This document shows, piece after piece, positions 1 through 64,000 of a stretch of 64,000 nucleotides of DNA. The position numbers and the translations under genes were made by a program. The notes under the pieces were generated by a model. That model did not search any database. It was not told the origin of the DNA and worked only from the letters and a program-made list of their open reading frames with translations. Source of the DNA: Pedobacter sp. (GTDB taxonomy: Bacteria > Bacteroidota > Bacteroidia > Sphingobacteriales > Sphingobacteriaceae); assembly GCA_004295885.1 (NCBI GenBank), contig SEDG01000001.1, forward strand, positions 7,942-71,941. Direction: 5' to 3'. Position 1 is the stretch's first letter. The number at the start of each line of letters is the position of its first letter.

Positions 1-1710
1 CAGGCAGCTAGACTGGGCGTTGAAACCCTGATCATTGAGGAAACCGATTGGTTGGGGGGAATGCTAACATCCGCGGGCGTTTCTGCCATTGATGGCAATC
101 ACAAATTGCCTTCTGGCCTTTGGGGAGAGTTTAGGCAGAAACTTTATGCTTATTACGGTGGTCCTGCCAGGGTAGAAACTGGCTGGGTTAGTAACACCCT
201 GTTTGAGCCAGCCGTGGGAAACAGGATCTTAAAAGAAATGACGGTAGGCAGTCCCAAATTAAACATTTGGTATCAGGCTCGTTTTGCCGGCATCAATAAA
301 GCTGCAAAAGGCTGGGAGGTGAGCGTTAGCAAAGCTGGCAAGAGCTACCTGGTTCATGCGGACATTGTCATTGACTGTACCGAACTAGGTGATGTGATGG
401 CCGCTGCCGGGGCAAAGTTTTTTGTAGGTATGGATAGCCGGAAACTTACTGGCGAAATTTATGCGCCTGAGCAAGCGAATGATATTATTCAGGATTTAAC
501 CTACGTTGCCGTATTGAAGGACTTTGGCAAGGGAGCAGATAAAACCATTGCAAAGCCTGCTGGATATGATCCAAAAGAATTTGATCACTCATGTAATGTT
601 GCCGATCCGGCAGCGGCTGATCAGTCTGCGGTGCTGGACTGCGAAAAAATGATCACCTATGGAAAGCTTCCCAATGGAAAATACATGATCAACTGGCCTA
701 AGCATGGTAACGATATCTATATGAACATCATTGCAAAAACGCCAGCGGAACGTGAGGTTGAGCTGAAAAAGGCAAAACTACATACCTTAAGGTTTGTGTA
801 CTATCTGCAAACGGCACTTGGATTTAAAAACCTGGGATTATCTGATGAATTTGGCACTGCGGATAAATTGCCAAAAATTCCATATTATAGGGAATCGAGA
901 AGGCTAGATGGACTGGTAAATTTATCTGTTCAATACCTTGAAAAGCCTTATTTGCAAGAATTGCCTCTTTATAGGACTGGGGTAATCGTTGGAGACTATA
1001 CCATAGATCATCATCACCTTAAAAATCCTGATGCCCCTAAAATAGACTTTATCAATATTAAAGTTCCTTCATATAATATCCCCTTGGGAACATTGGTTCC
1101 CAAAAATCTTTCAAATTTTATTGTTGCCGAAAAAAGCATAGCAGTGTCTAACATCGTGGCCGGTACAACCCGTTTACAGCCAGTTGTATTGGGCATTGGG
1201 CAAGCGGCCGGTGCGTTGGCGGCATTAGCTATTAATGAGAATAAGGCAGTTAATGATGTCCAGGTCAGGGATGTGCAGGCCAAACTTTTAGCCGCAAATG
1301 TTTACCTCATGCCTTATTTGGATGTTAAGCCTTCGGACCCATATTTTAAGGCAGTACAAAAGATTGGGGCAACTGGTATCTTAAAGGGAACCGGAAATCC
1401 CTACATGTGGGCAAACGAAACATGGTTTTACCCAAATCATCCGATAAGCGGCTTTGAGTTGATGAGTGGCTTAAGGGGTTATTATCCGGCCTTGGCTACC
1501 TATCAATTAGGGGGCGCGGATTTAACCATTACAAATCTTGCAAAAGTCATTCATGCTGTTTCGCCCATGGTATCTGAAGCCGCGGTGAAGGAAAAATATG
1601 CGTCGCTAGCTAAGGATGAAACATTGAAAAGAAGTGATGTTGCCGTTTTGATTGATCATTTCTTGCAGCCTTTTGAAAGACCAATCGACTGGTTCGGAAA
1701 CTTAAAATAA
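1..1710 (+). CDS. FAD-dependent oxidoreductase (PF12831-like), 5'-truncated by the window edge
   Basis: Frame is open from base 1 (QAARLGVETLIIEETDWLGGMLTSAGV, the tail of a Rossmann FAD-binding motif). Also IDCTELGD, YYRESRRL and C-terminal TTRLQP..GQAAG motifs. Confidence 0.8.
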   Translation, partial: QAARLGVETLIIEETDWLGGMLTSAGVSAIDGNHKLPSGLWGEFRQKLYAYYGGPARVETGWVSNTLFEPAVGNRILKEMTVGSPKLNIWYQARFAGINKAAKGWEVSVSKAGKSYLVHADIVIDCTELGDVMAAAGAKFFVGMDSRKLTGEIYAPEQANDIIQDLTYVAVLKDFGKGADKTIAKPAGYDPKEFDHSCNVADPAAADQSAVLDCEKMITYGKLPNGKYMINWPKHGNDIYMNIIAKTPAEREVELKKAKLHTLRFVYYLQTALGFKNLGLSDEFGTADKLPKIPYYRESRRLDGLVNLSVQYLEKPYLQELPLYRTGVIVGDYTIDHHHLKNPDAPKIDFINIKVPSYNIPLGTLVPKNLSNFIVAEKSIAVSNIVAGTTRLQPVVLGIGQAAGALAALAINENKAVNDVQVRDVQAKLLAANVYLMPYLDVKPSDPYFKAVQKIGATGILKGTGNPYMWANETWFYPNHPISGFELMSGLRGYYPALATYQLGGADLTITNLAKVIHAVSPMVSEAAVKEKYASLAKDETLKRSDVAVLIDHFLQPFERPIDWFGNLK

Positions 1711-1764
1711 AACAGGTTCAGCAAAATACACTCATTTTTAAAACTCGACTCAAAATAAAGCATC

Positions 1765-3060
1765 GTGCAAAAAAAATCAACACAAAAAAATCCCATTTCC
1801 TGGATACCCACCACATGGTTTGCCATGGGGTTGCCCTTTGTGGCCCTTGCCGCATCTAGTGCCATCATGTACAAAAACCTGGGTGTATCAGATTCAAAGA
1901 TTGCTTTTTGGACATCACTGGTCATGTTGCCGTGGACCCTAAAACCTTTATGGGGCCCATTCCTGGAGATGTACAAAACAAGGAAGTTTTTTGTGTATGC
2001 AACTCAAATCTTTACTGGCCTGTTGTTTGGCTTGGTTGGTCTATCATTGCAACTTGATCATTTTTTTAGCATCTCCATTGCGATAATGGCCATTATTGCG
2101 CTAAGTGCATCAACCCATGACATTGCTGCAGATGGTGTTTACCTCAACGAACTCAATGCCAAGACACAAGCTAAATTTGTGGGCTGGCAGGGGGCATTTT
2201 ATAACATTGCCAAGGTTTTTTCTGGAGGGGTGTTGGTATACCTTGCGGGAGAACTGGAAAAGCAAATGGGACTGGCCACGGCATGGATGATAGTGATGTT
2301 CGCCTATGGTGCGATCATGTTATTATTGGGCCTTTACAGCATGAAAATGCTTCCCGAGGGTGAGAAATCTCAAACAGTTGGCTCTGCAAAAGAAAGTTTA
2401 AATACCCTTAAAGATGTAATCGTTACGTTTTTCCAAAAAAAGAATATCTGGTTTAGCCTCGCTTTCATTGTGTTTTATCGCTTTGCAGAAGGGCAGGCAA
2501 TCAAAATAACACCACTCTTTTTTAAGGCCGATAGGGCTGAGGGGGGGTTAGGTCTAACAACGTCCCAGATTGGTGTACTGTATGGTATTTTTGGATCCAT
2601 TGCCTTTGTTCTGGGGTCGATCGCCGCTGGTTACTTTGTTTCTAATAAAGGATTGACTAAAAGAACATTGCTCGTGCTATGTGCCTTCTTTAACATCCCA
2701 TTTCTAGCCTACGCTTTTTTGGCGGTAACGTTGCCTACCAGTCAATTAGTGATCGGTGCCGCCGTGGCCATAGAATATTTCGGTTATGGCTTTGGCTTTG
2801 TAGGCCTGATTTTGTTCATGATGCAAAACATCGCCCCTGGCAAGTATAAGATGGCGCATTATGCATTTGGCAGCGGGCTGATGAACCTGGGTTTCATGAT
2901 TCCCTCCATGGTGAGTGGAGTGGTGAGCGATTATCTAGGTTACAAGGATTTCTTTATTTGGGTGATGATTGCAACCATTCCAGCATTTTTGGTCACCTGG
3001 CTTGTGCCCTTAAAGCAACCAGAAGAGGAGATTGAATTAAATGAAGTCCAGGAGAAATAA
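1765..3060 (+). CDS. MFS transporter (AmpG-like)
   Basis: About 12 hydrophobic segments; LPWTLKPLWGP and SASTHDIAADG motifs typical of AmpG-like MFS. Confidence 0.8.
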   Translation: MQKKSTQKNPISWIPTTWFAMGLPFVALAASSAIMYKNLGVSDSKIAFWTSLVMLPWTLKPLWGPFLEMYKTRKFFVYATQIFTGLLFGLVGLSLQLDHFFSISIAIMAIIALSASTHDIAADGVYLNELNAKTQAKFVGWQGAFYNIAKVFSGGVLVYLAGELEKQMGLATAWMIVMFAYGAIMLLLGLYSMKMLPEGEKSQTVGSAKESLNTLKDVIVTFFQKKNIWFSLAFIVFYRFAEGQAIKITPLFFKADRAEGGLGLTTSQIGVLYGIFGSIAFVLGSIAAGYFVSNKGLTKRTLLVLCAFFNIPFLAYAFLAVTLPTSQLVIGAAVAIEYFGYGFGFVGLILFMMQNIAPGKYKMAHYAFGSGLMNLGFMIPSMVSGVVSDYLGYKDFFIWVMIATIPAFLVTWLVPLKQPEEEIELNEVQEK

Positions 3061-3061
3061 A

Positions 3062-3700
3062 ATGAGTTATAGTAAATTTATACACCGACTTTTTTTTGCG
3101 TTCTTGGCAGTTGTTGCGCTTTCTTGCGGTTCATCTCGATCTTTGCCTGGCGCACAGGTTAATAAGAACACTATTGTTTTTTTGGGTAATAGCATCACCC
3201 AGGTTGGTAAATGGCAAGAATTATTACCGGGGAAAAATGTCATTAACAAAGGGATCAGCGGTGATGTGACCACTGGGGTTTTGGCTAGGTTAAGCGACTG
3301 CCTTTCGGCAAGGCCCGAACAAATCTTTGTCATGATAGGCATTAATGATTTAAAAATTGGTAGACCCCTAGAAGATATCACGGCCAATCAAGTAAAGATC
3401 ATCCAAAAGATAAAAGAGCTCTCTCCAAGGACAAAAATCTACATCCAAGGTACTTTGCCTGTAAATGAAGGTATGCTTGCCAATATCTATAGGCGTTTAA
3501 ATAATGCTGACATAGGTAAGATGAACATTGCATTGAAAGCTGCATGTGAACAACAAAAGGTTAGGTATATAGATCTACATCCCGTTTTAACTGATCAAAC
3601 TGGTCAATTTAAACAACAATTAAGCACAGATGGACTGCACCTAAAGCCAGAGGCCTATGTGATTTGGGTAAAATATCTCCAAAAAAATAAAATCTTATGA
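3062..3700 (+). CDS. SGNH/GDSL esterase lipoprotein (possible carbohydrate O-acetylesterase)
   Basis: FLGNSIT, NKGISGD, MIGIND and DGLH blocks; lipobox ALSC. ATG 3062 preferred over 3041. Confidence 0.8.
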   Translation: MSYSKFIHRLFFAFLAVVALSCGSSRSLPGAQVNKNTIVFLGNSITQVGKWQELLPGKNVINKGISGDVTTGVLARLSDCLSARPEQIFVMIGINDLKIGRPLEDITANQVKIIQKIKELSPRTKIYIQGTLPVNEGMLANIYRRLNNADIGKMNIALKAACEQQKVRYIDLHPVLTDQTGQFKQQLSTDGLHLKPEAYVIWVKYLQKNKIL

Positions 3701-4632
3701 GAATAACTGGAACATTTATAGACGAGATATCGCACGATATCCCACATCAAAACTGGGGGCAAAAAGAATGGGAACAAGACTTTTTGCACATGAAGGCCGT
3801 GGGGATAGATACGGTGATCATGATCAGGAGTGGTTATAGAAAGTTCATGACTTACCCTTCAGCTTATTTAGCGAAACATTTTGGCTGTTATAACCCCTCG
3901 ATAGACCTGGTTGATCTCTTTTTAACGCTAGCTGACAAATACGAAATGAAATTCTATTTCGGGCTTTATGACAGTGGCATTTTTTGGGACACCGGCAACT
4001 TGCAGGCAGAAATTGATGCAAACAGATATGTGGTAGACGAGGTGTGGGCAAAATATGGCCACCATCCCAGTTTTTCAGGATGGTACGTGAGTACGGAAAT
4101 CAGCCGTAAAACAAAGGGATCGATCAATGCCTTTAAAACCTTGGGCATGCAGTGCAAGGACATTAGCAACGGATTGCCTACGTTAATTTCTCCATATATA
4201 GATGGCAAAAAAGCGGTAATGGCCCATACTTCGCAATTGAGCAAGGTCGATGCGATATCGGTAAGGGAGCATGAACAGGAGTGGGGTGAGATTTTTGAGG
4301 GCATTGCCGGGGCCATAGATGCTGTAGCGTTTCAGGATGGTCACGTGGATTATCATGAGCTGCCGGCTTTTTTTGAAGTGAATAAAAAACTTGCCGATAG
4401 GTTTGGCCTGCAATGTTGGACCAATGTAGAGTCTTTTGACCGAGATATGCCCATTAAGTTTTTGCCCATCAAGTTTGATAAGATGAGGATGAAGCTCGAG
4501 GCCGCTGCCCAGGCTGGATACGACAAGGCCATCACGTTTGAGTTTTCACATTTCATGAGTCCACAATCGGCCTATTTGCAAGCTGGGCACCTCTATAACC
4601 GATATAAAGAATATTTAGCAACATTAAAGTAA
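3697..4632 (+). CDS. DUF4434-family putative glycoside hydrolase (TIM barrel)
   Basis: ITGTFIDEISHDIPHQNW N-terminus, GWYVSTE, AFQDG and WTNVESF motifs. Confidence 0.7.
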   Translation: MRITGTFIDEISHDIPHQNWGQKEWEQDFLHMKAVGIDTVIMIRSGYRKFMTYPSAYLAKHFGCYNPSIDLVDLFLTLADKYEMKFYFGLYDSGIFWDTGNLQAEIDANRYVVDEVWAKYGHHPSFSGWYVSTEISRKTKGSINAFKTLGMQCKDISNGLPTLISPYIDGKKAVMAHTSQLSKVDAISVREHEQEWGEIFEGIAGAIDAVAFQDGHVDYHELPAFFEVNKKLADRFGLQCWTNVESFDRDMPIKFLPIKFDKMRMKLEAAAQAGYDKAITFEFSHFMSPQSAYLQAGHLYNRYKEYLATLK

Positions 4633-4641
4633 CAAGCACCA

Positions 4642-5814
4642 ATGAATAAGTATAGCGAAATTTATAAAGAAGAACTGACTAATAATATAATTCCATTTTG
4701 GATGAAATATTCCAAGGATGAGGAACATGGAGGGTTTCTCACCTGTTTGAAAAGAGATGGCGGCGTTTTTGACACAGATAAGTTCATGTGGTTGCAGGGC
4801 AGGCAGGTGTGGACCTTCGCTACTTTATATAATCAATTTGAGGCTAAGCCAGCATATTTAGAAATGGCAAGGTATGGTGCAGAATTCATGAAAAAACATG
4901 GCAGAGATGCTGATGGAAATTGGTACTTCTCCCTAGATAGATCTGGCAGGCCATTGGTACAGCCCTATAATATTTTTTCCGATTGTTTTGCCACAATGGG
5001 TTTTGGGGCACTTTATACTGCCACTGGCGAAGATGAATACGCAGTGATAGCTAAAAAAACATTTGAAAATATTTTAAAAAGAAGGGAAAATACCAAAGGC
5101 AAATACAACAAGTCTTATCCAGGTACCAGGGAGCTTAGGAATTTTTCCCTCCCAATGATCTTGAGTAACCTGTCTATCGAACTGGAACACCTATTGGATA
5201 AGAATTTGGTGAAGACCTTAATTGATGAGGTCATTGAAGAGGTAATGGAGGTATTTTATCAGCCAGAGCACGGCATCATTTTCGAAAATGTTAACAAGGA
5301 TGGCTCCTTTTCAGATACTTTTGAAGGAAGGCTATTGAACCCTGGGCACACCATAGAGGCGATGTGGTTTATGATGGACCTGGGCGTCCGCCTAAATGAT
5401 AGAAGCCTGATCGACAAGGCCATTGAAATTGCCATTAAGGCCTTGGAATACGGTTGGGATGAAAAATATGATGGTATTCTTTATTTTTTGGATTTCAAGG
5501 GCAATCCACCACAACAACTAGAGTGGGACCAGAAACTTTGGTGGGTTCACGTAGAGGCCTTGGTCTGTATGGCCAAGGCATGGGAATTAACAGGTAACCA
5601 ACAGGCGAGGGATTGGTTTGAGCGAATTCACGCATATACCTGGAAACATTTTAGGGATGAAACGCATGGGGAGTGGTTTGGTTACCTGAATAGGCAGGGA
5701 GAAGTGTTGCTGGATCTTAAGGGTGGTAAGTGGAAAGGCTGTTTCCATATTCCAAGGGCATTGTTTCAGGTTTACAAAACCTTAGAAACAAAAAAGTTGG
5801 TTGAGTTCTCTTAA
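4642..5814 (+). CDS. AGE-family N-acylglucosamine 2-epimerase
   Basis: DKFMWLQGRQVW, NPGHTIEAMWF, KLWWVHVE and KGGKWKGCFHIPR motifs. Confidence 0.9.
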   Translation: MNKYSEIYKEELTNNIIPFWMKYSKDEEHGGFLTCLKRDGGVFDTDKFMWLQGRQVWTFATLYNQFEAKPAYLEMARYGAEFMKKHGRDADGNWYFSLDRSGRPLVQPYNIFSDCFATMGFGALYTATGEDEYAVIAKKTFENILKRRENTKGKYNKSYPGTRELRNFSLPMILSNLSIELEHLLDKNLVKTLIDEVIEEVMEVFYQPEHGIIFENVNKDGSFSDTFEGRLLNPGHTIEAMWFMMDLGVRLNDRSLIDKAIEIAIKALEYGWDEKYDGILYFLDFKGNPPQQLEWDQKLWWVHVEALVCMAKAWELTGNQQARDWFERIHAYTWKHFRDETHGEWFGYLNRQGEVLLDLKGGKWKGCFHIPRALFQVYKTLETKKLVEFS

Positions 5815-5885
5815 TTCCTATTGTTTTCTGTAATTCGGCATTTCGCCTATTTCATTACTTTTAAAATAAAATTTTAAAAGTGTTG

Positions 5886-5906
5886 TTATTTATTAAAAAA
5901 AAATAA
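5886..5906. promoter_or_regulatory. Possible ROK/NagC-type operator (TTATTT-N9-AAATAA) upstream of the GH92-SusC/D operon
   Basis: Dyad TTATTT 5886-5891 / AAATAA 5901-5906 with a 9-nt spacer, beside a TAACTTGG -7-like element. The context is AT-rich, so this may be chance. Confidence 0.25.
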
Positions 5907-6046
5907 TAACTTGGCTTTGCGTTAATGAATGTGATAATTAATGCATTAGGCAACCGAAATGAATGAAAGGCTTATATCCTCAATCTAATATTGTCTAATA
6001 AATTTTGTTAACACCTTTACTTATTTAATTTTTTAAATAACTTATA

Positions 6047-8320
6047 ATGTCTTTTAGCATAAAATACATTTTCCTTGTGTGCTGTAGCCTGCTGTTATGG
6101 AACGCTTGCAACATTCAAAAGCGACCTCCAATCACGAATGACTTGGCGGGCTTGGTGAACCCGTTAATAGGTTCGGGAAGTCACGGGCATGTCTTTGTTG
6201 GCGCCTCTGTTCCCCATGGCATGGTACAGCTGGGGCCAAATAACCTTGGTAAGGGATGGGATTGGTGCTCGGGTTACCATGATTCAGATTCCACTATCAT
6301 AGGTTTTGCACAAACGCATCTGAGCGGAACGGGCATAGCAGATTTGGGCGACCTGATTTTTATGCCCGTGGGCAATTTAGCGCCAAGGCCAGCCAACGAT
6401 ACAACAAGGTTCGCAAAGAGCTATTTTTCCACTTTTGATAAAAATTCTGAGGTGGCAACCCCCGGTTACTACAAGGTAAGACTTAAACGGTATGATATCA
6501 TTGCAGAGTTAACCGCAACAGAACGGGTTAGCTTACAGCAGTATCATTTTCCCAAGAACGACCAGGCGAACGTAATCGTAAACCTAGAAGATAACGTTCA
6601 ATCCATACTTTCCAGGAAAGGAACCTTAAGTGCCGGTATCAAGATCATCAATGATTCAACCATAGCTGGTTATCGCATTTCTGACGAGTGGGCCAAAGAC
6701 CATCGGGTTTATTTTACCACGGTGTTCTCTAAGCCCATGTTAAGATATGATATTTTAAATGGTCTGAGGGTCAGTCAGGATAAACAGGCTACTGGAACGA
6801 AAGTAAATGCAGTCCTGAATTTCAAGAACGATGGGAAGCCACTGCTCTTAAAAACTGGTATATCCTACGTTTCTGAAGCTGGAGCTGCCCTGAACCTGGC
6901 TAAAGAGCTGCAAGGTTGGGGTTTTGATGAGGTTAAATCAAGGGCAAGGGCGGCTTGGAACACTTCCTTATCTTCTTTTGATTTCAAGTCCAAGGATTCT
7001 TCAATGGTAAGGCAATTCTACACTGCCTTATACCATACACAGATTGCTCCATCTGTTTTCAGCGACGTAAATGGAGACTACCGCGGCGCTGATGGAAAGA
7101 TACATCAGGCAAATGGCTTTACGCCATATACGGTGTTTTCGTTATGGGACACCTATCGTGCAACCCATCCATTGTATACCCTTACCGACAACAAGGTAGC
7201 CGATTATGCCAATAGCCTTCTAGCAATACAAAAACAACAAGGTTCAATGCCGGTTTGGCACCTGGCGGGCAATGAAACGGGTACCATGGTTGGTTTCCAT
7301 TCCATTCCCGTAGTGGTAGATGCCTTTTTAAAGGGCTTCAAGGTTAATCAGGCGGAAGTTTGGTCTGCCATTGGAGGTTTCGAAAAATATAATGCGTCAG
7401 GTTTAAAAGATACCCGTGAGCAGGGCTATATAGCTGCTGACAAGGAGCCTTGGTCCGTGGCCAAAGGGCTTGAATATGCCATTGACAGTTATTCAGTGGC
7501 AAAGTTCGCAGAGAAGACCAATAATGAGCAAGCGTACGATAGCTACATTAAGGCTGCTAAGAACTACCAAAATTATTTCGATAAAAAGCTTGGTTTCATG
7601 AGAGGCAAGTTAGCAAATGGCAACTGGAGAAGTAACTTCAATCCTTCATTTAGCTTGCACATGGAAGATGATTATGTGGAAGGAAATGCCTGGCAGTACA
7701 CCTGGCTTGTTCCGCATGATGTCGAGGGATTAATTACTGCATTTGGTGGAAAGGTGCCTTTTACCAAGAAACTGGATAGTTTATTTACCGTAAGTTCAGA
7801 CCTGAACAAGGGTGCCTCGATCGATATCTCTGGAATGATTGGACAATATGCCCATGGCAATGAGCCAAGTCACCATATCTTGTACCTATATCCCTTTGTG
7901 GGAGAACAGTGGAAGACGTCTGCAAAAGTTAGGGAGGTATTTGACAAGTTCTACAAGGCAACCCCAGACGGGTTGATTGGTAATGAAGATTGTGGACAGA
8001 TGTCCTCGTGGTTTATTTTCTCTGCCCTGGGTTTTTACCCAGTAAACCCTGTAAACGGGCTCTTTGTCTTTGGTTCGCCGATGGCAGATGAGGTAAAGAT
8101 GAACTTGAACAATGGGAAAAGCTTTCAAATCACGGCCCTGAACAATTCCAATACCAACAAGTATATACAGGCCATAAAGCTTAATGGCAAGCCATACACA
8201 AAATCTTACATCACCTACAAAGATATCATGGCAGGAGGCTCGATGGAATACACGATGGGAAATTCGCCAAATAAATCCTTTGGAAAACTGCCGGCCGACT
8301 GGCCTAAGTCAAATCTTTAA
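6047..8320 (+). CDS. GH92 alpha-mannosidase (lipoprotein)
   Basis: GASVPHGMVQLGP, FSLWDTYR, EGNAWQY, YAHGNEPSHH and GNEDCGQMSSW motifs. Confidence 0.92.
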   Translation: MSFSIKYIFLVCCSLLLWNACNIQKRPPITNDLAGLVNPLIGSGSHGHVFVGASVPHGMVQLGPNNLGKGWDWCSGYHDSDSTIIGFAQTHLSGTGIADLGDLIFMPVGNLAPRPANDTTRFAKSYFSTFDKNSEVATPGYYKVRLKRYDIIAELTATERVSLQQYHFPKNDQANVIVNLEDNVQSILSRKGTLSAGIKIINDSTIAGYRISDEWAKDHRVYFTTVFSKPMLRYDILNGLRVSQDKQATGTKVNAVLNFKNDGKPLLLKTGISYVSEAGAALNLAKELQGWGFDEVKSRARAAWNTSLSSFDFKSKDSSMVRQFYTALYHTQIAPSVFSDVNGDYRGADGKIHQANGFTPYTVFSLWDTYRATHPLYTLTDNKVADYANSLLAIQKQQGSMPVWHLAGNETGTMVGFHSIPVVVDAFLKGFKVNQAEVWSAIGGFEKYNASGLKDTREQGYIAADKEPWSVAKGLEYAIDSYSVAKFAEKTNNEQAYDSYIKAAKNYQNYFDKKLGFMRGKLANGNWRSNFNPSFSLHMEDDYVEGNAWQYTWLVPHDVEGLITAFGGKVPFTKKLDSLFTVSSDLNKGASIDISGMIGQYAHGNEPSHHILYLYPFVGEQWKTSAKVREVFDKFYKATPDGLIGNEDCGQMSSWFIFSALGFYPVNPVNGLFVFGSPMADEVKMNLNNGKSFQITALNNSNTNKYIQAIKLNGKPYTKSYITYKDIMAGGSMEYTMGNSPNKSFGKLPADWPKSNL

Positions 8321-8387
8321 TTTAATAACCAAATATATATGAACTATTTACAAGTATTTAATTTAAACCATTCAAAATGTTAACCGT

Positions 8388-11300
8388 ATGAACAGAACTC
8401 TAACTCTTATCTTATTCCTGTTGATGGGTTTTACAAATCTCTACTCGCAAGACATTACCTTAAAAGGTACGGTGTCTGACGAAGGTGGAGCAATGCCTGG
8501 CGTATCTGTAAAAGTGTCGGGAAGTGCCAAGGTAACCACGACAGACGCTAATGGAAACTTTCAGATCCCGGTAAAAAATGGGGAATCTGTGGTTATTTCT
8601 GCAGTGGGCTACGAGGCGCAAACTATCAAGTTTGCTGGACAGCAGAACATCAGGGTCATACTAAAGTCTTCAACCATTAGCCTTGATGAAACAGTAGTGG
8701 TTGGTTATGCCGTACAGAAAAAGGCAACCTTAACAGGCTCTGTGTCTGCAATAAGTGGAAAGGAACTCAATACAAGGAGTGTTGCATCACTATCTACCGC
8801 ATTACAGGGAAAACTTCCAGGGGTAACCGTTCAGCAATCTTCTGGACAACCTGGCGATGATGGTGCAAACATCCGAATTCGTGGTATTGGATCCATCAAT
8901 TCTACTACATTTCCACTAGTGCTTGTAGATGGCATAGAAACCGGTATCAACCAGGTTGACATGAACACAGTTGAGACCATTTCGGTATTGAAAGATGCAG
9001 CTTCTGCGGCCATTTATGGATCTAGGGCCTCAAACGGAGTAATCTTGATTACTACCAAGAGAGGTAAGGCGGGTACAATAACCACTAACTATAACGGCTA
9101 TTCTACCCTACAGAGGCCAACAAACATGCCGATGGTGCTTAGTGCCTACGAATATTTACAATCTGAGCTAAATTCGTTTGATAATGCTGGAATAACAGTA
9201 CCTCCTTCTCAAAGGGTTGCATTGGAGCAATTGATAGAGGATCAGCGCACCTTAAAACCAGATAACTGGAACCGTTACGACACCGATTGGCGCAAGGAAA
9301 CCATGAAGGATTATGCATTCATGCAAAATCATAATGTAAGTATCAGTGGAGGTAGCGATAAATTATCATTTTTTGGTTCGGGTAGTTACCTAGACCAAGA
9401 TGGATTGATTCCCAATAACAATTATAAGAGAACAAATATATTGCTTAATGCCGACGCACAGCTGTTACCTTGGGCAAAGTTCTCCCTGAATACCTCCCTG
9501 AGAACTTCCAATGAGTTAACTCCAGGCGTGAACACGCCAAAGAACATAATCAGTAAGTCGCTTTATATGCTACCGACCTTATCGGCAGCCAGGGAACTGG
9601 ATGGAAATTGGGGTTACGGAAAAAATGGTGACAATCCAACTGCGGAAGCTTATGCCAGTGGAGAGAACATCAACAAGGGTTCAGAGGCAATCGTTAGCGG
9701 TATGTTGACCCTTACACCAATCAAAAATTTCGAGGTTTTGGGCCAATATTCCTTAAGAACGGTAACCAATAGGTCAAGAAGCTTAATCACTCCTTATGTT
9801 GTTTCATTAAAGGGAGCAGTAAAAGGCACCTATCCACCTCAAGATGGACTGACTGAAAGTTGGAGCCAAACCGTAAGAAATTACTATCGTCTTCAAACTT
9901 CATACGAGAAAAATATTGATAAGCATGCCCTTAAATTCCTAATTGGTTACCAAGGTGAAGACAATAACAATTCATCTTTCTTTGGCGCAAAAAATAACTT
10001 TACGCTGGGTCGTTATTATTTAAGTAATGGCGAAGGTAAAACAGCGACATCGGGCGGTGGTGCCAGTAGTTGGGCAATGATGTCTGGTTACGGTCGTATC
10101 AATTACAACTATGGTCAAAAATATCTTTTGGAAATCAATGGAAGGTATGATGGGTCGTCTCGCTTTACAGAATCAAATCGTTGGGGATTTTTCCCTTCAG
10201 CATCTGCTGGATGGGTGATCTCTGAGGAAAACTTCATGAGTAAGACTAAAAAGACAATTGATTTATTGAAATTAAGGGTTTCTTATGGTATACTAGGAAA
10301 CCAAGATATAGGAAACTATCCTTACACAGCTACAGTTAACTCAGGTTACGGATACTATTTGGGTGATACTAAAACACTTGTAGATGGCGTTGCACAAGTT
10401 GCACTCTCAAACAGCGATATTACCTGGGAAAGATCAAAACAGTTTGACGTTGGGGTAGACTTAAACATGTTTGCAAGTAAGTTAAGTGTAACGGCAGATT
10501 ATTACGTGAAGAAAATCGACAATATGCTGTTGCGATTCCCCTTGCCGTACTACGCGGGTCAACAACCTGCCTTTACCAATGCTGGTGATATGGAGAACAA
10601 AGGTTGGGAAATTGCCGTAGGCTATAAGGACAAGATCAGGGATTTCTCTTACGGCATTACCGTCTCTGTCAACGATAACCGAAATAAGATCACCGATCTG
10701 AATGGATTGAATTCACAGGATAAGACACAGGTCGTGGGTTATCCCAACAATGGGGTTTGGGGCTATTTGTCTGATGGATATTATAAGGACGCCGCAGATG
10801 TTGCCAGTTCTCCCAAACTAAGTAATTCAGCCCGTCCCGGTTTTGTAAAATACAAGAAAATATTTGAAGGCCCTGGAGTAGATCCATTACTGATAGATTC
10901 AAGGGACCAGGTATACCTGGGAGATCCATTTCCTCACTATGAATATGGCGTAAACTTAACCGCAGGATGGAAAAATTTCGATTTTAATGCTTTCATCCAG
11001 GGAATTGGACAACGTTCGGCATTTTTAAGTGGCATAGGATTGAAGCCCTTCGCCAATGGCTCTAACCTGTTTCGCCATCAACTGGATTCGTGGACTCCAG
11101 AAAACCCTGATGCCGAATTCCCAATCTTGGTACCTGAGGCTAACTCTGCAGATAACTTTGTACGGTCAGACAAGTGGGTAAGGAACGCATTTTACGGCAG
11201 GCTTAAAAACGTGGTTCTAGGCTACACCTTGCCAAAAAAACTTACCCAGAAAATGAAGTTACAGAACATAAGGTTGTATGTAAGCGGTCAGAACCTGTTT

Positions 11301-11417
11301 ACCATCAGTAAATTTTACGAAGGTTATGATCCAGAGGTCAGTTATGGCGGTTCGCTTGGTGGCGAGTTCTATCCCATCATGCAAACCTACACTTTTGGTC
11401 TAAACGTAAGTTTTTAA
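8388..11417 (+). CDS. susC: SusC/RagA TonB-dependent transporter
   Basis: Plug motif LKDAASAAIYGSRASNGVILITTKRG, RYDGSSRF, C-terminal FGLNVSF. Confidence 0.95.
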   Translation: MNRTLTLILFLLMGFTNLYSQDITLKGTVSDEGGAMPGVSVKVSGSAKVTTTDANGNFQIPVKNGESVVISAVGYEAQTIKFAGQQNIRVILKSSTISLDETVVVGYAVQKKATLTGSVSAISGKELNTRSVASLSTALQGKLPGVTVQQSSGQPGDDGANIRIRGIGSINSTTFPLVLVDGIETGINQVDMNTVETISVLKDAASAAIYGSRASNGVILITTKRGKAGTITTNYNGYSTLQRPTNMPMVLSAYEYLQSELNSFDNAGITVPPSQRVALEQLIEDQRTLKPDNWNRYDTDWRKETMKDYAFMQNHNVSISGGSDKLSFFGSGSYLDQDGLIPNNNYKRTNILLNADAQLLPWAKFSLNTSLRTSNELTPGVNTPKNIISKSLYMLPTLSAARELDGNWGYGKNGDNPTAEAYASGENINKGSEAIVSGMLTLTPIKNFEVLGQYSLRTVTNRSRSLITPYVVSLKGAVKGTYPPQDGLTESWSQTVRNYYRLQTSYEKNIDKHALKFLIGYQGEDNNNSSFFGAKNNFTLGRYYLSNGEGKTATSGGGASSWAMMSGYGRINYNYGQKYLLEINGRYDGSSRFTESNRWGFFPSASAGWVISEENFMSKTKKTIDLLKLRVSYGILGNQDIGNYPYTATVNSGYGYYLGDTKTLVDGVAQVALSNSDITWERSKQFDVGVDLNMFASKLSVTADYYVKKIDNMLLRFPLPYYAGQQPAFTNAGDMENKGWEIAVGYKDKIRDFSYGITVSVNDNRNKITDLNGLNSQDKTQVVGYPNNGVWGYLSDGYYKDAADVASSPKLSNSARPGFVKYKKIFEGPGVDPLLIDSRDQVYLGDPFPHYEYGVNLTAGWKNFDFNAFIQGIGQRSAFLSGIGLKPFANGSNLFRHQLDSWTPENPDAEFPILVPEANSADNFVRSDKWVRNAFYGRLKNVVLGYTLPKKLTQKMKLQNIRLYVSGQNLFTISKFYEGYDPEVSYGGSLGGEFYPIMQTYTFGLNVSF

Positions 11418-11434
11418 TCTAATAGCTAAAGAAA

Positions 11435-13309
11435 ATGAACAATAAGATATTAAAAAGCGGTTTTGTTGTCCTTATGGCAACACTATTGACAGTTTCTTCA
11501 GGCTGTCAGAAAGACTATTTGGATAGGCAACCATTAAGTGACTACCTTTCTTCTAATTTTTATAACAATGAAGGTGCAATAGCCCTAGGGGCAAACGGGT
11601 GTTACCAATTGCTAAAGATGAACCATTTCAATAGCAGTTCCATTCCGCTATCGGTGTTATGGGACATGTATACACCATTCGGCATAGAAAGGGCAGATAA
11701 CAGTTCAATTGGTGTTGGTAACGTGGACCTAAGGACCACTTATTCCGTGGAACTGACTTACGCAAACCTTTATACCTCTGTTGCCAGGTGTAATTCGGTA
11801 TTGACTGGCGCTGCGCCTTACTACAATGACTTGACTGACAAGGCAAAACAATACCTGAGCGAGATCAGGGTCTTGAGGGCGCATTATAACATCCAGTTGG
11901 TCAGTCTATTTGGGGATATCCCATATTTTGAGAAACCTGTAACAGCAGAGCAGCTTCAGACGCTTAAACGTACCCCTTGGCAAGAAGCGGTTGATGCAAT
12001 CATAAGGGACTTAGATGATGCAGCGGTAAATTTACCCTGGATAGCAACTGAATATGGTAGGGTTGATAAATCTGTAGCTTATGGCCTTAAGGCAAGGATT
12101 GCCCTTTTCGCAGGCTCTTGGAATAAATTCGGTTTTGGAAGGGATGCTGTAAAGGACCAGGCCAAGGCTTCTTCCTATTTCAAGGTTGCGGCAACGGCTG
12201 CAAAAAAAGTCATGGATGAAAGTGGACGTTCCTTAGCCAACAATTACAATGACCTGTTTACCAGGGTTGGACAGTTAAAAGCTGATGCCAAGAATGAAAC
12301 GATGCTATTTATGGTGTTTTCAGACTTTGGCGATAAGAATTACCACTATATGTCCACTGGAGAACAGGTTAGGATGATTGGGCAAAGCGGGAGGTTCCCC
12401 ACGCAACAATTGGTTGATACCTACGAAACCAGTAACGGTAAACGTATCGACCAGGCTGGTTCGGGCTACAATCCAAAAACACCGTTCATCAACAGGGATC
12501 CGAGGTTAAAATACACCATTTATACTCAGGGTGATACCATCATTGGAAACACGGGAAGTAATAAACTTAAATTTTTGATGGAGGTATATAATCCACTTAC
12601 CAAATCTTTCGATGCGCAGAATAATGTGAAATTGGTAGACAACGCCGATTATAAGGGTGCTGTGGCACCATTTGGCTATGTACAGAGCGGGGTTGGTTTT
12701 GCTTGGAGAAAATACAATCATTTTGATGATGAAAGCACATTCACGGCAACGTACAATATCAATATTATGCGTTATGCAGAAATCCTCTTGACCTATGCAG
12801 AAGCCAAGATTGAGCTTGCGGAATTGGATGCAACAGTTGTAGACGCGATTGACAAGGTAAGGGCGAGGGTAGGTATGCCAGGTATCTTGATTTCCGATCC
12901 TTCTAGGGCTGGAAACGTAGAAAAAATGCGCCAGATCGTTCGCCGTGAACGAAAGGTAGAACTGATGAAAGAAGCCCTGTATTTCTTTGATATGCGCCGT
13001 TGGAGACTGGGAAGCATCCAGAATGCAGAACCAACTTATGGGTATCCACTGGCCACGGGCGTAAATCCTGCTACCAACACCTATCCCAATGGTTATGACC
13101 AGGCTACCCCAGACATGGTTCCATCTTTCGGTGCTGCTGGTTCAGAACGAGACATCAATGATGTTGCAAGTTATGCAGCTTATGGAAGCAAACTAAGGAA
13201 ACGAGATATCAGTCGCATTTGGGAAGATAAATTTTATCTATGGCCGATACCCCAGACAGAACTTAACAAACAACCATCGCTAGGGCAGAACCTGGGGTAT
13301 GGTAATTAA
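11435..13309 (+). CDS. susD: SusD/RagB lipoprotein
   Basis: Lipobox SSGC, RYAEILLTYAEA, RRERKVEL, YLWPIP; follows susC. Confidence 0.93.
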   Translation: MNNKILKSGFVVLMATLLTVSSGCQKDYLDRQPLSDYLSSNFYNNEGAIALGANGCYQLLKMNHFNSSSIPLSVLWDMYTPFGIERADNSSIGVGNVDLRTTYSVELTYANLYTSVARCNSVLTGAAPYYNDLTDKAKQYLSEIRVLRAHYNIQLVSLFGDIPYFEKPVTAEQLQTLKRTPWQEAVDAIIRDLDDAAVNLPWIATEYGRVDKSVAYGLKARIALFAGSWNKFGFGRDAVKDQAKASSYFKVAATAAKKVMDESGRSLANNYNDLFTRVGQLKADAKNETMLFMVFSDFGDKNYHYMSTGEQVRMIGQSGRFPTQQLVDTYETSNGKRIDQAGSGYNPKTPFINRDPRLKYTIYTQGDTIIGNTGSNKLKFLMEVYNPLTKSFDAQNNVKLVDNADYKGAVAPFGYVQSGVGFAWRKYNHFDDESTFTATYNINIMRYAEILLTYAEAKIELAELDATVVDAIDKVRARVGMPGILISDPSRAGNVEKMRQIVRRERKVELMKEALYFFDMRRWRLGSIQNAEPTYGYPLATGVNPATNTYPNGYDQATPDMVPSFGAAGSERDINDVASYAAYGSKLRKRDISRIWEDKFYLWPIPQTELNKQPSLGQNLGYGN

Positions 13310-13334
13310 ATATTTATTCAACAAAACTAAAAAT

Positions 13335-15146
13335 ATGAAAAAGATAAATTCTTTAACTACCAGTGCAGCTTCATTATTGCTATTGATGGTTATCATATTT
13401 AGCGCCTGTAGCAAACAGGATGAGCTAGACCGAACGTTTGAAGGTGCAAAAATAGTGGGTGTAAAAGTCAATGGTGAACTTTTCTTGCCCACCTACACGG
13501 CAAACGACGTAAACATTGCCATTCCAGCGGGAAGAGATCTGTCAAAGGTAAAGGTTCAGGTACTGGTTGCCAATGGGACCATCGAAAATTTTACCAATGA
13601 TGTCATCATGGATGTGCGAAAACCCTTGCCACTGACCTTAAACGGAAGTGATGGGGCAAATAAGAACGTGATGCTAAAAATCGTGTCGCCACCTTCACTG
13701 TCAAACCTGATCATTGAAGGACTGACCATTCCAAAATCCGACATCTATTTCAGCGCTAACTCATTGATCGTCCAGGTTCCCACTGGCACTAACTTAACTA
13801 ACCTTAAGGTGACACTGGGTTTCATCAATGGTACGTTGCAAGACTTCACCAATGGCGTTGCCCTAAACTATGCCACACCAAAGACTTTTAAGATCAAAGG
13901 TGTTGATGAGACCACTATCTATAACTATGATTTGATCGTTACCACTGAAAAGGTCGGTCCAGCCTCTGTTAGGTCAATGACGATCAATGGGGTCGCCACC
14001 GATTCTGTTGTAGTCGTGGCACCATCTACCCTGGTTCCCTATGTCAAGGGACTGACTGATTTTTCTCAAGCCGCCGTTTCCATCACTTCGGGTTTTGGCA
14101 ACAAGGTAGATCCAGCCTTTACGGGGAACAACCTGAACCTGCTAGTGGGTACATCTAAGGTAAAGATTACCGGAACTGATGGGATTGAAAAGGAATTCAC
14201 CATTGGTGTGCCTAAATTATCCCTGACACCGATATTTTCAAAGGATTATGCAGATTTCAGTTTCCCTACCAACGATTTAACGGGAGTGGCGCTAAGCGGA
14301 AATTACATCGTGGTTCCCAACTATTCATTTACTGCTCCGGCAGTAAACGGACCAAATTATTACGACTTGGCAGGTGTGAGACAAGGTGTGCTTAACAGGA
14401 CGGGTACCACTGTTGCAAACAGCATCAGGAAAGTGGCAACAGATAGCAAGGGCGTTATACTTAGCGTATCATTAGGCTTGATTACCGGTGACCAGTACAT
14501 TTATAAATGGGATAACGTTACCTCGACACCCGTGCCTTACATTACATATAACTCCTCTAGCTTGGGTTATGGCACAACGGCTTTCAGGGCAGCGGGAATA
14601 AACGTGTCGGGTAGCCTTGACGGCGATGCGATCATTACCGTTGGCTTTGCGCAAAAGGCCGATGTGTTGGTATGGAAGGTGACCGGGGGCGTTTTAAATC
14701 CAACCCCAACCAAACTTACCCATCCATATACCTCCACTGGTTTTTATTGGAGCATGGAGCCACTTCCCATTGGAACGCAAGGTTATATTGGTGCAATGTC
14801 CGGAACCAGCCTAAACGGTTTGGCAAGCTTGACGAGCACACTTTCCGAGGTTTCAAAGGTAACTGGCATTTCCGCTACCGACTGCAAGGCGATAAAGTTA
14901 AACGGAAGGACCTATTTGGCATATACAGCCTATACGAGTGGCAAAGGCGCCTATTTCCGCATCAGCGATATCACCGATAACCAGACAACCTCACTACAGA
15001 ACCCGATAATGGATGTACTCATGAAGTCTACCCAGGCCAATGGCAACTTGACAATGGATGCGGATATGGCTATAATCAATGGCAAGCTACATGCGGTGTT
15101 CGTTTGTACCAACATAGGTATGCAGTTCTTTAAACTTGAGCAATAA
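13335..15146 (+). CDS. Surface lipoprotein with Ig-like repeats and a beta-rich C-terminal domain (putative surface glycan-binding protein)
   Basis: Lipobox FSAC after ATG 13335, repeated Ig-like segments, position after susD. Confidence 0.6.
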   Translation: MKKINSLTTSAASLLLLMVIIFSACSKQDELDRTFEGAKIVGVKVNGELFLPTYTANDVNIAIPAGRDLSKVKVQVLVANGTIENFTNDVIMDVRKPLPLTLNGSDGANKNVMLKIVSPPSLSNLIIEGLTIPKSDIYFSANSLIVQVPTGTNLTNLKVTLGFINGTLQDFTNGVALNYATPKTFKIKGVDETTIYNYDLIVTTEKVGPASVRSMTINGVATDSVVVVAPSTLVPYVKGLTDFSQAAVSITSGFGNKVDPAFTGNNLNLLVGTSKVKITGTDGIEKEFTIGVPKLSLTPIFSKDYADFSFPTNDLTGVALSGNYIVVPNYSFTAPAVNGPNYYDLAGVRQGVLNRTGTTVANSIRKVATDSKGVILSVSLGLITGDQYIYKWDNVTSTPVPYITYNSSSLGYGTTAFRAAGINVSGSLDGDAIITVGFAQKADVLVWKVTGGVLNPTPTKLTHPYTSTGFYWSMEPLPIGTQGYIGAMSGTSLNGLASLTSTLSEVSKVTGISATDCKAIKLNGRTYLAYTAYTSGKGAYFRISDITDNQTTSLQNPIMDVLMKSTQANGNLTMDADMAIINGKLHAVFVCTNIGMQFFKLEQ

Positions 15147-15156
15147 ATTGAGAATT

Positions 15157-16038
15157 ATGAAATATAGCACCGTTAATCTTGCATTTATCTGCGCATTTGC
15201 CCTGTTTATCGCCTGCGGGAAAGAGATAAAGAGCGTGGTCGCCGAAACTGCTATAGATCCCCTGGACAATTATTTTAAGGGAGAAGTTAGGCCAGACAAC
15301 GTCAAACCATGCTTTAACGGTGCCTATTATCGTAAGGTAGTTTCAAGCAAGGATTATTGGTTGGGCATTGGGGGCAAGGTCACCTTGCCCACGATGACCT
15401 TTGACCCGCTTCGTGTCAATCCCGCTAAGCCGGGCCAGTACCTGGATAACCCATCAATTTATTTGGGCGGCAATATGGGTGGCCAGGAAACGGACATTGG
15501 CCTTACCTGGGAAGTGATTAAGGATGCCAATGGAAACGTAACCGCGGACAGGAGGGCCTTCAGACCTTTCCTGCGAAGAACTGGTCTAGGGGCGCAGGTG
15601 GCAACTTACGAAAACGCACCGGCAATGGATATGTATTATTGGTATCCTGGCGAGGAAATCAGCATTTCCTTACAGCTATTGACTGATAAAAAACTGAAAT
15701 TCATCGTGGAAGGTGCGGGTAAGCGATTTGAAAAGGATTTTGACGCGGATGGTTACTCGTTAAACGGGCTGGGAGAATTTAAGCGGGTAAACGCAATCGA
15801 CCAGGTCGCCAATGAGGGCAAACCAGCCCAGTCCACCAAAACAAAGGTAGAAAATGCCCAGTGGAGTGAAACATACCTTTTCAGGAGTTACAGGTCAAGT
15901 GTGACAAAGGTTCCGCTACATAGTGGTCGTCTTACCGACATGAGATGCCCGGCATCAAGTTATTTTGCCATCACCGCTTCGGTGGAAGAAATGAAAAAAG
16001 GAGCAGAAAAAGTGAATATCAATGGAAATGGTTATTAA
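15157..16038 (+). CDS. Hypothetical lipoprotein (beta-rich, possibly YrpD-like)
   Basis: Lipobox FIAC after ATG 15157; GAYYRKVVS, PSIYLGG and ETDIGL segments. Confidence 0.55.
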   Translation: MKYSTVNLAFICAFALFIACGKEIKSVVAETAIDPLDNYFKGEVRPDNVKPCFNGAYYRKVVSSKDYWLGIGGKVTLPTMTFDPLRVNPAKPGQYLDNPSIYLGGNMGGQETDIGLTWEVIKDANGNVTADRRAFRPFLRRTGLGAQVATYENAPAMDMYYWYPGEEISISLQLLTDKKLKFIVEGAGKRFEKDFDADGYSLNGLGEFKRVNAIDQVANEGKPAQSTKTKVENAQWSETYLFRSYRSSVTKVPLHSGRLTDMRCPASSYFAITASVEEMKKGAEKVNINGNGY

Positions 16039-16047
16039 AATAAATTT

Positions 16048-17187
16048 ATGAAAAACTATATATTGGGCACGATTGGTGCCACGATCTTAAGCATGACTGC
16101 CTGTAAAAAGGAGATACAAAGGGTTCCTACAAACTATAAACCCCCAGTTGCAGAAACGGCCAAGGTAAATTTCTCTGGCACCTGGGTGACCAACGTGGCC
16201 AGTGATGCGCTTGATTCAAGGGCCAACATCATAAAGACCGTAGCGACTTGCAAGGCCAGTGGCATCAACAATATTTTTGTGGTGGTGTGGAACCAAGGCA
16301 GGACATTATACAATAGCGATATCATGCTCAGTACCTTTGGGGAAAAGATCATGCCCAAATTTGCGGGCAGGGATCCTTTGCAGGAAATGATTGAAGAGGC
16401 GCACAAGGAAAAGATCAAGGTGCATGCTTGGTTTGAATATGGCTTTGCAACTTCATACAACCAGAACGGAGGTTCCATTATCCAAACTAAACCGACATGG
16501 GCAGCAAAAGATAGTCAGGGAAACCTGGTGAACAAAAATGGTTTTGACTGGATGAACGCATTCTTGCCGGAGGTTCAGGATTTCATGGCGTCCCTTGTTA
16601 TGGAAGTGGTAAATAAATATGACGTGGATGGGGTTCAGGGAGATGATAGGATGCCTGCATTACCGTCAACTGCTGGGTATGATACCTACACGGTAAATCT
16701 TTACAAAACCCAGCACAATGGTACCGCCCCACCCACGGATTACAAAAACGCTGATTGGATAAATTGGAGGGCAGATTTGCTGACGGATTTCTTGCGTCGT
16801 CTTTACGCCCAGGTAAAGGCTAAAAAGCCAAATGTATTGGTGACAAGTGCGCCAAGCGTTCATCCGTTTGGCAAGGATGAATATCTGCAGGACTGGCCTA
16901 CATGGCTAGATAAGGGATACGTTGACCTGGTGCTGCCACAGAATTACCGTTATGACTTGGCTGCTTATAAAGCTACCTTGGCGCAACAACTCACCTATTT
17001 AAAGGCAAAGGATAAGGCAAAGTTCTATCCAATCATGCTCATACAAAATGCCAGTTATAATCCGTCACTTACCTTGATGACCGATATGATCAGTGAAAAC
17101 AGGAAAAATGGGATTGTTGGAGAAGGTTTTTGGTTCTTTGAGGGAATCAAGCAATTTCCGACTTATTTTGCAACCTATAATAAATAG
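16048..17187 (+). CDS. GHL10 (PF02638/DUF187) glycosyl-hydrolase-like lipoprotein
   Basis: GTWVT, DPLQEMIEEAH, VHAWFEYG, YDVDGVQGDDR and QDWPTW motifs; lipobox MTAC. Confidence 0.85.
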   Translation: MKNYILGTIGATILSMTACKKEIQRVPTNYKPPVAETAKVNFSGTWVTNVASDALDSRANIIKTVATCKASGINNIFVVVWNQGRTLYNSDIMLSTFGEKIMPKFAGRDPLQEMIEEAHKEKIKVHAWFEYGFATSYNQNGGSIIQTKPTWAAKDSQGNLVNKNGFDWMNAFLPEVQDFMASLVMEVVNKYDVDGVQGDDRMPALPSTAGYDTYTVNLYKTQHNGTAPPTDYKNADWINWRADLLTDFLRRLYAQVKAKKPNVLVTSAPSVHPFGKDEYLQDWPTWLDKGYVDLVLPQNYRYDLAAYKATLAQQLTYLKAKDKAKFYPIMLIQNASYNPSLTLMTDMISENRKNGIVGEGFWFFEGIKQFPTYFATYNK

Positions 17188-17200
17188 GTCATAAGTTTAG

Positions 17201-17240
17201 GCCCCAATGTAACCTGGGTTACTTGGGGCTGTTTTTTTTT
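17201..17240 (+). terminator. Rho-independent terminator
   Basis: GCCCCAA-T-GTAACC-TG-GGTTAC-TTGGGGC hairpin (17201-17229) followed by T9. Confidence 0.8.
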
Positions 17241-17242
17241 AC

Positions 17243-18439
17243 ATGATGAAGAAACTATTAATACTGTTAATCACCTTCGTAAGCCTTAACGGTTTTGCTT
17301 TAGAAAATCCGAAGGCCATCAGGGGCGTATGGGTACCAGCGCCTCGTTTTACTAGTGCACTGCATACCTATGAAAATGTGCAAGATTTCGTTAACCTATT
17401 GGATAGCCTGAATTTTAATGCTGTTTTCTTGGTTTCCTATGCGCAAACCCAGACCATATACAAAAGCAAGGTTATCCAGAAATATGCTGGGATTAAGGAT
17501 ATAAAAAAGACTAGCCTGCTAAGTCCATACCTAGATAACTATGATAAAAATGCAAAAAGCACTACTGCCGATCCTGTTGCAGACCTGATCAGGTTGGCAC
17601 ACGAGAAAGGTATAAAGGTGTTTTTTTGGTATGAATATGGGTTTATGGGCGATACAAAGCCGATTACCAATAATAATGGATTACTCGCAAAAAATAAAGA
17701 TTGGCTTGGCGTCGATAACCAGGGCAAGCCAGCCTCTTATCATAATAAGGACTTTTATTTTAATGCCTATAGCCCAAAGGTCCAGGGCTATATCACTAAA
17801 TTAATTGAGGAGGGTATCAGGTTGTATCCAGAAGTAGATGGCATCCAGGGAGATGACCGCTTGCCAGCAATGCCCATAAACTCTGGGTATGATGCCTATA
17901 CGGTATCGAAATATAAAAAGGAGCATGGCGGTGAACATCCGCCCCAGGATTTCAATGATCAAGGTTGGATAGATTGGCGAATCAATATTTTAAATCAGTT
18001 TGGCAAAACGCTCTATGAGGCGGCCCATAAGGCCAAAAAAGATATCATTGTCAGTTTTGCACCAAATCCTTATCCCTGGAGCAGAGAAAACCTGATGCAA
18101 GATTGGCCAACCTGGCTAAAAGAGGGATATTGTGACTTGCTGGCTGTACAATGTTATCGATATAATGCCCAAGCTTACAAGAACACGGTTACCGAAGCGC
18201 TTACTAATGTTAAGGAAAGTAACACAAACGCGCTTTTTGCACCGGGTATTATTTTAATGGAAGGTGGCACGATTAAAATGTCTGCCGATTTGTTAAGGCA
18301 ACAGATCAAGATAAATAGGGACTTGAATATCAATGGAGAGATCTTTTTTTACAATGAGGCGCTAAATAATAAGGAGATTAAAGAGGTGTTCTCTGACCTA
18401 TATTCAACCAAGGTCGACTTTCCCACCAACGTACATTAA
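17243..18439 (+). CDS. GHL10 glycosyl-hydrolase-like protein (second paralog, Sec signal)
   Basis: IRGVWV, WYEYG, VDGIQGDDRLPAMP and QDWPTW shared with 16048..17187. Confidence 0.85.
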   Translation: MMKKLLILLITFVSLNGFALENPKAIRGVWVPAPRFTSALHTYENVQDFVNLLDSLNFNAVFLVSYAQTQTIYKSKVIQKYAGIKDIKKTSLLSPYLDNYDKNAKSTTADPVADLIRLAHEKGIKVFFWYEYGFMGDTKPITNNNGLLAKNKDWLGVDNQGKPASYHNKDFYFNAYSPKVQGYITKLIEEGIRLYPEVDGIQGDDRLPAMPINSGYDAYTVSKYKKEHGGEHPPQDFNDQGWIDWRINILNQFGKTLYEAAHKAKKDIIVSFAPNPYPWSRENLMQDWPTWLKEGYCDLLAVQCYRYNAQAYKNTVTEALTNVKESNTNALFAPGIILMEGGTIKMSADLLRQQIKINRDLNINGEIFFYNEALNNKEIKEVFSDLYSTKVDFPTNVH

Positions 18440-18447
18440 TAGCAAGG

Positions 18448-19851
18448 ATGCGAGCTGGCAATGAAATAGAAAAATCAAAGCGCCTACTGTCCTTGGATGC
18501 GCTAAGAGGACTTGCGGTCCTACTAATGGTTTTATCTGGGAGCATTGCCTTTGGCGGGGTGATGCCCGCCTGGATGTATCATGCACAAGTTCCTCCACCT
18601 GCACATGTATTTAATCCTGACTTACCGGGCATTACTTGGGTAGACCTGGTTTTTCCCTTTTTTCTTTTTTCAATGGGTGCGGCCTTGCCTCTTGCGCTGA
18701 GCAGAAAATTGGATGATAAGGGGCTTGGCTGGATTTGCCTTCAAATCATTAAACGATATATCTTATTGATTTTCTTTGCCATTTTTACCTATCATGCCAG
18801 GGCTTGGGTAATGAATCCCAGTGCTGGAGTAGCTGAAAATCTACTATCGATGGGATGTTTTGCCTTGCTGTTCTTGATTTTGTCACACATTACTTTTGAA
18901 ACATTGAAGATATCCACAGCCAGACAGGCAATAGGCTTTGTAATTGCTGTATTATTTTTAAGTTGCTATAATTTTAAAAATGGCGGTTTCAATTTAAATC
19001 ATAGCGACATTATCATTGTCGTGCTAGCTAATATGGCCCTCTTTGGCTCAATTATTTGGATTATTACTCGGAACAAACCTTGGCTACGCTTGGGGATCTT
19101 ACCAATTGTAATGGCAATTTTTCTCTCAGGCAAGGCCACAGGAAGTTGGCAGCATGTGGTTTACAGCTGGTCGCCGATTTCTTGGGCCTATGACTTTTAT
19201 TACCTTAAATATCTGTTTATCATTATACCGGGCACATTTGCCGGCGAGTGGCTGGTTATGGCCGGCTCAAATAAACAAACAGCGAAGCAATCGTTAAAAG
19301 CTTTATGGATAGGTGTATTAGCTATGTTAATGGTGGTGCTGGATACCTATTTTTTATTTGCAAGGGAATTGGCTCTTTGTGTGTTCGCTACTTTTTTCCT
19401 CGCGGTGATATTAGTTTATTCATGCAAACGACTTGATTTGCCTAAGGTTTATCAACAACTTGCCGGCTCAGGGGCTTACTTGCTAATTTTGGGGCTGTGT
19501 TATGAGGCTTTTGAGGGTGGCATAAAAAAAGACCCATCAACCTATAGTTATTATTTTGTATGCACCGGAATGGCTTTCTTGGTGCTACTAAGCTTTATGA
19601 TATTTGAATCTTCAGGTTACCTAAACAAACCTTTTAAGTACGTTGCAATGGTTGGACAAAACCCAATGATAGCCTATACCACGGGTAATCTTTTCTTACT
19701 TCCTTTATTAAGGATCTTAGACTTTGAAAACACACTTAATCTTCTAAATTTAAATGCGTTGGGAGGTTTTGCAAGGGGTTTAATTTTTACAATGGTAGTA
19801 GCGTTGGTGACCCTGTTTTTTGCCAAGAAGCGGGTGTTTTGGAAAACCTGA
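18448..19851 (+). CDS. DUF5009 / HGSNAT(NagX)-like membrane acyltransferase
   Basis: RLLSLDALRG, GITWVDLVFPFFLFSMGA and IKKDPSTYSY motifs; multi-pass membrane protein. Confidence 0.8.
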   Translation: MRAGNEIEKSKRLLSLDALRGLAVLLMVLSGSIAFGGVMPAWMYHAQVPPPAHVFNPDLPGITWVDLVFPFFLFSMGAALPLALSRKLDDKGLGWICLQIIKRYILLIFFAIFTYHARAWVMNPSAGVAENLLSMGCFALLFLILSHITFETLKISTARQAIGFVIAVLFLSCYNFKNGGFNLNHSDIIIVVLANMALFGSIIWIITRNKPWLRLGILPIVMAIFLSGKATGSWQHVVYSWSPISWAYDFYYLKYLFIIIPGTFAGEWLVMAGSNKQTAKQSLKALWIGVLAMLMVVLDTYFLFARELALCVFATFFLAVILVYSCKRLDLPKVYQQLAGSGAYLLILGLCYEAFEGGIKKDPSTYSYYFVCTGMAFLVLLSFMIFESSGYLNKPFKYVAMVGQNPMIAYTTGNLFLLPLLRILDFENTLNLLNLNALGGFARGLIFTMVVALVTLFFAKKRVFWKT

Positions 19852-20027
19852 AGTTGGGCAAAGTTGATTTGTCCTGTTGTCTTGGCAGCGCGAAGAGATC
19901 TCATTCGCAATGATAGCCGTTGATATTTGAAAGGCATAAAGCTTTAACAGCCTGATGTTAAATTACCGTTGATAATGCGTTTATTTGTAGCTTAATCATT
20001 CAAAATCAATCTAACATTTGGTTAGCA

Positions 20028-20558
20028 ATGGAAAATACCTGGCAAAATATTCGAAAGGGAGATGCTGACGCAATGAAAACATTGTATCAAAGTTGCTATC
20101 AAGAACTTTTCGCCTTTGGATTTAGAATAATTGCCGACAAGGATAAGGTGAAGGATAGCCTGCACGAGGTATTTTGCGATATATGGCAGCGAAGGTTTCA
20201 AATTGGAGAAGTAATTAATCCAAAAGCTTACTTAAAAACCTGCATTCGAAATAGGCTGCTTAAAGAGATAAAGCAAGATCAAAAAACAGATCAAATTAAT
20301 GACCAAGATTTTGCACACTTGACGGAGAATTCTTACGAGCAATTGCTAATTACGGCCGAAACTGATGCTGATGCTAAAGTAAAGATGTGGCAAGCCATCA
20401 ACAAGTTAACGCATATGCAGAGAGAAGTCATCAAACTGAAGTTCTTTGATGATTTATCTTATGAAGCCATCTCATTAATGTTAGACCTTAAACCCAGAAC
20501 GGTTTATAACCACATGTATAGTGCAATTTGTACGCTGAGAGACGAATTGAAGTCTTAA
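20028..20558 (+). CDS. ECF-type RNA polymerase sigma-70 factor
   Basis: Region 2 (D..HEVF..IW) and region 4 HTH (LSYEAIS..L...RTVYNH); upstream of a FecR gene. Confidence 0.9.
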   Translation: MENTWQNIRKGDADAMKTLYQSCYQELFAFGFRIIADKDKVKDSLHEVFCDIWQRRFQIGEVINPKAYLKTCIRNRLLKEIKQDQKTDQINDQDFAHLTENSYEQLLITAETDADAKVKMWQAINKLTHMQREVIKLKFFDDLSYEAISLMLDLKPRTVYNHMYSAICTLRDELKS

Positions 20559-20659
20559 AAAAATAATTTAAATTTTTCTGGTAAAAACAAACGGTCCGCC
20601 ACTCTTAATATAAATTGAAGATAAATAAATTATTATTTATCTGATTTTATTGATAAGAG

Positions 20660-21670
20660 ATGAACTACAACCTATACCATGCTGAGGATTTTGCAGCCGA
20701 TGAATCGTTTATTGCTTATTGCAACCAAACTGATTTAGAGGCTATCGCTTTCTGGAAAGATTGGATTGCCCATCATCCAGAAAAGTTAGACGAAATTTAC
20801 AATGCCGAGCAATTGTTGGCTATACTTAGTTTTAGGTTAGATGAGCAGGAGCTTCAAGATGAGTTCTCTAGATTTGACAGTTTCCTTGCCCAAGATAATG
20901 TTCCAATCTTTGGACTTGAAACGACAACTAAAAGGCCTTTTAGTTATAAAAAATGGGCTTTGGTGGCAATCGTATTTTCGATTTTTTCATTTGGCGGTTA
21001 TCAGCTCTACGATAGTCAGTTCAATAAAATAGAATATCTAACCCTTCATAACGGCAACGGAAAAATTAGTGAGTTTATGCTGAGCGATGGCACTAAAATT
21101 TCGCTTAATGCCAACAGTACACTTAAATATCCAAAGGTGTTTAATGGCGAAAAACGGGATGTTGAATTGGATGGTGAAGCTTTTTTTGAAGTGGCAAAAG
21201 ATAAAACAAAACCTTTTAGTGTAATAGCCAATGGTATAAAAACCACAGTTTTAGGTACAAAATTTAATGTTTCTTCTTACAAAAATACAGCTAAAATTAA
21301 AGTTGCATTGGTAGAAGGAAAAGTGGAGGTACAAACATTAGGCGGTAGAGATAAAATGATATTGAAACCTGCAGAAATGGCAACCTTTACAATTGAGACT
21401 GGGGCTTTGACAAGATCTGATTTTAATGCAAGAACTGTTTCATTATGGAAAACTGGTGCGGTTGTTTTTGAAAGTGCTTCGTTTGACGACATTGCTGCCA
21501 AGTTGAATAACATTTATGGAGTGGAATTAATTAATCATACCAAAGGTTTAAAGTGGAATTATTCTGGCCAGTTTGAAAACACCGACTATTTGAGCATCAT
21601 CAAAAGCATCTGCTTCGCTAAAAGAATTAACTACAAACAAACCAACCAAACGATCATATTAACAAACTAA
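20660..21670 (+). CDS. FecR-family anti-sigma factor
   Basis: One TM segment, LSDGTKISLNANS, LDGEAFFEV and VLGTKFNV motifs. Confidence 0.92.
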   Translation: MNYNLYHAEDFAADESFIAYCNQTDLEAIAFWKDWIAHHPEKLDEIYNAEQLLAILSFRLDEQELQDEFSRFDSFLAQDNVPIFGLETTTKRPFSYKKWALVAIVFSIFSFGGYQLYDSQFNKIEYLTLHNGNGKISEFMLSDGTKISLNANSTLKYPKVFNGEKRDVELDGEAFFEVAKDKTKPFSVIANGIKTTVLGTKFNVSSYKNTAKIKVALVEGKVEVQTLGGRDKMILKPAEMATFTIETGALTRSDFNARTVSLWKTGAVVFESASFDDIAAKLNNIYGVELINHTKGLKWNYSGQFENTDYLSIIKSICFAKRINYKQTNQTIILTN

Positions 21671-21671
21671 C

Positions 21672-24600
21672 ATGAAGAAAAACTACAAAAATTATGTTTT
21701 GCCCATCTTGATTGTTGTGTTTTTGTTAAACATACAGCCACCCGCAATGGCCCAAAATGTGAAACCACAAACCACAATCGTAAATCTTAATGTGAAGGCT
21801 AAACCATTGTCTGCAATTTTTAAGGAAATAGAAAAGCAAACTGGGTATGCCTTTAATTATGATCAAAACGAAATTGATTTAACACAATCAGTAACAGTAA
21901 ATTCTAAAAACAGCTTGAAAGAAACGCTCACGGCGCTTTCATCGCAGTTAGGACTAGATTTTAGTATTTCTGGTGCTAATATTTCTGTTCGCAAAGGCGA
22001 TAAAAAAACACCACCACAGGTTAGATTAATCAGTGGTTTGGTAATAAACGATGGATTGCCTATTCCAGGTGTAAATATCTTTAAAAAGGGGACTAGACAA
22101 GGTGCTGTGACCAATAGTGACGGGCAATTTACCTTAAAGTTGATTGGCGATAATTTAGACAATACTATATTAGAGTTCATCTATATAGGCATGCAAACTA
22201 AGCAGGTTGTACTAGGTAAGCAGACATATATTAAGGTAGAAATGTCTGATGATGTTTTTGGAATGAATGAAGTGGTTGTTACAGGATCCTATACCAAGGA
22301 AAAACGCAGGGAAGATGTGGTAGGAAGTATTGCACAAGTAAGTGCCGAAAAACTGCAAACCGATAGGCCAATTGAAAGTTTTGATAAAATGCTCGAGGGA
22401 TTGGTTGCTGGGGTTCAAGTAGAAACCACAACAGAATTAAACACCCCCGTTAAAATCAATATCCGTGGACAAGGCTCTTTGCCTACTTTTGGCGCCAGCA
22501 GGGGAACTTCTACACAGCCATTATTTGTAATTGATGGTATTCCGGCTTATGAACAACAGAGAGGTAATGAGGCTACCGTATTCAATGGCGAAACTTATTT
22601 AAACCCGCTTTCAAACATCAATCCTGATGATATAAAAAGCATCTCAATTTTAAAGGATGCAACTGCCTCTGCCTTGTATGGTGCAAATGCGGCAAATGGG
22701 GTAATTATTATCACCACAAAGGGCGGCAGTGCAGGCAAAACCAGGTTAAATTTTAGTTATGATACTGGCGTGGCTTCTTTCATTAACGAATATAAATGGC
22801 TAAGCGGACCTCAATACTATTCTCTTCTTCGCGAAACATACGTAAACGGAGGTCGCTCGGTAACTGAAGCTACGCAATTGGCTGGCAGTAATACCATAAA
22901 TACAGATTGGTTTGATTTGACGCAAAGAAATGCCATATACCAAAATGCAGGTTTGGATGTATCTGGAGGTTCAGATAAAACAACATTTAGGTTCGCAAGT
23001 GGTTACCGTAACCAACAATCTAGTTCGTTGGGTAACGATTTGGAAAAAATTTATGTGCGTTTAAGAGTTGATCATCAATTGGTTGATAAATTTAAAATAG
23101 GCTTCAATTTCAGTCCAACCTTTACCAAAAGTAATGCGCTTTCTACTTATGGAGCTGTCTTATTGCCCCCTAACTATGCACCGTATAACCCAGATGGTAC
23201 CTACAGCGATTTTTCTAATGTGCCTAATCCATTAGCCGTTTTAGCACAAAATGAACTTAGCAACAAAGGCGTGCAGTTACTGGCAAACGCTAATGCCAAT
23301 TATCAGGTTACCAAAGAAATAGCTATTTCCGCTACATTTGGCGCCGATAGTTACCAAAACAAGCAAAAGCAATACGAATCATCATTAAATGCCACCGGGA
23401 GAAATGCCAATGGCCGGTTAGAATTTTATGATCGAAATTATTTGGGCTATACTGGTTTTATTCAAGCCACTTATGATAAGGTTTTTAAAGAGAAACACAC
23501 TTTTAATTTTTTGATAGGAACGCAGGTAGAAAACAAGAATACAGACCTATTGAAAGGGCAAGGCACAGGTTTTACCTATGATCGGTTAAGGGTACTTAAT
23601 CTGGCAGGTTCGCAAACTTCCGCTTCCTCAGCATCCTCTGAGGCAACCATATCTTATTATTCTCAGCTAGGTTACGATTACGGTAAAAAGTACTATGCCA
23701 ACATCAACGGGCGCTTAGATAAGTCGTCTATTTTTGGTGGCGATAAACAAGTTGCCTTTAATGGTTCGGTAGGTTTGGCTTGGATTATTAGCAATGAAGA
23801 TTTTTTAAAAGACAATAAAACTTTAAGTTTTTTAAAGTTGAGAACCACTTATGGTTCTACTGGTAATTCTCGCATTGGAACTTATGCCGCAAGAGGATTA
23901 TATGATTTTGGAACAGCTTCTGGTAATGGTTATAATGGCAATGTAGCTTCATATCCAGAAAACTCGTCTGCGCCAAATCCAGATTTAGGGTGGGAAAAAA
24001 ATTACAAGCTGAACCTTGGATTAGATTTCACCTTATTTAATAAGGTACAGGTGACCGGGGAATATTTCAGCAATACAATTGAAGATTTAATTTCATCAGT
24101 ATATGTGCCTTTAGAAACTGGTTATTCCTTAATCTCTGCCAATACAGGTAAAATGCGCAACAGCGGATTTGAATTGTCCATCAATAGCGAATTAATGTCG
24201 AGGAAAAAGTTCAACTGGAACCTATCATTTAATTTGGGTACCAATAAAAACAAGTTAATTTCATTTAATAACGGTTATTCTGCTTTATATTCTACAGCAA
24301 TAGATGCTGCAGGTTTAAGGGTTGGCAAAAGTTCAAGTGCAATTTACGGCTATTACTGGGCTGGGGTAAATCCTCAAAACGGGGCTGAACAATTTTATAG
24401 TCCAAACGGCGAAATCAAAACCGCTAATGAGATTCAAGGCTTGCCAATCAGTTCGACAAGCGTTCTTGGGGATCGTTTGCCAGACTTTCAAGGTGGACTG
24501 ATCAACAGTTTTAATCTGTATGATTTTAATTTCTCTTTTAACATCCTTTACAGTTACGGCGCTAGCAAATTAGTAAGTTATGTAGACGAATCTGATGGCC

Positions 24601-24953
24601 GGAACCTCCAAAACAGAAACCAAAGTGTCAACTTAATCGACAGGTGGCAAAAACCAGGAGATATCACGAATATTCCTAAACTTTTAATTAGCAGGGACAT
24701 TGTGGCCAACTCATCTCGTTACCTTTATGACATGAGTTACTTGAAACTAGCCAACGTGTCTTTAGGGTATAAACTGCCCAAAACCGTCAGCGAGAAGATT
24801 CATTTAAATAATGCATCGGTATTTGCAAATGCAACCAACCTGCTTTACGTATACAAAGATGCGGGTACTAAAGGAAGAAATGGTATAGCCGAAAGAAGGT
24901 TCGTTTATCCAGAAACCTCGGCATTTACCTTTGGCGTAAAAGTAGGATTGTAA
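21672..24953 (+). CDS. susC: SusC/RagA TonB-dependent transducer with N-terminal STN extension
   Basis: STN-like LSAIFKEIEKQTGY segment, plug LKDATASALYGANAANGVIIITTK, barrel C-terminus. Confidence 0.93.
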   Translation: MKKNYKNYVLPILIVVFLLNIQPPAMAQNVKPQTTIVNLNVKAKPLSAIFKEIEKQTGYAFNYDQNEIDLTQSVTVNSKNSLKETLTALSSQLGLDFSISGANISVRKGDKKTPPQVRLISGLVINDGLPIPGVNIFKKGTRQGAVTNSDGQFTLKLIGDNLDNTILEFIYIGMQTKQVVLGKQTYIKVEMSDDVFGMNEVVVTGSYTKEKRREDVVGSIAQVSAEKLQTDRPIESFDKMLEGLVAGVQVETTTELNTPVKINIRGQGSLPTFGASRGTSTQPLFVIDGIPAYEQQRGNEATVFNGETYLNPLSNINPDDIKSISILKDATASALYGANAANGVIIITTKGGSAGKTRLNFSYDTGVASFINEYKWLSGPQYYSLLRETYVNGGRSVTEATQLAGSNTINTDWFDLTQRNAIYQNAGLDVSGGSDKTTFRFASGYRNQQSSSLGNDLEKIYVRLRVDHQLVDKFKIGFNFSPTFTKSNALSTYGAVLLPPNYAPYNPDGTYSDFSNVPNPLAVLAQNELSNKGVQLLANANANYQVTKEIAISATFGADSYQNKQKQYESSLNATGRNANGRLEFYDRNYLGYTGFIQATYDKVFKEKHTFNFLIGTQVENKNTDLLKGQGTGFTYDRLRVLNLAGSQTSASSASSEATISYYSQLGYDYGKKYYANINGRLDKSSIFGGDKQVAFNGSVGLAWIISNEDFLKDNKTLSFLKLRTTYGSTGNSRIGTYAARGLYDFGTASGNGYNGNVASYPENSSAPNPDLGWEKNYKLNLGLDFTLFNKVQVTGEYFSNTIEDLISSVYVPLETGYSLISANTGKMRNSGFELSINSELMSRKKFNWNLSFNLGTNKNKLISFNNGYSALYSTAIDAAGLRVGKSSSAIYGYYWAGVNPQNGAEQFYSPNGEIKTANEIQGLPISSTSVLGDRLPDFQGGLINSFNLYDFNFSFNILYSYGASKLVSYVDESDGRNLQNRNQSVNLIDRWQKPGDITNIPKLLISRDIVANSSRYLYDMSYLKLANVSLGYKLPKTVSEKIHLNNASVFANATNLLYVYKDAGTKGRNGIAERRFVYPETSAFTFGVKVGL

Positions 24954-24968
24954 AAACTCAAAATTAAA

Positions 24969-26414
24969 ATGATGAAAAAATATTATATATTATTAATCTC
25001 AATAATCGCAATTGGCGTCTCTTCTTGCGAGAATCTATTGGATAAAGAACCTACAGACAAAATATCCCTAGAGGATCTATTTAGGGATGTTTCTGGTTCA
25101 AAAACAGCCTTGGCAGGTGCTTATCATTCTTTATTAGAAGAAAGCCACTATCAAAAAAACCTTATGGTTTATCCAGATCTTTTAGGAGGTAACATCAAGT
25201 TCAGCAAGACCACTAACTTGCGTTTGGAGGATGTGTACAATGCCACCCAGAATGCGCTGGAATCCACGATGAACGACACTTATTCGTACTTGTATAGCGA
25301 ATTGAACAACGTTAACAATATCATTAAATATACACCTACGGCTGAAGGTTCAAGTGTAGAAAAAGCAAAGGTAATTGCAGAAGCTAAATGTATAAGGGCA
25401 CTGATTCACTTCGACCTGGTTCGCATATTTGCGAGGCCATTTAATTTTACTCCCGATGGCTCACATTTAGGTATCGCAGTGATCTTGCAGCCGCAGTTGT
25501 TCGCCGATCCATCGCCTGTAAGAAGGACCGTTGCCCAAACTTACCAGGCCATTGTTACAGATTTAACTGATGCAATCGCTGCCTTCGACAATACAAATGG
25601 AGGTGTTTTAAAAGGTGGTTATAAGCAAAATTACTTTACAAAATCCTCAGCGACTGCTTTATTGGCCAAGGTTTATTTGAACCAAAATAACTGGGATTCA
25701 GCATTTACGCTATCAGATAGCCTAATTAAAGGCAACGAATACACACTACTAACCAATACCAATTATGTTGCCAGCTGGACAGGTCGTGTGCCTTCATCAG
25801 AATCAATTTTCGAATTGGCCTTGGAAACTTCTTTTAGCAGCACGGGCTTAGGGGGCTATTTCGACTTTAACAATACCTCTGGTTACAGAATGTTCGCGGC
25901 AACCAACGATTTACTAGGTCTATACAGCGATACTGATGTGCGCAGGAATACCTCGATGTTTAACACTATCGCCATTAGTAGCGTAAATTACCTATTCACC
26001 AAAAAATATGCTGCCGGTGGTACAGCGGCTACCCCAATAAAAGTATTAAGGTTGTCAGAATTATACTTAATTAGGGCAGAGGCTGCGGCTGAAAAAAATA
26101 CGCCAGATTTTGCTACTGCAAATGCAGATTTAAATTTAATTAGAAAACGTGGCGATGCCGCTGCAACTACTTTGAGTTTAACGGTAAAAGCAGCTCTAAT
26201 TGACGCCATTCTTTTAGAAAGAAGGAAGGAATTGGCCTTTGAAGGGAACTTGCTTTTTGACCTGTTAAGGAAGAAAAAAGACGTGACTAGGATAGATGCT
26301 ACTGCAGTTAATAAAAACCTAACCACGAATGACAATAGATTAATTATGCCATTACCTGCCAACACGGTTAATGCTAATAAATTCATGATTCAAAACCCAG
26401 GCTATATCAACTAA
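24969..26414 (+). CDS. susD: SusD/RagB lipoprotein
   Basis: Lipobox VSSC, RLSELYLIRAEA, ERRKELAFEG, MPLP. Confidence 0.92.
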   Translation: MMKKYYILLISIIAIGVSSCENLLDKEPTDKISLEDLFRDVSGSKTALAGAYHSLLEESHYQKNLMVYPDLLGGNIKFSKTTNLRLEDVYNATQNALESTMNDTYSYLYSELNNVNNIIKYTPTAEGSSVEKAKVIAEAKCIRALIHFDLVRIFARPFNFTPDGSHLGIAVILQPQLFADPSPVRRTVAQTYQAIVTDLTDAIAAFDNTNGGVLKGGYKQNYFTKSSATALLAKVYLNQNNWDSAFTLSDSLIKGNEYTLLTNTNYVASWTGRVPSSESIFELALETSFSSTGLGGYFDFNNTSGYRMFAATNDLLGLYSDTDVRRNTSMFNTIAISSVNYLFTKKYAAGGTAATPIKVLRLSELYLIRAEAAAEKNTPDFATANADLNLIRKRGDAAATTLSLTVKAALIDAILLERRKELAFEGNLLFDLLRKKKDVTRIDATAVNKNLTTNDNRLIMPLPANTVNANKFMIQNPGYIN

Positions 26415-26421
26415 TCATTGT

Positions 26422-27036
26422 ATGAAAAAAATATTTACCATCCTTTTAGCTACAACATTATTTGTAGGATGCAAAAAAGACGAGCCTGCAGCTAAGGCAG
26501 ACTTATATCCAGATCAACCGGTTTCAACCCCATCAACATCAGTAATTGCTACATTTCATCAAAATGTAGCTTTCTATCAGCCTTTTGTTTATAGGTACGA
26601 TCCAACCACAAGCAAATGGACAGCCAGGATAGGAAGTCATTTTTCTACCATCCCTGCTTCAGATCCTACGGCGATTGGATTTACCAATGCAGGCGTTGCC
26701 GATAGTGGAACGGCTATGTTTGATATGGTTAAATTATACACAACTGAAACAGCTACCACAAATATTAAAACGGTAAAGATTAATGCAGATAAAGTATTGC
26801 AGTTCTTTCCAGACTTTAATGGTGCCAAAACAGGTATTGTAAAAGTGGTAACACAAGACATTGCCCTCACAAGAGCTAATTTAACAACCTTTAAAATCGG
26901 TATCAGTGGCGCAGGAACTTATGATGAAAACACCAAGGTCATAGACCTGGAAGTTAAGTTTAATGAAACTGCAATCGGCGGCACTTCACAAACTATCAAA
27001 TATAAAATAAGTCCAGTTGCATTAGTTTTAAATTAA
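26422..27036 (+). CDS. Hypothetical lipoprotein
   Basis: Lipobox FVGC; tight operon spacing after susD. Confidence 0.7.
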   Translation: MKKIFTILLATTLFVGCKKDEPAAKADLYPDQPVSTPSTSVIATFHQNVAFYQPFVYRYDPTTSKWTARIGSHFSTIPASDPTAIGFTNAGVADSGTAMFDMVKLYTTETATTNIKTVKINADKVLQFFPDFNGAKTGIVKVVTQDIALTRANLTTFKIGISGAGTYDENTKVIDLEVKFNETAIGGTSQTIKYKISPVALVLN

Positions 27037-27041
27037 TAGAG

Positions 27042-28172
27042 ATGAAAAGATTAATCATTATATTTTCAGTAATTACCATTTTTTTAATTGGTACTGCATT
27101 TCTGCAAGAAAAAGAATATACTGTAGAAGAGCTGCGTGAACTTTACAGTGGCGAACCAACAAAGTGGCCTAAACCAAATTTAGATCAAGAGGCCAAAAAG
27201 GGATTTAGCGATATTGGTTATTTGGGGAGACCTGAATATCCTAAAGATAATCCATTTTCAGAAGAGAAGCAGAAGTTGGGTAGAACTTTGTTTTTTGATC
27301 CTCGACTTTCATCATCTAAACAAATTGCTTGCGCATCGTGCCATGACCCAGAATTGGGTTGGGGAGATGGTAAGCGAGTTGCTTATGGACATGACCGTCA
27401 GAATGGAAAACGCAATGCGATGACCATTATTAATACGGCGTTCTATAAAAAATTCTTTTGGGACGGCAGGGCAGGCAGCCTAGAGCATCAATCTGGCTTT
27501 CCGGTCGCAGATCATGTAGAGATGAACATGGACCTTAAGGAAATGGTTAAAAACGTAACTCAGGTGCAAGGTTATAAACCATTGTTTAAGTTGGCTTTTG
27601 GAAGTGATGAAATTAATCTTGATAAAATTCAAAAGGCGATTGCAACCTTTGAACGAGGAATTGTAAGTACAAATAGTCGCTTTGATTCTTTTGTTAAGGG
27701 AAATAAAAATGCACTAAAGGATGATGAGGTTGTAGGTTTACATCTTTTCCGTACCAAGGCGAGGTGTATCAATTGCCACAATTCTCCTTTGTTCAGTGAT
27801 AATCAATTTCATAATGATGGACAAGCGCTATTGGGCTCAAAATTTGAAGACTTAGGTCTTTATAACGTTACCAAGGATTTAAAGGACGTAGGTAAAATGA
27901 GAACGCCGTCGCTTAGGGAAACCAATATCACTGGACCTTGGATGCACCACGGTAACTTTCCATCTATTAAAGATGTAATTGAGTTTTATAACCTAGGTAA
28001 CCCGATTGCACAACAGCGAAGTTTAAAAGTAGCAGATTCTTTAAAAGCTCCAAAATCGGCCATGCTGAGAAAATTAGATTTGACCCTGAAAGAACAGCAA
28101 CAAGTGGAAGCATTCTTGAAGTCGATTAGTACAATGGTTAATAAGATTAATCCACCCGTGTTACCAAAGTAA
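27042..28172 (+). CDS. Di-heme cytochrome c peroxidase superfamily protein (MauG/MbnH-like)
   Basis: Two CxxCH motifs (CASCH, CINCH), LFFDPRLS, FWDGRA and TPSLR...PWMHHG...EFYN; signal peptide. Confidence 0.88.
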   Translation: MKRLIIIFSVITIFLIGTAFLQEKEYTVEELRELYSGEPTKWPKPNLDQEAKKGFSDIGYLGRPEYPKDNPFSEEKQKLGRTLFFDPRLSSSKQIACASCHDPELGWGDGKRVAYGHDRQNGKRNAMTIINTAFYKKFFWDGRAGSLEHQSGFPVADHVEMNMDLKEMVKNVTQVQGYKPLFKLAFGSDEINLDKIQKAIATFERGIVSTNSRFDSFVKGNKNALKDDEVVGLHLFRTKARCINCHNSPLFSDNQFHNDGQALLGSKFEDLGLYNVTKDLKDVGKMRTPSLRETNITGPWMHHGNFPSIKDVIEFYNLGNPIAQQRSLKVADSLKAPKSAMLRKLDLTLKEQQQVEAFLKSISTMVNKINPPVLPK

Positions 28173-28183
28173 TTTATTGACAT

Positions 28184-28924
28184 TTGAGACACAACCTTTT
28201 GTTGTCCCTATTTTCATTGAGGGACAGGTACAAGCCGAACTTTATTTTATTTCTGTTGGTATGTTCCATCAGTTCCTGCAGGCTCGTTGGCGCTGTAGAT
28301 AGTTTACCTGAAGATAAGTTTCGGCTTTCAAAGGCTGATTATGAAATGCTATTCACCGATACCCAGTCGACACCAGTAAATTCGGTTGCTAGGAGAGAGG
28401 TGGAGAGTAGTTACGGAGATAGTGGGGGGTTGATATTAACTGACCTTAAAAAGGGAGCTGTGGCAAGCTTAGAAACCATGTCCTTAACGGGGCTAAAACT
28501 TTCTAGGGTGAGGCTAGACTTCGACTTTATCACTATTCCATTTAAGATACGACCTTCGATCAATGGCTTTCCCGAGCAAATGAACGCTACCTTTAATGGT
28601 GCCCTTTATTTGGGTAGGAGAAACGATTCTTATTCGATTACCAAACAGCGAGGGAAGCTTAAAATACAGGGTACCGGCTATGGGTATGGTGTGTTTTTTG
28701 GGGTTGGGTCTGTTACGATGAACCCATTTGTATTGGAAGGTAAAATTGATTACGAGTACGATGGTTTTGTGCTGCAAGGCGGTATGGCAGGTATATATGA
28801 TGCCAAGAAATTTAACATTGGCCTAGCCCTTGGAACTGATTTCTTGATGGATAAAAACAAGGGAGATTGGATTTATCAGGGTAAGCCTTGGATTGGTATG
28901 GTCTTTGGCTTGCAATTGAACTAG
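28184..28924 (+). CDS. Hypothetical protein, C-terminus resembles an outer-membrane beta-barrel
   Basis: 246-aa ORF with alternating Gly/aromatic strands ending FGLQLN; start uncertain. Confidence 0.55.
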   Translation: MRHNLLLSLFSLRDRYKPNFILFLLVCSISSCRLVGAVDSLPEDKFRLSKADYEMLFTDTQSTPVNSVARREVESSYGDSGGLILTDLKKGAVASLETMSLTGLKLSRVRLDFDFITIPFKIRPSINGFPEQMNATFNGALYLGRRNDSYSITKQRGKLKIQGTGYGYGVFFGVGSVTMNPFVLEGKIDYEYDGFVLQGGMAGIYDAKKFNIGLALGTDFLMDKNKGDWIYQGKPWIGMVFGLQLN

Positions 28925-29058
28925 GTATTACAATCCATGTGGTTTTGGGTTTACGAAAATCTATAGGACAAGAAGTTTTTTTCTATCGTTCCCATATTTC
29001 CCTAATAGGATAATGGATTATCAAAACGGACTTTCAACATTAATTTAAGATGCTTCTT

Positions 29059-30504
29059 TCATTGTTTTTTTGAAGCAATAGGAATCAACATTAGGGCTTC
29101 CCAGTTCTTCTGCATACCCTTATTTTTATTTAACTGGGCATTGATCTTTTTCTTGAATAGCCAGCAAGTGTTTTCCTTCACGGAGGTGCATATCGAGAGT
29201 TCCCTTGCGGTTATGCCTGGGTTGGACCTCAATAAGAAAAACATATAGAAAGCTTCTAGGATAGGAATTTTAATCCTATGGAATACAGTACCTGAAGTCG
29301 CCGTTTCCACATAGCCACATTTTGAGCATCTTCTCGCGTATTCAATTTTGCCAGCCCCGAACTTCTCTTGCCTGCATTTCTTACATCTATATCCATTCTC
29401 CCATTTCAACTGAGCCAAGTATTTGATGCAGGAAGCGTCATCGGGATATAATTCCTTAAATTCTTTGAAATCCAAGGGCTTTAGGTCTATCCTCGCATCT
29501 ATTTCATTTTTCAGCTGGCTCTTAAGATAATTATTGTCTGCATCTAACAGCTTGTTGATTCTTTCAATTTCTTCACTCTGTGCCCTAACCATCGTTACGT
29601 CACTACAGTTCATTACAATCCCATTTATGGCGGGATCGAAGCTCAAGTCTTTGATGAAGGACTCTAAAATAGCATATTGCCCATTTGACTTCTTTAACCT
29701 TAATTCAATCTTGGTGCCTTCAGATTTTGGGCCTACCGCCTTGTTAATGGTTTCGAAGTAATTGTCTTTGTCCTGGTCGTGGAGAATAGCTAGAATTGAG
29801 GTGCCAATGATGTCGTTCTCCGACAGCTCAAATAATCGATAGAAAGATGGGGTGATGTAACGAATGAGGTGATCTTTTCCAACAATGGCAATGATATCTG
29901 GAGAATGTCTAATTAACGACCTAAACCTCCGTTCACTTTCTATCAAAGCAAGTTCGGCCTGCTTTCTCTTGGTAATATCTATGCAACAGCCTAACAGGTA
30001 TTCCTGGCCGTCGCTCGTCTTGATCCTGGTCTTTTTGATCAACACATAGGAATCAGTGCCATTTCTAAGCGAGAATTCCTCCGAGAAAACTTCCTTGCCG
30101 GTTAGGAAAAGTGTTTCTTCTTCTTGCCAAAAGCGGTCTGCCTGGGCCTTTGGAAAAAAATCGTAATCGTTCTTGTTTTGGAGTTCGGCCCTTGTTTTGT
30201 GTTGGAGGTTACAAAGGGAGTCATTGAAGAAAACCCACCTATGTTGCCTGTCCTTAACAAATACAGGCATTGGGATTGCATTAAAAATCTGTTCCCAATG
30301 TTCTGCATCGATTTCTTCAATACTTCTTTCGCTAATGGGTTTACGGCCCATTTGGTTCACCGATTTCCCAACAAGTGCACTATCAACCGAAGCTAGTTTC
30401 TTTAGCCCGTATTGATTGACATGTCTAATCGTTAAATCTTCATTTAAGGTTAAGGCAATGGCAGAAACAATCTTGCTCAAATACTCTTCTTCTGGTAAAC
30501 TCAT
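29059..30504 (-). CDS. PAS-domain sensor fused to an IS1595-transposase-like Zn-ribbon/HTH C-terminus
   Basis: PAS repeats (PVFVKD...DITKRK; SERRFRSLI...SDVT), then F..LYPDD..C..YL..LKW.NGYRCKKC...RCSKC...TVFH..KIP. No DDE domain. Confidence 0.75.
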   Translation of the reverse strand: MSLPEEEYLSKIVSAIALTLNEDLTIRHVNQYGLKKLASVDSALVGKSVNQMGRKPISERSIEEIDAEHWEQIFNAIPMPVFVKDRQHRWVFFNDSLCNLQHKTRAELQNKNDYDFFPKAQADRFWQEEETLFLTGKEVFSEEFSLRNGTDSYVLIKKTRIKTSDGQEYLLGCCIDITKRKQAELALIESERRFRSLIRHSPDIIAIVGKDHLIRYITPSFYRLFELSENDIIGTSILAILHDQDKDNYFETINKAVGPKSEGTKIELRLKKSNGQYAILESFIKDLSFDPAINGIVMNCSDVTMVRAQSEEIERINKLLDADNNYLKSQLKNEIDARIDLKPLDFKEFKELYPDDASCIKYLAQLKWENGYRCKKCRQEKFGAGKIEYARRCSKCGYVETATSGTVFHRIKIPILEAFYMFFLLRSNPGITARELSICTSVKENTCWLFKKKINAQLNKNKGMQKNWEALMLIPIASKKQ

Positions 30505-30572
30505 CTAATAATCTATCGAAACACAAAGCTATGGAGAATGTAGTAACCAAAATTAACTAAAAAACCATTTAA

Positions 30573-31409
30573 TTAACTAGAATATCTTTTCTTTAACAGT
30601 GCTTTCATCCACAAGTTAACCTCCCATTGGCTGGCCACGGGTTTTCTGGTATAAGGTATGGTGGGCATATAATCTGCAGGGCCGAATTCTGGCGTGATGG
30701 TAAAGTCGGGCGTTTTTAGCTCAATTTGATTCGCGATTATTTTATCCCACCAGTTCAAATGATGGTTAACGGCGTCCCGCCACTCTGGTGCCCTGGGATC
30801 ATTTACCTGGCAAGCTTGTGGATGGCCTATTCTTGCATGCAGGTGTCCTGCCCTTTGTATGGCATTATCAAGATGTACGCCCTGGTCAGTTAGAAAAGAC
30901 TCGGAAACATTACACCAATGCGAAAAATCCGCCGTGATTCTTAGAGATGGAAACGCTTCCAGGTAAGGTTGTATGGCCGCCGCATGAAATGAGAACCTTC
31001 CCCGATGAGTTTCATGCAATATCCTCATGTCAAGCTCTTTGGCCAACTCTATGGATTCATGGATTAATGCGCAATTATCCTCAAATGATAAAAAGTCACT
31101 TCCGGTGTGTGAGTTGATGAGCAAGGGTTTAACATCTGCGGCAGATCTGATGTGCTCGCCGTAAGAGGTCATGAATTCAGCAAGTGTGTTGCCATGGGCG
31201 GCGTATTGCAAGGCAATTACCTCCATCTCATAGTCTGCCTTAAGCTTGTTGATTTCGTATTTCTGTTTGTCGTTCAATGGAATAGCCATCTCTACACCGT
31301 CGTAACCGGCATGTTTTATCTCTTCAAAAATAGCCTCCAAGGAACCTTCCAGCTGATGGACGTAATCGGGAACCATGCCCCAGATTGGGCAAAAGAAATT
31401 AATTTTCAT
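30573..31409 (-). CDS. Sugar phosphate isomerase/epimerase (xylose-isomerase-like TIM barrel)
   Basis: GYDGVE, HETHR, ADFSHW, HARIG and TPEFGP metal-binding motifs. Confidence 0.85.
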   Translation of the reverse strand: MKINFFCPIWGMVPDYVHQLEGSLEAIFEEIKHAGYDGVEMAIPLNDKQKYEINKLKADYEMEVIALQYAAHGNTLAEFMTSYGEHIRSAADVKPLLINSHTGSDFLSFEDNCALIHESIELAKELDMRILHETHRGRFSFHAAAIQPYLEAFPSLRITADFSHWCNVSESFLTDQGVHLDNAIQRAGHLHARIGHPQACQVNDPRAPEWRDAVNHHLNWWDKIIANQIELKTPDFTITPEFGPADYMPTIPYTRKPVASQWEVNLWMKALLKKRYSS

Positions 31410-31433
31410 AGTGAGTGCTGTTAAGGATGATAA

Positions 31434-32480
31434 TTATTGTCCGGTTGAATTTAGGTAACTGCCATAACCAATTACAAGTGTTGAAATGATGACGATGGCT
31501 ATCCCTGTAAATATGGTTTTCATGGTAGATGAGTTAGATCCTTTCCATTCCTTGAAATAAAGGCCCCAGAGGTTGCTAAATGTGATTACGAATGCCATAT
31601 GGATACTCCAGCTGGCGAAATCATAATCTCCCATCCTAGTAGAACCCATTCCGTAAAACATAAACTGCAGATACCATATTATGCCAGCCAGAGCAGAAAA
31701 AAAGTAATTGCTCTTCTGAAAACCGGTCTTTTTTGTGTAATCTCCAGCTGTACGGTTTCTTACGTTCAATACAATGCACCAAATGATGTTGGTTACAAAT
31801 CCCCCCATCAGTACCATGATTAAGACGGCGTTATTTTGCCACAATGGGGCAACACCTCGACTAATGGCAAGATCTGCCAGGGGTTTGCCAGCACTTAGGC
31901 CAAATGCAAAACAAGAGCTTAAAATACCTGAAAAGAGTGCGGTTAAGATGCCCTTACCGAAATTAAATTCCTTGATCGTTTCTTTCTTTTTCTCGATAGA
32001 TAATGATCGTTCCTTTAAAATTCCTGCCCATCCACAAACACCGATGCCCAAAAGGCAAATAAAAACGCCTGCCAAGGTAGTTAAGCCAGACACATTATTT
32101 AGAAGCTGTGAAAATGTCCCATAAAAAATTGGCGGTACCAGTGTGCCCAGTACTGCGCATAAGCCCAGGGTAATTGAGAAGCCTAAAGAGAAGCCCAGAT
32201 AGCGCATAGAAAGTCCGAAGGTCATACTGCCTAAGCCCCAGAGCGAACCGAAAATTAGGCACCATAACAATGTGCTTGAATCCACATCGCGGAATAGATC
32301 AAGGAGGTCGGGAATGGTAAGGTAGCCCGTTAACCATGGCATAACAATCCATGCAGCCACCCCACTAATTAGCCAAGAGCTTTCCCATGCCCAATCTTTA
32401 ACCCTTTTGAAGGGAATTAAAAAGCTGCCAGAGGCAAATCCGCCGATGGCATGCAGTAATAGGCCTAAGATAAAGTTCAT
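31434..32480 (-). CDS. rhaT: L-rhamnose/proton symporter
   Basis: GSFLIPFKRVKDWAWE, GLSMRYLG and QFMFYGMG...SWSIHM motifs; about 10 TM segments. Confidence 0.9.
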   Translation of the reverse strand: MNFILGLLLHAIGGFASGSFLIPFKRVKDWAWESSWLISGVAAWIVMPWLTGYLTIPDLLDLFRDVDSSTLLWCLIFGSLWGLGSMTFGLSMRYLGFSLGFSITLGLCAVLGTLVPPIFYGTFSQLLNNVSGLTTLAGVFICLLGIGVCGWAGILKERSLSIEKKKETIKEFNFGKGILTALFSGILSSCFAFGLSAGKPLADLAISRGVAPLWQNNAVLIMVLMGGFVTNIIWCIVLNVRNRTAGDYTKKTGFQKSNYFFSALAGIIWYLQFMFYGMGSTRMGDYDFASWSIHMAFVITFSNLWGLYFKEWKGSNSSTMKTIFTGIAIVIISTLVIGYGSYLNSTGQ

Positions 32481-32966
32481 ACTTAGATTTAAGGGTTGGT
32501 TTGGTTAGGATGCAAATCAATATAATTAATTCCAACTAAACAAAATCCAGCTGTCCACCATTTTGAATTAGGGCATTCCAAACTGTATACAAAAGATTGC
32601 GCATACTTTTTAATAACATTCTATTTAACTGATAGTGAGTATTTTAATTTATATTTTGGAATTGAATATTCAATTGAATCACACCTTAAAAATTCTTCAC
32701 CTACCTGCGAAAAAGACATATTTGGCTTTTGTGATTAAACTGATTCTGTGTATTTAAAATATGTATTTAATGTTCTGACAATCAAGATTTTAAATATGTT
32801 TATGAAAAGGGTTCAAAACCGACTATTTTGCTATTTTATCTATCCAAACTAGCCGTCCAGATTTTTTCAGAATTGCAATTCAATCCTGATTGCTTCTTAT
32901 TTGTGTCGTAGAAAATGTGAATAAGAAATTTTTAATCACTATTAGCTAACCTAACCAAATATAATT

Positions 32967-33908
32967 ATGGCAATGAACGATGTGCAAGATGTTGCGCCTT
33001 TTAAAGAGTCAACTCATTTACTTAACGACCCTCGAGAACTAAGGGCAACTGCCGAACAAGACGGCTATCTTTTTTTTAAAGCTTTATTACCTGCTGAAGC
33101 AATAGCTCAGGTACGGAAAGATGTATTTGAAATCTGTAAAAAAAATGAATTCTTGAAAGATGGGACAACGTTAACAGATGGTATCGCAGCTCCCGGATTC
33201 ATGATCTTGGAATCATCTGTTAACCCCGCCTACTTAAATTACTACAGAGAAATTCAACAACTACATTCCTTTCATGCTTTAGCTCATGATCCTAATTTAT
33301 TAAAAGCATTGAACGTGCTTTTTGATGGGGAAACGCTGGTTCACCCTTTAAAAATCTTACGTACCATTTTTCCGCAGGCGCAAAAACATACAACACCACC
33401 TCACCAGGATTATTTCCACGTAAGGGGAACTGAAAATACTTGGACAAGTTGGATTCCACTTGGCGACTGCGATAAAGAATTAGGTGGCTTAACCTTGGTT
33501 CCCGGATCGCAAAATTGGGGGTTATTACCCGAACATCCTGCCGAGGGAGCGGGTTTAATTGGAATTAATGTGCCGAGCGATTCTAAATGGGTAATTGGAG
33601 AGTTTGCTGCGGGAGATGTGTTGATGTTCCATAGCCACACCGTTCACCAGGGAATCGACAACAACTCAGCTGACAGGATCAGGTTATCCATGGACTGTAG
33701 GTTCCAGGCCTTGAGTGAGAAAAAAATTGGCCCGGTAGCCGTTAGAAGCCCACACTTACACTGTATTGATTGGGACGGCTTATATAAAAAATGGCCGGCG
33801 AACGACCCTTTAAAATATTATTGGAAGGATCTGGGTCTAGAAATTGATCAATCCGCCCCGCCAACAATTGGCACACCCGAAAATCCACACCCCACAACAA
33901 TGGGTTAG
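32967..33908 (+). CDS. PhyH-family Fe(II)/2-oxoglutarate dioxygenase
   Basis: HQD...H facial triad (PPHQDY, FHSHTVH), WIPLGD, PGS and RLS motifs. Confidence 0.85.
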   Translation: MAMNDVQDVAPFKESTHLLNDPRELRATAEQDGYLFFKALLPAEAIAQVRKDVFEICKKNEFLKDGTTLTDGIAAPGFMILESSVNPAYLNYYREIQQLHSFHALAHDPNLLKALNVLFDGETLVHPLKILRTIFPQAQKHTTPPHQDYFHVRGTENTWTSWIPLGDCDKELGGLTLVPGSQNWGLLPEHPAEGAGLIGINVPSDSKWVIGEFAAGDVLMFHSHTVHQGIDNNSADRIRLSMDCRFQALSEKKIGPVAVRSPHLHCIDWDGLYKKWPANDPLKYYWKDLGLEIDQSAPPTIGTPENPHPTTMG

Positions 33909-34069
33909 TTCAGGAAGACGTGCGTGTGAAGTTGATTTGATTTTTTCTTCACCCCATTAGTATTTAATTCGATTGTAATTGCACGGGGACAAAGTTTTGG
34001 CACCGAAATATCATTAGCGCCATGAGGTACGATTAACCGAGTGGCTATACCAACCAAATTTAAAAAGGT

Positions 34070-35101
34070 ATGTTACAACAGCAAGGTTTTAATTTTCTAA
34101 AAATAGATACCTGTTCTGCTACCCCTAAATATTTACAGGTTAGAGATAGCATAGTTTCTGCGTTAGAGTGTGGTAAACTGAAAAAAGGTGATGTTTTACC
34201 ATCTATTAATGACTTAAGTTATATTCTCGATATCTCTAGGGATACGACTGAAAAGGGCTATAGGTATCTAAAAAATACTGGGTTTATCAATTCCATACCG
34301 GGTAAAGGTTACTACATTTCCAATTCAGAGTACAAAAAAGACATCAGGGTTTGCCTACTTTTTAACAAACTCTCGGCACATAAAAAGATAATATATGATG
34401 CTTTTTCAGATGCGCTTGGCGATCAAGCTTTTATAGATTTTTACATCTATAACAATGACTATGCAATCTTCAAAAAGCTCATTAAGAGCACTAAAAACGA
34501 TTATTCACATTATGTGATCATTCCTCACTTTGTGGATGGTGGGGAAGATGCCTTTGAAATCATAGATTCTATTCCGAAGGAAAAACTATTGATCCTAGAT
34601 AAGCAAGTTCAGGGCGTTAATGGTGATTATGCTTCGATTTATGAAAATTTCGCAACAGATATCTATCAGGCGTTAACCACTGTACTGCCAAATCTATCTA
34701 AATACAGGGCCATTAAGATTGTATTCCCTAAAAAAAGCTACTATCCCAAGGAGATACTGAAAGGCATAAAGCTATTCTGTAATCAACATAGCTTCAATTA
34801 TGTGGTTGTAGATAATATGGAGAAGGAAGTGATTAACAGGGGAGACCTTTACATCAATGTGATGGAAGATGACCTTGTTCAACTGTTAGAGAAAGTCATT
34901 AATTTAGGACTTGAAGTGGGCAAGGACGTCGGAATAATTTCCTATAATGAAACCCCATTAAAGAAATACATACTCAATGGGATCACTACTGTTTCCACAG
35001 ATTTCAAAATGATGGGCTATATGGCGGCGCAAGCTGTATTAAACAATAGTAAGGCGAAACACGCAGTTCCTTTCAACATTATTCTAAGAGATTCTTTATG
35101 A
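34070..35101 (+). CDS. GntR-family regulator with periplasmic-binding-protein-like effector domain
   Basis: PKYLQV...LPSIN...SRDTTEKGY..GKGYY wHTH; C-terminal GIISYNE..ITTVSTDF. Confidence 0.9.
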   Translation: MLQQQGFNFLKIDTCSATPKYLQVRDSIVSALECGKLKKGDVLPSINDLSYILDISRDTTEKGYRYLKNTGFINSIPGKGYYISNSEYKKDIRVCLLFNKLSAHKKIIYDAFSDALGDQAFIDFYIYNNDYAIFKKLIKSTKNDYSHYVIIPHFVDGGEDAFEIIDSIPKEKLLILDKQVQGVNGDYASIYENFATDIYQALTTVLPNLSKYRAIKIVFPKKSYYPKEILKGIKLFCNQHSFNYVVVDNMEKEVINRGDLYINVMEDDLVQLLEKVINLGLEVGKDVGIISYNETPLKKYILNGITTVSTDFKMMGYMAAQAVLNNSKAKHAVPFNIILRDSL

Positions 35102-36897
35102 TTATAACTTATCAAGGAAGACATTTAAATCAAGGCCTAAAGTTTGATTTTCTAGTTAAGCTCATCAGCCTGATGACCCTGACAACAATTCTCTTTTGCC
35201 AAACCGCTCTTGCCCAAAATAAAACAGTCTTTGTTGCCGCTAGTCCAAAAGGAGAAGATGCTACGCTTTCCGTGATTAGCGCACTTAAAAAGTGCCGAGA
35301 AACCAAGGCCACGAAACTTGTTTTCACAAAGGGTACTTATACTTTCGAGCCTGACTTTGCGACGGAAAAATATGTGTTTGTAAGTAATAACGACGAGGGG
35401 TTAAAGCGCTTTGTATTTGATCTTTCGGGAATGAGAGATCTGGAAATAGATGGACAGGGTTCTCAGTTTATATTCAATGGTTTTCTTTGCCCTTTTTTAC
35501 TGCAACGCTCGAAAAGAATAACCGTAAAAAATCTATCGATTGATTTTAAGCGCACGTTTCATTCCGAAGGAACAATCATAGCTGCCTACAAGGACAGTTT
35601 AGACATTGCTTTTACCAAAGCTTACCCCTATAGCGTTCATAACAACAAGTTAATGTTTACCGGAGATCAGGTGATTGGTAAAGATAATGGAGGCGAACCT
35701 AAGCGGGTTAACTATCCATTTTGGCATCTACTGGAGTTTGATGCTATTAAACGGGAACCAGTACAAACTGCATTTGATTATCTTAATGTCCAAAATATGG
35801 TTGTAAAAGATCTCGGACCAGGACGCGTACGCATTCACTTTCCAAGATTAAAGGGTTCGATAGGCAACACCTTGATCTTTAATGCGACAGACAGATTGGT
35901 GCCAGGATTTACCATTTCCGATAGCGAGGATGTAAGTGTTCGAAACATTACAATTTTTCATGCAGGTGGAGTGGGAATACTTGCCCAGCGCACTAATAAC
36001 ATTTTAGTGGATAGTGTCAAGGTAATCGCCGCTCCAGGTAGAATGGTAAGTACCGCGGCAGATGCCACACACTTCGTGAACTGTGGTGGAAAGATAACCC
36101 TACAACATTCAACCTTCGAGAGCATGATGGATGATGCCACGAATATCCATGGGATTTATGTGAAGATCATGAAAATAATTTCACCTAATGAAGTGGTAGT
36201 AAAATTAATGCATTACCAACAATTTGGCTTCGACTTTCTTGCCCCAAATTCAAAAATTGAGATTACTGAAGCAGAAAGCCTAATAACCTATGGCGAGACA
36301 ACGGTGTTGAAGACGGAACGGTTAAACAAGGAATTTACGAGAATTACCATGAAGGACCCGCTTTCTTCCAAGGTTAAAGTGGGGGATGTAATCGCGTCAA
36401 CTGAGCAGTATCCGGACGTGTTGATGAAGAATTGTTCGGTGCAAAAAAACCGGGCTCGAGGTATCCTGTTAGGCTCAAGAGGTAAAATAGTGATTGATGG
36501 TAACTATTTTCATACCCACTGTGCCGCTATCAATTTAGAGGGTGATGGCCGATATTGGTTTGAACAATCGGGTGTAAGAGATCTGACTATTAGAAACAAT
36601 ACTTTCGACAACTGTAATTACGGTTTCATGCTGGGGTTGGGTGTTATAATGGTTAGTTCTGGTATTGAGGAGCACAAGAAAGCCGAAAGCAGATACAACA
36701 GAAATATCTTAATTGAGCGAAATACCTTCAAAATCTTCAATCCCTGTATTTTAAGTGGCTACTCGGTTGACAATCTCACTTTTCGCAACAATAAAATCGA
36801 AAAAACCACTGATTATGAGTTTTTGGATTGGTTTAAGAACATGAACCTCCAAAATTTCATGCTTACAAATTCTTCCAATCTAAAAATTGAAAAATAG
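35098..36897 (+). CDS. GH110 alpha-galactosidase (beta-helix)
   Basis: ADATHFVNCGG..DDATNIHG and NRARGIL motifs. True start may be downstream of 35098. Confidence 0.85.
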   Translation: MIITYQGRHLNQGLKFDFLVKLISLMTLTTILFCQTALAQNKTVFVAASPKGEDATLSVISALKKCRETKATKLVFTKGTYTFEPDFATEKYVFVSNNDEGLKRFVFDLSGMRDLEIDGQGSQFIFNGFLCPFLLQRSKRITVKNLSIDFKRTFHSEGTIIAAYKDSLDIAFTKAYPYSVHNNKLMFTGDQVIGKDNGGEPKRVNYPFWHLLEFDAIKREPVQTAFDYLNVQNMVVKDLGPGRVRIHFPRLKGSIGNTLIFNATDRLVPGFTISDSEDVSVRNITIFHAGGVGILAQRTNNILVDSVKVIAAPGRMVSTAADATHFVNCGGKITLQHSTFESMMDDATNIHGIYVKIMKIISPNEVVVKLMHYQQFGFDFLAPNSKIEITEAESLITYGETTVLKTERLNKEFTRITMKDPLSSKVKVGDVIASTEQYPDVLMKNCSVQKNRARGILLGSRGKIVIDGNYFHTHCAAINLEGDGRYWFEQSGVRDLTIRNNTFDNCNYGFMLGLGVIMVSSGIEEHKKAESRYNRNILIERNTFKIFNPCILSGYSVDNLTFRNNKIEKTTDYEFLDWFKNMNLQNFMLTNSSNLKIEK

Positions 36898-38245
36898 CCA
36901 CTACAGGATAAATTTACAGCTAATGTATAAACCTTATTATATCAAACCTGCTAAAAATGTCTTATCACTAATAATTACGGTACTTGTGGTTGTTTTATTT
37001 TGCTTATTGTGCAAAGAGGGAATTGCACAGACGGTAAAACTACCCACTTTTGAAGAATATGTTAAAAATGCAGTGCCAACTAGGCAAGAACTTGATATTT
37101 TCTTGGGAGGTAATGGTGTTTGGGCGAGGTATGATGCTCAGCTCGGTTATATCTTGGGAAACTCAATGCCAGTTGAAGGTATTGACAACAGCATAAACAT
37201 TTCAACTACCGATCAAAATGGATTTAGGACGATGCAGATGTATCGGAATAGGCCTTGCCGTATCAACACTTATGGCAATAGCTTCACACAATGTCAACAG
37301 GTTTCTGATGGCGAAACCTGGCAAGAGTATTTGGCTGCGCACATTGGTGAACCAATTCGTAATTTTGGAGTAGGCGGTTACGGCGTTTACCAGTCCTATG
37401 TAAGGTTATTGAGAGAGGAAAACACAAAAAATGCCGCTGATCACTTGATATTTTATGTTTGGGGAGATGATCATGTGCGAAGTTTATTGCGTTGTAGGTA
37501 TTTAGCCATAAAGCAATGGAACCAAAAGAATGAGCCAGGGTTTAAATTTCATGGCAACTTTTGGCCTAATTTGGAAATGGACTTAACCACAGGCCAATTC
37601 ATTGAAAAACCTAATCCATTGAACACAAAGAAAACATTGTATAAAATGACTGATCGTACTTGGATGTGGGAAAATGTCAAGGACGATATTGCGCTTCAAC
37701 TATTGTTATTTAAGAATAAAGAGATTGCCAATCTGAACCTAGAAAATGTGCAGAAGCTAGCTAAGCATTTACAACTTGATATCAGTTTCAAAGATCATGC
37801 AGACCTAGAGCAAAATGCCAGTTACTTGTTAGATAAATATTCGTTTGCGGCAACTAAATATATCTTGAACAAATTGAAGGTATATGCTAGCAAGAATAAT
37901 AAGAAATTACTGATCGTGCTATTTGATCCCTATCGAGTTACCAATTCCTTGGTTGAAACAGGAACAAGGTATGATGATGAAGTTGTGCGATACCTGAAGG
38001 CAGGCGAGTTCAATTTCTTTGACATGAACCTCATACATGTTGCAGACTTCAAAAAGTTTAACCTTAATTTGAAAGATTATTATGGGAGATACCTTTTAGG
38101 GCATTATAACCCTACTGGAAATCATTTTTTTGCGTATTCCATTAAAGATAAAATCATACAGTTGTTAAGCCCGAAACCAGTTACCTATAGTGGTTCCGGC
38201 CATAATTGGGTAGATTTCAAAGGATATTTACAAGGGATAAACTAA
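36887..38245 (+). CDS. Hypothetical SGNH-hydrolase-like secreted protein
   Basis: YGNSFT, NFGVGGYG and GHYNPTGNH motifs; start uncertain. Confidence 0.6.
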   Translation: MKNSHYRINLQLMYKPYYIKPAKNVLSLIITVLVVVLFCLLCKEGIAQTVKLPTFEEYVKNAVPTRQELDIFLGGNGVWARYDAQLGYILGNSMPVEGIDNSINISTTDQNGFRTMQMYRNRPCRINTYGNSFTQCQQVSDGETWQEYLAAHIGEPIRNFGVGGYGVYQSYVRLLREENTKNAADHLIFYVWGDDHVRSLLRCRYLAIKQWNQKNEPGFKFHGNFWPNLEMDLTTGQFIEKPNPLNTKKTLYKMTDRTWMWENVKDDIALQLLLFKNKEIANLNLENVQKLAKHLQLDISFKDHADLEQNASYLLDKYSFAATKYILNKLKVYASKNNKKLLIVLFDPYRVTNSLVETGTRYDDEVVRYLKAGEFNFFDMNLIHVADFKKFNLNLKDYYGRYLLGHYNPTGNHFFAYSIKDKIIQLLSPKPVTYSGSGHNWVDFKGYLQGIN

Positions 38246-38275
38246 TCAAATGCACAAAAACCTAAAACATAACGC

Positions 38276-38285
38276 TACAGGATGC
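38276..38285 (+). promoter_or_regulatory. Recurrent motif TACAGGATGC, candidate GntR operator
   Basis: Identical 10-mer also at 48739 and 50452; 62 nt upstream of the GH106 ATG. Confidence 0.45.
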
Positions 38286-38337
38286 TAAAACTATTCCCTT
38301 TATTTAAGATTGTTAATTAAATCTATCAAATCTATTT

Positions 38338-41300
38338 ATGCCTAAAAAATCATCTATTCATTTTTCATTAATTGTACTACTCAACCTGTTAATGACAGCT
38401 TCAGGAACATCTGCTCAGACGAAACAGGCGAAATTAGTTTCACTGGATGCCTTCAGGAAAGGATTTGAGGTGCCGCAAGATTCCTTAAAACCATATGTAT
38501 ATTGGTATTGGGTAAGTGACAACATTTCAAAAACAGGAATTACCAAAGATTTGGAAGCTATGGCTAAAGTAGGCATAGGTGAGGCTTTTATAGGTAACAT
38601 TGGCCTATCGACTGTTCCTTACGGTAAGGTAAAGGTTTTGAGCAAAGAATGGTGGGAACTCACCAAATTCGCTATTACAGAAGGGCAACGCTTGGGGGTT
38701 GACATCGGCATTTTTAACAGTCCAGGCTGGAGCCAATCTGGAGGGCCATGGGTAAAGCCGACTGAAGCAATGCGTTATTTAGTGTCGACGGAGGTATCAA
38801 TTACCGGAGGCAAAAATGTAAAGATGAAACTACCTGCAGTTCAGGAAGGATTTCAAGATATGGCGGTAATCGCTTATCCTGTTTCTTCCCTTCCTGAGCA
38901 GACGGTTGCAGATTTCAAACCTAGCTTAAAGTTTTCCACTACAATTAATAATGGCAATTACTTAATCGATAAAAATTTAAACACAGCCATTGCCTTTACT
39001 CCAGAAGCGAAAAAAAATGGATTGACCATAGATTTTAACCTTGAGAAAAGTTTCACGGCAAGAAGCATCACCATTCATCCAGATACGGTACAATTGTCAG
39101 CGCAGGTAGAGGTTCAAGTACTTGTTAATGGCTCTTACAAGCCTATTAGGAAGTTTCTGATGGATAGGAGCAACAATATGATCACGGTAGGCCCTAATGT
39201 TTATGGAGAAATATGCATTGCTTTGCCAGTGACGACCGCTACAAGTTTTAGGTTGGTTTTTTCTGAGTTAAATAATCCACAGGGCCAACAAAAAGTAGGG
39301 GGCATTAAAGAAATCGTCTTGTCATCTTACCCAAAGCTAGAGCGATACATTGAAAAGCAAATGGGTAAAATGCTACAAGTGCCAACGCTTTCCTGGAATG
39401 AATATTTGTGGGAAAACCAGATGGAAAATGGTAGTGCAAATATGAAAGTAAGTGCCAGTAGTGTTATTAATATCACTAAATTTTTAGATAATAATGGTGT
39501 CCTTAACTGGAATGCCCCAAAGGGAAAGTGGATAGTTAGAAGAGTCGGACTTGTGCCGACAGGCACAAAAAATGCACCAGCTTCCCCAGAAGCCACAGGG
39601 TTTGAAGTAGATAAAATGAATCGGGTTTCCTTAGAAAAACACTTCAATGCTTACTTAGGTAAGTTTTTAAAAGAATTACCTGCCGATAAGAGAAAGTCAT
39701 TCAAACATGTAGTGTTAGATAGTTATGAGGTTGGCCCCGAGAACTGGACGGAAGGTTTGGCAGAAGGCTTTAGGAAGAAATACGGTTACGATCCGATCGT
39801 TTGGTTGCCAGTCTTGTCGGGAACGATTGTTAATAGCGCCCAGGAATCAGATCGCTTTCTTTGGGACCTGAGACGGTTGATTGCTGATCGCATAGCTTAC
39901 GACTATGCTGGTGGATTAAGGGATATCAGTAAGAAAAATGGATTAAAAGTATGGTCGGAGAACTATGGGCATTGGGGTTTCCCTTCAGAATTCTTGCTTT
40001 ATGGTGGACAAGGAGGTGAAATCGCTGGTGAATTTTGGGTAGAAGGTACCTTAGGAAACGTAGAGTGTAGAGCAGCTTCTTCTGCGGCACATATATATGG
40101 CAACAACCGTGTGTTTGCCGAGAGTTATACCGCAGGTGGTTTGCCGTATCAACGCTACCCAGGTTACTTGAAAAAACGAGGAGATTGGTCTTTTACGGAA
40201 GGGATTAATCATGTGCTTTTGCATGTATATATTCATCAGCCATATGAAGATAAGGATCCAGGTATGAACGCCTGGTTTGGGACAGAGTTCAATAGGAAAA
40301 ACACTTGGTTCGAGCAGTCTAAAACCTGGATAGATTACCAACGTCGAAGCATGTTTATGTTACAACAAGGAAAGCCGGTTAATGATATTTGCTATTTTAT
40401 TGGTGAGGATGCACCGAAGTTAGCTGGTGGTAGAGATCCCGAAATTCCAACAGGTTATTCTTATGATTATATCAACGCTGATGTGATCTTAAACAAAATG
40501 ACTGTAAAAGACGGTAAACTAACGCTGCCCGATGGGATGAGCTATAGGATGATGGTTATGCCTCCATTAACGACTATTACTCCTGAACTATTGCAAAAGA
40601 TAAAGGAGTTGGTTATTGCCGGAGGGATCATCTTAGGCCCCAAGCCTACGAAGTCGCCGAGTTTAAGAAATTATCCTAACGCTGATCAAAAAGTTAGAGC
40701 ATTAGCTGATGAGTTATGGGACGATGCTAATCGAAAAGATCAAACCACGAATGCATTGGGCAAAGGATTTGTTTTGAATGATATTAGCTTAACTAGGGCA
40801 CTAGTCCAATTTCAGATCCCCCAAGACATCGTGATCCCGAACGGAAAACCATTACTATTTACGCATAGAAAAACTGCTCAAGAGGAAATCTATTTCATTA
40901 CGAACCAGAGTGACGAAAGGCAGGAAGCAACTATTACATTTAGGGTAAAAGATAAGCATCCTGAGCTCTGGGATGCCACCACAGGTACAACTAGGAAATT
41001 GCCCCAGTTTTTTTCAACTTCAACTGGCACAGCGCTTTCGTTAAAGTTTGAACCTGCTGAGAGTTATTTTATCGTGTTCGTTGCAGATGACAGTAAAACT
41101 ACTACGACTGAAAATTTCCCTCAAGCGAATTCAGTACAGGAAATCACCAGCCCATGGAGGGTTAAATTTCAAGACAATAAGCGTGGCCCAACTGCCGAAG
41201 TTGAATTTACAACCTTGCAGGACTGGTCTCATCACTCAGATGAAAAAATTAAATACTTTTCAGGCACCGCTACTTATACCAACACTTTCATAGGGAAAGC

Positions 41301-41616
41301 TCCCATATCTGGCGAGCGTATTTTTTTAGACCTTGGAGATGTAAAAAATATGGCCACGGTTAAAATCAACGGTAAAACAGTGGGTGGATTATGGACAGCG
41401 CCTTGGCGTATTGATATTACGAAATTCGTAAGCAACGGCAATAATTCAGTTGAAATTGAAGTGGTAAACCTTTGGGTTAACAGAATGATTGGAGATAGCA
41501 AACTTTCAGAAAAAGACCGACCAACATGGTTAGCCAACAATTATTTCAATCCTACAGACCCTTTAACTCCATCGGGATTATTGGGTCCAGTGCACATCAA
41601 ATTAATCAAATATTAA
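38338..41616 (+). CDS. GH106 alpha-L-rhamnosidase
   Basis: PYVYWYW, GWSQSGGPWV, LDSYE, GEFW and AESYT motifs; C-terminal GLLGPV. Confidence 0.88.
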   Translation: MPKKSSIHFSLIVLLNLLMTASGTSAQTKQAKLVSLDAFRKGFEVPQDSLKPYVYWYWVSDNISKTGITKDLEAMAKVGIGEAFIGNIGLSTVPYGKVKVLSKEWWELTKFAITEGQRLGVDIGIFNSPGWSQSGGPWVKPTEAMRYLVSTEVSITGGKNVKMKLPAVQEGFQDMAVIAYPVSSLPEQTVADFKPSLKFSTTINNGNYLIDKNLNTAIAFTPEAKKNGLTIDFNLEKSFTARSITIHPDTVQLSAQVEVQVLVNGSYKPIRKFLMDRSNNMITVGPNVYGEICIALPVTTATSFRLVFSELNNPQGQQKVGGIKEIVLSSYPKLERYIEKQMGKMLQVPTLSWNEYLWENQMENGSANMKVSASSVINITKFLDNNGVLNWNAPKGKWIVRRVGLVPTGTKNAPASPEATGFEVDKMNRVSLEKHFNAYLGKFLKELPADKRKSFKHVVLDSYEVGPENWTEGLAEGFRKKYGYDPIVWLPVLSGTIVNSAQESDRFLWDLRRLIADRIAYDYAGGLRDISKKNGLKVWSENYGHWGFPSEFLLYGGQGGEIAGEFWVEGTLGNVECRAASSAAHIYGNNRVFAESYTAGGLPYQRYPGYLKKRGDWSFTEGINHVLLHVYIHQPYEDKDPGMNAWFGTEFNRKNTWFEQSKTWIDYQRRSMFMLQQGKPVNDICYFIGEDAPKLAGGRDPEIPTGYSYDYINADVILNKMTVKDGKLTLPDGMSYRMMVMPPLTTITPELLQKIKELVIAGGIILGPKPTKSPSLRNYPNADQKVRALADELWDDANRKDQTTNALGKGFVLNDISLTRALVQFQIPQDIVIPNGKPLLFTHRKTAQEEIYFITNQSDERQEATITFRVKDKHPELWDATTGTTRKLPQFFSTSTGTALSLKFEPAESYFIVFVADDSKTTTTENFPQANSVQEITSPWRVKFQDNKRGPTAEVEFTTLQDWSHHSDEKIKYFSGTATYTNTFIGKAPISGERIFLDLGDVKNMATVKINGKTVGGLWTAPWRIDITKFVSNGNNSVEIEVVNLWVNRMIGDSKLSEKDRPTWLANNYFNPTDPLTPSGLLGPVHIKLIKY

Positions 41617-41678
41617 CTAAACACTATAGCTTAAAGTAGCGATGTAGTAATCGAAATTTTAAGATAAAATAAACACTA

Positions 41679-44456
41679 ATGAAGAAATACCTATTGCTCC
41701 TTTTGTTTAGCAGCTTTTGCTCAATAGACTTGTTTGCACGGCAGGCTATGGTTACTGTGGGCCGTACTACAGTGGAAGGGCTAAATGTTATGGAGGGTGT
41801 AACGAAGATACACCCTCGCCTTAGTTGGCAAATTGAAAGCGCACAGCGAAACGTGAGCCAGACTGCGTATCAAATCATAGTGGCCAGTTCAATGGCCGCT
41901 ATTGGGCAGAACAAGGGTGATGTTTATGATAGCCGCAAAGTAAATTCTAATCAGTCCATCAATATTGCCTATCCTTTAGTGAACCTATTGAGCTGCAGAC
42001 CATATTATTGGAGGGTACGTGTTTGGACGAGCAAGGGAGCTTCAAAATGGAGCGCCACGGGCAAGTGGAGTATGGGCATACTGAATGATTCGATTTGGAA
42101 GGCAGACTGGATTGGTACAGAGAAAATGTTAAAAACAGATGATCCTTACAATCCATTTACCCGCCTTGCGGCACGATACCTGCGAAAAGAACTAACTGTT
42201 TCTGTCAAGCCAATTCGGGCAACGGCCTACATCGCCGGGATGGGCCTGTACGAATTGTATGTAAACGGTCTCAAGGTCGGAAAACATGTTTTATCACCTA
42301 CACTTAAAGAATATAATAAAGAAATTCCGTACAATACCTTGGATGTAACTGCTTATTTTAAGAAGGGCAGTAACGCCATTGGAGTGATTCTAGGAAACGG
42401 AAGGTACTTTACTGTTCGCTACAGCAAGGATGGGGGTATGGCAGCTGGCAATGCTCCGAGTACCCATTATGGTCTTCCGATGTTGAAAATGCAGGTCTTG
42501 CTGGAATATGCCAATGGAACCAAAGAGCTCATCACCTCTGATCGATCATGGAAGGCAACCTCAAACGGGCCAATCATCGCAAATAATGAGTTTGACGGAG
42601 AGGAATATGACGCGAACAAAGAATTAACTGGCTGGTCATTGCCAAACTATAAGGATAAAGATTGGTATAAGGTTTCTGTAGTAACGCCAGCATCAAATAA
42701 ATTGGTGACCCAGGTTAATGAAAATATTGCTGTAAAGGACAACATTGTTCCCAAAACAATTCACCAGACCAAAAATAGGAGCTATATTTTAGATATGGGA
42801 CAGAATATGGTAGGCTGGCTCAAAATTAAGGTGAGGGGAAAAAAGGGCGATACCATTACATTAAGATTTGCGGAAACATTGAAGAATGCCGATAGTCTGT
42901 TTTTGGCTAATATCAGAAGTGCCAAGGTAACCGATAAGTATGTGATAAAGGGTACAGGTGAGGAGCTATGGGAGCCACGTTTTGTTTTTCATGGCTTTAG
43001 GTATGCTGAAGTACGGGGATTGAAGTATCAGCCTAAAAAGGAAGATTTTACAGGCAGGGTAGTTTACGATGACTTGCCAACCATTGGCTTATTCCAAACC
43101 TCAGACAAAACCATAAACCAGGTCTATAAAAATGCATACTGGGGTATCATAGGAAACTATAGAGGAATGCCTACAGACTGTCCACAACGCGATGAGCGAA
43201 TGGGGTGGCTTGGTGATCGTTCGGTAAGTTCCTATGGCGAAAGCTTTGTTTTCGATAACTCTAGGTTATATGCAAAATGGATGGATGATATCGAGGCTGC
43301 CCAAAAGGAAAGTGGAAGTATTCCAGACGTTGCGCCAACCTATTGGAAAAACTATACGGATAATGTGACCTGGCCAATTACATTTTTAGTTATACCAGAA
43401 ATGTTAAGAAAGCAGTTTGGAGATACGGTAACTTATCAAAAGCAATATCCCAATATGAAAAAATGGATGCTTTACATGTGGGATACTTACCAAGTAGATG
43501 ATATGGTTCAAAAGGATACATACGGCGACTGGTGTTTGCCACCTGAAAACTTGAATATCATTTTTTCACTTGATACCAATCGGAATACAAAAGGACCTGT
43601 AATTGGTGCCGCCTATTACTATTATGCACTGAGCTTAATGAAAAAATATGCGGATCGTTTAAAGAATTCAGCCGACTATGCGCTGTTTGATGGAATGGCC
43701 AAAAAGGTAAGGGCGGCCTTTAATGCCGAGTTTTATAATCAAGATGGAGGTTTTTACGCGAATAATACGGTTACCTCAAATCTCTTGCCGCTTACATTCG
43801 GGATCGTTGAGGAGAAAAATCGGGAGAAGGTATTTCGTCAAATAGTAGATCGTACATTGAATCTATATCAAGGGCATGTAAGTACTGGGCTAATTGGCGG
43901 GCAATGGTTAATGAGAGGCTTATCAGATAACGGCAGACCCGATTTAGCTTACAAAATAGTTACCAATACAACTTACCCAAGTTGGGGCTACATGGCGGCA
44001 CAAGGAGCCACTACGATTTGGGAACTGTGGAACGGTAATACCGCCGATCCTGCTATGAATTCTGGTAACCACGTTATGCTATTGGGCGATTTGCTGGTGT
44101 GGAACTATGAATATTTGGGAGGCATCAAGACAGATCAACAAGACGTTGCCTTCAAGAAGATCATAATGGACCCTTACTTGGCGCCAGCGCTCACTTTTGT
44201 CAATGCAAGTACCACATCACCTTATGGAAAAATAGTTTCTAACTGGAAGAAGAATGGTAAAAACTTTAGCTGGGAAGTGAGTATCCCATCGAATTGCAAA
44301 GCTATCCTGGCTTTTCCAGTAAGTTCCTTTAGTGCAATTTTAGAGAACAATAGAAAGCTTAGTGGGATAAATGAAATCAAGTATTTACGTACTGAGAACG
44401 GCAAAACTTATGTTGAGGTGGCTTCTGGAAATTATGTCTTTAGCTGTAAATTCTGA
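41679..44456 (+). CDS. GH78 alpha-L-rhamnosidase
   Basis: LDMGQNMVG, PTDCPQRDERMGWLGD, GATTIWELWN and SGNHVM motifs. Confidence 0.93.
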   Translation: MKKYLLLLLFSSFCSIDLFARQAMVTVGRTTVEGLNVMEGVTKIHPRLSWQIESAQRNVSQTAYQIIVASSMAAIGQNKGDVYDSRKVNSNQSINIAYPLVNLLSCRPYYWRVRVWTSKGASKWSATGKWSMGILNDSIWKADWIGTEKMLKTDDPYNPFTRLAARYLRKELTVSVKPIRATAYIAGMGLYELYVNGLKVGKHVLSPTLKEYNKEIPYNTLDVTAYFKKGSNAIGVILGNGRYFTVRYSKDGGMAAGNAPSTHYGLPMLKMQVLLEYANGTKELITSDRSWKATSNGPIIANNEFDGEEYDANKELTGWSLPNYKDKDWYKVSVVTPASNKLVTQVNENIAVKDNIVPKTIHQTKNRSYILDMGQNMVGWLKIKVRGKKGDTITLRFAETLKNADSLFLANIRSAKVTDKYVIKGTGEELWEPRFVFHGFRYAEVRGLKYQPKKEDFTGRVVYDDLPTIGLFQTSDKTINQVYKNAYWGIIGNYRGMPTDCPQRDERMGWLGDRSVSSYGESFVFDNSRLYAKWMDDIEAAQKESGSIPDVAPTYWKNYTDNVTWPITFLVIPEMLRKQFGDTVTYQKQYPNMKKWMLYMWDTYQVDDMVQKDTYGDWCLPPENLNIIFSLDTNRNTKGPVIGAAYYYYALSLMKKYADRLKNSADYALFDGMAKKVRAAFNAEFYNQDGGFYANNTVTSNLLPLTFGIVEEKNREKVFRQIVDRTLNLYQGHVSTGLIGGQWLMRGLSDNGRPDLAYKIVTNTTYPSWGYMAAQGATTIWELWNGNTADPAMNSGNHVMLLGDLLVWNYEYLGGIKTDQQDVAFKKIIMDPYLAPALTFVNASTTSPYGKIVSNWKKNGKNFSWEVSIPSNCKAILAFPVSSFSAILENNRKLSGINEIKYLRTENGKTYVEVASGNYVFSCKF

Positions 44457-44509
44457 TCGCACAAAGAAAGCTTCTTAAGCAAACCAAATATTTAAAAACT
44501 AATTAGATC

Positions 44510-46744
44510 ATGCATAAATTCAATATAAAAAAGTTTCAGACCCTGATAGTCACATTCCTGATTTGTTTTGTAGCAAAAGCTCAAAATCAACCAGCCATAA
44601 AGATTTCCAATTCGCAGTTAAGCTTTGCTGTAAACAGTGAAAGTGGCCAGTTCAGTGTTCAGGATAAGAAAAGTAAGCGCTCTTGGGTTTCTTTACCTTA
44701 TAAGAAAATTAAGTTTTTAAGTGCCTCGGCCGTCTCACCTAGTCAGCTTAAGATGTCGCTAATTGATTCTACATCTGGGATCAATTTTTCGAGCCTAGTT
44801 ACGTTGGAAAATGATAGCAGCCTATCCTTTGTGTTATCGACGAGCCAGAAAGCTATGGCCATAGACCAGTTAAGCTTTCCACAGGCTATGAAAACAAATT
44901 ATGAGAAAGGTTTTTTAGTGTTTAACTATCGCTCAGGTGGTGTCCAGATTGCGCAAAATGACATTACTTATCCAGCAAAGCGAATGATGGTTTATGACAA
45001 TATTGGCTTGGATATGCCTTGGGTAGGGGTTTATGACGCAGTTAAAGGGGATGGGATGATGGTTTTGGCAAATACACCCTACGATGTAGAGATAGATTTT
45101 AGTGAAGACAAAGGCTTGATGTGGCCCAATGTAGCTTGGGCATCTTCTCTAAGACAATTTTCCTATGCAAGAAAGGTCTCTTATATTTTCACTTCAGGCG
45201 GTAATTACGTCTCACTAGCTAAAGCTTACAGGAACTACCTCAAGCAAATCGATGATTTTAAAACTTTGGCTCAAAAGGCAATCGCAAAACCAAGGGTTAA
45301 TTGGTTGAAGGGAAGTGCTGTCGTTTGGGGCAGTAGTGGCTTAAAGTTCGCAAGGGAAGCAAAGGCAATGGGAGTCCATACTGCCATTATTATGGGCAGT
45401 AAATTTAAAAAAGATGAGATCAAGCAGATGACTGACTTAGGCTTTTTAAACTCTAGTTATGAAAACTTAGAGGGCACTAGAGAGGGGTCTATGGGACACA
45501 TGAAGGATACCATGGCAATAGCCGCTTACCATACCGTTGAGGGCAAGCCTATTATTGGATGGGTAACCAAAACAGGGGTTGAGTATTACTCTCGATCCTC
45601 AGTAAGGTCGTTACAGGCGGCACCAAGCTATTTACCTACTTATATAAATGATGTTCCGCTTACGGGACTGTTTTTAGATGTTACGCCTGCATTCTTGATT
45701 GAAGACTTTCATCCATTGCATACTTTCAACAGAGAAGCAGATAAGCAATATAAAAATAAGATTAAAGAATACATCGGGAAAGACCTTGGCTTAGTGTTGG
45801 GGGGTGAGCATGGTAAAGCTTGGAATTCTTCAATTCTTGAATATTCGGAAGGAACTATGACAGGATCTTTCTTTTGGGAAGATGGAAATAAGCCTGGGTA
45901 TTTAGATCCGCCAAAGGACACAACCTATATGTCTGCCAATTTCAAAAAATATGGCTTCAATTACAGAAATAGGATTCCACTTTGGCAACTGGTATTTAAC
46001 GATTGTGTTTCATCTACTTGGTATTGGGGAGATTCGAGTGATTGGTTTTATGCTGTAACGCCTACCATAAGCGATTTAAAAGATAATTTCAATATGCTTT
46101 ATGGCAGTATGCCGCTAATTTGGGCTGACAAAAAGGGATATGGATGGGATAGAAACCGGAGTAGATTTGTACAAACCATACGTAACGTATCTAATTTTCA
46201 AAAGCGAGTTTCATTTTCTGAGCTGCTAAGTCACGAATTTTTGAATGAGGAGCATACCCTTCAGCACAGCAGATTTGCAGGCGGTGGGCAAGCATTCGTA
46301 AACTTTGGGGAAAAGGCAATAAAGCACACAATTGGTAAGGAAAGTATCAGTTTGGCTCCAAGAGGTTTTTATCTTACCGCTCCTGGATTTCTACAGTCTA
46401 AAACCATTGATGAGTTGGGTGTTGTAACCAAAATAGTAACAGACAGCTTAATCTCTGTTCAAACTGACCAACTTAGGAAGGTGGGACCAATCAGCACAAA
46501 TGGAACGGTAACTATATTTAAGCAGGATAATGGGATTTGGAGAATCGTTGTTGAAAATACCTTGGCAACAACTGAAATAGATGTAAAGGCAATCGTGAAA
46601 AGTAAAAACCTGAAGTTTTACACACTGTCGCAAGTGGATGAGGATGGAAGCAAAGGAAAGGTGTTAAGTAAGAATTTACCAGCTAACTTGATTAAGATAC
46701 CTGCAGCAACAGGTATAATGCTATTCGATATAAACATTGAATAG
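44510..46744 (+). CDS. Putative glycoside hydrolase (GH129/GH101-like)
   Basis: Signal peptide; FLDV, GGEHG..W...EY.EG and RIPLWQLVF motifs. Confidence 0.6.
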   Translation: MHKFNIKKFQTLIVTFLICFVAKAQNQPAIKISNSQLSFAVNSESGQFSVQDKKSKRSWVSLPYKKIKFLSASAVSPSQLKMSLIDSTSGINFSSLVTLENDSSLSFVLSTSQKAMAIDQLSFPQAMKTNYEKGFLVFNYRSGGVQIAQNDITYPAKRMMVYDNIGLDMPWVGVYDAVKGDGMMVLANTPYDVEIDFSEDKGLMWPNVAWASSLRQFSYARKVSYIFTSGGNYVSLAKAYRNYLKQIDDFKTLAQKAIAKPRVNWLKGSAVVWGSSGLKFAREAKAMGVHTAIIMGSKFKKDEIKQMTDLGFLNSSYENLEGTREGSMGHMKDTMAIAAYHTVEGKPIIGWVTKTGVEYYSRSSVRSLQAAPSYLPTYINDVPLTGLFLDVTPAFLIEDFHPLHTFNREADKQYKNKIKEYIGKDLGLVLGGEHGKAWNSSILEYSEGTMTGSFFWEDGNKPGYLDPPKDTTYMSANFKKYGFNYRNRIPLWQLVFNDCVSSTWYWGDSSDWFYAVTPTISDLKDNFNMLYGSMPLIWADKKGYGWDRNRSRFVQTIRNVSNFQKRVSFSELLSHEFLNEEHTLQHSRFAGGGQAFVNFGEKAIKHTIGKESISLAPRGFYLTAPGFLQSKTIDELGVVTKIVTDSLISVQTDQLRKVGPISTNGTVTIFKQDNGIWRIVVENTLATTEIDVKAIVKSKNLKFYTLSQVDEDGSKGKVLSKNLPANLIKIPAATGIMLFDINIE

Positions 46745-46886
46745 CATTGCTCAAATAGGCAAATTAATAAGTCTCGTTTGTTTTTAAACGCTTAATAACC
46801 TTAAAGAAGGTTAACCAAATGTCTGTTAAAAGGCAATTGCTAACCTTTTTTATTAAACCCCGTCTTATAAGGGTGAATTTCATAAG

Positions 46887-46961
46887 TTAATTTAGGTGCC
46901 TTGGGTCGTGTTTCCAAACACCATTATCATAATTCACACGGATCTTCTTAAATTTAAAAAG
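46887..46961 (-). pseudogene. Possible C-terminal gene remnant (..KKIRVNYDNGVWKHDPRHLN*)
   Basis: Start-less, protein-like reading frame in otherwise AT-rich spacer downstream of the FNT gene. Confidence 0.25.
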
Positions 46962-47020
46962 CTTCTAAGTTTTTTAAAAAAAACTAAAATTATGTGTTGT
47001 TTAAAAAAAAATCGGGTTAG

Positions 47021-47836
47021 TTATTTCTGTTTACTGACAGATGTATGCGTATAATAGATAGCCATCCCAGTAAATAATAACCCACCAATTAAATTTCCTA
47101 AAGTAACAATTAGCTGGTTATAGAGCCACCACTCTACAAATGTAACTTTTGCTCCAAAAAGCATTCCTGCGGGTATAACAAACATTTTGACAACTGCATG
47201 TTCAAAACCCAGTGAAAAAAATATAAAGATGGGAATTCCGCCAGCAAATATTTTGCCCAAAGTCGATTTGGAGGTCATGGCCATTACAACACCCATACAT
47301 ACCATCCAGTTGCATAAAAGGCCTTTTACAAAAGCAGTAAATACACCAGAGAAACCATTAGCCTTATATCCAATAGTCTTTTTCTCTGCAGCTTTTATCA
47401 GCAGCTGTTCGATTGGGCCATTTAAGTCTGAGGATGATAACCAAAATAAAAATGCATATAATAAACTTCCAACAAGGTTACCCAGAAATACCCAAAACAG
47501 GTTTTTAAGCATTGTATTAAATGAAATCTTTTTTTCAAACCAAGCCAACGGTAATAAGCAACAGCTTCCAGTTGCTAATTCTGACCCCAACAAAACCACT
47601 ATTATAAAGCCTACCGGAAATAACAATGCGCCAATAACGCTCAACTTAGTTTGTGCTGTAACTAAATAAGCAAGCGTTACTGCAATGCCAAGTAATGCAC
47701 CAGATAACGCCCCTCTAATTAAAAGGTCTTTAATTTTTAAACTTGATTTTTCAATAGCCAAACCCAACATATTGTTGGCTACTTCTTTGGGTGATACATA
47801 ATCGATAATATTATAATTGTTTAGTTGAGGTTGCAC
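47021..47836 (-). CDS. Formate/nitrite transporter (FNT) family, possibly degenerate
   Basis: LFPVGF, ELATG, GNLVG, CNWMVC, FEH and GNLIGG motifs. Weak GTG start; EHAVVKM instead of the usual EHxxxNM. Confidence 0.85.
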   Translation of the reverse strand: MQPQLNNYNIIDYVSPKEVANNMLGLAIEKSSLKIKDLLIRGALSGALLGIAVTLAYLVTAQTKLSVIGALLFPVGFIIVVLLGSELATGSCCLLPLAWFEKKISFNTMLKNLFWVFLGNLVGSLLYAFLFWLSSSDLNGPIEQLLIKAAEKKTIGYKANGFSGVFTAFVKGLLCNWMVCMGVVMAMTSKSTLGKIFAGGIPIFIFFSLGFEHAVVKMFVIPAGMLFGAKVTFVEWWLYNQLIVTLGNLIGGLLFTGMAIYYTHTSVSKQK

Positions 47837-47850
47837 TATAAATTTTAGCC

Positions 47851-48681
47851 TTAAAATTTGAGCTTAGAAAATTTAAATTTGCCTGTAGTTGTAGCTGTTT
47901 GGCCTGGTTTAAGTTCCTTGGCTACAAGGGGAGCAGAATGTATGCATCCGTGATCATGTTCCCAGTTGTTGAAGAAAAATGCGGGCTGACCATCAACAGT
48001 TGTCTCAATCTTCCAACTACTGTCTTTCGATTCCAGCCAAACGCTCTTTCCGCTTAGCATTGTGTTGGCATTTACGTTCCAATTTACAATCCACGGGCTT
48101 TCAGCTAAATTAATCCCTCCAATAACAGGATAAAACTGCATTGTTCTCCTTCCATTTCCCGCCGTTTTCTCAACGGAAGCCAGAGATATGGTTTGGTCAA
48201 ATTCATTTTTTGCCCAAGTGCGTTCCATACTAATATCCTTAAACAAAGGAGCCCTGTCCATGGTAAGGCAATTAAAGGCAGCCAAATCAAATAATGGAGT
48301 TTTACTTTTATTAGTAAATTTTATTTTCCATGTCAACCAATATTCTCTAGCATGCTCGGTTAAATCTAAATCAACACTATAGCCATATTTAGAATTTTTA
48401 ACCTTTCTGCTTCCATGATTTCCCTTGATTGTCCAAGGCTTCAGGTCAGCATTAAACAAACCCTTCTCTAGGTTTTTACCTGTAAATATTTCAGGTACAG
48501 TAAACAGGAAATATTGCCCGGGCAATTCTTTAAGTACGATAAAAATAGAGATGTTACTTTCGTCAGCGGGTTTGAAAGCAATTAATGGTTCAATTTTTTG
48601 CTGCGAAAATGCGCTTGTCCATAGTATAAATGTTGCAAATATGCAAAGCAGTTTTCTTGTTGATATTTTCTTATAAGCCAT
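47851..48681 (-). CDS. Secreted hypothetical protein, paralog 1 of an unknown 'FNC/APLFKD/HGCxH' family
   Basis: Signal peptide; blocks shared with 58517..59344 and 59357..60187. Confidence 0.8.
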   Translation of the reverse strand: MAYKKISTRKLLCIFATFILWTSAFSQQKIEPLIAFKPADESNISIFIVLKELPGQYFLFTVPEIFTGKNLEKGLFNADLKPWTIKGNHGSRKVKNSKYGYSVDLDLTEHAREYWLTWKIKFTNKSKTPLFDLAAFNCLTMDRAPLFKDISMERTWAKNEFDQTISLASVEKTAGNGRRTMQFYPVIGGINLAESPWIVNWNVNANTMLSGKSVWLESKDSSWKIETTVDGQPAFFFNNWEHDHGCIHSAPLVAKELKPGQTATTTGKFKFSKLKF

Positions 48682-48733
48682 GTTAAATCTAATTTCCTAT
48701 AAAGTTATATCTCATATAATTGTTGGCATACTG

Positions 48734-48748
48734 TCCTGTACAGGATGC
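48734..48748. promoter_or_regulatory. Palindromic operator candidate TCCTGTACAGGA(TGC) between divergent genes
   Basis: Perfect 12-bp palindrome 48734-48745 overlapping the TACAGGATGC motif, in a 120-nt divergent spacer. Confidence 0.55.
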
Positions 48749-48801
48749 GAACATTTTAAATTTAATTATTATTGTTAGTGATATTTTAAAAAAATGTTTA
48801 T

Positions 48802-50496
48802 ATGAGACGATACTACTCTATCCTGTTGTTAGTTGCCATGGTAAATGGGCTTAACTCAAGAGCTCAATCTAGCAATGGCTTCAAATCGGTTGTAGCGATC
48901 AGGATTTTTACTGAAGATAACAAGAAAATTACACCAGCTATGGTGTGCATTACGAACGGTAAACAGAATCAACCTGTTTTACCACCATCGGGCGAAAACA
49001 TTGGAAAGCCTTCCGACAATGATGTGTTCTTTAAAGGCGTTTCTTTTGACAAGAATAAAAACTGGGTTGGGCCAATTCGCATGACTGCAGGAGTGGGTGA
49101 CAATAAAGATAGGAGCGTACTTTATGGGGTACAGCCATCTATTCCCTACTGGAAAGCTCCAGTGATGTATCAGACCTCTGGTGATTTTACCATTGAGTTA
49201 CCTGTGGGTACTTGGAAAATCAGCATACAGAGGGGGAACGAATATATTCCCATTGAGCAGGAATTTACAGTAAAAGCAAATGACATCAAGCTAGTTAAGT
49301 CATTTACTTTGAAACGCTGGATTGATCTGCCAGAAATAGGTTGGTATTCTGGTGATGTGCACGTCCATCATCCTACAAATAAGCCAGGATTTCGAGAGTA
49401 TCTATTATCCTATGCAAAAGCCGAAGACCTTCATCTGGTTAACATACTGGAAATGGGACACCACGAGACCGGGGTAGATGCTATGGGGCATGAGCACACG
49501 GGAACTGACTTTAAGCAAGCTGGATTTGGCGAAAAATTTAGAGTAAACGATGGGAACTATTGGTTAGTTTCGGGTCAGGAGGATCCTAGGAGCAGGTTCG
49601 GACATATCATTGGATTAAATATAGATCAGATAGTAAGGGATACCACTGTTTATGATTACTATGACCTTGTTTTTAAAAACCTGAAAATGCAACCTGGAGC
49701 AGTAGTGGGCTTTGCACATTTTGCTTGGAATGTCTCTTGGAATGTTCAGAACAAGACAACTGGTTTCCCATGGTTCATTACATCCAATCAAATAGATTTC
49801 GTGGAGTTACTCCAGTTCCTGAAATTAAATACGTTAGACTATTATGAATACCTCAATCTAGGATTTCGCATTACTGCTGCAGCTGGGAGCGATTTCCCAT
49901 GGGCAAGCACGATTGGCGAAGTGCGTACAATGGTTTATACCGGAAAAAAATTCACTCCAGATGCTTGGTTTCAGGGCCTTAAGGCGGGAAACACCTTTGT
50001 TACCAACGGCCCTGCATTATTCTTAACTGCAGATGGAGAAATGCCTGGTAGTGAGATTAAAAAAGCCAAGGGGTCCACTTTAAAGCTTTCGTTAAAAGGA
50101 TTGTCAAATCCAAAGATTGGTACCATCAGGAGAATAGCCATCTATTCTAACGAAGGGTTAATTGCAGAGCTTAACAACAAGGAAATAAGGGACTCCATTG
50201 AGTTGAAATTTTCGCATTCAATTAAACGCAGTCAGTGGATTGCCGCCGTGGTGAATTGCGACAACGGTGCAGTGGCGCACACCAGTCCGGTTTATGTGGT
50301 TGTGGATGGCAAGCCTACCTATGATTTAAAGAGGGCGCCAGAAATAATAGCTAGGCAGGTTGCAAGTATTGAAGAGCTATTGCGTGAGGAAAAGTCAAAG
50401 AAAGTACTGGACCAGGGAATTATCGAAAGATTAGAGACTTCGATTTCGTTTTACAGGATGCTTTTACAGCAAATAAAAAAAGAAAGTGAGTCATAA
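48802..50496 (+). CDS. CehA/McbA-family (PHP-like) metallohydrolase
   Basis: GWYSGDVHVHH, GQE..FGH, FAH, AGSD, FVTNGP and AHTSP motifs; signal peptide. Confidence 0.8.
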   Translation: MRRYYSILLLVAMVNGLNSRAQSSNGFKSVVAIRIFTEDNKKITPAMVCITNGKQNQPVLPPSGENIGKPSDNDVFFKGVSFDKNKNWVGPIRMTAGVGDNKDRSVLYGVQPSIPYWKAPVMYQTSGDFTIELPVGTWKISIQRGNEYIPIEQEFTVKANDIKLVKSFTLKRWIDLPEIGWYSGDVHVHHPTNKPGFREYLLSYAKAEDLHLVNILEMGHHETGVDAMGHEHTGTDFKQAGFGEKFRVNDGNYWLVSGQEDPRSRFGHIIGLNIDQIVRDTTVYDYYDLVFKNLKMQPGAVVGFAHFAWNVSWNVQNKTTGFPWFITSNQIDFVELLQFLKLNTLDYYEYLNLGFRITAAAGSDFPWASTIGEVRTMVYTGKKFTPDAWFQGLKAGNTFVTNGPALFLTADGEMPGSEIKKAKGSTLKLSLKGLSNPKIGTIRRIAIYSNEGLIAELNNKEIRDSIELKFSHSIKRSQWIAAVVNCDNGAVAHTSPVYVVVDGKPTYDLKRAPEIIARQVASIEELLREEKSKKVLDQGIIERLETSISFYRMLLQQIKKESES

Positions 50497-50499
50497 CGG

Positions 50500-50509
50500 A
50501 GCAGGATGC
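50500..50509 (+). promoter_or_regulatory. CAGGATGC motif upstream of susC, candidate GntR operator
   Basis: AGCAGGATGC 62 nt before ATG 50562; TAATTTAG -7-like element at 50528-50535; extra copy at 50452. Confidence 0.4.
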
Positions 50510-50561
50510 CACAACTTAAGGATGACTTAATTTAGATACCATATTACCAAAACCAAATATC

Positions 50562-53500
50562 ATGAACAAAATTTACTACTTATTAAATGGGCACTTGAAG
50601 CTATTGGTTTTCATGTGTCTGTTGTCCACGATCAATGTTGCCGTTTATGCGCAGCAGAAAACGATCAGTGGGGTCGTGATAGACTCCGCTGACACCAAGC
50701 CCCTAGTTGGGGTATCCATTACCATTCAGGGAACAAAAAACGTGATACAGACTGATGGGAATGGAAAGTTTAAGTTAAATGCTGCCTCAAGCGATAACTT
50801 AGTATTTCAATATCTTGGATTCGTGACTAAGGTTATCAATGTTGGTAACCAGAGCGATTTAAGGATTGTCTTAAGTTCTGCTAGCCAGAAGTTAGGTGAG
50901 GTGGTCGTGGTTGCCTTTGGAACACAGAAAAAAGTGAGTGTCACAGGGGCCATTAATTCCATTCAAACCAAGGAAATAAAGCAAAGTCCTGCCGCAAATT
51001 TAGCTGTGACCCTTGCTGGACGATTACCCGGTTTGACATCTATACAGAAAAGTGGGGAGCCTGGAAGGGATTTAACCAATCTGTACATCAGGGGCCAGGG
51101 TACAGTTAATGCGCAGAGTCCAGTCGTGTTGGTGGATGGGATAGAACGTGACCTAACTTATATCGACCCAAATGAGGTTGAATCCGTAACGATATTGAAA
51201 GATGCATCCTCGACGGCCATATTTGGTGTGAGAGGTGCTAATGGTGTGATTTTGGTTACTACAAAAAGAGGTACGTCTGAGAAGCCTTCCATTAACTTTA
51301 CAACCGAAACCGGACTTCAGGATTTCACAAGAAAACTGCAGCCAGTTAATTCATATGAATTTGCCACCTTACGAAACCTTGCCCAGCAGAATGATGGGCT
51401 AGGCCCGGCATTTTCCCCAGCAGCCTTAGAGCACTATAGAACGGGAGATGATCCAGTAAGATACCCGAATACCAATTGGCGAGAATTGTTGATGAAAGAC
51501 TATTCATCGCAATCACGCTATAACCTGAACGTATCTGGGGCAAGTAAGTCCATGAAGTACTTTATCAATGCAGGTTACCTTAGTCAGGGTGGACAGTTCA
51601 ATACGGAAAAAGGTCTTAACTATGACCCGAGTTTTGCATTGGATCGCTATAACTTCAGATCCAATATTGATGTACAGCTAAATAGCAGCCTTAAGGCATT
51701 CTTAAATGTTGCGGGATATTTAGAGAAACAAAATATGCCCGGTGGCGTATTGAGGACATTTGGAGATAGGAATTCGCAACTGGCTGGAGAGTCAACGGCA
51801 GATTTTATCTTCACTTTCATGAACGATATGAATAGTACTGATCCAGGGCCCTTGACCCCTGATGGTCAAGTAATCACAAATCCTATTGTACCACATCCGG
51901 CTTATGGGCAAATTAACAGGGCTGGTTATACGCAACAGACCAGAAATAACATCTTGGCTTCCTATGGGATGGAGCAAACCTTGGATTTCATAGCCAAAGG
52001 GTTGTCTGCCAAGGTAATTGTATCTTTTGATGCCAGGTCGACCAATAACCTCTTTGCCACAAAAAGTTATCAGAAATTTGTACAGGTGATAGATCCAAAT
52101 ACCGCCGAGGTATCTTACAGGAAGTTTAATGCCGATGAAAATACACCCTTGGATATATCAGGCTCTGCTTTTTTTACCACGCTAAGCAATATTCAGGGTT
52201 ACTTGAATTATAATAGGTTGTTTGGCAAGCACGCCGTTTCAGGCTTATTGCTATATCAACAACAAAAAAATATCGTGGACTCTCAGCTTCCATTTAATCT
52301 AAGGGGCGCTGCAACCCGTTTAACGTATTCCTATGACTCAAGATACCTCTTTGAGTTTAACGCTGGTTATAATGGTTCCGAGCAATTTGTTAAGGGTAAG
52401 AGGTTTGGGTTTTTTCCAGCGTTATCAGCAGGCTGGGTGATTTCCAATGAATCATTCTTAAAGGACAACAAGGTATTAAGCTTACTTAAGCTTCGCGGAT
52501 CATATGGAGAGGTAGGTAATGACAGGATTGGTGGAAGCCGCTTTTTGTACCTCGACGATATTATCGTGGCACCGGGTGGCGGTTATTCCAATAGTCTAGG
52601 TTTCGGAAATACGATCGTAACCAACAGGCTTCGAAATGAGAACCTGACATGGGAAGTCGCAAGGAAGGCGAATGTTGGCCTAGAGATTGGCCTTTTTAAT
52701 GCCCTTAACTTAACGGTTGACGTATTCACGGAGAAAAGGGACAATATTTTACGAAGAAGAGGAACCATTCCAACATTAAACGGATTGCCCATTAGTGCAC
52801 TGCCTCCCGTGAACATAGGCGTGGTTCAAAACCGAGGTTTTGAGGCAGAAGTTAACTATAAGAAGGTGTTTAACAAGGACTTTTCTATCCTGACAAGGGC
52901 TAATCTTTCGTTTGCCAGAAACAAGCAATTATTTGCTGATGAACCGCTGCTACCTGCAAGTTTTGCATATCGATACAGGCAAACTGGCTATAGGATCGGA
53001 CAACCGTTCGGCTATATTGTAGATAGGTATTTCACAAGCGTACAAGATATTGCAAATTCTCCGGTTCAAAGTGTTGGCGGGCACGAGTCCCGTCCAGGGG
53101 ATTTAAAGTTCAAGGATCTTAATAATGATGGGGTAATAGATGATAAGGATCATGGGCCGATTGGCTACTCGAACGTGCCGGAATATCAGTTTGGAGGTGC
53201 AATTAGCATAAATTACAAGAACTTTGATTTGAGTGCCCTTGTTCAAGGGGTGAGCAACATATATAATCTCTATGCAGGGGCTGGAACCTTTGAAGGTACA
53301 AACTACTATAGCCAGCATTTGGAAAGCTGGACAGCCGAAAGGTTCGCAAGCGGAGCTCCCATCAATTATCCAAGATTGACTACCCAAACGTCTCCTAACC
53401 AAAATTACAACTCTTTCTTTGTTATTGATGCCAGTTATGTGCGATTGAAGAATGTCGAGTTAGGCTACACCCTACCGACAAAATGGGCAGGCAAGGTGGG

Positions 53501-53660
53501 TGCAAAAAACATAAGGTTATATTTTAACGGATTAAACCTATACACCTGGGATAAATTGCCAACCAAGAACTTTGACCCTGAGCTAACTTTATCTGGACGT
53601 GGGCAGTTCACTTATCCGATCACAAGGGTATATAATCTAGGCGTTAATGTTACATTTTAA
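50562..53660 (+). CDS. susC: SusC/RagA TonB-dependent transporter
   Basis: LKDASSTAIFGVRGANGVILVTTKRG, YNGSEQF, C-terminal GVNVTF. Confidence 0.95.
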   Translation: MNKIYYLLNGHLKLLVFMCLLSTINVAVYAQQKTISGVVIDSADTKPLVGVSITIQGTKNVIQTDGNGKFKLNAASSDNLVFQYLGFVTKVINVGNQSDLRIVLSSASQKLGEVVVVAFGTQKKVSVTGAINSIQTKEIKQSPAANLAVTLAGRLPGLTSIQKSGEPGRDLTNLYIRGQGTVNAQSPVVLVDGIERDLTYIDPNEVESVTILKDASSTAIFGVRGANGVILVTTKRGTSEKPSINFTTETGLQDFTRKLQPVNSYEFATLRNLAQQNDGLGPAFSPAALEHYRTGDDPVRYPNTNWRELLMKDYSSQSRYNLNVSGASKSMKYFINAGYLSQGGQFNTEKGLNYDPSFALDRYNFRSNIDVQLNSSLKAFLNVAGYLEKQNMPGGVLRTFGDRNSQLAGESTADFIFTFMNDMNSTDPGPLTPDGQVITNPIVPHPAYGQINRAGYTQQTRNNILASYGMEQTLDFIAKGLSAKVIVSFDARSTNNLFATKSYQKFVQVIDPNTAEVSYRKFNADENTPLDISGSAFFTTLSNIQGYLNYNRLFGKHAVSGLLLYQQQKNIVDSQLPFNLRGAATRLTYSYDSRYLFEFNAGYNGSEQFVKGKRFGFFPALSAGWVISNESFLKDNKVLSLLKLRGSYGEVGNDRIGGSRFLYLDDIIVAPGGGYSNSLGFGNTIVTNRLRNENLTWEVARKANVGLEIGLFNALNLTVDVFTEKRDNILRRRGTIPTLNGLPISALPPVNIGVVQNRGFEAEVNYKKVFNKDFSILTRANLSFARNKQLFADEPLLPASFAYRYRQTGYRIGQPFGYIVDRYFTSVQDIANSPVQSVGGHESRPGDLKFKDLNNDGVIDDKDHGPIGYSNVPEYQFGGAISINYKNFDLSALVQGVSNIYNLYAGAGTFEGTNYYSQHLESWTAERFASGAPINYPRLTTQTSPNQNYNSFFVIDASYVRLKNVELGYTLPTKWAGKVGAKNIRLYFNGLNLYTWDKLPTKNFDPELTLSGRGQFTYPITRVYNLGVNVTF

Positions 53661-53672
53661 ATTTAGTCAATT

Positions 53673-55463
53673 ATGAAAAAGATATTGCTTTTAACTTTCG
53701 CCGCCTTATTGATGGTGGTGAGTTGTAAAAAGGATCCATTGGATCAGACACCAGATGGAAAAATAACCCTTGAAGAGGTTTTTACCGACAAGGACAGAAC
53801 AGAGGCATACCTAAGCACCGCATATAGCCGCATTCCAGATTATTTTTGGAAGTATAGTTTCTTCGCCTTTCTTGCTGGGGTTACTGATGAAGCCAAGGAC
53901 TCAGACGTGGGTAACAATGCAGGTAACATTGCCTCGTTTTGGAACACGGGTTCATTAAGTTTATCTACCAACCCACTGGAAGCCTATGGTGGTCAAGGTA
54001 AGGGAATCAGCAGGTATGTTACCTACTGGTCAGGCATAAGGGACTGTAACGTTTTCTTAGCTAACATCCCAAAGGCAGCTGTAGCTAACGAGGATTATAG
54101 AAAGAGATTTACGGCCGAGGCTAAGGTCCTTCGATCATTTTATTACCTGGAACTAATCAAGCAGTTTGGTGGAATGCCGATTGTTGACAAGCCTTTTGAG
54201 GTTACCTTTGATTATACGTCGTTGAAAAGACCTACTTTCCAGGAATGTGTTAACTTCATTGTAAAAAATTGTGATGAGGCCATTGCAGAGCCTCAGTTTC
54301 CACTTAGGATAACTTTAGAGACAGAACGTGGGAGGTTCACAAAGGCCGTTGCGTATGCAATCAAGTCTCAGGCACTGCTTTACAATGCAAGTCCATTATG
54401 GAACCCAACAAATGATATGGCGAAGTGGACCGCCTCTGCGAATGCTTCAAAGGAGGCAATTGCTGCTTTAGCTGCTACTGGCCAATTTGCCCTTAATGCT
54501 AATTATGGAAATTATTTCTTGAATCAGTCAGATCTTAGCCCATCCCCAGGTGATAAAGAGACTATTTTTGAAATTAATGAACCATCTAACGGCACCTTTT
54601 CAGTAATTAACAGTATTCCAAGTAAGCCAGGGATGTTCAAGGCCGGCTCTTGCCCGTCGCAAGAATTGGTGGATGCCTATGATATGCAAATTAACCCAAT
54701 AGCGGGCGGTATTGCAGGTGAGCCAGCTATTCTTGGCTATTCAGATGCAGACCATTTACAACCAATCATCAATAACTCTGGCCCTGGGCCAGCTTCTGGT
54801 TACGCAAGGGCAAGGCCATACGTAGGACGAGACCCAAGGTTTTATGCTACAGTTTGGTTCAACGGCGCACAATACGATAATATTAATGGTGCAATCCATA
54901 CCATTGAAACCTTCCAAGGAGGAGCAGATCAATTGATTAAAAATCCACCTAACAGGGCTAATACCCATACTGGATACTATTTGAGAAAATTTATAGATCC
55001 TAGGATTCAGTCTAACCAGCCGCATAACTCAAGGTGGAAAAAATATCGCCTAGCGGAAATTTACCTGAACCTGGCAGAAGCGGAGAATGAGGTAAATGGT
55101 CCAACGGCCGCCGCGTATGCTGCGGTTAACGTGGTGAGAAATCGTGCACAGATGCCTAATCTTCCTGCCGGATTGGATAAGGATCAGTTCAGGATAAGAG
55201 TACGCAGGGAGCGAAGAGTGGAATTTGCAATGGAAGAGCACCGTTTCTGGGACGTGAGACGCTGGAAAATATTGGATCAGACAGATAAGGTCGTTACGGG
55301 AATGGAAATAATCAAAGATCCAGTGACTGGAGTATTTACCTACAATCGTTTTGTAACAGAGCGCCGTAATGCGTGGACGGATAAGTACTTGATTTTCCCA
55401 ATTCCACTTGGTGAGGCTTCTATCATTCCCGATTTTGATTTACATCAAAATCCAGGGTGGTAA
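53673..55463 (+). CDS. susD: SusD/RagB lipoprotein
   Basis: Lipobox VVSC, RDPRF, RLAEIYLNLAEA, RRERRVEFAMEEHRFWDVRRW, QNPGW. Confidence 0.93.
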   Translation: MKKILLLTFAALLMVVSCKKDPLDQTPDGKITLEEVFTDKDRTEAYLSTAYSRIPDYFWKYSFFAFLAGVTDEAKDSDVGNNAGNIASFWNTGSLSLSTNPLEAYGGQGKGISRYVTYWSGIRDCNVFLANIPKAAVANEDYRKRFTAEAKVLRSFYYLELIKQFGGMPIVDKPFEVTFDYTSLKRPTFQECVNFIVKNCDEAIAEPQFPLRITLETERGRFTKAVAYAIKSQALLYNASPLWNPTNDMAKWTASANASKEAIAALAATGQFALNANYGNYFLNQSDLSPSPGDKETIFEINEPSNGTFSVINSIPSKPGMFKAGSCPSQELVDAYDMQINPIAGGIAGEPAILGYSDADHLQPIINNSGPGPASGYARARPYVGRDPRFYATVWFNGAQYDNINGAIHTIETFQGGADQLIKNPPNRANTHTGYYLRKFIDPRIQSNQPHNSRWKKYRLAEIYLNLAEAENEVNGPTAAAYAAVNVVRNRAQMPNLPAGLDKDQFRIRVRRERRVEFAMEEHRFWDVRRWKILDQTDKVVTGMEIIKDPVTGVFTYNRFVTERRNAWTDKYLIFPIPLGEASIIPDFDLHQNPGW

Positions 55464-55511
55464 GTAATGAAAGTAGCTGAATCGGTTTATTCACGTTAAG
55501 TTAAACATCGC

Positions 55512-58466
55512 ATGAAAACAAGCTATTTCGCTTTCAAACTTGTGGTATTGATAGTTGCCCTTACTTTTTCAGCCGAAAAAGTAAGGGCTGCCATTCCAGC
55601 TGATTTTTGGCCGCAATCTGGACAAACTACGCAATGGACCACAAATGCCAATAATGAACTATGCTTTGATGGTAGTCAGCCAGGTTTTGGCCTGGCTACT
55701 GTTGCGACAACGTTTGGTGGCCTGGTGTCAAATGATTATACAGGATTAACATTGAAGTTTGATGCTATAATCTCGTCGGGTGGAGAAAACACCACGGTTG
55801 TGCTAAGTTCAAATGGAACATGGGGTTCAAAGGGCATTGTTATCGAATTAAGTAAGTGGCAGGTACAATGTGCCACTAATTATGTCTATCCTGCTACGAT
55901 TCTAAGCTCTAACGCATCCTATTATCAGAATACTGTAATTAAGCCTGGGCTTTATAATTCTTTCATTATTCAGGTGAGTGCAACTGGGCTAGTCACGATC
56001 GCAGTTAACGGATATGTGTGTCCAACAACATATGCTGCTTCGTTAACTGTACTTCAGGCTACCACGCCGGTTCCTCGTTTCGCTTATTTTAGCACTGGCT
56101 TTACTGGTTTCAAAGTTAAAAATTTAAAAGCTGAAAAGTCATCAATAGCCAAGCAATATTTTAAGACCTATGCGCCACTGGCGGGCACTTACTATATCGA
56201 TGCAATTAACGGAAGTGATATAGCCAGTGGCACGTCCGAGACTGAAGCATGGCGTACTTTCGATAATGTGAACAAAACTGTTCAAAATGCCGGTACCAAG
56301 GTTCTCCTTAAAAAGGGATGTACGTGGAATCAACGTTTAGAAATTAGAGGTGCGGGAACAATAGCTAACTGGATTGAGGTAGGTAGCTATGGGACAAGTG
56401 TGAACAAACCAAAAATTTCGCTGACCAATAACGTAAATGATATCGGTTTGCTGATTTGCGACCTGGATAAGACCTCAGGAACTACCAGGTCGCAATCCAT
56501 CAGCTACATTAAGGTCCAGAACCTCGAAATAGCCAATACTCGGCTTGGAATATATTATCGAAGCGTGACCGGAACAACCAACACCGGGTTCTTCGTTAAT
56601 AACGTTACTTTTACCAATATCAATTGCGATCCGGTCATGAGTGCAATCAATTCTGCTCCCAATAAGGATGCAGAGATCGGTGTACAACTTGCAAACATCA
56701 AGGGGAATCTCGAGACTGTTACTGGTAGTTCTGATGGTGGGGTACGTGAATACATTTTTCCTGCGGGCATATTTGTGGGAGGACAGACCTTAGGTGGACA
56801 GACCATATCTGGAAGTCACACAACCGTACTTACCGAATTTGAGGTTTCCAACTGCCAGTTCAATGAAGCCATAGCTGGAGTGATGTCTGTGTTTTACTGG
56901 CCAGTTATCAATACCGATGGGGCGAACATCTGGCAACAACTGGTTAACAAGGTCAAGCTTACCAATTTAAGCTCAACGGGAATAGTTAATGGTGTTATTG
57001 GTTTCGATTGCGTAAATGGTGGTGCGGTCGCGGATGCCAATGGCGTGATGCAGCCTGATGCCAATGGTTGGGGGGCATTTAAGAATGTCAACGTGACGAT
57101 GGGCTCTGCCGTTTCGGGCAGGACCTGGCCAAACGGGACAACCGGGGTCATCCTTTCAAACAGTAAGAACATCGTTGTGGATAGCTGTGAATTTTCAGAG
57201 CTCCTAAACCAAAATAACCCTGATGGTTGTGGCTTTGACTTTGAGACAAATAATGATAATGTGACCATACAGAACACCAAGTTCTTGAACAATGATGGAC
57301 ATTCCATTCTTTTAATGAATGGTGGAGCCTTTGGTGGAAATTCGAACGTCATCATCCAGAAGAACCTCTTTGCAAAGAACGTCAAAAACAGTACCTCTAC
57401 CACCGAGTTCCTTTTCTCGCTGGACTCTGACGGGCACTCTAACGTTAAGGTGAGGAACAATCAGGTGTTCATGCGAAAGAAAAACAAGAATAATGTCAAC
57501 ATCACGTTTTTACCAACCAGGGCCTATATCACGTCCACGAGCAATGACTTGTATTACTTGGACGATACCTATGCGAACCTCACGGTTAGTTTTCTGGGTC
57601 TGCCATATACCTACAAGGCACTGACCAGTTCGGTAGCTGCACCCCAGGTTTCCAGCCTGCTGTTGAAAAATGGTGACTTGGTTACCACTAACAGGACCAT
57701 TCCAGTAAAGAATGACTACTCGTTGGCTCATGGCACACCGGCTAGCTATATGGTGAGCGAAAGTTCAAGCTTCACTGGTGCTGTATGGGCCACCTATTCT
57801 CCTAACTTTAATTATCTGTTATCCGCGGGTAATGGGGGAAAGATCGTCTATTTCAAGATCAGGAATGTGGCTGGGACCTCTCCGGTATATTCATCGGCAA
57901 TTACCTTAAATGAATCCGGTTCTGGGTTAATGGCGATGTCAAGTCCAGTTAAGCTTGAGACTGCACAGACCTTGAATGGAAATCTGCTGAAGTGGGAGGG
58001 GTCGAAAGATAACAATGGCAATTTTATTGTTCAAAGGTCTTCTGACGGCATTTACTTTAAGGAAATAGGTAGAATTAGGTTAAATGGCGAAGCTATGAAA
58101 TACCAATATCTTGATCCGACCCCAGTGGTTGGCCATAATTATTACAGGCTAACACTGGATAACTCCAGTGGCCAACCTAAATTATTGGATCAAAAGGATG
58201 TACAGATTGAATTGCCCGTGGTGATTTATCCCAATCCTGTGCTAAACCAACGTTTCAATATTAATTTCAATAAGATATTCGACCGTGACATCGTAGTTTC
58301 TGTGCTTGACTTTACTGGAAGGGAATTACAGCGAACCGTGATCCCACATCGAAAAGAGGCCTTTATCCATGAAGTAGAACTTAGTGGAAAAATAAGGCCC
58401 GGCCTATACGTGATCAGCTTCAGTTCCAACGAGTTCAAGCACTTGACTAGGTTACTGGTCAAGTAA
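55512..58466 (+). CDS. T9SS-secreted multidomain protein with right-handed beta-helix (putative CAZyme)
   Basis: Signal peptide; YYIDA..GSD..SGTSE..AW beta-helix cap; Asn-rich repeats with DGCGFDFE; C-terminal IYPNP...GLY.I type A sorting domain. Confidence 0.75.
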   Translation: MKTSYFAFKLVVLIVALTFSAEKVRAAIPADFWPQSGQTTQWTTNANNELCFDGSQPGFGLATVATTFGGLVSNDYTGLTLKFDAIISSGGENTTVVLSSNGTWGSKGIVIELSKWQVQCATNYVYPATILSSNASYYQNTVIKPGLYNSFIIQVSATGLVTIAVNGYVCPTTYAASLTVLQATTPVPRFAYFSTGFTGFKVKNLKAEKSSIAKQYFKTYAPLAGTYYIDAINGSDIASGTSETEAWRTFDNVNKTVQNAGTKVLLKKGCTWNQRLEIRGAGTIANWIEVGSYGTSVNKPKISLTNNVNDIGLLICDLDKTSGTTRSQSISYIKVQNLEIANTRLGIYYRSVTGTTNTGFFVNNVTFTNINCDPVMSAINSAPNKDAEIGVQLANIKGNLETVTGSSDGGVREYIFPAGIFVGGQTLGGQTISGSHTTVLTEFEVSNCQFNEAIAGVMSVFYWPVINTDGANIWQQLVNKVKLTNLSSTGIVNGVIGFDCVNGGAVADANGVMQPDANGWGAFKNVNVTMGSAVSGRTWPNGTTGVILSNSKNIVVDSCEFSELLNQNNPDGCGFDFETNNDNVTIQNTKFLNNDGHSILLMNGGAFGGNSNVIIQKNLFAKNVKNSTSTTEFLFSLDSDGHSNVKVRNNQVFMRKKNKNNVNITFLPTRAYITSTSNDLYYLDDTYANLTVSFLGLPYTYKALTSSVAAPQVSSLLLKNGDLVTTNRTIPVKNDYSLAHGTPASYMVSESSSFTGAVWATYSPNFNYLLSAGNGGKIVYFKIRNVAGTSPVYSSAITLNESGSGLMAMSSPVKLETAQTLNGNLLKWEGSKDNNGNFIVQRSSDGIYFKEIGRIRLNGEAMKYQYLDPTPVVGHNYYRLTLDNSSGQPKLLDQKDVQIELPVVIYPNPVLNQRFNINFNKIFDRDIVVSVLDFTGRELQRTVIPHRKEAFIHEVELSGKIRPGLYVISFSSNEFKHLTRLLVK

Positions 58467-58516
58467 TCAGCTAAAGCCTTTAAATCTCAACTTTAACAAT
58501 TTAAAAACAATACAAA

Positions 58517-59344
58517 ATGAAATTCCTCAAAAAAATAACCATCATATTACTGTTCTTAGGTATTCAGTACGCTACTTACGGGCAGAAACCCAGGCAACGA
58601 ATGCACCTTAATACAACCGATGATGCAAGGGTAGCGATAGCGCTGACGATAGATGAACTGCCCGGTGAAATTTTTACCTTCACCATACCCGAGGTTTTTA
58701 CCTTACAGGGATTTGAAGGTGGTCCAGGCGGGCTGGGCAATTTTAATGGACAATTGTGGAAATTCAATAACGACGGCGCCAGCGCTTCTCTTTCTGATAA
58801 AAATTACAATTACACCATTAACCTCAGTTTGGTTGAAAGCAAGAACAAATACAGCTTAAAATGGAAACTGTTATTTAAGAACAACTCCGATCATGCATTG
58901 TCTGACTTGGCGGCATTTAATTGCGTTAGCATGAAGCTTGCGCCCTTGTTCAAGGACGACAACTTGGACAGGACCTGGGTAACTGATGAGAAAGGTAAGG
59001 AAAAACTGATCAGGAACGTGGCAAAGACACAGGGAGAAGGCAGAAGAACGATGCAATTCTATTCTGCAATTGGTGGAATAAAGGACTTGTCCAAATCGCA
59101 ATGGATCCAGCAATGGGATGTGAATTCCAAGGAGATGCTGACCGGGAAAAAGATCTACATCAAGTCAAAAGACTCGAAGTGGGTACTGAGCAATGAGGTT
59201 GATGGGCAGGTAGCCTATTTCTTCAATAACTTTGAAAAGACACATGGCTGCGTCCATGCCTCACCATTGATTGCAGCGGTTCTTGCTCCTGGAAAAACTG
59301 CTGTGGCAAGTGGAAGTATAAATATTATTAAACAACAAAATTAA
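58517..59344 (+). CDS. Secreted hypothetical protein, paralog 2 of the unknown family
   Basis: Signal peptide; AFNC, APLFKD, GRRTMQFY and FFNN..HGCVHASP blocks. Confidence 0.8.
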   Translation: MKFLKKITIILLFLGIQYATYGQKPRQRMHLNTTDDARVAIALTIDELPGEIFTFTIPEVFTLQGFEGGPGGLGNFNGQLWKFNNDGASASLSDKNYNYTINLSLVESKNKYSLKWKLLFKNNSDHALSDLAAFNCVSMKLAPLFKDDNLDRTWVTDEKGKEKLIRNVAKTQGEGRRTMQFYSAIGGIKDLSKSQWIQQWDVNSKEMLTGKKIYIKSKDSKWVLSNEVDGQVAYFFNNFEKTHGCVHASPLIAAVLAPGKTAVASGSINIIKQQN

Positions 59345-59356
59345 ATACGAGAACAG

Positions 59357-60187
59357 ATGATTAGAGTCAGATATTTGCTATGCCTGCTGGGGTTATTGTT
59401 TTTTGTCCACGAGGTTTCTGGACAGGTTATCCCTCCCCAAAGCGCTATCGGTATGGAAACTGCTGATGCTCAAGGCAGAGTTGCAATAGCGCTCACCCTA
59501 GATGAAATGCCAGGCCAAAAGTTTGTGCTAGAAATACCAGAGTTATTTACCTCTACGAGTGGCAAGGGCGAACACTTCAATTACAGCAAACAAGTTTGGA
59601 ATTACCGTCCCGATGGCGCCGATATGAAGCTCAGCGATGAAAAATATACATATGAAATCCATCTTGATAAGGTGATGTCAAAAAATGCGGTTGGATTGAA
59701 ATGGAAGATTACATTTACCAATAACAGTGAAGAAACCCTAAAGGACCTAATTTCATTTAACTGCTGGACAATGAACTCCGCACCGCTATTTAAGGATGTG
59801 GAGATGAAAAGAACCTATGTGCTTGATAGCGCAAGCAATAAGATTACACTGGCCTCTGTTCGCAAGACTCAGGGTTCGGGAAGAAGGAACATGCAATATT
59901 ATCCGGTTCCCAAGAGCAAAGTGGATCTTTCCGATAGTCCCTGGATTAGGAATTGGAACGTAATCTCTACTCAGGGTCTTGCCGGGAAGTGCATCTCGAT
60001 TGTTTCAACAGACTCCAAATGGCTTTTCGAAAACAAGGTAGATGGCAATGTTGCCTTTTTCTTCAATAATTTCGAGGATGACCATGGTTGTGTCCATGCC
60101 TCCCCTCTTCTTGCCAAAAAACTCCTACCAGGTAAGACAGCAAGTGCAAGCGGGATATTTAAGTTTACGAGGATAAAACAAAATTAA
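59357..60187 (+). CDS. Secreted hypothetical protein, paralog 3 of the unknown family
   Basis: Signal peptide; SFNC, APLFKD, GRRNMQYY and FFNN..HGCVHASP blocks. Confidence 0.8.
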   Translation: MIRVRYLLCLLGLLFFVHEVSGQVIPPQSAIGMETADAQGRVAIALTLDEMPGQKFVLEIPELFTSTSGKGEHFNYSKQVWNYRPDGADMKLSDEKYTYEIHLDKVMSKNAVGLKWKITFTNNSEETLKDLISFNCWTMNSAPLFKDVEMKRTYVLDSASNKITLASVRKTQGSGRRNMQYYPVPKSKVDLSDSPWIRNWNVISTQGLAGKCISIVSTDSKWLFENKVDGNVAFFFNNFEDDHGCVHASPLLAKKLLPGKTASASGIFKFTRIKQN

Positions 60188-60192
60188 TTGCG

Positions 60193-61008
60193 ATGAACTC
60201 AGCCATATCAAAAGAACAAATCAATTTCTACCAGGATAATGGATATGTTGTTATAGAAGACTTTTTAAGTGCTGACGAACTGGAAAGATGGCGTAGTGCC
60301 CTAACAGTCGCCGTAAAGGAAAGAAATGGTCAAAAGATGCCCGGACAAGCTACTAAAATAGGTGAAGACGATGGGATAAATAAAGACGTTGAATACTTTA
60401 ACAGCGTGTTTGACCAGTTGTTGAACCTATGGCAAACCAATGATCAAATCAAGGAGCTTATGCTCGATAAGTCTATTGGCAAGATGGCAGCTGATTTGGC
60501 AGGTATGGATGGTATCAGGATTTGGCATGATCAAGCATTGATCAAAAGGCCTTGGGCTAATCCCACCGCTTGGCATCTGGATACTCCGTTTTGGTCGTTT
60601 TCGGATAGAAATGCCATCTCGATTTGGGTAGCGCTTGATGACGCAACGCTAGAAAACGGTTGTCTGTTCTTCATCCCAGGCTCTCATCTGACCACAGGTT
60701 TTCGCAACGTAGAACTCGGTAGGAATATGGCCGGGATATTTGAGGTGTACCCTGAATTTAAAAAATCTCGATCTGTGGCTGCACCCATGAAAGCTGGCAG
60801 TTGCTCATTTCACAATGGGCTCACGATCCATGGGGCGCACGCGAATATGACACCGGGTTTTAGGCGAGCAATGACTTGTGCCTATATGCCAGACGGGAAT
60901 GTTTTTAATGGGGTGAGGAATATACTTCCAGAAAGTTACCTTAACACTACTATGGTTGGAGATGTGTTGAACAGTGAAGAACAGAATCCCTTGATTTATT
61001 CCAAATAG
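60193..61008 (+). CDS. PhyH-family Fe(II)/2-oxoglutarate dioxygenase
   Basis: AWHLD...FHNGLTIH...RRA; WVALDDATLENGCL..IPGSH. Confidence 0.9.
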   Translation: MNSAISKEQINFYQDNGYVVIEDFLSADELERWRSALTVAVKERNGQKMPGQATKIGEDDGINKDVEYFNSVFDQLLNLWQTNDQIKELMLDKSIGKMAADLAGMDGIRIWHDQALIKRPWANPTAWHLDTPFWSFSDRNAISIWVALDDATLENGCLFFIPGSHLTTGFRNVELGRNMAGIFEVYPEFKKSRSVAAPMKAGSCSFHNGLTIHGAHANMTPGFRRAMTCAYMPDGNVFNGVRNILPESYLNTTMVGDVLNSEEQNPLIYSK

Positions 61009-61054
61009 TTTGATCACTAACGGTGTATTTTATCAGTTTTTTAATTATCGAAGC

Positions 61055-62071
61055 ATGAAGTATCAGATTATCGTTAACAAGGCCTCCAGCATTGCGAAAT
61101 ACGTGCAAATCGCAGAGGTTATCAAGAAGGACATAGAGTCGGGAAGATTGGAGAATGGCTCGAAATTACCCTCCATCAATGAATTCAGTAAAAGCCATAT
61201 CGTGGCGAGGGATACCGTCGAAAAAGCTTACAATAGCTTAAAACGTACAGGCTATATCAAAGGTGTTCCTGGCAAGGGTAATTTTGTGGACAAGGTGTAT
61301 CAGTCCCAGAAAACATTGAAAATCTTGATTATCCTTAACAAACTAAGTTCGTTCAAAAAGGAGGTTTATGAAGCATTCCTGGAGACTATGGGAAGTAGGG
61401 CAAAGGTTGACATGCAAATCCATCATTATAACGTGGCCTTCTTTAAGGATATTATTCATGAAACCGAGGGGGAATACCATTATTACGTCGTCATGCCCCA
61501 TTTCTCAGCGGATACTTCAGATCAAAGTTATCTTGAGGTGTTGAATTCTATTCAAAATGCTGGGCTAATAGTGCTGGATAAAAAGGTGCAATTGGCAAAT
61601 GAGGTCATCAACGTATATCAGGACTTTGAAAGGGATATCTTTGAAGCGCTTAGCGTTGAAAGGGAAATTCTGCAGAAGTACAGTGGCATTACCTTGATCT
61701 TCAATAAATTGACAAATCATCCGAAAGAGATCATTGAAGGGGTAAGGTCGTTTTGTGAGATGCAGGAGAAGAACTTCGACGTTATTGAAGATGCTAACAA
61801 GGTAATCCCGAAAAAAGGTACCGCCTACATTACATTAACAGATGATGAACTTGCCATGGTGCTTAAAAAGATCAAGGAAACCAAGCATAGATTGGGAAGG
61901 GATATCGGTATACTTTCGTTTAACGAAACGGTGTTGAAGGAATTACTGGGAATCACGGTGGTTAGTACTGATTTTTCTGCAATGGGCCGGATAGCTGCAG
62001 AAATGATCTTGGGGAAAAGTGTTCAAAGCATTAGGAACGAATTTCGTTTTATCAAGAGAAATTCCTTGTAG
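61055..62071 (+). CDS. GntR-family regulator (paralog of 34070..35101)
   Basis: KYVQI..LPSIN..ARDTVEKAY..GKG wHTH; GILSFNE..ITVVSTDF. ATG 61055 preferred over TTG 61010. Confidence 0.9.
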   Translation: MKYQIIVNKASSIAKYVQIAEVIKKDIESGRLENGSKLPSINEFSKSHIVARDTVEKAYNSLKRTGYIKGVPGKGNFVDKVYQSQKTLKILIILNKLSSFKKEVYEAFLETMGSRAKVDMQIHHYNVAFFKDIIHETEGEYHYYVVMPHFSADTSDQSYLEVLNSIQNAGLIVLDKKVQLANEVINVYQDFERDIFEALSVEREILQKYSGITLIFNKLTNHPKEIIEGVRSFCEMQEKNFDVIEDANKVIPKKGTAYITLTDDELAMVLKKIKETKHRLGRDIGILSFNETVLKELLGITVVSTDFSAMGRIAAEMILGKSVQSIRNEFRFIKRNSL

Positions 62072-62545
62072 TGTACGGGAATAGTGGCTGATTCTTTTAA
62101 AGCGAGATTAATTTATGTATTTAAAAGGCCTTCGGCGCTTCGTAGATCGGCTAGACGACTACGACTATCTAAGTTATTTGATGTTGGTCGTTAGGATTAC
62201 CTTACCAAGCAAGCCTTATTGGTAAATTGGAGGTTATTCCAAAAGGGCCGCATCTTATTATGTATTAGTTGAAGTTTTGGAAGTAAACAGAGCCATTTAC
62301 AGTGTCTCTTTAACCAAATTGTCAGCCTATATTGTTGGCAATTTCTTATTGGTAAATTATCTGAAATCCCACAGATTGAATGTTTTTGGGCGGAAAAAAT
62401 TTGAGAACTCGATAATTATTTTTAACTTTATCTTATAAGTAATTGCAACTAATTACAAGTTTAGAAATAAGTGAGTCATTCGGTGAGTTTTCGAATATTA
62501 CTATTTGTAAGACATTGATTTAAAGCTGTTTAGTAACTATAAGGT

Positions 62546-62562
62546 ATTCCCCTGCGGGCTAC
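62546..62562 (+). mobile_element. tRNA 3'-end fragment (tRNA-Glu-like), putative att site
   Basis: ATTCCCCTGCGGGCTAC resembles the T-arm/acceptor 3' end of Bacteroidetes tRNA-Glu as I recall it. No 5' tRNA half upstream; a terminator follows directly. Confidence 0.55.
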
Positions 62563-62563
62563 G

Positions 62564-62594
62564 AAGCCTTCAACGAAAGTTGGAGGCTTTTTTT
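62564..62594 (+). terminator. Rho-independent terminator
   Basis: AAGCCTTCAAC-GAAA-GTTGGAGGCTT stem (one G-U pair, GNRA loop) running into a T tract. Confidence 0.85.
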
Positions 62595-62678
62595 ATTAAT
62601 ATTTGCCTTGATATAAAAGTAGTGGATAAGTATCAACTTTACTATAAATGGGATTAGGTTCGCGGGTATAATCAAGCT

Positions 62679-63500
62679 TTAATTCTCAGATAAACTAATT
62701 TTGTTTCTAATCAGTCCATTAAAATGAGCGACTCTTTCGGCATATCTCCTAACTCCTAGATTTTCAAGGTTTTCTTGCATTTCCTTTTTTAAATGCAGCT
62801 GTCCGCGTCTAATAAATAAACCTGTTACTTCACAAGACCTTCTTCGGTAACAAATTTTCTTATGATTTAGATAGTAACCATTTTGTTTTATTATTTCGAG
62901 TATTTCAGGAATGTATTCTTTAAAATTCTTACTAGAGGAAAAAGCTAAGTCGTCTAAGTAAGCAGTAAATGTAATTTGCTTATTTTCACAATATGACGTT
63001 ATATTTTGAGCTGTTGTCGAAAATACAAGGTTCGCCAATGTTGCGGAAGTTGGCGCACCTTGAGGCAAGTGCCCATCAAAAGTCGTAAGTCTGGTAAGCA
63101 ATCGTGCTTCACTGCTGGAAAACCCTATCGATAGTAATGTTTGATGGACCTGAGCGTTTGTAATATTGGAAAAGTAATTTTTAAGGTCTACTGTTAAAAA
63201 GTAGGAGCTATTGATATGAACCACTGCATTCATAATATTGTTTTTTCCCTTTATACTTCCAAACATCACATCCGGCAATGGGATTTTTTGAAGTAGAATA
63301 TTTATTTCACGCTGTATCAATTTTAATTTTATATATGGTTCTTGAGTATAACGATACCTTAAAGTCCCATCGTTATTCTGTTGTGGTTTACCCCATTTTT
63401 TTTTCGCTCTTATTGTACTTTTATATAGCCCATATGATTTTCTTGTTAGGCGTTTAAGCAAGTTGTCTTCAACTGTCAAATTTAAAATGTTGCGAATCAT
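62679..63500 (-). CDS. Retron-type reverse transcriptase (273 aa)
   Basis: LKLIQ, region X NAVVH (NAxxH), DLKNYF, LPQGAPTS, catalytic YLDD and region Y VTG (CEVTGL). Confidence 0.9.
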   Translation of the reverse strand: MIRNILNLTVEDNLLKRLTRKSYGLYKSTIRAKKKWGKPQQNNDGTLRYRYTQEPYIKLKLIQREINILLQKIPLPDVMFGSIKGKNNIMNAVVHINSSYFLTVDLKNYFSNITNAQVHQTLLSIGFSSSEARLLTRLTTFDGHLPQGAPTSATLANLVFSTTAQNITSYCENKQITFTAYLDDLAFSSSKNFKEYIPEILEIIKQNGYYLNHKKICYRRRSCEVTGLFIRRGQLHLKKEMQENLENLGVRRYAERVAHFNGLIRNKISLSEN

Positions 63501-63515
63501 AATTTTCTAAAATGA

Positions 63516-63795
63516 AACCGGGTCTAGAGCTTAGGAATAATTAAAGACGCTAACTTAAGAGTACGTTTAGCGAACCTTTTTATGATTTGCATTTGTTGCA
63601 TCTTAAGCTTAAAGATTAGTATCTCAATTAACCATCGCTCGGTTCTTGATAAATTTTTGCAGTTCTTCACCAGAAGCTTTTTAAGATGCTTCCGTACCAC
63701 TTTCTTTTTTTTCATATTTATGGGATTTAGATTCCAGAGAATTTCTGGCCGCAAGAATATTTATCACCATGGCAAATCAAGAAAACGACCCGGTT
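63516..63795 (-). ncRNA. Putative retron msr-msd RNA bounded by a1/a2-like inverted repeats
   Basis: AACCGGGTC (63516-63524) and GACCCGGTT (63787-63795) form a perfect 9-bp IR. An unpaired G follows the 5' arm on the minus strand (63786). Internal stems are present, and the region lies directly upstream of the RT ATG. Confidence 0.7.
63524..63715 (-). CDS. 63-aa highly basic small protein embedded in the putative retron RNA (candidate effector)
   Basis: ATG at 63715 preceded by AT-rich TAAAT; 20 K/R vs 2 E; TAG stop overlaps the 3' IR arm by 1 nt. Confidence 0.5.
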   Translation of the reverse strand: MKKKKVVRKHLKKLLVKNCKNLSRTERWLIEILIFKLKMQQMQIIKRFAKRTLKLASLIIPKL

Positions 63796-63810
63796 ATAAG
63801 TCATTATTTT

Positions 63811-63833
63811 AGGTGCCTTGCCGCAAGGCACCT
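63811..63833. repeat. Perfect GC-rich hairpin AGGTGCCTTG-CCG-CAAGGCACCT
   Basis: 10-bp stem, 3-nt loop, 15 nt outside the 5' IR arm; no U tract on the minus strand. Confidence 0.8.
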
Positions 63834-63893
63834 TTCTGCTACGTGTTTAAAACACTTTAAAATGGATTTTTAGAAAGAGGTTTAAAGAACGTT

Positions 63894-63924
63894 CTAAGAT
63901 AAAAATTGTCCGTAAAACCTCAAA
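63894..63924 (-). promoter_or_regulatory. Bacteroidetes sigma-A-like promoter for the retron unit
   Basis: Minus strand: TTTG (63924-63921), 19 nt, TATCTTAG (63901-63894). One mismatch to TAnnTTTG, with canonical spacing. Confidence 0.5.
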
Positions 63925-64000
63925 ACCAATTGAAATAAAAACTTTAGAGATTTTTGAAAGGTATCATCGCTAATATGATTTTTTACATGATTTACGTATT

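Follow-up and report, generated by a model that had tools for sequence, protein, structure and literature searches.

A tandem-PAS protein with an IS1595-transposase-like output module as a likely one-component regulator of a Pedobacter rhamnoside locus

The gene P0001 lies in a 64,000-nucleotide stretch of Pedobacter DNA, here called the window. We consider it likely that its product is a ligand-responsive, dimeric one-component transcription regulator of the surrounding rhamnoside locus, with a C-terminal output module that is derived from an IS1595-family transposase and was recruited once. A first-pass annotation of the sequence had already proposed a one-component regulator built from a transposase DNA-binding module, and our analysis supports this reading; dimerisation, DNA binding, transcriptional control, the target genes and the direction from transposase to host are the parts that we infer.

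Results

The reading frame called in the first-pass annotation agrees with the ORF list and its translation (Table 1). The gene has about 37 full-length homologue clusters with 43-64% identity, and the dN/dS of the whole gene against the Pedobacter jamesrossensis orthologue is 0.088. It lies downstream of rhaT and an isomerase and is co-oriented with both, as had been claimed and as ORF list and Pfam confirm. The supposed isomerase itself, however, is simply a member of a xylose-isomerase-like TIM-barrel family, separated from the PAS gene by 68 bp. The gap to the convergent downstream gene measures 134 bp. The source genome contains one full copy and one differently fused copy (L002), which adjoins a SusC-like gene. 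Proteins bearing the module currently carry the names 'PAS domain S-box protein', 'LadS' or 'transposase'.

Table 1. Features of the PAS gene, its product and the surrounding locus, in window coordinates
Feature	Position	Strand	Size, match or basis
PAS-PAS-coiled coil-ZnR/HTH gene (P0001)	29059..30504	-	481 aa; ORF list and translation
N-terminal extension, residues 1-66	30307..30504	-	half-PAS-like, poorly modelled, pLDDT 44-70
PAS domain 1, residues 67-177	29974..30306	-	Pfam PAS_4/PAS/PAS_9, model, many invariant residues
PAS domain 2, residues about 199-303	29596..29910	-	Pfam PAS_3/PAS_8, model
Linker helix, residues 304-338	29491..29595	-	model helix; 35 residues, invariant heptad a/d positions
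IS1595-transposase-derived output module, residues 346-472	29089..29469	-	127 aa
Zinc ribbon, residues 354-398	29311..29445	-	PF12760; C374/C377/C393/C396
Tri-helical HTH-like part, residues 415-460	29125..29262	-	model; basic
Xylose-isomerase-like TIM-barrel gene	30573..31409	-	Pfam AP_endonuc_2; directly upstream of PAS gene, co-oriented
RhaT-family rhamnose/proton symporter gene	31434..32480	-	Pfam RhaT E 6e-75; first of co-oriented trio
PhyH-family dioxygenase and GntR/periplasmic-binding-type regulator genes	32967..35101	+	Pfam; divergent from trio
GH106 and GH78 alpha-L-rhamnosidase genes	38338..44456	+	Pfam; same locus
276-aa gene (-); 564-aa, SusC-like and SusD-like genes (+)	47851..55463		Pfam; locus members

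The sensor part consists of two complete PAS domains. Pfam matches cover residues about 68-182 and 192-283+ (E 5e-20 to 5e-9), the profile scores over the two stretches lie above the curated cut-off (PAS_4 72 bits, PAS 62, PAS_9 60; TIGR00229 94.5), and the predicted model contains two PAS folds. The earlier count of two or three PAS repeats comes down to two. The N-terminal residues 1-66 form a half-PAS-like stretch of low confidence, which in an alignment of 25 PAS-type homologues is confined to the closest sub-clade. PAS domain 1 is the best-conserved part of the sensor, with a dN/dS of 0.04. The tandem-PAS structures FixL, DosP and MmoS are among the fold matches (E 1e-13 to 1e-15). These matches are generic tandem-PAS sensors of both haem and flavin types, and no cofactor motif could be assigned to the two domains. 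The protein has no membrane segment, and its tandem PAS domains are cytoplasmic.

The coiled-coil linker postulated earlier is recovered as a predicted helix with a heptad pattern whose a/d positions I313, N317, L320, N324, L327, L331 and E334 are invariant in 25 homologues, two of the 'a' positions being Asn. The same motif is kept in the 7TMR-DISM and Reg_prop forms according to the consensus of a 90-protein alignment. Judging from the model and this pattern, the helix is probably a parallel dimeric coiled coil.

The C-terminal module is homologous to the head of IS1595 transposases. About 135 residues (roughly 29059-29470) had been described as IS1595-like, and this is borne out by the profile Zn_ribbon_IS1595 (PF12760) and by a true transposase. 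Relative to the gathering cut-off of 25.4 bits, PF12760 scores just below in the whole protein (24.7 bits) and above when the 142-aa C-terminus is scanned by itself (27.5 bits); 72 of 90 relatives match it. BLASTP aligns these 142 residues with the true transposase P0049 (PF12760+PF12762) at 44% identity over 129 aa (E 4e-37), spanning zinc ribbon and HTH alike. The motifs read from the sequence earlier, CKKC...CSKC, TVFHRIKIP, GITARELS and TCWLFKKKI, are all present, the last having been miscounted by one position. In 25 PAS-type homologues, and likewise in a mixed set of 90 sensors and transposases, the putative zinc ligands C374, C377, C393 and C396 show no variation. Beyond these four, C359 is invariant and C447 near-invariant in the 90-row alignment, and T446-C447-x-x-F450-K451 is conserved in the third HTH helix.

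In the AF2 model (pLDDT 91.4 for the module) two helices are followed by the zinc ribbon, the three-helix HTH and a short C-terminal helix. The module has a pI of 9.5, the PAS part one of 5.7. For the HTH part the only fold matches, all of them weak, are to HTH, homeodomain and transposase DNA-binding domains (VIA Z <= 4.3, Foldseek E >= 0.6), and one family member matches Pfam HTH_24. Among solved structures we found no sequence match for the module, no Foldseek match below E 0.6 and none that spans the whole module; it is without a close solved relative, from which a new fold does not follow. The homology to the transposase head, the basic HTH and the weak fold matches together point to a DNA-binding output. 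Against the P. jamesrossensis orthologue the module has a dN/dS of 0.089, so that the selection check suggested for the C-terminal domain returns purifying selection.

What is absent from the PAS protein agrees with the first-pass annotation, which had noted the lack of a DDE domain, a kinase and obvious terminal inverted repeats. Profile scans of the protein matched no DDE catalytic domain (PF12762) and no kinase, HisKA, HATPase or receiver domain, and no kinase, receiver or cyclase was found in 90 module-bearing proteins scanned. The protein stops 9 residues past the module, and the downstream gap of only 134 bp leaves no room for a DDE remnant. The search of the flanks found neither meaningful inverted repeats nor adjacent IS remnants. 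A related real IS in genome G107, by contrast, is a 1-kb unit in three copies with roughly 23-bp inverted repeats of about ACGCATTAKCCCTTTARTTCCCT. Without DDE domain, inverted repeats and multiple copies the PAS gene does not belong to the IS1595 insertion sequences, and without histidine kinase and receiver it does not belong to the two-component or hybrid systems. Sensor and output in one polypeptide, free of phosphotransfer domains, constitute a one-component architecture.

The architecture survey shows the module recurring as C-terminal output of 7TMR-DISM and Reg_prop/Y_Y_Y sensors. It is C-terminal in 136 of the best 150 representatives of 50%-identity clusters, about 96 of which are 7TMR-DISM-sized and 15 Reg_prop/Y_Y_Y-sized. 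A domain scan finds no other output domain in these two forms; as the sole output of many such sensors, the module therefore behaves like an output domain. Among 401 Bacteroidota genomes sampled, sensor-borne modules are confined to the window's own class. The PAS form is rare and patchy, with orthologues in 6 further species representatives (7 of about 185,000 overall). A word-indexed search with residues 305-481 returned 5 close homologues only and is uninformative. In the module tree, which includes 12 transposase rows and has a chosen rather than an inferred root, the sensor-borne copies form one clade (SH-aLRT 96) with the DDE transposases outside. Nested within the sensor clade, the PAS form makes up one clade (96), whose sister is a 7TMR-DISM protein (97). 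When distant transposases serve as outgroup, the transposases become paraphyletic to the sensor clade. The PAS/module fusion is not accidental, because it recurs in ~37 homologue clusters, its module has a dN/dS of 0.09 and its locus neighbours are conserved; the opposite case considered earlier, a fusion unique to one genome with IS remnants beside it, is not what the 6 further species and the clean flanks display.

The PAS gene belongs to a rhamnose-glycan utilisation locus and is one of its conserved members. Its orthologues in six genomes from Sphingobacteriales, Chitinophagales and Cytophagales (loci L004-L009) stand in differing gene orders, and RhaT, TIM-barrel, PhyH, GntR, GH106, GH78, SusC/D, 564-aa and 276-aa genes are kept beside them. 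RhaT orthologues adjoin the PAS gene in L004 (48%) and L009 (74%), and the TIM-barrel orthologue has the same position in L009 (61%), with a paralogue in L007. In L005 and L009 it has a PhyH orthologue as neighbour (70-71%) and in L007 a GntR orthologue (52%); in L007, too, a GH106 orthologue (66%) follows directly downstream; GH78 adjoins in L005, L006 and L007. In L008 the PAS orthologue is surrounded by orthologues of the 276-aa, 564-aa, SusC and SusD genes (60-76% identity), and L009 has a SusC orthologue. With SusC/D and glycoside hydrolase neighbours conserved in six other genomes, the gene is PUL-linked, and in L006 and L008 it is divergent from SusC/D, the usual layout of regulator and target.

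Searches of the window together with the orthologous loci turned up no operator motif common to them. Words shared with up to one mismatch between the intergenic DNA of the window locus and of L005-L008 are AT-rich only and barely above shuffles. A tandem TAGTTAATT, whose two copies lie immediately upstream of the gene with a spacing of 20 bp, was rejected as operator since it shows no enrichment elsewhere in the window, and the GTACAAATTAAAA block, equally without enrichment in the window, was rejected as well. Three Chitinophagales loci share the box ATCGCTT(T)AG upstream of the PAS gene; the box is missing from window intergenic DNA, is not enriched in the window and was discarded as an operator here. 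The inverted repeat of the G107 IS loosely resembles this box. Operators resembling IS ends are unsupported here, because no such sequence occurs in the promoters or other intergenic DNA of the window. A scan for sigma-70 promoters and terminators gave matches at chance level. In the window, a Bacteroidetes-type TAnnTTTG box precedes the ATG by 27 nt, but it is not kept even in the 95%-identical P. jamesrossensis orthologue.

Discussion

Given the conserved membership in a rhamnose-glycan locus and an IS1595 head as sole output, direct switching of genes by the PAS protein is most likely. The protein would act as a soluble, cytoplasmic one-component transcription regulator. Its two PAS domains would recognise a signal inside the cell, probably a compound formed directly or as a by-product when rhamnosides are taken up and degraded. 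The parallel dimeric coiled-coil helix would relay the change to the two zinc-ribbon/HTH modules at the C-termini of the dimer, and this pair would bind DNA and control genes of the surrounding locus, all without a phosphorelay. The module would descend from the DNA-binding head at the N-terminus of an IS1595-family transposase and would have been recruited once in Bacteroidia as output for the membrane sensors of 7TMR-DISM and Reg_prop/Y_Y_Y type; the PAS form would have arisen once within this group by exchange of the sensor.

A DNA-binding one-component regulator could also have its targets elsewhere, in autoregulation or a dispersed regulon, with the locus linkage reflecting co-inheritance only. 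The locus promoters without a common operator motif would fit this, and so would the conserved upstream blocks of the three Chitinophagales loci, which follow the PAS gene whatever its divergent neighbour. The window locus moreover has two GntR-type regulators of its own, and the PAS protein therefore need not be the main switch. Yet in three orders the gene has stayed linked to this set of genes despite extensive rearrangement, a persistence that would be difficult to account for if no functional tie existed, and the divergent SusC/D genes in L006 and L008 are the classic arrangement of a regulator and its target; we regard distant targets as rather unlikely. It is improbable that the module has lost DNA binding and serves as a protein- or RNA-binding adaptor that, for example, sequesters another regulator upon a PAS signal. 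Such a role would agree with the weak HTH fold matches and with C359 and C447 as extra conserved cysteines, but the identity of 44% to active multi-copy transposases extends over the full module including the HTH helices, and the module is strongly basic. Hundreds of membrane sensors have no other cytoplasmic domain, so that the module must itself carry the output. A truncated transposase head is able to repress the element that encodes it, as IS1 InsA does, and the PAS protein might by analogy control IS1595 transposition, or it might be cargo or a decayed remnant of a mobile element. We hold this to be highly improbable in view of the missing inverted repeats and DDE remnant, a source genome (assembly 82% complete) in which no IS1595 DDE domain is detectable, the stable position in a chromosomal sugar-utilisation locus across orders, the dN/dS of 0.09 and window intergenic DNA that lacks the inverted-repeat sequence of the related IS.

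A different question is the direction of transfer, as the zinc-ribbon/HTH might be a host regulator domain captured by IS1595 transposases, and the sensors would then not be 'domesticated'. A root between sensors and transposases makes each group monophyletic, so that topology alone leaves the direction undecided, and only 12 transposase rows enter the tree. Against this, most IS1595-group transposases carry an N-terminal zinc finger, and the family is much wider, occurring in bacteria and archaea with eukaryotic relatives (PMC8101967), while the sensor-borne copies stay within one class of the sampled Bacteroidota and the distant outgroup leaves the transposases paraphyletic. Capture by transposases thus appears distinctly unlikely, although the path from transposase to host depends on the rooting and on the much wider spread of IS1595 elements.

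Our literature search found no paper on an IS1595-derived output domain or on its DNA binding in sensor proteins. We see a slightly better than even chance that the IS1595-derived zinc-ribbon/HTH represents an undescribed DNA-binding class of bacterial transcription factors, domesticated once in Bacteroidia and shuffled among extracellular sensors (7TMR-DISM, beta-propeller) and intracellular ones (PAS), with the PAS form serving as a cytoplasmic arm through which the PUL is informed of the state of rhamnoside catabolism inside the cell. If the module binds DNA, it would be a new DNA-binding domain family for annotation and a clear example from bacteria of a transposase domesticated for signalling, and the PAS form, soluble and free of membrane domains, would be its tractable member for work on module structure and operators.

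Comparison with known systems

The IS1595 family was described by Siguier, Gagnevin and Chandler 2009 (as cited in PMC8101967). The module shares with the transposase head the CxxC-x15-CxxC zinc ribbon, the flanking helices, the three-helix HTH and conserved residues common to sensors and transposases. It differs in that the head is N-terminal in transposases, whereas here it is C-terminal behind a sensor, lacks DDE domain, inverted repeats and multi-copy behaviour, and groups with the other sensor-borne copies in a clade of their own. The 7TMR-DISM and Reg_prop/Y_Y_Y sensors have the same linker helix and module (40-53% identity), no other output domain, and often lie beside SusC-like genes, as L002 does in the source genome. 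These sensors span the membrane and sense outside the cytoplasm, whereas the PAS form is soluble and makes up a single rare sub-clade.

PUL regulation in Bacteroidota is attributed mainly to hybrid two-component systems, SusR-like proteins and ECF sigma/anti-sigma pairs. The Bacteroides HTCS combine HisKA, HATPase, receiver and AraC-type HTH domains and are encoded within or beside PULs. The PAS protein resembles them as a putative dedicated sensor and regulator encoded within a PUL but has none of their domains. A direct one-component type was first reported in 2026 with BguR of Formosa agariphila, a membrane-spanning activator of a laminarin PUL that works without a phosphorelay and consists of a periplasmic double beta-propeller sensor (Reg_prop), one membrane helix and a GerE-type HTH (PF00196) (bioRxiv preprint 10.64898/2026.01.10.698779). 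BguR is a functional precedent: in both proteins a helical linker leads from the sensor straight into the DNA-binding domain, here a putative one, and both are encoded in a Bacteroidota polysaccharide locus. The present protein differs by its PAS-PAS sensor, its solubility and its transposase-derived output. Our findings add an output domain whose origin is different, namely the DNA-binding head of a transposase, found on hundreds of membrane sensors and on a soluble PAS sensor. PpsR/CrtJ, represented among the fold matches by PDB 4hh2, is likewise a soluble single-chain protein with tandem PAS domains, helical linkers and an HTH at the C-terminus, but its HTH is Fis-type without a zinc ribbon, and the output domains have no sequence relationship.

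Reuse of a transposase DNA-binding head without its catalytic domain is common to IS1 InsA, to eukaryotic host-transposase fusions and to the present family. InsA is an element-encoded repressor and the eukaryotic fusions arise by exon capture, whereas here the head is a modular output of bacterial signalling with three sensor types. If the reading as a shuffled domain is true, it would be the bacterial counterpart of the route by which host-transposase fusions give rise to new transcription factors in eukaryotes (Cosby et al., as cited in PMC8101967).

Results

Domain architecture of P0001

P0001, the product of the PAS gene, combines two PAS domains (spanning approximately residues 68-182 and 192 to at least 283) with PF12760, the zinc ribbon of IS1595 transposases, at residues 354-398, as detected by Pfam and NCBIfam scans. 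The PF12760 score is 24.7 bits on whole P0001, against a cut-off of 25.4 bits, and reaches 27.5 bits in a scan restricted to the last 142 residues. The same scans detected neither a kinase, receiver or cyclase domain nor a DDE domain in P0001. The ORF and the domain scans bear out the coordinates and motifs quoted in the first-pass annotation as well as its remark that DDE and kinase domains are lacking. It had counted two or three PAS domains; two are complete, while the third is a degenerate N-terminal stretch that the homologue alignment confines to the nearest sub-clade.

The AlphaFold model of full-length P0001 (alignment of 25 homologues, pLDDT 80.6) places PAS1 at residues 67-176, PAS2 at 204-302, a single long helix at 304-338 and a compact C-terminal domain, the module, at 346-472; residues 1-66 are modelled poorly. 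The model of the C-terminal 142 residues alone (90-sequence alignment) is confident, with a pLDDT of 91.4; its elements are two helices, the strands of the zinc ribbon, a bundle of three helices and a further short helix. Neither Foldseek (E >= 0.6) nor a sequence search returned a solved structure that matches the module over its whole length. Its three-helix part weakly resembles (Z 3.3-4.3) homeodomains, wHTH regulators and the DNA-binding domains of the transposases TnsB, Tc3 and SETMAR, and the fold search likens the tandem PAS only generically to FixL, DosP, MmoS and LOV-HK modules. The zinc-ribbon/HTH (ZnR/HTH) head has a pI of 9.5, compared to 5.7 for the sensor part.

The helix preceding the module is conserved in the alignment consensus of all three architectures in which the module occurs (PAS, 7TMR-DISM and Reg_prop). 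In the PAS family, I313, N317, L320, N324, L327, L331 and E334 are invariant with a 3-4 heptad spacing, and two Asn occupy 'a' positions. Parallel dimeric coiled coils of signalling proteins typically show such a pattern, and we infer that the linker helix of P0001 forms one.

The C-terminus as a transposase head

The module aligns with the true IS1595 transposase P0049 (323 residues, with PF12760 as well as the DDE domain PF12762) over 129 residues that take in zinc ribbon and HTH helices alike, with 44% identity and an E value of 4e-37 in BLASTP. In a sample of 401 Bacteroidota genomes, it matches multi-copy transposases about 310-320 residues long at 37-45% identity. The four zinc-ligand cysteines are invariant in the alignments of sensors and transposases alike. 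According to PMC8101967, which cites Siguier et al. 2009, this N-terminal zinc finger precedes the DDE domain in IS1595-family members except the IS1016 group. As far as sequence can show, the C-terminus of P0001 is a transposase head, in keeping with the resemblance noted in the first-pass annotation. Sensors and transposases also share two cysteines besides the zinc ligands, the invariant C359 and C447, which is conserved in at least 90%; these two may form a second metal site or have a redox role.

The element recovered from G107, another Bacteroidia genome, measures 1 kb and has inverted repeats of roughly 23 bp with the approximate sequence ACGCATTAKCCCTTTARTTCCCT, so that the module-matching transposases belong to real insertion sequences. 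This genome holds three active-looking copies of about 1 kb (L092, L101, L104) that are 99.7-99.8% identical. A further Bacteroidia genome, G331, carries at least ten diverged, active-looking copies of about 1 kb (L083, L100 and L103 among them) with about 80% DNA identity.

Maintained gene or accidental fusion

The word-indexed search returned about 37 full-length homologue clusters (431-495 residues, 43-64% identity). Scanning species-representative genomes gave an orthologue with 95% identity in Pedobacter jamesrossensis, by which the window is assigned to Pedobacter, and six more distant ones in Sphingobacteriales, Roseivirgaceae, Chitinophagales and Chitinophagaceae assemblies; clusters and distant orthologues show that the fusion is not unique to this genome. 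The dN/dS check proposed in the first-pass annotation gives 0.089 for the module and 0.088 overall against the P. jamesrossensis gene, based on 20 synonymous and 9 non-synonymous differences; constraint is strongest on PAS1 (0.04). No inverted repeats flank the gene, as previously stated, 134 bp separate it from the convergent downstream gene, and no IS1595 DDE domain is detectable across the 82% complete assembly. The evidence points to a maintained gene rather than an accident.

Linkage to the rhamnoside locus

As first annotated, the PAS gene lies downstream of and co-oriented with a RhaT-family transporter gene and a xylose-isomerase-like TIM-barrel gene, across a 68-bp gap. Divergent from this trio are genes for a PhyH dioxygenase, a GntR/PBP regulator, a GLAA-B/beta-helix protein, the alpha-L-rhamnosidases GH106 and GH78 and a GH129-like protein. 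Farther along, a SusC/SusD pair is accompanied by two genes without annotation, of 564 and 276 aa.

When the ORFs of the window and of the six loci L004-L009 are all compared reciprocally, distant PAS-gene orthologues adjoin orthologues of the same genes in differing arrangements: RhaT (48%) in L004; PhyH (71%) and GH78 in L005; a divergent SusC/D pair and GH78 in L006; GntR (52%), GH106 (66%), the 276-aa gene (66%), a TIM-barrel paralogue and GH78 in L007; and SusC (69%) and SusD (76%), divergent from the regulator, with the flanking 564-aa (73%) and 276-aa (60%) genes in L008. L009 has SusC, PhyH, RhaT, TIM-barrel and PAS genes in the order of the window. The downstream convergent ECF-sigma/FecR/SusC/SusD cluster is not conserved alongside the PAS gene in the orthologous loci. 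Since the linkage is kept despite rearrangement across three orders, there is strong comparative evidence that P0001 works with the rhamnoside utilisation locus.

The 564-aa and 276-aa genes are conserved locus members without a Pfam match. The locus encodes three cytoplasmic regulators, namely the PAS-ZnR protein and two of GntR/PBP type, whose genes each follow a PhyH-like or 271-aa gene; both pairs have orthologues accompanying the PAS gene in L007.

Coordinates of the PAS gene, associated genes and upstream sequences
Feature	Location	Strand	Remark
PAS gene	window 29059-30504	-	481-codon ORF
Tandem 20-bp units	window 30551-30590	-	two units, each with TAGTTAATT
GntR/PBP-type regulator genes, each with the preceding PhyH-like or 271-aa gene	window 32967-35101; 60193-62071
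276-aa gene	window 47851-48681
564-aa gene	window 48802-50496
Conserved upstream blocks	L006:5747-5964; L007:5640-5886; L008:5680-5898		Chitinophagales PAS orthologues
Second module locus, L002	G000 contig C537:3645-5609		window genome
Module ORF	L002 1444-1965	-	linker and module

The 20-bp units are located directly upstream of the PAS gene and overlap the TIM-barrel stop codon; their shared word shows no enrichment in the rest of the window. In three Chitinophagales loci the blocks GCAATCGTT-GTACAAATTAAAA..., TTAGCGAT and ATCGCTT(T)AG are conserved upstream of the PAS orthologue and stay with it regardless of the divergent gene. They may represent its own promoter or an autoregulatory site. 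The ATCGCTT(T)AG box is loosely similar to the end of a related IS1595 inverted repeat.

The module as a general output domain

Exhaustive phmmer searching with the 142-aa module yields 4872 cluster representatives at E <= 1e-3 and 847 at E <= 1e-10. The module is C-terminal in 136 of the best 150 representatives; about 96 of these 136 measure 578-676 aa and 15 measure 978-1097 aa, and only three of the best 150 are clearly transposase-like. Pfam assigns 7TMR-DISMED2 and 7TMR-DISM_7TM to the 600-aa class and Reg_prop beta-propellers with Y_Y_Y to the 1000-aa class; the module is the sole cytoplasmic domain in both. A scan of 90 module proteins detected 7TMR-DISM in 46, Y_Y_Y in 12 and the DDE domain in three; kinase, receiver and cyclase domains were absent from all 90. 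The module serves widely as an output domain.

The window genome holds a second module gene, cut by the contig end, that groups with the 7TMR-DISM class. A SusC-like TonB-dependent receptor gene lies divergent from it at 257 bp.

Discussion

A maximum-likelihood tree was built from 111 module sequences (34 PAS, 35 7TMR, 15 Reg_prop, 12 transposase and 15 short), for which the 7TMR rows had been thinned to one-third and C-terminal fragments left out. All sensor-borne modules form one clade (SH-aLRT 96) without any DDE-bearing protein, and with the root on the most distant transposases, the transposases are a grade below it. 7TMR and Reg_prop rows are interleaved, with at least four changes each over well-supported branches, which indicates repeated swapping of sensors. 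The PAS rows group in a single clade (96) whose sister is a 7TMR protein (97). This topology fits a transposase head that was recruited once and shuffled among membrane sensors, with one later exchange of the sensor for PAS-PAS; the direction from transposase to sensor hinges on where the root is placed and on IS1595 elements being far more widespread. Module matches occur in 18 of the 401 sampled Bacteroidota genomes, all in the class of the window, and 9 of the 18, including the window's genome, have sensor-fused copies.

We propose that a cytoplasmic signal would bind the PAS domains, that the dimeric helix would then reposition the two basic ZnR/HTH heads, and that these would bind DNA within the rhamnoside locus. 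No operator was found in the window locus or the orthologous loci. The comparative evidence supports the earlier reading of P0001 as a regulator built from a transposase module.

In databases, module proteins are named 'PAS domain S-box-containing protein', 'sensor histidine kinase LadS', 'signal transduction protein' or 'transposase'. A full-text literature search found no description of PF12760 acting as the signalling output of PAS, 7TMR-DISM or Reg_prop sensors, and a gut-microbiota sensor census does not mention such an output. Judged from sequence comparison, the module family apparently represents undescribed one-component regulators with a transposase-derived, predicted DNA-binding output, of which P0001 would be a new soluble variant with links to a locus for rhamnoside utilisation. 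Functionally, the closest characterised analogue is BguR from Formosa agariphila, in which a Reg_prop-type sensor, a helix and a GerE HTH activate a laminarin polysaccharide utilisation locus without a phosphorelay (preprint 10.64898/2026.01.10.698779). The GerE HTH of BguR is unrelated to the predicted DNA-binding module of P0001.

Follow-up and report, generated by a model that had tools for sequence, protein, structure and literature searches.

Can a Type VI retron restrain its small protein (SP) when the HTH protein that helps to define the type is missing? This question is raised by a compact minus-strand locus in the window, by which we mean the whole 64,000-nucleotide stretch of Pedobacter sp. 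DNA analyzed here. Type VI retrons have been defined by a clade-3 RT, a Cro/C1-type HTH protein (cluster 2_1, 91–110 aa) and an upstream SP (Mestre et al. 2020); the studies of Retron-Vpa2 and Retron-Sen3 disagree on how the toxin is restrained, and both found the HTH protein indispensable. We consider it probable that the locus is expressed and functional, that it belongs to a large Type VI retron sublineage without HTH, and that one promoter drives first a hybrid RNA and then the RT gene.

Layout and limits of the locus

The features described by the sequence-only reading of this DNA are all present on the minus strand where it had placed them. Together with the elements added here, the layout is as follows.

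62598–63960, no strand assigned: probable limits of the variable retron cassette, 1363 bp, weakly placed by a DNA contig of run X1 that joins both flanks
63894–63924, minus: promoter-like site of Bacteroidota type, read from the sequence (TTTG at 63924–63921, 19 nt, then TATCTTAG at 63901–63894)
63843–63855, minus: hp1, small 5′ hairpin (GTGTT / AACAC) with a conserved AAAGTG flank, found clade-wide with varying stems
63811–63833, minus: hp2, 23-nt hairpin with a 10-bp stem, its apex formed by copy 1 of a direct repeat, CTTGCGGC, at 63827–63820
63787–63795, minus: 5′ arm of the long-range inverted repeat, AACCGGGTC, followed by G 63786; outer extension AATGA at 63805–63801
63716–63786, minus: 71-nt leader, with TTCTTGAT at 63783–63776, copy 2 of the direct repeat at 63755–63748 and hp3 at 63748–63734
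63524–63715, minus: SP gene of 63 codons, ATG at 63715 and TAG at 63526–63524; candidate toxic effector
63516–63524, minus: 3′ arm of the long-range inverted repeat, GACCCGGTT, overlapping the SP stop codon; outer extension TCATT at 63515–63511
62679–63500, minus: retron RT of 273 aa, beginning after a 15-nt gap from the 3′ arm, with NAVVH, YLDD and VTG

In the X1 contig from which the cassette limits are taken, 62597 is joined to 63961 via 67 other letters, with a shorter side of only 30 letters and a depth of 44.9 against 74.8 for the retron-bearing form. Homology of a same-genus genome to the right flank resumes at about 63973; a clean empty site was not obtained from that genome, in which the left neighbour is unrelated. 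Among the closest loci, nucleotide homology starts at about 63905 and is confined to the promoter-to-RT span. No third gene lies between the promoter and the RT or downstream of the RT, and a search within 1.5 kb of 37 loci turned up no further recurring gene family. The claim that there is no separate effector gene therefore stands, also just beyond position 64,000, where the 325 nt of contig past the window hold only a divergent oxidoreductase-like gene on the plus strand and no HTH gene. Scans for Rfam families (61500–64000) and tRNAs (60000–64000) gave no match, and a sigma-70 promoter scan gave no relevant one, as expected for Bacteroidota.

A Type VI RT lineage without an HTH gene

The RT belongs to Pfam family RVT_1 (E = 4.1e-17). 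Its best PADLOC model is RT_VI (E = 3e-61, 205 bits), followed by RT_III-A at 157 bits, and the best 25 of its 52 PADLOC matches are all retron RT models. It has the NAxxH, VTG and catalytic YxDD motifs of retron RTs, and 28 relatives show no variation in the catalytic DD, the NAxxH histidine or the TG of VTG. In a tree obtained by a quick search, with a midpoint root and without a Type IV or V outgroup, the RT falls inside a well-supported clade of 42 RTs (SH-aLRT 99), which come mainly from Sphingobacteriaceae, Chitinophagaceae, and soil or plant metagenomes; the sister clades, from the same family, show the canonical SP-HTH-RT order. The earlier identification of the locus as a retron is borne out by the RT_VI match. 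The same match, together with clustering among SP-HTH-RT loci, places the RT in the Type VI branch of retron RT clade 3, as far as a midpoint-rooted tree holding no Type IV or V outgroup can place it.

The HTH gene is missing from this lineage. None of the 34 judgeable loci of the 42-RT clade has a Cro/C1 HTH gene, and an upstream HTH gene is missing in all loci with RT identity of at least 42%. An HMM built from the relatives' HTH proteins and searched in six frames over 54 loci gave no match besides three stray ones. These were treated as unrelated, none being adjacent upstream of an RT: one is a 199-aa HTH-cupin gene 2.5 kb upstream (L019), and two are weak matches downstream of the RT (L049 and L043, E = 1.7e-5 and 6e-4). 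For the Pedobacter locus itself, the adjacent Cro/C1 HTH gene of Type VI is absent from the cassette, the window, the 325 nt beyond and the 82%-complete assembly, where the best match reached E = 0.005. About 22% of catalogued Type VI entries likewise have no HTH (Garcia-Rodriguez et al., bioRxiv 10.64898/2026.04.27.721009). The survey of loci supports what the sequence-only reading had suspected, namely that the locus belongs to a distinct two-part Bacteroidota variant, here the 42-RT clade without HTH.

The small protein

The SP ORF is a genuine gene, kept together with its start codon in all loci and with dN/dS of 0.14–0.55; both SP and RT are under purifying selection, and synonymous divergence is lower in SP than in RT. 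Pfam and PADLOC gave no family match for SP. Profile comparison by hhalign links it to the small proteins of HTH-bearing Type VI loci (95.4%, E = 1.7e-8, 41 columns), and the locus thus has the upstream small accessory protein of the type. AlphaFold2 predicts two helices (mean pLDDT 85.7); a three-helix bundle has been reported for Type VI SPs. The 63-aa protein has a net charge of +18, and the median in the HTH-less clade is +15 versus 0 in HTH-bearing loci. By analogy, SP is likely a toxin, and a polycationic one.

A conserved and strongly transcribed hybrid RNA

The locus is expressed. In metatranscriptome X2 of the source study, RNA contigs end sharply at 63882, 12 nt downstream of the promoter-like site, and no RNA covers 63883–64000, where the DNA depth is flat. 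The 5′ ~200 nt are very abundant, with contig depth of 3000–7000 over 63675–63882, and a single 1688-nt contig of mean depth 319 spans 62017–63704; the 10- to 20-fold higher depth of the 5′ part is that of assembled contigs, which carry neither strand, exact ends nor the level across the SP ORF. From RNA run X8 nothing mapped.

This RNA is structured (z = –3.07 for a 386-nt fold), and homologous loci share its inverted repeat, hairpin and ORF. Among 200 dinucleotide shuffles, a single one yields an equally good inverted repeat between the two search zones. Across the clade, 24 of 31 loci have a repeat better than 95% of shuffles, and its position is fixed, the 5′ arm always starting 79–96 nt before the SP ATG. 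There are at least eight different arm sequences, each with a matching partner, and RNAalifold on a MAFFT alignment of 18 sequences kept all eight pairs, so the covariation expected of the inverted repeat is found. RNAalifold recovered this helix only; the other helices were judged less formally, by folding single loci and by searching for helices. The conservation does not extend to the G after the 5′ arm, earlier taken to be a branching G: 4 of the 18 aligned relatives have T or A there or no nucleotide at all. Several relatives have an SP frame that continues through the 3′ arm (..DSRPGS..), so it is as nucleic acid, not as coding sequence, that the arm is preserved.

Outside the inverted repeat, the hp2 stem covaries among loci (GGTGCCTTG/CAAGGCACC, GGCTGCCTTG/CAAGGCAGCC, TGCTGAGGTG/CACCTCAGCA, CGCTGCCCC/GGGGCAGCG), and its layout is also present in HTH-bearing relatives. 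Of 29 loci, 26 have the direct repeat at the same two positions, hp2 apex and leader, and a change in one copy is matched in the other (TTGCGGC, TTACGGC, TGTGGC, CTACGG, TTGCGTC, TGTGTGGC). The stems of hp3 covary as well. A leader:ORF helix, in which TTCTTGAT (63783–63776) pairs with ATCAAGAA inside the ORF (63650–63643), appears in the minimum-free-energy fold and shows a compensatory change in the L028 group; in many clade members the start codon is sequestered by a conserved leader helix. With an embedded SP, a bracketing inverted repeat, direct repeats and high abundance, the transcript has the features of a hybrid RNA.

In sister subclades a separate helix closes a compact 5′ domain, and most of the loci in which it is clear have a G after its 5′ strand. 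In the subclade of the Pedobacter locus this helix is weak (3+3 bp), not significant and without a following G, which counts against the explanation that we favour.

How might SP be controlled without HTH?

The idea that one RNA is both template and toxin message was published in 2025, as the hyRNA of the Type VI Retron-Vpa2 of Vibrio parahaemolyticus (Zhang et al., bioRxiv 10.1101/2025.10.22.683967), so it is not new; the new element here is the HTH-less lineage. In Vpa2, msDNA maps to a 5′ non-coding stem-loop domain, 7-nt direct repeats lie in the msd loop and in a riboregulator loop, a 23-nt 5′ extension of msDNA holds an essential stem-loop, and the toxin is under translational repression that is relieved by msDNA (bioRxiv 10.1101/2025.10.22.683967).

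Guided by this homology, we propose the following scenario. The RNA would run, 5′ to 3′, through hp1, hp2 with its apex repeat, the 5′ arm, the leader with the second repeat copy and hp3, SP and the 3′ arm, and in uninfected cells its fold would hold SP untranslated. The template for the RT would be the compact non-coding domain at the 5′ end, which comprises hp1, hp2 and the region of the inverted-repeat arm, and the product a short single-stranded DNA; both the template segment and the mode of priming are presumed by analogy. Upon phage infection this DNA might accumulate and anneal to two sites, the repeat copy in the leader and the inverted repeat's 5′ arm, opening the fold so that SP would be made and the cell arrested, which would be the putative anti-phage function. 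The template is likely this 5′ domain and not the SP ORF; because the co-varying direct repeats mark hp2, it is hp2, rather than the ORF, that would be the counterpart of the Vpa2 msd loop. Since there is no HTH in the lineage, control of SP would have to come either from the RNA fold together with DNA turnover or from the RT itself. The published record on HTH counts against this scenario: inactivating HTH is toxic in Vpa2, and in Sen3 the HTH protein serves as antitoxin. In a published census, none of the six Type VI retrons yielded detectable msDNA in E. coli.

Alternatively, SP might be made constitutively and be neutralised by binding to the RT, the hyRNA or msDNA through its polycationic helices, until phage interference frees it. 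Retron-Sen3, in which SP is constitutive and the HTH antitoxin acts post-translationally (bioRxiv 10.64898/2026.04.27.721009), provides a Type VI precedent with a protein antitoxin; the loss of HTH coincides with a gain of ~15 positive charges on SP, which fits a nucleic-acid-bound state, and the 5′ RNA is very abundant. Sequestration of the start codon in many members, however, and the retention and co-variation of Vpa2-type repeats point to translational control, and we regard such constitutive synthesis as unlikely.

A different division of labour follows if the inverted repeat is the a1/a2 pair of a canonical retron, with G63786 as branch point and copying from the SP stop codon; the resulting DNA would be antisense to the ORF, and the RT with RNase H would destroy or remodel the toxin message. 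This has the geometry in its favour, a G after the 5′ arm and a template adjoining the 3′ arm, and the inverted repeat is the best conserved helix of the RNA. Both in this lineage and in its HTH-bearing Bacteroidota relatives, only ~80 nt separate the arm from the ATG, which leaves most of the enclosed space to the ORF, and SP synonymous sites are constrained. We nevertheless find it quite unlikely. The inconstancy of the G speaks against its being the branch point. In Sen3, the SP-flanking repeat is a separate long-range pairing, in which IR1, from the 3′ part of the msd candidate, meets IR2, downstream of the SP stop (bioRxiv 10.64898/2026.04.27.721009), distinct from the terminal repeats of the ncRNA; the separate helix and G of the sister subclades speak likewise against a priming role for the repeat. 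Nor does copying from the stop codon agree with Vpa2, where msDNA arises from the non-coding 5′ stem-loop and not from the SP ORF, or with the co-varying repeats here, which link the leader to hp2, outside the inverted repeat. Hence, of the proposal that the template RNA doubles as toxin mRNA, one part is upheld, the SP ORF lying inside an inverted-repeat-closed RNA, and the other gives way, the likely template being the 5′ non-coding domain. That the closed toxin mRNA is itself the template, the RT writing antisense effector DNA and RNase H or the DNA gating toxin synthesis, is in our judgement decidedly unlikely; if true, it would make the locus a self-contained two-gene switch with no protein regulator.

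Finally, a Type VI retron decaying toward inactivation after HTH loss and already without function, as could be supposed from published work in which HTH is required for viability or defence, is very improbable for an HTH-less state common to 42 RTs that form a deep clade reaching down to 42% identity, with invariant catalytic residues, purifying selection on both genes, covarying RNA helices and strong transcription in situ.

Comparison with known retrons

The locus differs from retrons of the same RT clade (Mestre et al. 2020) that have a separately encoded 2-TM or cold-shock-domain effector; in these, abundant msDNA is the antitoxin, and the ncRNA has no internal toxin gene. With Retron-Sen3/cl2075 it shares the long-range pairing that flanks the SP gene, the 3′ arm lying at the SP stop (just past it in Sen3), a short conserved stem-loop near the 5′ repeat, and an SP coding sequence under RNA structural constraint. 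Unlike the present locus, Sen3 belongs to a proteobacterial lineage and has a ~280-nt ncRNA with a 166-nt SL3, an RT-binding HTH antitoxin and constitutive ssDNA.

The likeness to Retron-Vpa2 extends to the clade-3 RT, a small-protein gene (toxic in Vpa2) within a structured hybrid RNA whose 3′ end pairs with its 5′ part, short direct repeats shared by the leader and a hairpin loop on the template side, a sequestered start region and a highly abundant RNA. In Vpa2, however, an HTH gene whose mutation is toxic lies between SP and RT, where none is found here; the hyRNA is ~470 nt with a long msd stem-loop, compared with ~370 nt from 5′ end to 3′ arm and small hairpins only; and it is the SP of the present locus that is polycationic.

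Also close are the canonical Bacteroidota Type VI retrons of SP-HTH-RT order, probably the cl2760 lineage that includes Retron-Bfr1, which occur in the same family and have a homologous SP (hhalign 95%). They have the same bracketing inverted repeat, with the 5′ arm ~90 nt before the SP ATG, and the same pairing of a hairpin repeat with a leader repeat. They differ in having a 94–100-aa Cro/C1 HTH gene after the 3′ arm, a near-neutral SP of 74–82 aa and an RT of 275–298 aa, against no HTH gene, an SP of +18 and 63 aa, and an RT of 273 aa here. At ~1.36 kb the cassette is among the smallest self-contained retrons, of practical interest for retron engineering in Bacteroidota. As to what compensates for the loss of HTH, the only correlated change seen is the SP's gain of ~15 positive charges. 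Set beside Vpa2 and Sen3, the HTH-less lineage, which is natural, widespread and expressed and has retained hybrid RNA, direct repeats and bracketing inverted repeat alike, offers a test of whether control by RNA and msDNA suffices.

Results

Layout and surroundings of the cassette

The promoter, hairpin, arms, leader, ORF, gap and reverse transcriptase (RT) claimed in the sequence-only reading were all confirmed on the minus strand, in this order.

Elements of the retron cassette, as read from the sequence (SP, small protein)
63924-63921 and 63901-63894, minus strand: promoter-like pair of Bacteroidota style, TTTG and TATCTTAG, 19 nt apart
63833-63811, minus strand: hairpin hp2, 10 bp
63795-63787, minus strand: 5' arm of the inverted repeat, AACCGGGTC, followed by G
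Between 5' arm and SP ATG, minus strand: leader, 71 nt
63715-63524, minus strand: SP ORF, 63 codons
63524-63516, minus strand: 3' arm, GACCCGGTT, overlapping the SP TAG stop codon
Between 3' arm and RT start, minus strand: gap, 15 nt
63500-62679, minus strand: RT, 273 aa, with NAVVH, YLDD and VTG

The claim that no separate effector gene accompanies the RT also held. The contig continues 325 nt beyond base 64000, where a divergent oxidoreductase-like gene begins on the opposite strand, so no effector or HTH gene is concealed at that end; on the downstream side of the RT no ORF occurs until the convergent GntR-like gene at 61010-62071. At the start of the divergent neighbour (64034 onward; 3135-3426, plus strand, in retron locus L001) stands a twin-arginine-like signal (..SRRLFLKQALLASAAIAAP..). 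A Rossmann-type motif characteristic of Gfo/Idh/MocA oxidoreductases comes next, and the contig stops inside the gene. At 62546-62597 lies a tRNA-like 3' fragment and then a strong terminator hairpin (plus strand, 62563-62590). A low-depth contig of X1, the DNA run of the phyllosphere source study, has other sequence ending ...GGTTCG right before 62546, which looks like the intact tRNA T-arm of another strain; the retrons of the Pedobacter relatives L002, L019, L020 and L006 also lie beside ORFs resembling, by appearance, tRNA-gene read-through. Between the tRNA-like fragment and the GntR-like gene, ~470 nt (62072-62545) are devoid of a convincing ORF; the RNA contig that covers the RT spans them too, and 62392-62575 is also present in a wastewater metagenome contig.

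Nucleotide homology to the closest relatives is confined to ~63905-62731, a span covering promoter to RT. Genomic neighbours vary among the loci (Fic and Era; an AAA ATPase and MetRS; polysaccharide-utilisation genes), and within 1.5 kb the 37 loci have no further recurring gene family. One X1 contig (depth 45) links 62597 to 63961 via 67 unrelated letters, weakly hinting at a co-occurring strain that may lack the 1363-bp cassette (62598-63960); the hint is weak because the shorter side of this contig has only 30 letters.

A Type VI-like RT in a clade without HTH

The RT belongs to RVT_1 (Pfam), and its retron identity was borne out by PADLOC, with RT_VI as the best model (3e-61, 205 bits; next model 157 bits) and retron RT models throughout the best 25 of 52 matches. 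The proteins nearest to it are those of Pedobacter (63-66% identity), Mucilaginibacter and Chitinophagaceae, along with many from metagenomes of soil, rhizosphere and plants; relatives at E <= 1e-30 occur in 13 of 400 sampled genomes of the same family.

We oriented ~100 related loci and built an HTH HMM from the 94-aa Cro/C1 proteins of more distant family members. At RT identity <=41%, nearly all loci show the canonical order SP (74-82 aa), HTH (94-100 aa), RT (275-298 aa); at >=42%, every locus has SP directly before a shorter RT, with no upstream HTH gene in any of them. The six-frame HMM scan left 54 loci without any match. Its three stray matches are treated as unrelated, none being adjacent upstream of an RT: two are weak and lie downstream of the RT in L049 and L043 (both of the >=42% group), and the third is an HTH-cupin gene of 199 aa found in L019, 2.5 kb upstream. 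The window's own assembly (82% complete) yielded no Type VI-like HTH either (top match E 0.005). A quick maximum-likelihood tree places the window RT in a clade of 42 sequences (SH-aLRT 99), comprising 34 HTH-less loci, eight with too little upstream DNA to judge, and none with HTH, which supports the earlier suggestion of a distinct two-part Bacteroidetes variant. Four further HTH-less loci (L083, L084, L087, L097) fall within the HTH-bearing part of the tree and may represent independent losses; the SP of L084 is positively charged by rough count. On a long branch sit L100 and L101, two divergent loci with HTH; their upstream ORF (66-69 aa) is rich in Trp, Ser and Arg and unrelated to the other SPs, and may be a different SP cluster or spurious.

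The small protein

The proposed 63-codon ORF behaves as a real gene, with frame, ATG and length kept across the clade and dN/dS of 0.14-0.55 among the five closest loci. Its synonymous divergence is lower than that of the RT for the same locus pairs, which fits an extra RNA-level constraint; such constraint on the SP coding sequence has likewise been reported for the cl2075 lineage (Garcia-Rodriguez et al., bioRxiv 10.64898/2026.04.27.721009). A profile of 37 HTH-less SPs matches that of HTH-bearing SPs (95.4% probability, E 1.7e-8), the alignment being centred on a common C-x-F-S-x-x-E-x-x-L-L core. Net charge is a median +15 (range +9 to +22; window SP +18) without HTH against 0 (range -5 to +5) with it, a difference to be read as a correlation rather than a statistical test because it reflects essentially one evolutionary event. 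AlphaFold2 predicts two helices for the window SP, residues 2-17 and 24-59 (mean pLDDT 85.7).

RNA structure

The inverted repeat bracketing leader and SP is the most robust RNA element. In the window it is equalled by only one of 200 dinucleotide shuffles, and the fold of the 386-nt RNA beats 100 of 100 shuffles (z = -3.07). Across loci the 5' arm begins 79-96 nt upstream of the SP ATG and 6-34 nt separate the end of the 3' arm from the RT start; in 24 of 31 loci the repeat lies above 95% of shuffles. The arms vary by subclade yet stay complementary (AACCGGGTC/GACCCGGTT, ACCGGATC/GATCCGGT, AACCTGGGTCT/AGACTCAGGTT, AACCAGGGTT/AACCCTGGTT, AAACTAGGAGTC/GACTCCTAGTTT, CCAAGGTT/AACCTTGG), and RNAalifold on 18 sequences retained all 8 pairs, 3 with compensatory changes. 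In several relatives the SP frame runs on through the 3' arm (..DSRPGS..), so the arm is preserved for pairing rather than for codons. The helix extends outward through AATGA (63805-63801) and TCATT (63515-63511), in conserved alignment columns; in L030, L036 and L037 this pairing is the second-best repeat.

Upstream of the 5' arm, the 23-nt hairpin hp2 has a covarying stem. The same direct repeat of 6-14 nt occurs at its apex and again in the leader, immediately on the 5' side of hp3, a small hairpin that also covaries; the longest word common to both regions falls exactly on this pair of sites in 26 of 29 loci, and the word differs by locus in both copies together (CTTGCGGC, TTACGGC, TGTGGC, CTACGG, TTGCGTC, TGTGTGGC, CTTGCGGCGGAAAT). 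Such co-variation is to be expected of an antisense DNA interaction; a protein reading both copies, or strand-swapping of the RNA with the second strand of hp2, would account for it as well. The start codon of SP is sequestered in many clade members, its ACCAUG region being paired with a second, CAUGGUA-like element of the leader. A further helix forms between leader TTCTTGAT and ATCAAGAA, which lies where the ORF is most conserved; the L028 group shows a compensatory change in it.

In sister subclades, a helix of 8-13 bp between the extreme 5' end and the first leader element encloses a domain of ~110-125 nt containing the upstream hairpins hp1 and hp2 and the 5' arm. This helix covaries (TCTATTACCA/TGGTAATGGA, ATTCATTACTA/TAGTAATGGGT, CCAACTCA/TGAGTTGG, GCAACCCA/TGGGTTGT), and a G follows its 5' strand in most loci where it is clear; it is weak in the window's own subclade. 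It crosses the bracketing repeat, the two forming either a pseudoknot or alternative structures. HTH-bearing Bacteroidota loci are alike in having an inverted repeat around SP, with the 5' arm ~90 nt before the ATG and the 3' arm between SP and HTH, and an upstream hairpin repeat that recurs in the leader by a small hairpin, the words again co-varying; the compact leader is thus a trait of the Bacteroidota lineage and not specific to the window. Three of them (L010, L014, L018) possibly have an analogous 5'-domain helix, GCTGTA-like with TACAGC-like, with one strand some 107-131 nt before the arm of the inverted repeat and the other 43-45 nt past it; if true, the 5' domain would be larger in HTH-bearing relatives than in the HTH-less clade.

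Expression

X2, a metatranscriptome of the phyllosphere study to which the probable source sample belongs, contains 92% of sampled words. Its RNA contigs reach depths of 3727 (63734-63882), 6950 (63704-63763) and 3046 (63675-63732), and a 1688-nt contig (62017-63704) has a mean depth of 319. At least the first ~200 nt thus stand 10- to 20-fold above the average of the rest, as strandless contig means; an SP ORF at ~3000 with a rare RT message would yield the same average. RNA contigs are absent over 63883-64000, where X1 DNA depth is flat at 75, so the abundant RNA starts within a few bases of 63882, 12 nt past the promoter-like -7 box.

Discussion

We propose that the RT copies the compact 5' domain, from a presumptive template segment and priming site; the DNA product would be the complement of both the repeat in the leader and the inverted repeat's 5' arm, and would open the RNA fold in cis or in trans. 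SP would then be translated and the cell halted, supposing that SP is toxic and acts in phage defence. The sequence-only reading instead had priming at G63786, just after the 5' arm, with RT-DNA antisense to the SP ORF. This geometry is consistent with canonical retron rules, and the inverted repeat it invokes does keep its position with covarying arms, but the G is not conserved among relatives, the repeat logic indicates hp2, outside the inverted repeat, sister groups close the 5' domain with a different helix that has a G after it, and the msDNA of Retron-Vpa2 maps elsewhere (Zhang et al., bioRxiv 10.1101/2025.10.22.683967). We therefore consider it improbable. The depth of the clade, the strong transcription, the covariation and the purifying selection make it very unlikely that the locus is a decaying remnant.

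In Vpa2, losing HTH is toxic (Zhang et al., bioRxiv 10.1101/2025.10.22.683967), and in Sen3 the antitoxin is HTH (Garcia-Rodriguez et al., bioRxiv 10.64898/2026.04.27.721009). Candidates for restraining the toxin without HTH are RNA-only repression, neutralisation by the RT, and sequestration of the polycationic SP on nucleic acid.

Type VI retrons are defined by a clade-3 RT and a Cro/C1 HTH protein, with small three-helix auxiliary proteins (Mestre et al. 2020). The present locus has the RT, the SP and the hybrid RNA and lacks the HTH, and is hence classed as a Type VI variant, not a standard member. About 22% of 158 catalogued Type VI entries are without HTH, and the cl2760 lineage is mostly Bacteroidetes (Garcia-Rodriguez et al., bioRxiv 10.64898/2026.04.27.721009). 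Neither the Vpa2 nor the Sen3 preprint describes an HTH-less lineage, and a literature text search, with the Type VI catalogue itself outside its scope, found no paper on one. What is new here is such a lineage with a polycationic SP and co-varying repeats, which merits experiment.

The headline idea, a template RNA doubling as toxin mRNA, is already known. Retron-Vpa2 makes a single abundant hybrid RNA that unites msr-msd with the SP coding sequence and in which SP is translationally repressed; msDNA of 63 to 86 nt, made from a 5' non-coding stem-loop domain, accumulates upon phage triggers and relieves this repression, also when given in trans, and a stem-loop in its 23-nt 5' extension is essential (Zhang et al., bioRxiv 10.1101/2025.10.22.683967). 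In Sen3, the pairing partners are IR1, located in the 3' portion of the msd candidate, and IR2, right after the SP stop (Garcia-Rodriguez et al., bioRxiv 10.64898/2026.04.27.721009). Set beside Vpa2, the window has in hp2 a 23-nt stem-loop with an apical repeat whose twin lies in the leader beside hp3; set beside Sen3, its bracketing inverted repeat corresponds to IR1-IR2.

What the first reader, a model, noticed from the sequence alone, without database searches (positions are those of the whole stretch)
63524..63715. 63-aa polycationic, probably amphipathic peptide as candidate retron toxin
Seen: MKKKKVVRKHLKKLLVKNCKNLSRTERWLIEILIFKLKMQQMQIIKRFAKRTLKLASLIIPKL, with 15 Lys, 5 Arg and 2 Glu and hydrophobic residues spaced as in helices. 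It fills most of the space between the two IR arms, ending at the 3' arm. Inference: a membrane-active or nucleic-acid-binding effector that standard annotation would probably miss. Lys-rich ORFs can also arise by chance in AT-rich DNA.
Basis: partly seen in the sequence, partly recalled or inferred. Interest (0 to 1): 0.7.

Follow-up and report, generated by a model that had tools for sequence, protein, structure and literature searches.

The report
Small toxin-like gene inside retron RNA
The 63-codon lysine-rich reading frame is a real, conserved gene lying inside the structured RNA of a stripped-down Type VI retron (a phage-defence system), in the position where related retrons carry a small toxic effector protein, but this lineage lacks the usual helix-turn-helix (HTH) partner gene.

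Summary
The ORF is confirmed at 63715..63524 (minus strand): 63 aa, 15 K, 5 R, 2 E, net charge about +18. Its stop codon shares a base with the 3' arm of a perfect 9-nt inverted repeat.

By itself the ORF is weak evidence. About 7% of random sequences of this composition give an ORF this long. Conservation is what decides it.
- Four loci with 60-66% identical RTs keep the same 63 codons with no indel, while the leader upstream does have indels.
- dN/dS is 0.14-0.24 in frame, against 0.4-1.4 in the other frames.
- Every HTH-less relative examined has a 58-83-codon, mostly polybasic ORF abutting the RT.

The RT immediately downstream is a Type VI retron RT (PADLOC RT_VI, 3e-61). Two recent preprints (Retron-Vpa2, Retron-Sen3) show that Type VI retrons embed a small-protein (SP) toxin gene in a structured 'hybrid RNA' closed by an inverted repeat. 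That is the anatomy found here, with covariation support.

Three things differ:
- there is no HTH gene;
- there is no long msd-like stem-loop;
- the SP family is polycationic and does not match the SP_VI model.

Verdict: this is a real gene and probably the retron's toxic effector, in a new minimal variant of a known kind. Toxicity and how it is controlled are untested. The scan's other notes on this feature are all on this same stretch of this genome; none is on other DNA.

The parts
63894..63924 (-). Promoter-like element (TTTG, 19 nt, TATCTTAG), at the 5' edge of the block conserved with relatives
   Evidence: Read from the sequence. The conserved block shared with L018-L021 begins at 63905/63890. 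A TAnnTT(A/T)(A/G) box lies upstream of a conserved GTTCTTTGA-like motif in relatives. Promoter function is inferred from the known Bacteroidota -33/-7 consensus.
63843..63855 (-). Small 5' hairpin HP1 (GUGUU/AACAC)
   Evidence: Present in the MFE and centroid folds. Relatives carry GUGC..GCAC or GUGU..ACAC at the same place. This covariation was judged by eye only.
63811..63833 (-). [quoted passage not shown]
   Evidence: RNAalifold on 10 loci shows GC to CG compensatory changes in 4 sequences. [quoted passage not shown]
63787..63795 (-). 5' arm of the a1/a2-like inverted repeat (AACCGGGTC), followed by G 63786, a possible priming G
   Evidence: I19. Pairing probability is about 1.0 in all 10 loci. 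Locus L026 has ACCAAGGTT/AACCTTGGT, which gives 3 compensatory pairs. A G follows the arm in 9 of 10 loci.
63716..63786 (-). Non-coding leader. It holds the conserved UUCUUGAUUUGCCAUGGUGA motif (63783-63764) and the hairpin CCAGA/UCUGG (63748-63734)
   Evidence: Nearly invariant across 5 loci but with indels that shift the frame. The hairpin shows AU to GC covariation in 4 sequences. The CAUGGU motif is complementary to the ACCAUG start context in L023, L024, L025 and L034.
63524..63715 (-). 63-codon ORF plus its TAG stop: the candidate SP-type retron effector
   Evidence: One database homolog, P0001, is 63% identical over its full length. A profile search of 1.84 billion representative proteins finds 13 representatives of the family.
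63637..63640 (-). 5' strand (GAGC, codons 26-27) of a long-range helix with 63527-63530 (GCUC, last codon region)
   Evidence: RNAalifold helix at columns 266-270/383-387. This locus and L024 carry GAGC/GCUC where the others carry GAAC/GUUC, a compensatory change.
63516..63524 (-). 3' arm of the inverted repeat (GACCCGGTT). It shares its first base with the stop codon, and 15 nt separate it from the RT start codon
62679..63500 (-). Reverse transcriptase, 273 aa, Type VI retron clade
   Evidence: PADLOC RT_VI 3e-61; the next best model is III-A at 1e-46. Pfam RVT_1 4e-17. The NAVVH, YLDD and VTG motifs can be read in the translation.

Best explanation
The ORF is a translated gene for the small-protein (SP) effector of a minimal, HTH-less Type VI retron. 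One transcript of about 380 nt (inferred) runs from a promoter near 63900 through two 5' hairpins, the 5' inverted-repeat arm, a 70-nt leader, the 63 codons and the 3' arm, then continues into the RT gene.

The two arms pair. A second long-range helix pairs codons 26-27 with the last codons, so the coding sequence sits inside a folded 'hybrid RNA', as in Retron-Vpa2 and Retron-Sen3.

By analogy with those systems (inferred), the protein arrests the growth of an infected cell through its long C-terminal hydrophobic/amphipathic helix. Its production or activity is kept low until phage infection changes reverse transcription or the RNA fold.

Because no HTH antitoxin exists here, I infer that control lies in the RNA/RT/cDNA layer. 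The strongly basic N-terminal half (+10 in the first 20 residues) may bind nucleic acid or the anionic membrane.

Shown: gene-hood, conservation, position, RNA pairings, RT type. Inferred: toxicity, trigger and mode of control.
For: (1) The same 63 codons, with no indel, a fixed start and a fixed stop, occur in four loci whose RTs are 60-66% identical, while the flanking leader has indels.

(2) Nei-Gojobori dN/dS is 0.14-0.24 for this locus against each relative in frame (mean 0.25 over 7 pairs). The other five frames give means of 0.37-1.08.

(3) All 15 more distant HTH-less loci examined carry a 58-83-codon ORF (128 codons in L023, where the stop is lost) that ends at or overlaps the RT start. 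The mirror antisense frame has stops in 13 of those 15.

(4) The RT is Type VI. It sits in a 100/99-supported clade of 13 HTH-less Sphingobacteriaceae/Chitinophagaceae RTs, nested among SP-HTH-RT loci.

(5) The small ORF of L026, the nearest outgroup to the Sphingobacteriaceae group that includes this locus, matches PADLOC SP_VI at 9e-8, and L031 matches at 7e-3. This ties the HTH-less ORFs to the catalogued SP.

(6) The inverted repeat, HP2, the leader hairpin and an intra-ORF helix all show compensatory changes. The fold z-score is -3.6.

(7) The block conserved with relatives is only about 1.15-1.2 kb (63905..~62731) and contains no other gene, so the ORF is the only effector candidate.

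(8) SP is the experimentally shown toxin in Vpa2 and Sen3.

(9) The AF2 model is a confident two-helix hairpin, the same topology reported for the Sen3 SP.
Against: No expression, proteomic or toxicity data exist for this locus.

This sub-family gives no hit to SP_VI even at E 10. Profile-profile comparison with canonical SPs reaches only 3-13% probability.

Part of the nucleotide conservation inside the ORF comes from RNA constraints (the stretch covering codons 17-24 is nearly invariant). That inflates apparent protein conservation.

The start region of this locus is predicted to be mostly unpaired (P paired 0.16). Translational repression by sequestering the start codon is therefore not evident here, and no antitoxin has been identified.

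Amphipathicity is not significant against shuffles.
Confidence: 0.7

Rival explanations
1. The peptide is not the toxin. It is a nucleic-acid-binding regulator or antitoxin that took over the role of the missing HTH protein, for example by binding the hybrid RNA or the cDNA and gating reverse transcription. Growth arrest, if there is any, would come from something else, such as the RT product.
For: SPs of HTH-less loci are polycationic: mean net charge +13.7, and 19 of 20 are +9 or more. SPs next to an HTH gene are near neutral, -4 to +4. There is no HTH in the conserved unit, and the only HTH_VI hits elsewhere in the genome are generic. Mestre et al. 2020 first likened SP folds to epsilon antitoxins.
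Against: The conserved unit holds no alternative effector gene. SP was shown to be the toxin in both studied Type VI retrons. The C-terminal hydrophobic helix required for Vpa2 SP toxicity has a counterpart here. The charge contrast reflects essentially one evolutionary transition, and the second HTH-less lineage (L006) is +1.
Confidence: 0.15
2. The ORF acts mainly in cis, as a leader/coupling ORF. Ribosomes reaching its stop codon melt the a1/a2 helix, and by doing so set RT translation and priming. On this view the peptide sequence matters little.
For: The stop codon overlaps the 3' arm, and the RT start lies 15 nt beyond that arm. In many relatives the ORF reads through the arm, giving a recurrent SRPGS motif, and overlaps the RT start. 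The ORF is embedded in conserved RNA helices.
Against: dN/dS of 0.14-0.24 and conserved residue patterns across 13 representative clusters indicate selection on the protein itself. Length and helix pattern are kept across lineages whose sequences no longer align.
Confidence: 0.08
3. It is a chance ORF in AT-rich msr-msd-like RNA. Its conservation would reflect RNA structure only, and no protein is made.
For: About 7% of random sequences give an ORF this long. The antisense mirror frame is also open in the five closest loci. The RNA shows covariation inside the ORF. There are no Pfam, NCBIfam or PHROG hits.
Against: The in-frame dN/dS is the lowest of all six frames. There is no indel in 189 nt, although the leader has indels. 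An ORF persists in all 19 relatives examined across RT identities of 32-66% (four close, 15 more distant), while the antisense frame breaks in 13 of the 15 more distant ones. Homologous systems translate this gene.
Confidence: 0.07

Closest known systems
Retron-Vpa2 (Type VI retron, Vibrio parahaemolyticus; Zhang et al., bioRxiv 10.1101/2025.10.22.683967)
   Same: A small-protein gene lies directly upstream of a Type VI RT and inside a structured transcript. The transcript's 3' end pairs back to a 5' arm, an a1/a2-like inverted repeat. The helical SP has a hydrophobic C-terminal part. Relatives of this locus also pair a leader motif with the start codon.
   Different: Vpa2 has an HTH gene between SP and RT and a long msr-msd arm (the hybrid RNA is about 470 nt, the msDNA 63/86 nt). 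Here there is no HTH. Only two short hairpins lie 5' of the arm, and a 70-nt leader follows it. The start region of this locus is predicted to be open, and the SP is far more basic.
Retron-Sen3 and the cl2075 lineage (Garcia-Rodriguez et al., bioRxiv 10.64898/2026.04.27.721009)
   Same: An inverted repeat flanks the SP coding sequence. A conserved stem-loop lies just upstream of the 5' arm. [quoted passage not shown] The SP model has two helices (here).
   Different: Sen3 relies on an HTH antitoxin that binds the RT, and it has an SL3 of about 166 nt. It is found in Proteobacteria, and its SP is 79 aa. Neither the HTH nor SL3 is present here, and the host is a Sphingobacteriaceae-like Bacteroidota.
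PADLOC SP_VI (PDLC02970), the small accessory protein of SP-HTH-RT loci. I presume, but did not test, that it corresponds to Mestre's Bacteroidetes cluster cl2760
   Same: Same gene position and the same RT clade. The weak collinear similarity centres on K-x-x-K/C-x-(L/F)-S-x-x-E. The neighbouring HTH-less lineage L026 hits the model at 9e-8.
   Different: None of the 19 sub-family members tested hits the model. hhalign probability is 3-13%. Net charge is +14 to +19, against -4 to +4 for SPs of HTH-bearing loci.
Type I toxin-antitoxin small toxins (e.g. Hok, TisB). Comparison from general knowledge only
   Same: A small helical basic/hydrophobic peptide whose mRNA is heavily structured. Control probably acts at the RNA level.
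   Different: No antisense RNA gene is evident. The partner is a reverse transcriptase. This peptide has no clear transmembrane segment (the C-terminal helix is amphipathic, GRAVY -0.17).

Membership tests
Type VI retron (Mestre et al. 2020; PADLOC retron VI) | The RT belongs to the Type VI clade and carries the retron motifs | tested here: met
   RT_VI scores 3e-61, against 1e-46 for the next type. The RT clusters with SP-HTH-RT loci in the tree. NAVVH, YLDD and VTG can be read in the translation.
Type VI retron (Mestre et al. 2020; PADLOC retron VI) | An adjacent Cro/C1-type HTH gene (cl2_1 / HTH_VI) | tested here: not met
   There is no ORF between the SP stop and the RT start (23 nt). The upstream neighbour is a divergently transcribed oxidoreductase-like gene. 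The conserved unit has no further gene. Genome-wide HTH_VI hits are generic XRE proteins, with a best E of 4e-11, and the control search also hits in 13 of 14 genomes. The literature notes that about 22% of Type VI entries lack the HTH.
Type VI retron hybrid RNA (Vpa2/Sen3) | An inverted repeat encloses the SP coding sequence and is supported by covariation | tested here: met
   A perfect 9-nt inverted repeat. There are 3 compensatory pairs in L026 and a G-U in L025. Pairing probability is about 1 in 10 loci.
Type VI retron hybrid RNA (Vpa2/Sen3) | [quoted passage not shown] | tested here: met
   HP2 at 63833-63811, with GC to CG covariation in 4 of 10 sequences. The Sen3 counterpart is described.
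Type VI retron hybrid RNA (Vpa2/Sen3) | A long msr-msd arm (msd-like stem-loop of about 60-170 nt) upstream of the SP start | tested here: not met
   Only a 70-nt leader with a 5-bp hairpin lies between the 5' arm and the AUG, and only HP1 and HP2 (13 and 23 nt) lie 5' of the arm.
Type VI retron hybrid RNA (Vpa2/Sen3) | The start codon/RBS is sequestered in a helix | tested here: inconclusive
   The AUG is paired with P of about 1 in L023, L024 and L034, through leader CAUGGU pairing with ACCAUG. It is mostly open in this locus (0.16) and its four closest relatives (0.19-0.44).
SP_VI small accessory protein (PADLOC PDLC02970) | Sequence match to the family model | tested here: not met
   0 of 19 sub-family members hit at E <= 10. 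hhalign gives 3-13% probability. The L026 ORF, from the neighbouring HTH-less lineage, hits at 9e-8, so distant homology stays plausible but is not shown.
SP toxin of Type VI retrons (functional class) | A small helical protein with a C-terminal hydrophobic/amphipathic helix, encoded just upstream of the RT or HTH | tested here: met
   The AF2 model has helices 2-17 and 24-62 at pLDDT 85.6. muH peaks at residues 43-60. For position.
SP toxin of Type VI retrons (functional class) | Toxic when expressed alone, and required for defence | not testable with these tools
   This needs expression and phage assays.
Retron (general) | RT-dependent msDNA primed from a 2'-OH of a G next to the a1/a2 duplex | not testable with these tools
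   A G follows the 5' arm in 9 of 10 loci. No msDNA data exist.

The most novel reading that the evidence does not exclude
In this HTH-less lineage the toxin mRNA may itself be the reverse-transcription template. The only RNA between the priming-type duplex (a1/a2 plus the adjacent G) and the 3' arm is the leader and the 63 codons. cDNA synthesis starting next to the 3' arm would therefore copy the SP coding sequence. That would yield an msDNA antisense to the toxin message, and RNase H would destroy the template. The RT/msDNA pair would then be the antitoxin or switch, replacing the HTH protein, and the polycationic SP might be titrated by the same nucleic acid.
Probability: 0.2. Interest if true: 0.8.

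Novelty: new variant of a known kind. Interest (0 to 1): 0.55.

Why it matters
Type VI retrons have only just been shown to hide a toxin gene inside the retron RNA. The two systems studied so far use different control logic, and both depend on an HTH protein.

This locus belongs to a coherent Bacteroidota clade that works with only an RT, a compact RNA and a polybasic small protein, all within about 1.2 kb. Two questions follow directly. What restrains the toxin when there is no HTH? And where is the template when there is no long msd arm?

Annotation pipelines miss or mis-frame this gene. Such retrons are therefore likely to be catalogued as 'RT only', and the number of effector-bearing systems is undercounted. 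A 1.2-kb self-contained unit would also be a convenient minimal model for studying the class.

Tried and rejected
- Pfam, PADLOC, NCBIfam and PHROGs on the 63-aa protein gave nothing usable.
- Rfam on 62000-64000 gave only sub-threshold chance hits and no retron msr family.
- Foldseek against PDB gave no match with E < 1. The ESM Atlas search returned generic helical hairpins.
- hhalign of this SP sub-family against canonical SPs aligned the same region each time, but at only 3-13% probability. BLASTP of the L020 SP against the L026 SP gave E 1.2.
- Leader-ORF duplex search: the best partner site varies between loci and the energies are not clearly better than shuffles. The proposed 'switch' pairing (UUCUUGAU with AUCAAGAA, or UUGAUUUGC with GCAAAUCA) therefore stays a lead only.
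- Complex prediction on RT plus SP returned no verdict. It is not used as evidence either way.
- The look-up of encoding contigs for P0001 returned nothing on record. The same peptide was later seen in L021.
- The upstream TTG start (76 aa) was rejected, because the extension is out of frame in L018 and L019.
- The antisense 76-aa ORF (63582-63812, + strand) was rejected. Its starts and ends vary, its dN/dS is higher, and it is broken in 13 of 15 distant loci.
- A trans-encoded HTH_VI was sought elsewhere in the genome. Only generic XRE hits were found.

Full report
**Observation.** On the minus strand an ATG at 63715 opens a 63-codon frame ending with TAG at 63526-63524. A perfect 9-nt inverted repeat brackets it, AACCGGGTC at 63795-63787 and GACCCGGTT at 63524-63516. 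The stop codon's G is the first base of the 3' arm, and the RT start (63500) lies 15 nt past that arm.

As a bare ORF it is not remarkable. About 6.8% of random 500-nt sequences of the same composition contain an ATG ORF this long in one of six frames, and the antisense strand here holds a 76-codon ORF.

**Context.** The 273-aa protein encoded at 63500..62679 is a retron reverse transcriptase of Type VI. PADLOC RT_VI scores 3e-61 against 1e-46 for the next type, Pfam RVT_1 scores 4e-17, and the NAxxH, YLDD and VTG motifs are readable.

The window is G000:C752:7942-71941, and the contig ends 325 nt beyond it. The next gene upstream is divergently transcribed and looks like a Tat-signal Gfo/Idh/MocA oxidoreductase. 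The locus therefore has no room for a helix-turn-helix gene.

blastn against four related loci shows that the shared block is only 63905..~62731. It covers the promoter-like region, the RNA elements, the small ORF and the RT. Nothing downstream of the RT is shared, and the block sits in different genomic neighbourhoods in different genomes.

**Is it a gene?** RT homologues of 60-66% identity (P0003-P0006, two of them named Pedobacter) were traced to contigs L018-L021. All four have the same 63 codons. There are no indels, the start context is the same, and the TAG is fused to the same GACCCGGTT arm. The non-coding leader just upstream does have indels, and these put the upstream extension out of frame in L018 and L019.

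Nei-Gojobori dN/dS for this locus against each relative is 0.14-0.24 in frame. The two shifted sense frames give 0.41-0.60 and about 1.0. Averaged over seven pairs, the mirror antisense frame gives 0.37 and the other two antisense frames 0.9-1.1.

The protein database holds one full-length homologue (P0001, 63% identical, identical to the L021 ORF). A profile search of 1.84 billion representatives finds 13 clusters of the family.

More distant HTH-less Type VI loci tell the same story. These include Mucilaginibacter, Pedobacter caeni, Ginsengibacter, Ferruginibacter, Chitinophagaceae and several Bacteroidales, with RTs 32-52% identical. Every one carries an ORF that ends at or overlaps the RT start (58-83 codons, apart from a 128-codon read-through in L023), and the antisense frame is broken in 13 of 15.

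Gene callers called the wrong overlapping frame in L018, L019 and L021, and called nothing in L020 and L022.

**What is it?** Two preprints give the frame of reference.
- Zhang et al. (10.1101/2025.10.22.683967) show that Retron-Vpa2 transcribes a 'hybrid RNA' containing the msr-msd and a translationally repressed small-protein (SP) toxin gene. The transcript's 3' end pairs back to a 5' arm. SP alone is toxic and needs its hydrophobic C-terminal helix.
- Garcia-Rodriguez et al. (10.64898/2026.04.27.721009) show that in Retron-Sen3 SP is a constitutively made toxin neutralised by the HTH protein. [quoted passage not shown]

The present locus reproduces that anatomy. RNAalifold on ten loci recovers four elements with compensatory changes:
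- the a1/a2-like helix, with three compensatory pairs in L026;
- hairpin HP2 at 63833-63811, 15 nt upstream of the 5' arm;
- a leader hairpin at 63748-63734;
- a helix between codons 26-27 and the last codons, which reads GAGC/GCUC here and in L024 and GAAC/GUUC elsewhere.

The fold of this locus is more stable than its shuffles (z = -3.6).

**Relation to the catalogued SP.** PADLOC has an SP_VI model. The canonical SPs of SP-HTH-RT loci hit it (1e-25 for L005). So do the small ORFs of two HTH-less lineages, L026 at 9e-8 and L031 at 7e-3.

In the RT tree this locus lies in a 100/99-supported clade of 13 HTH-less RTs that includes L026. That clade sits within a 98/97-supported clade of 20, of which 19 lack the HTH.

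The sub-family containing this ORF does not hit SP_VI (0 of 19 members). hhalign against canonical SPs always aligns the same collinear stretch, residues 8-38, but with only 3-13% probability. Homology is thus supported by position and phylogeny, not by sequence statistics.

AF2 gives a confident two-helix hairpin (pLDDT 85.6), the topology reported for the Sen3 SP. Structure searches return only generic helical hairpins.

**What is different here.**
1. There is no HTH gene in the locus, and no specific HTH_VI elsewhere in the 82%-complete genome.
2. There is no long msd-like stem-loop. Between the 5' arm and the AUG there are only 70 nt.
3. The SPs of HTH-less loci are polycationic: mean net charge +13.7, with 19 of 20 at +9 or more. 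Those next to an HTH are near neutral, -4 to +4. The tree shows this is essentially one transition, so it is a description and not a statistical test.
4. In L023, L024 and L034 the conserved leader motif CAUGGU pairs with the ACCAUG start context (P about 1). In this locus the start region is predicted to be open (P paired 0.16).
5. In many family members the ORF reads through the 3' arm, giving a recurrent SRPGS motif, and overlaps the RT start.

**Mechanism.** Most likely (0.7), the ORF encodes the retron's growth-arresting effector and is expressed from the same structured transcript the RT uses. Control is exerted at the RNA/RT/cDNA level, because no protein antitoxin is encoded. The C-terminal helix would be the toxic part, and the basic N-terminal half a nucleic-acid- or membrane-binding part. 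Only gene-hood, position, the RNA pairings and the RT type are shown. The rest is analogy.

The rivals are a regulator or antitoxin role replacing the HTH (0.15), a cis-acting coupling ORF (0.08), and a chance ORF in structured RNA (0.07).

**Checks that gave nothing.** The RT-SP co-fold returned no verdict. The leader-ORF 'switch' pairing is not better than shuffles. Amphipathicity is not significant against shuffles.

**Verdict.** The kind of system is already described in 2025-2026 preprints. This locus is a minimal, HTH-less, polybasic-SP variant that has not been characterised.

Noticed in passing
window 63582-63812 (+): A 76-aa antisense ORF mirrors the small gene. The same frame is open in the four closest relatives (85-107 aa, with variable ends) but carries stops in 13 of 15 distant loci. 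It is probably a mirror effect of a Lys/Leu-rich sense frame.
   Followed up: yes
L023:1241-1627, L025:1257-1493, L034:1302-1535; P0124, P0126-P0129, P0131-P0132: In many family members the small ORF reads through the 3' inverted-repeat arm, which is then translated as a recurrent SRPGS motif, and overlaps the RT start. In this locus's sub-clade a TAG sits directly at the arm instead. One RNA element is therefore used in two reading contexts.
   Followed up: partly
L003-L009, L014, L018-L038 (small ORFs upstream of Type VI RTs): The net charge of the small protein tracks the locus architecture: +9 to +19 in 19 of 20 HTH-less loci, and -4 to +4 in 7 loci that have an HTH gene. The tree suggests this is mainly one evolutionary transition.
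   Followed up: partly
L018:2225-2374, L019:2224-2388, L021:2229-2375: Public gene calls in these relatives pick a 48-54-aa ORF in the +1 frame that overlaps the leader and the N-terminal half of the conserved gene. L020 and L022 have no call at all. The conserved 63-codon gene is mis-annotated or missing in all of them.
   Followed up: yes
L018-L021 against window 62731-63905: The 1.2-kb retron unit sits between different neighbours in different genomes: Fic and era in L018-L020, an AAA ATPase and metG in L021, and an oxidoreductase and a regulator here. No integrase or repeats were seen, so how the cassette moves is unknown.
   Followed up: no
window 62072-62678: A 600-nt stretch without a gene lies downstream of the RT. 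It has a strong plus-strand terminator-like hairpin plus a T-run at about 62563-62597. ARAGORN finds no tRNA there, Rfam gives only sub-threshold hits, and the stretch is not conserved with the relatives' retron loci.
   Followed up: partly
window 63598-63606 / 63681-63689: A perfect 9-nt complementarity inside the ORF (GCAUCUUAA in codons 9-12 with UUAAGAUGC in codons 37-40) is present in this locus only. It may be chance or a lineage-specific helix.
   Followed up: partly
G000:C752 end (325 nt beyond window 64000): The contig ends inside the divergently transcribed oxidoreductase-like gene. The assembly has 969 contigs and is 82% complete, so statements that something is absent from the genome are limited.
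   Followed up: no
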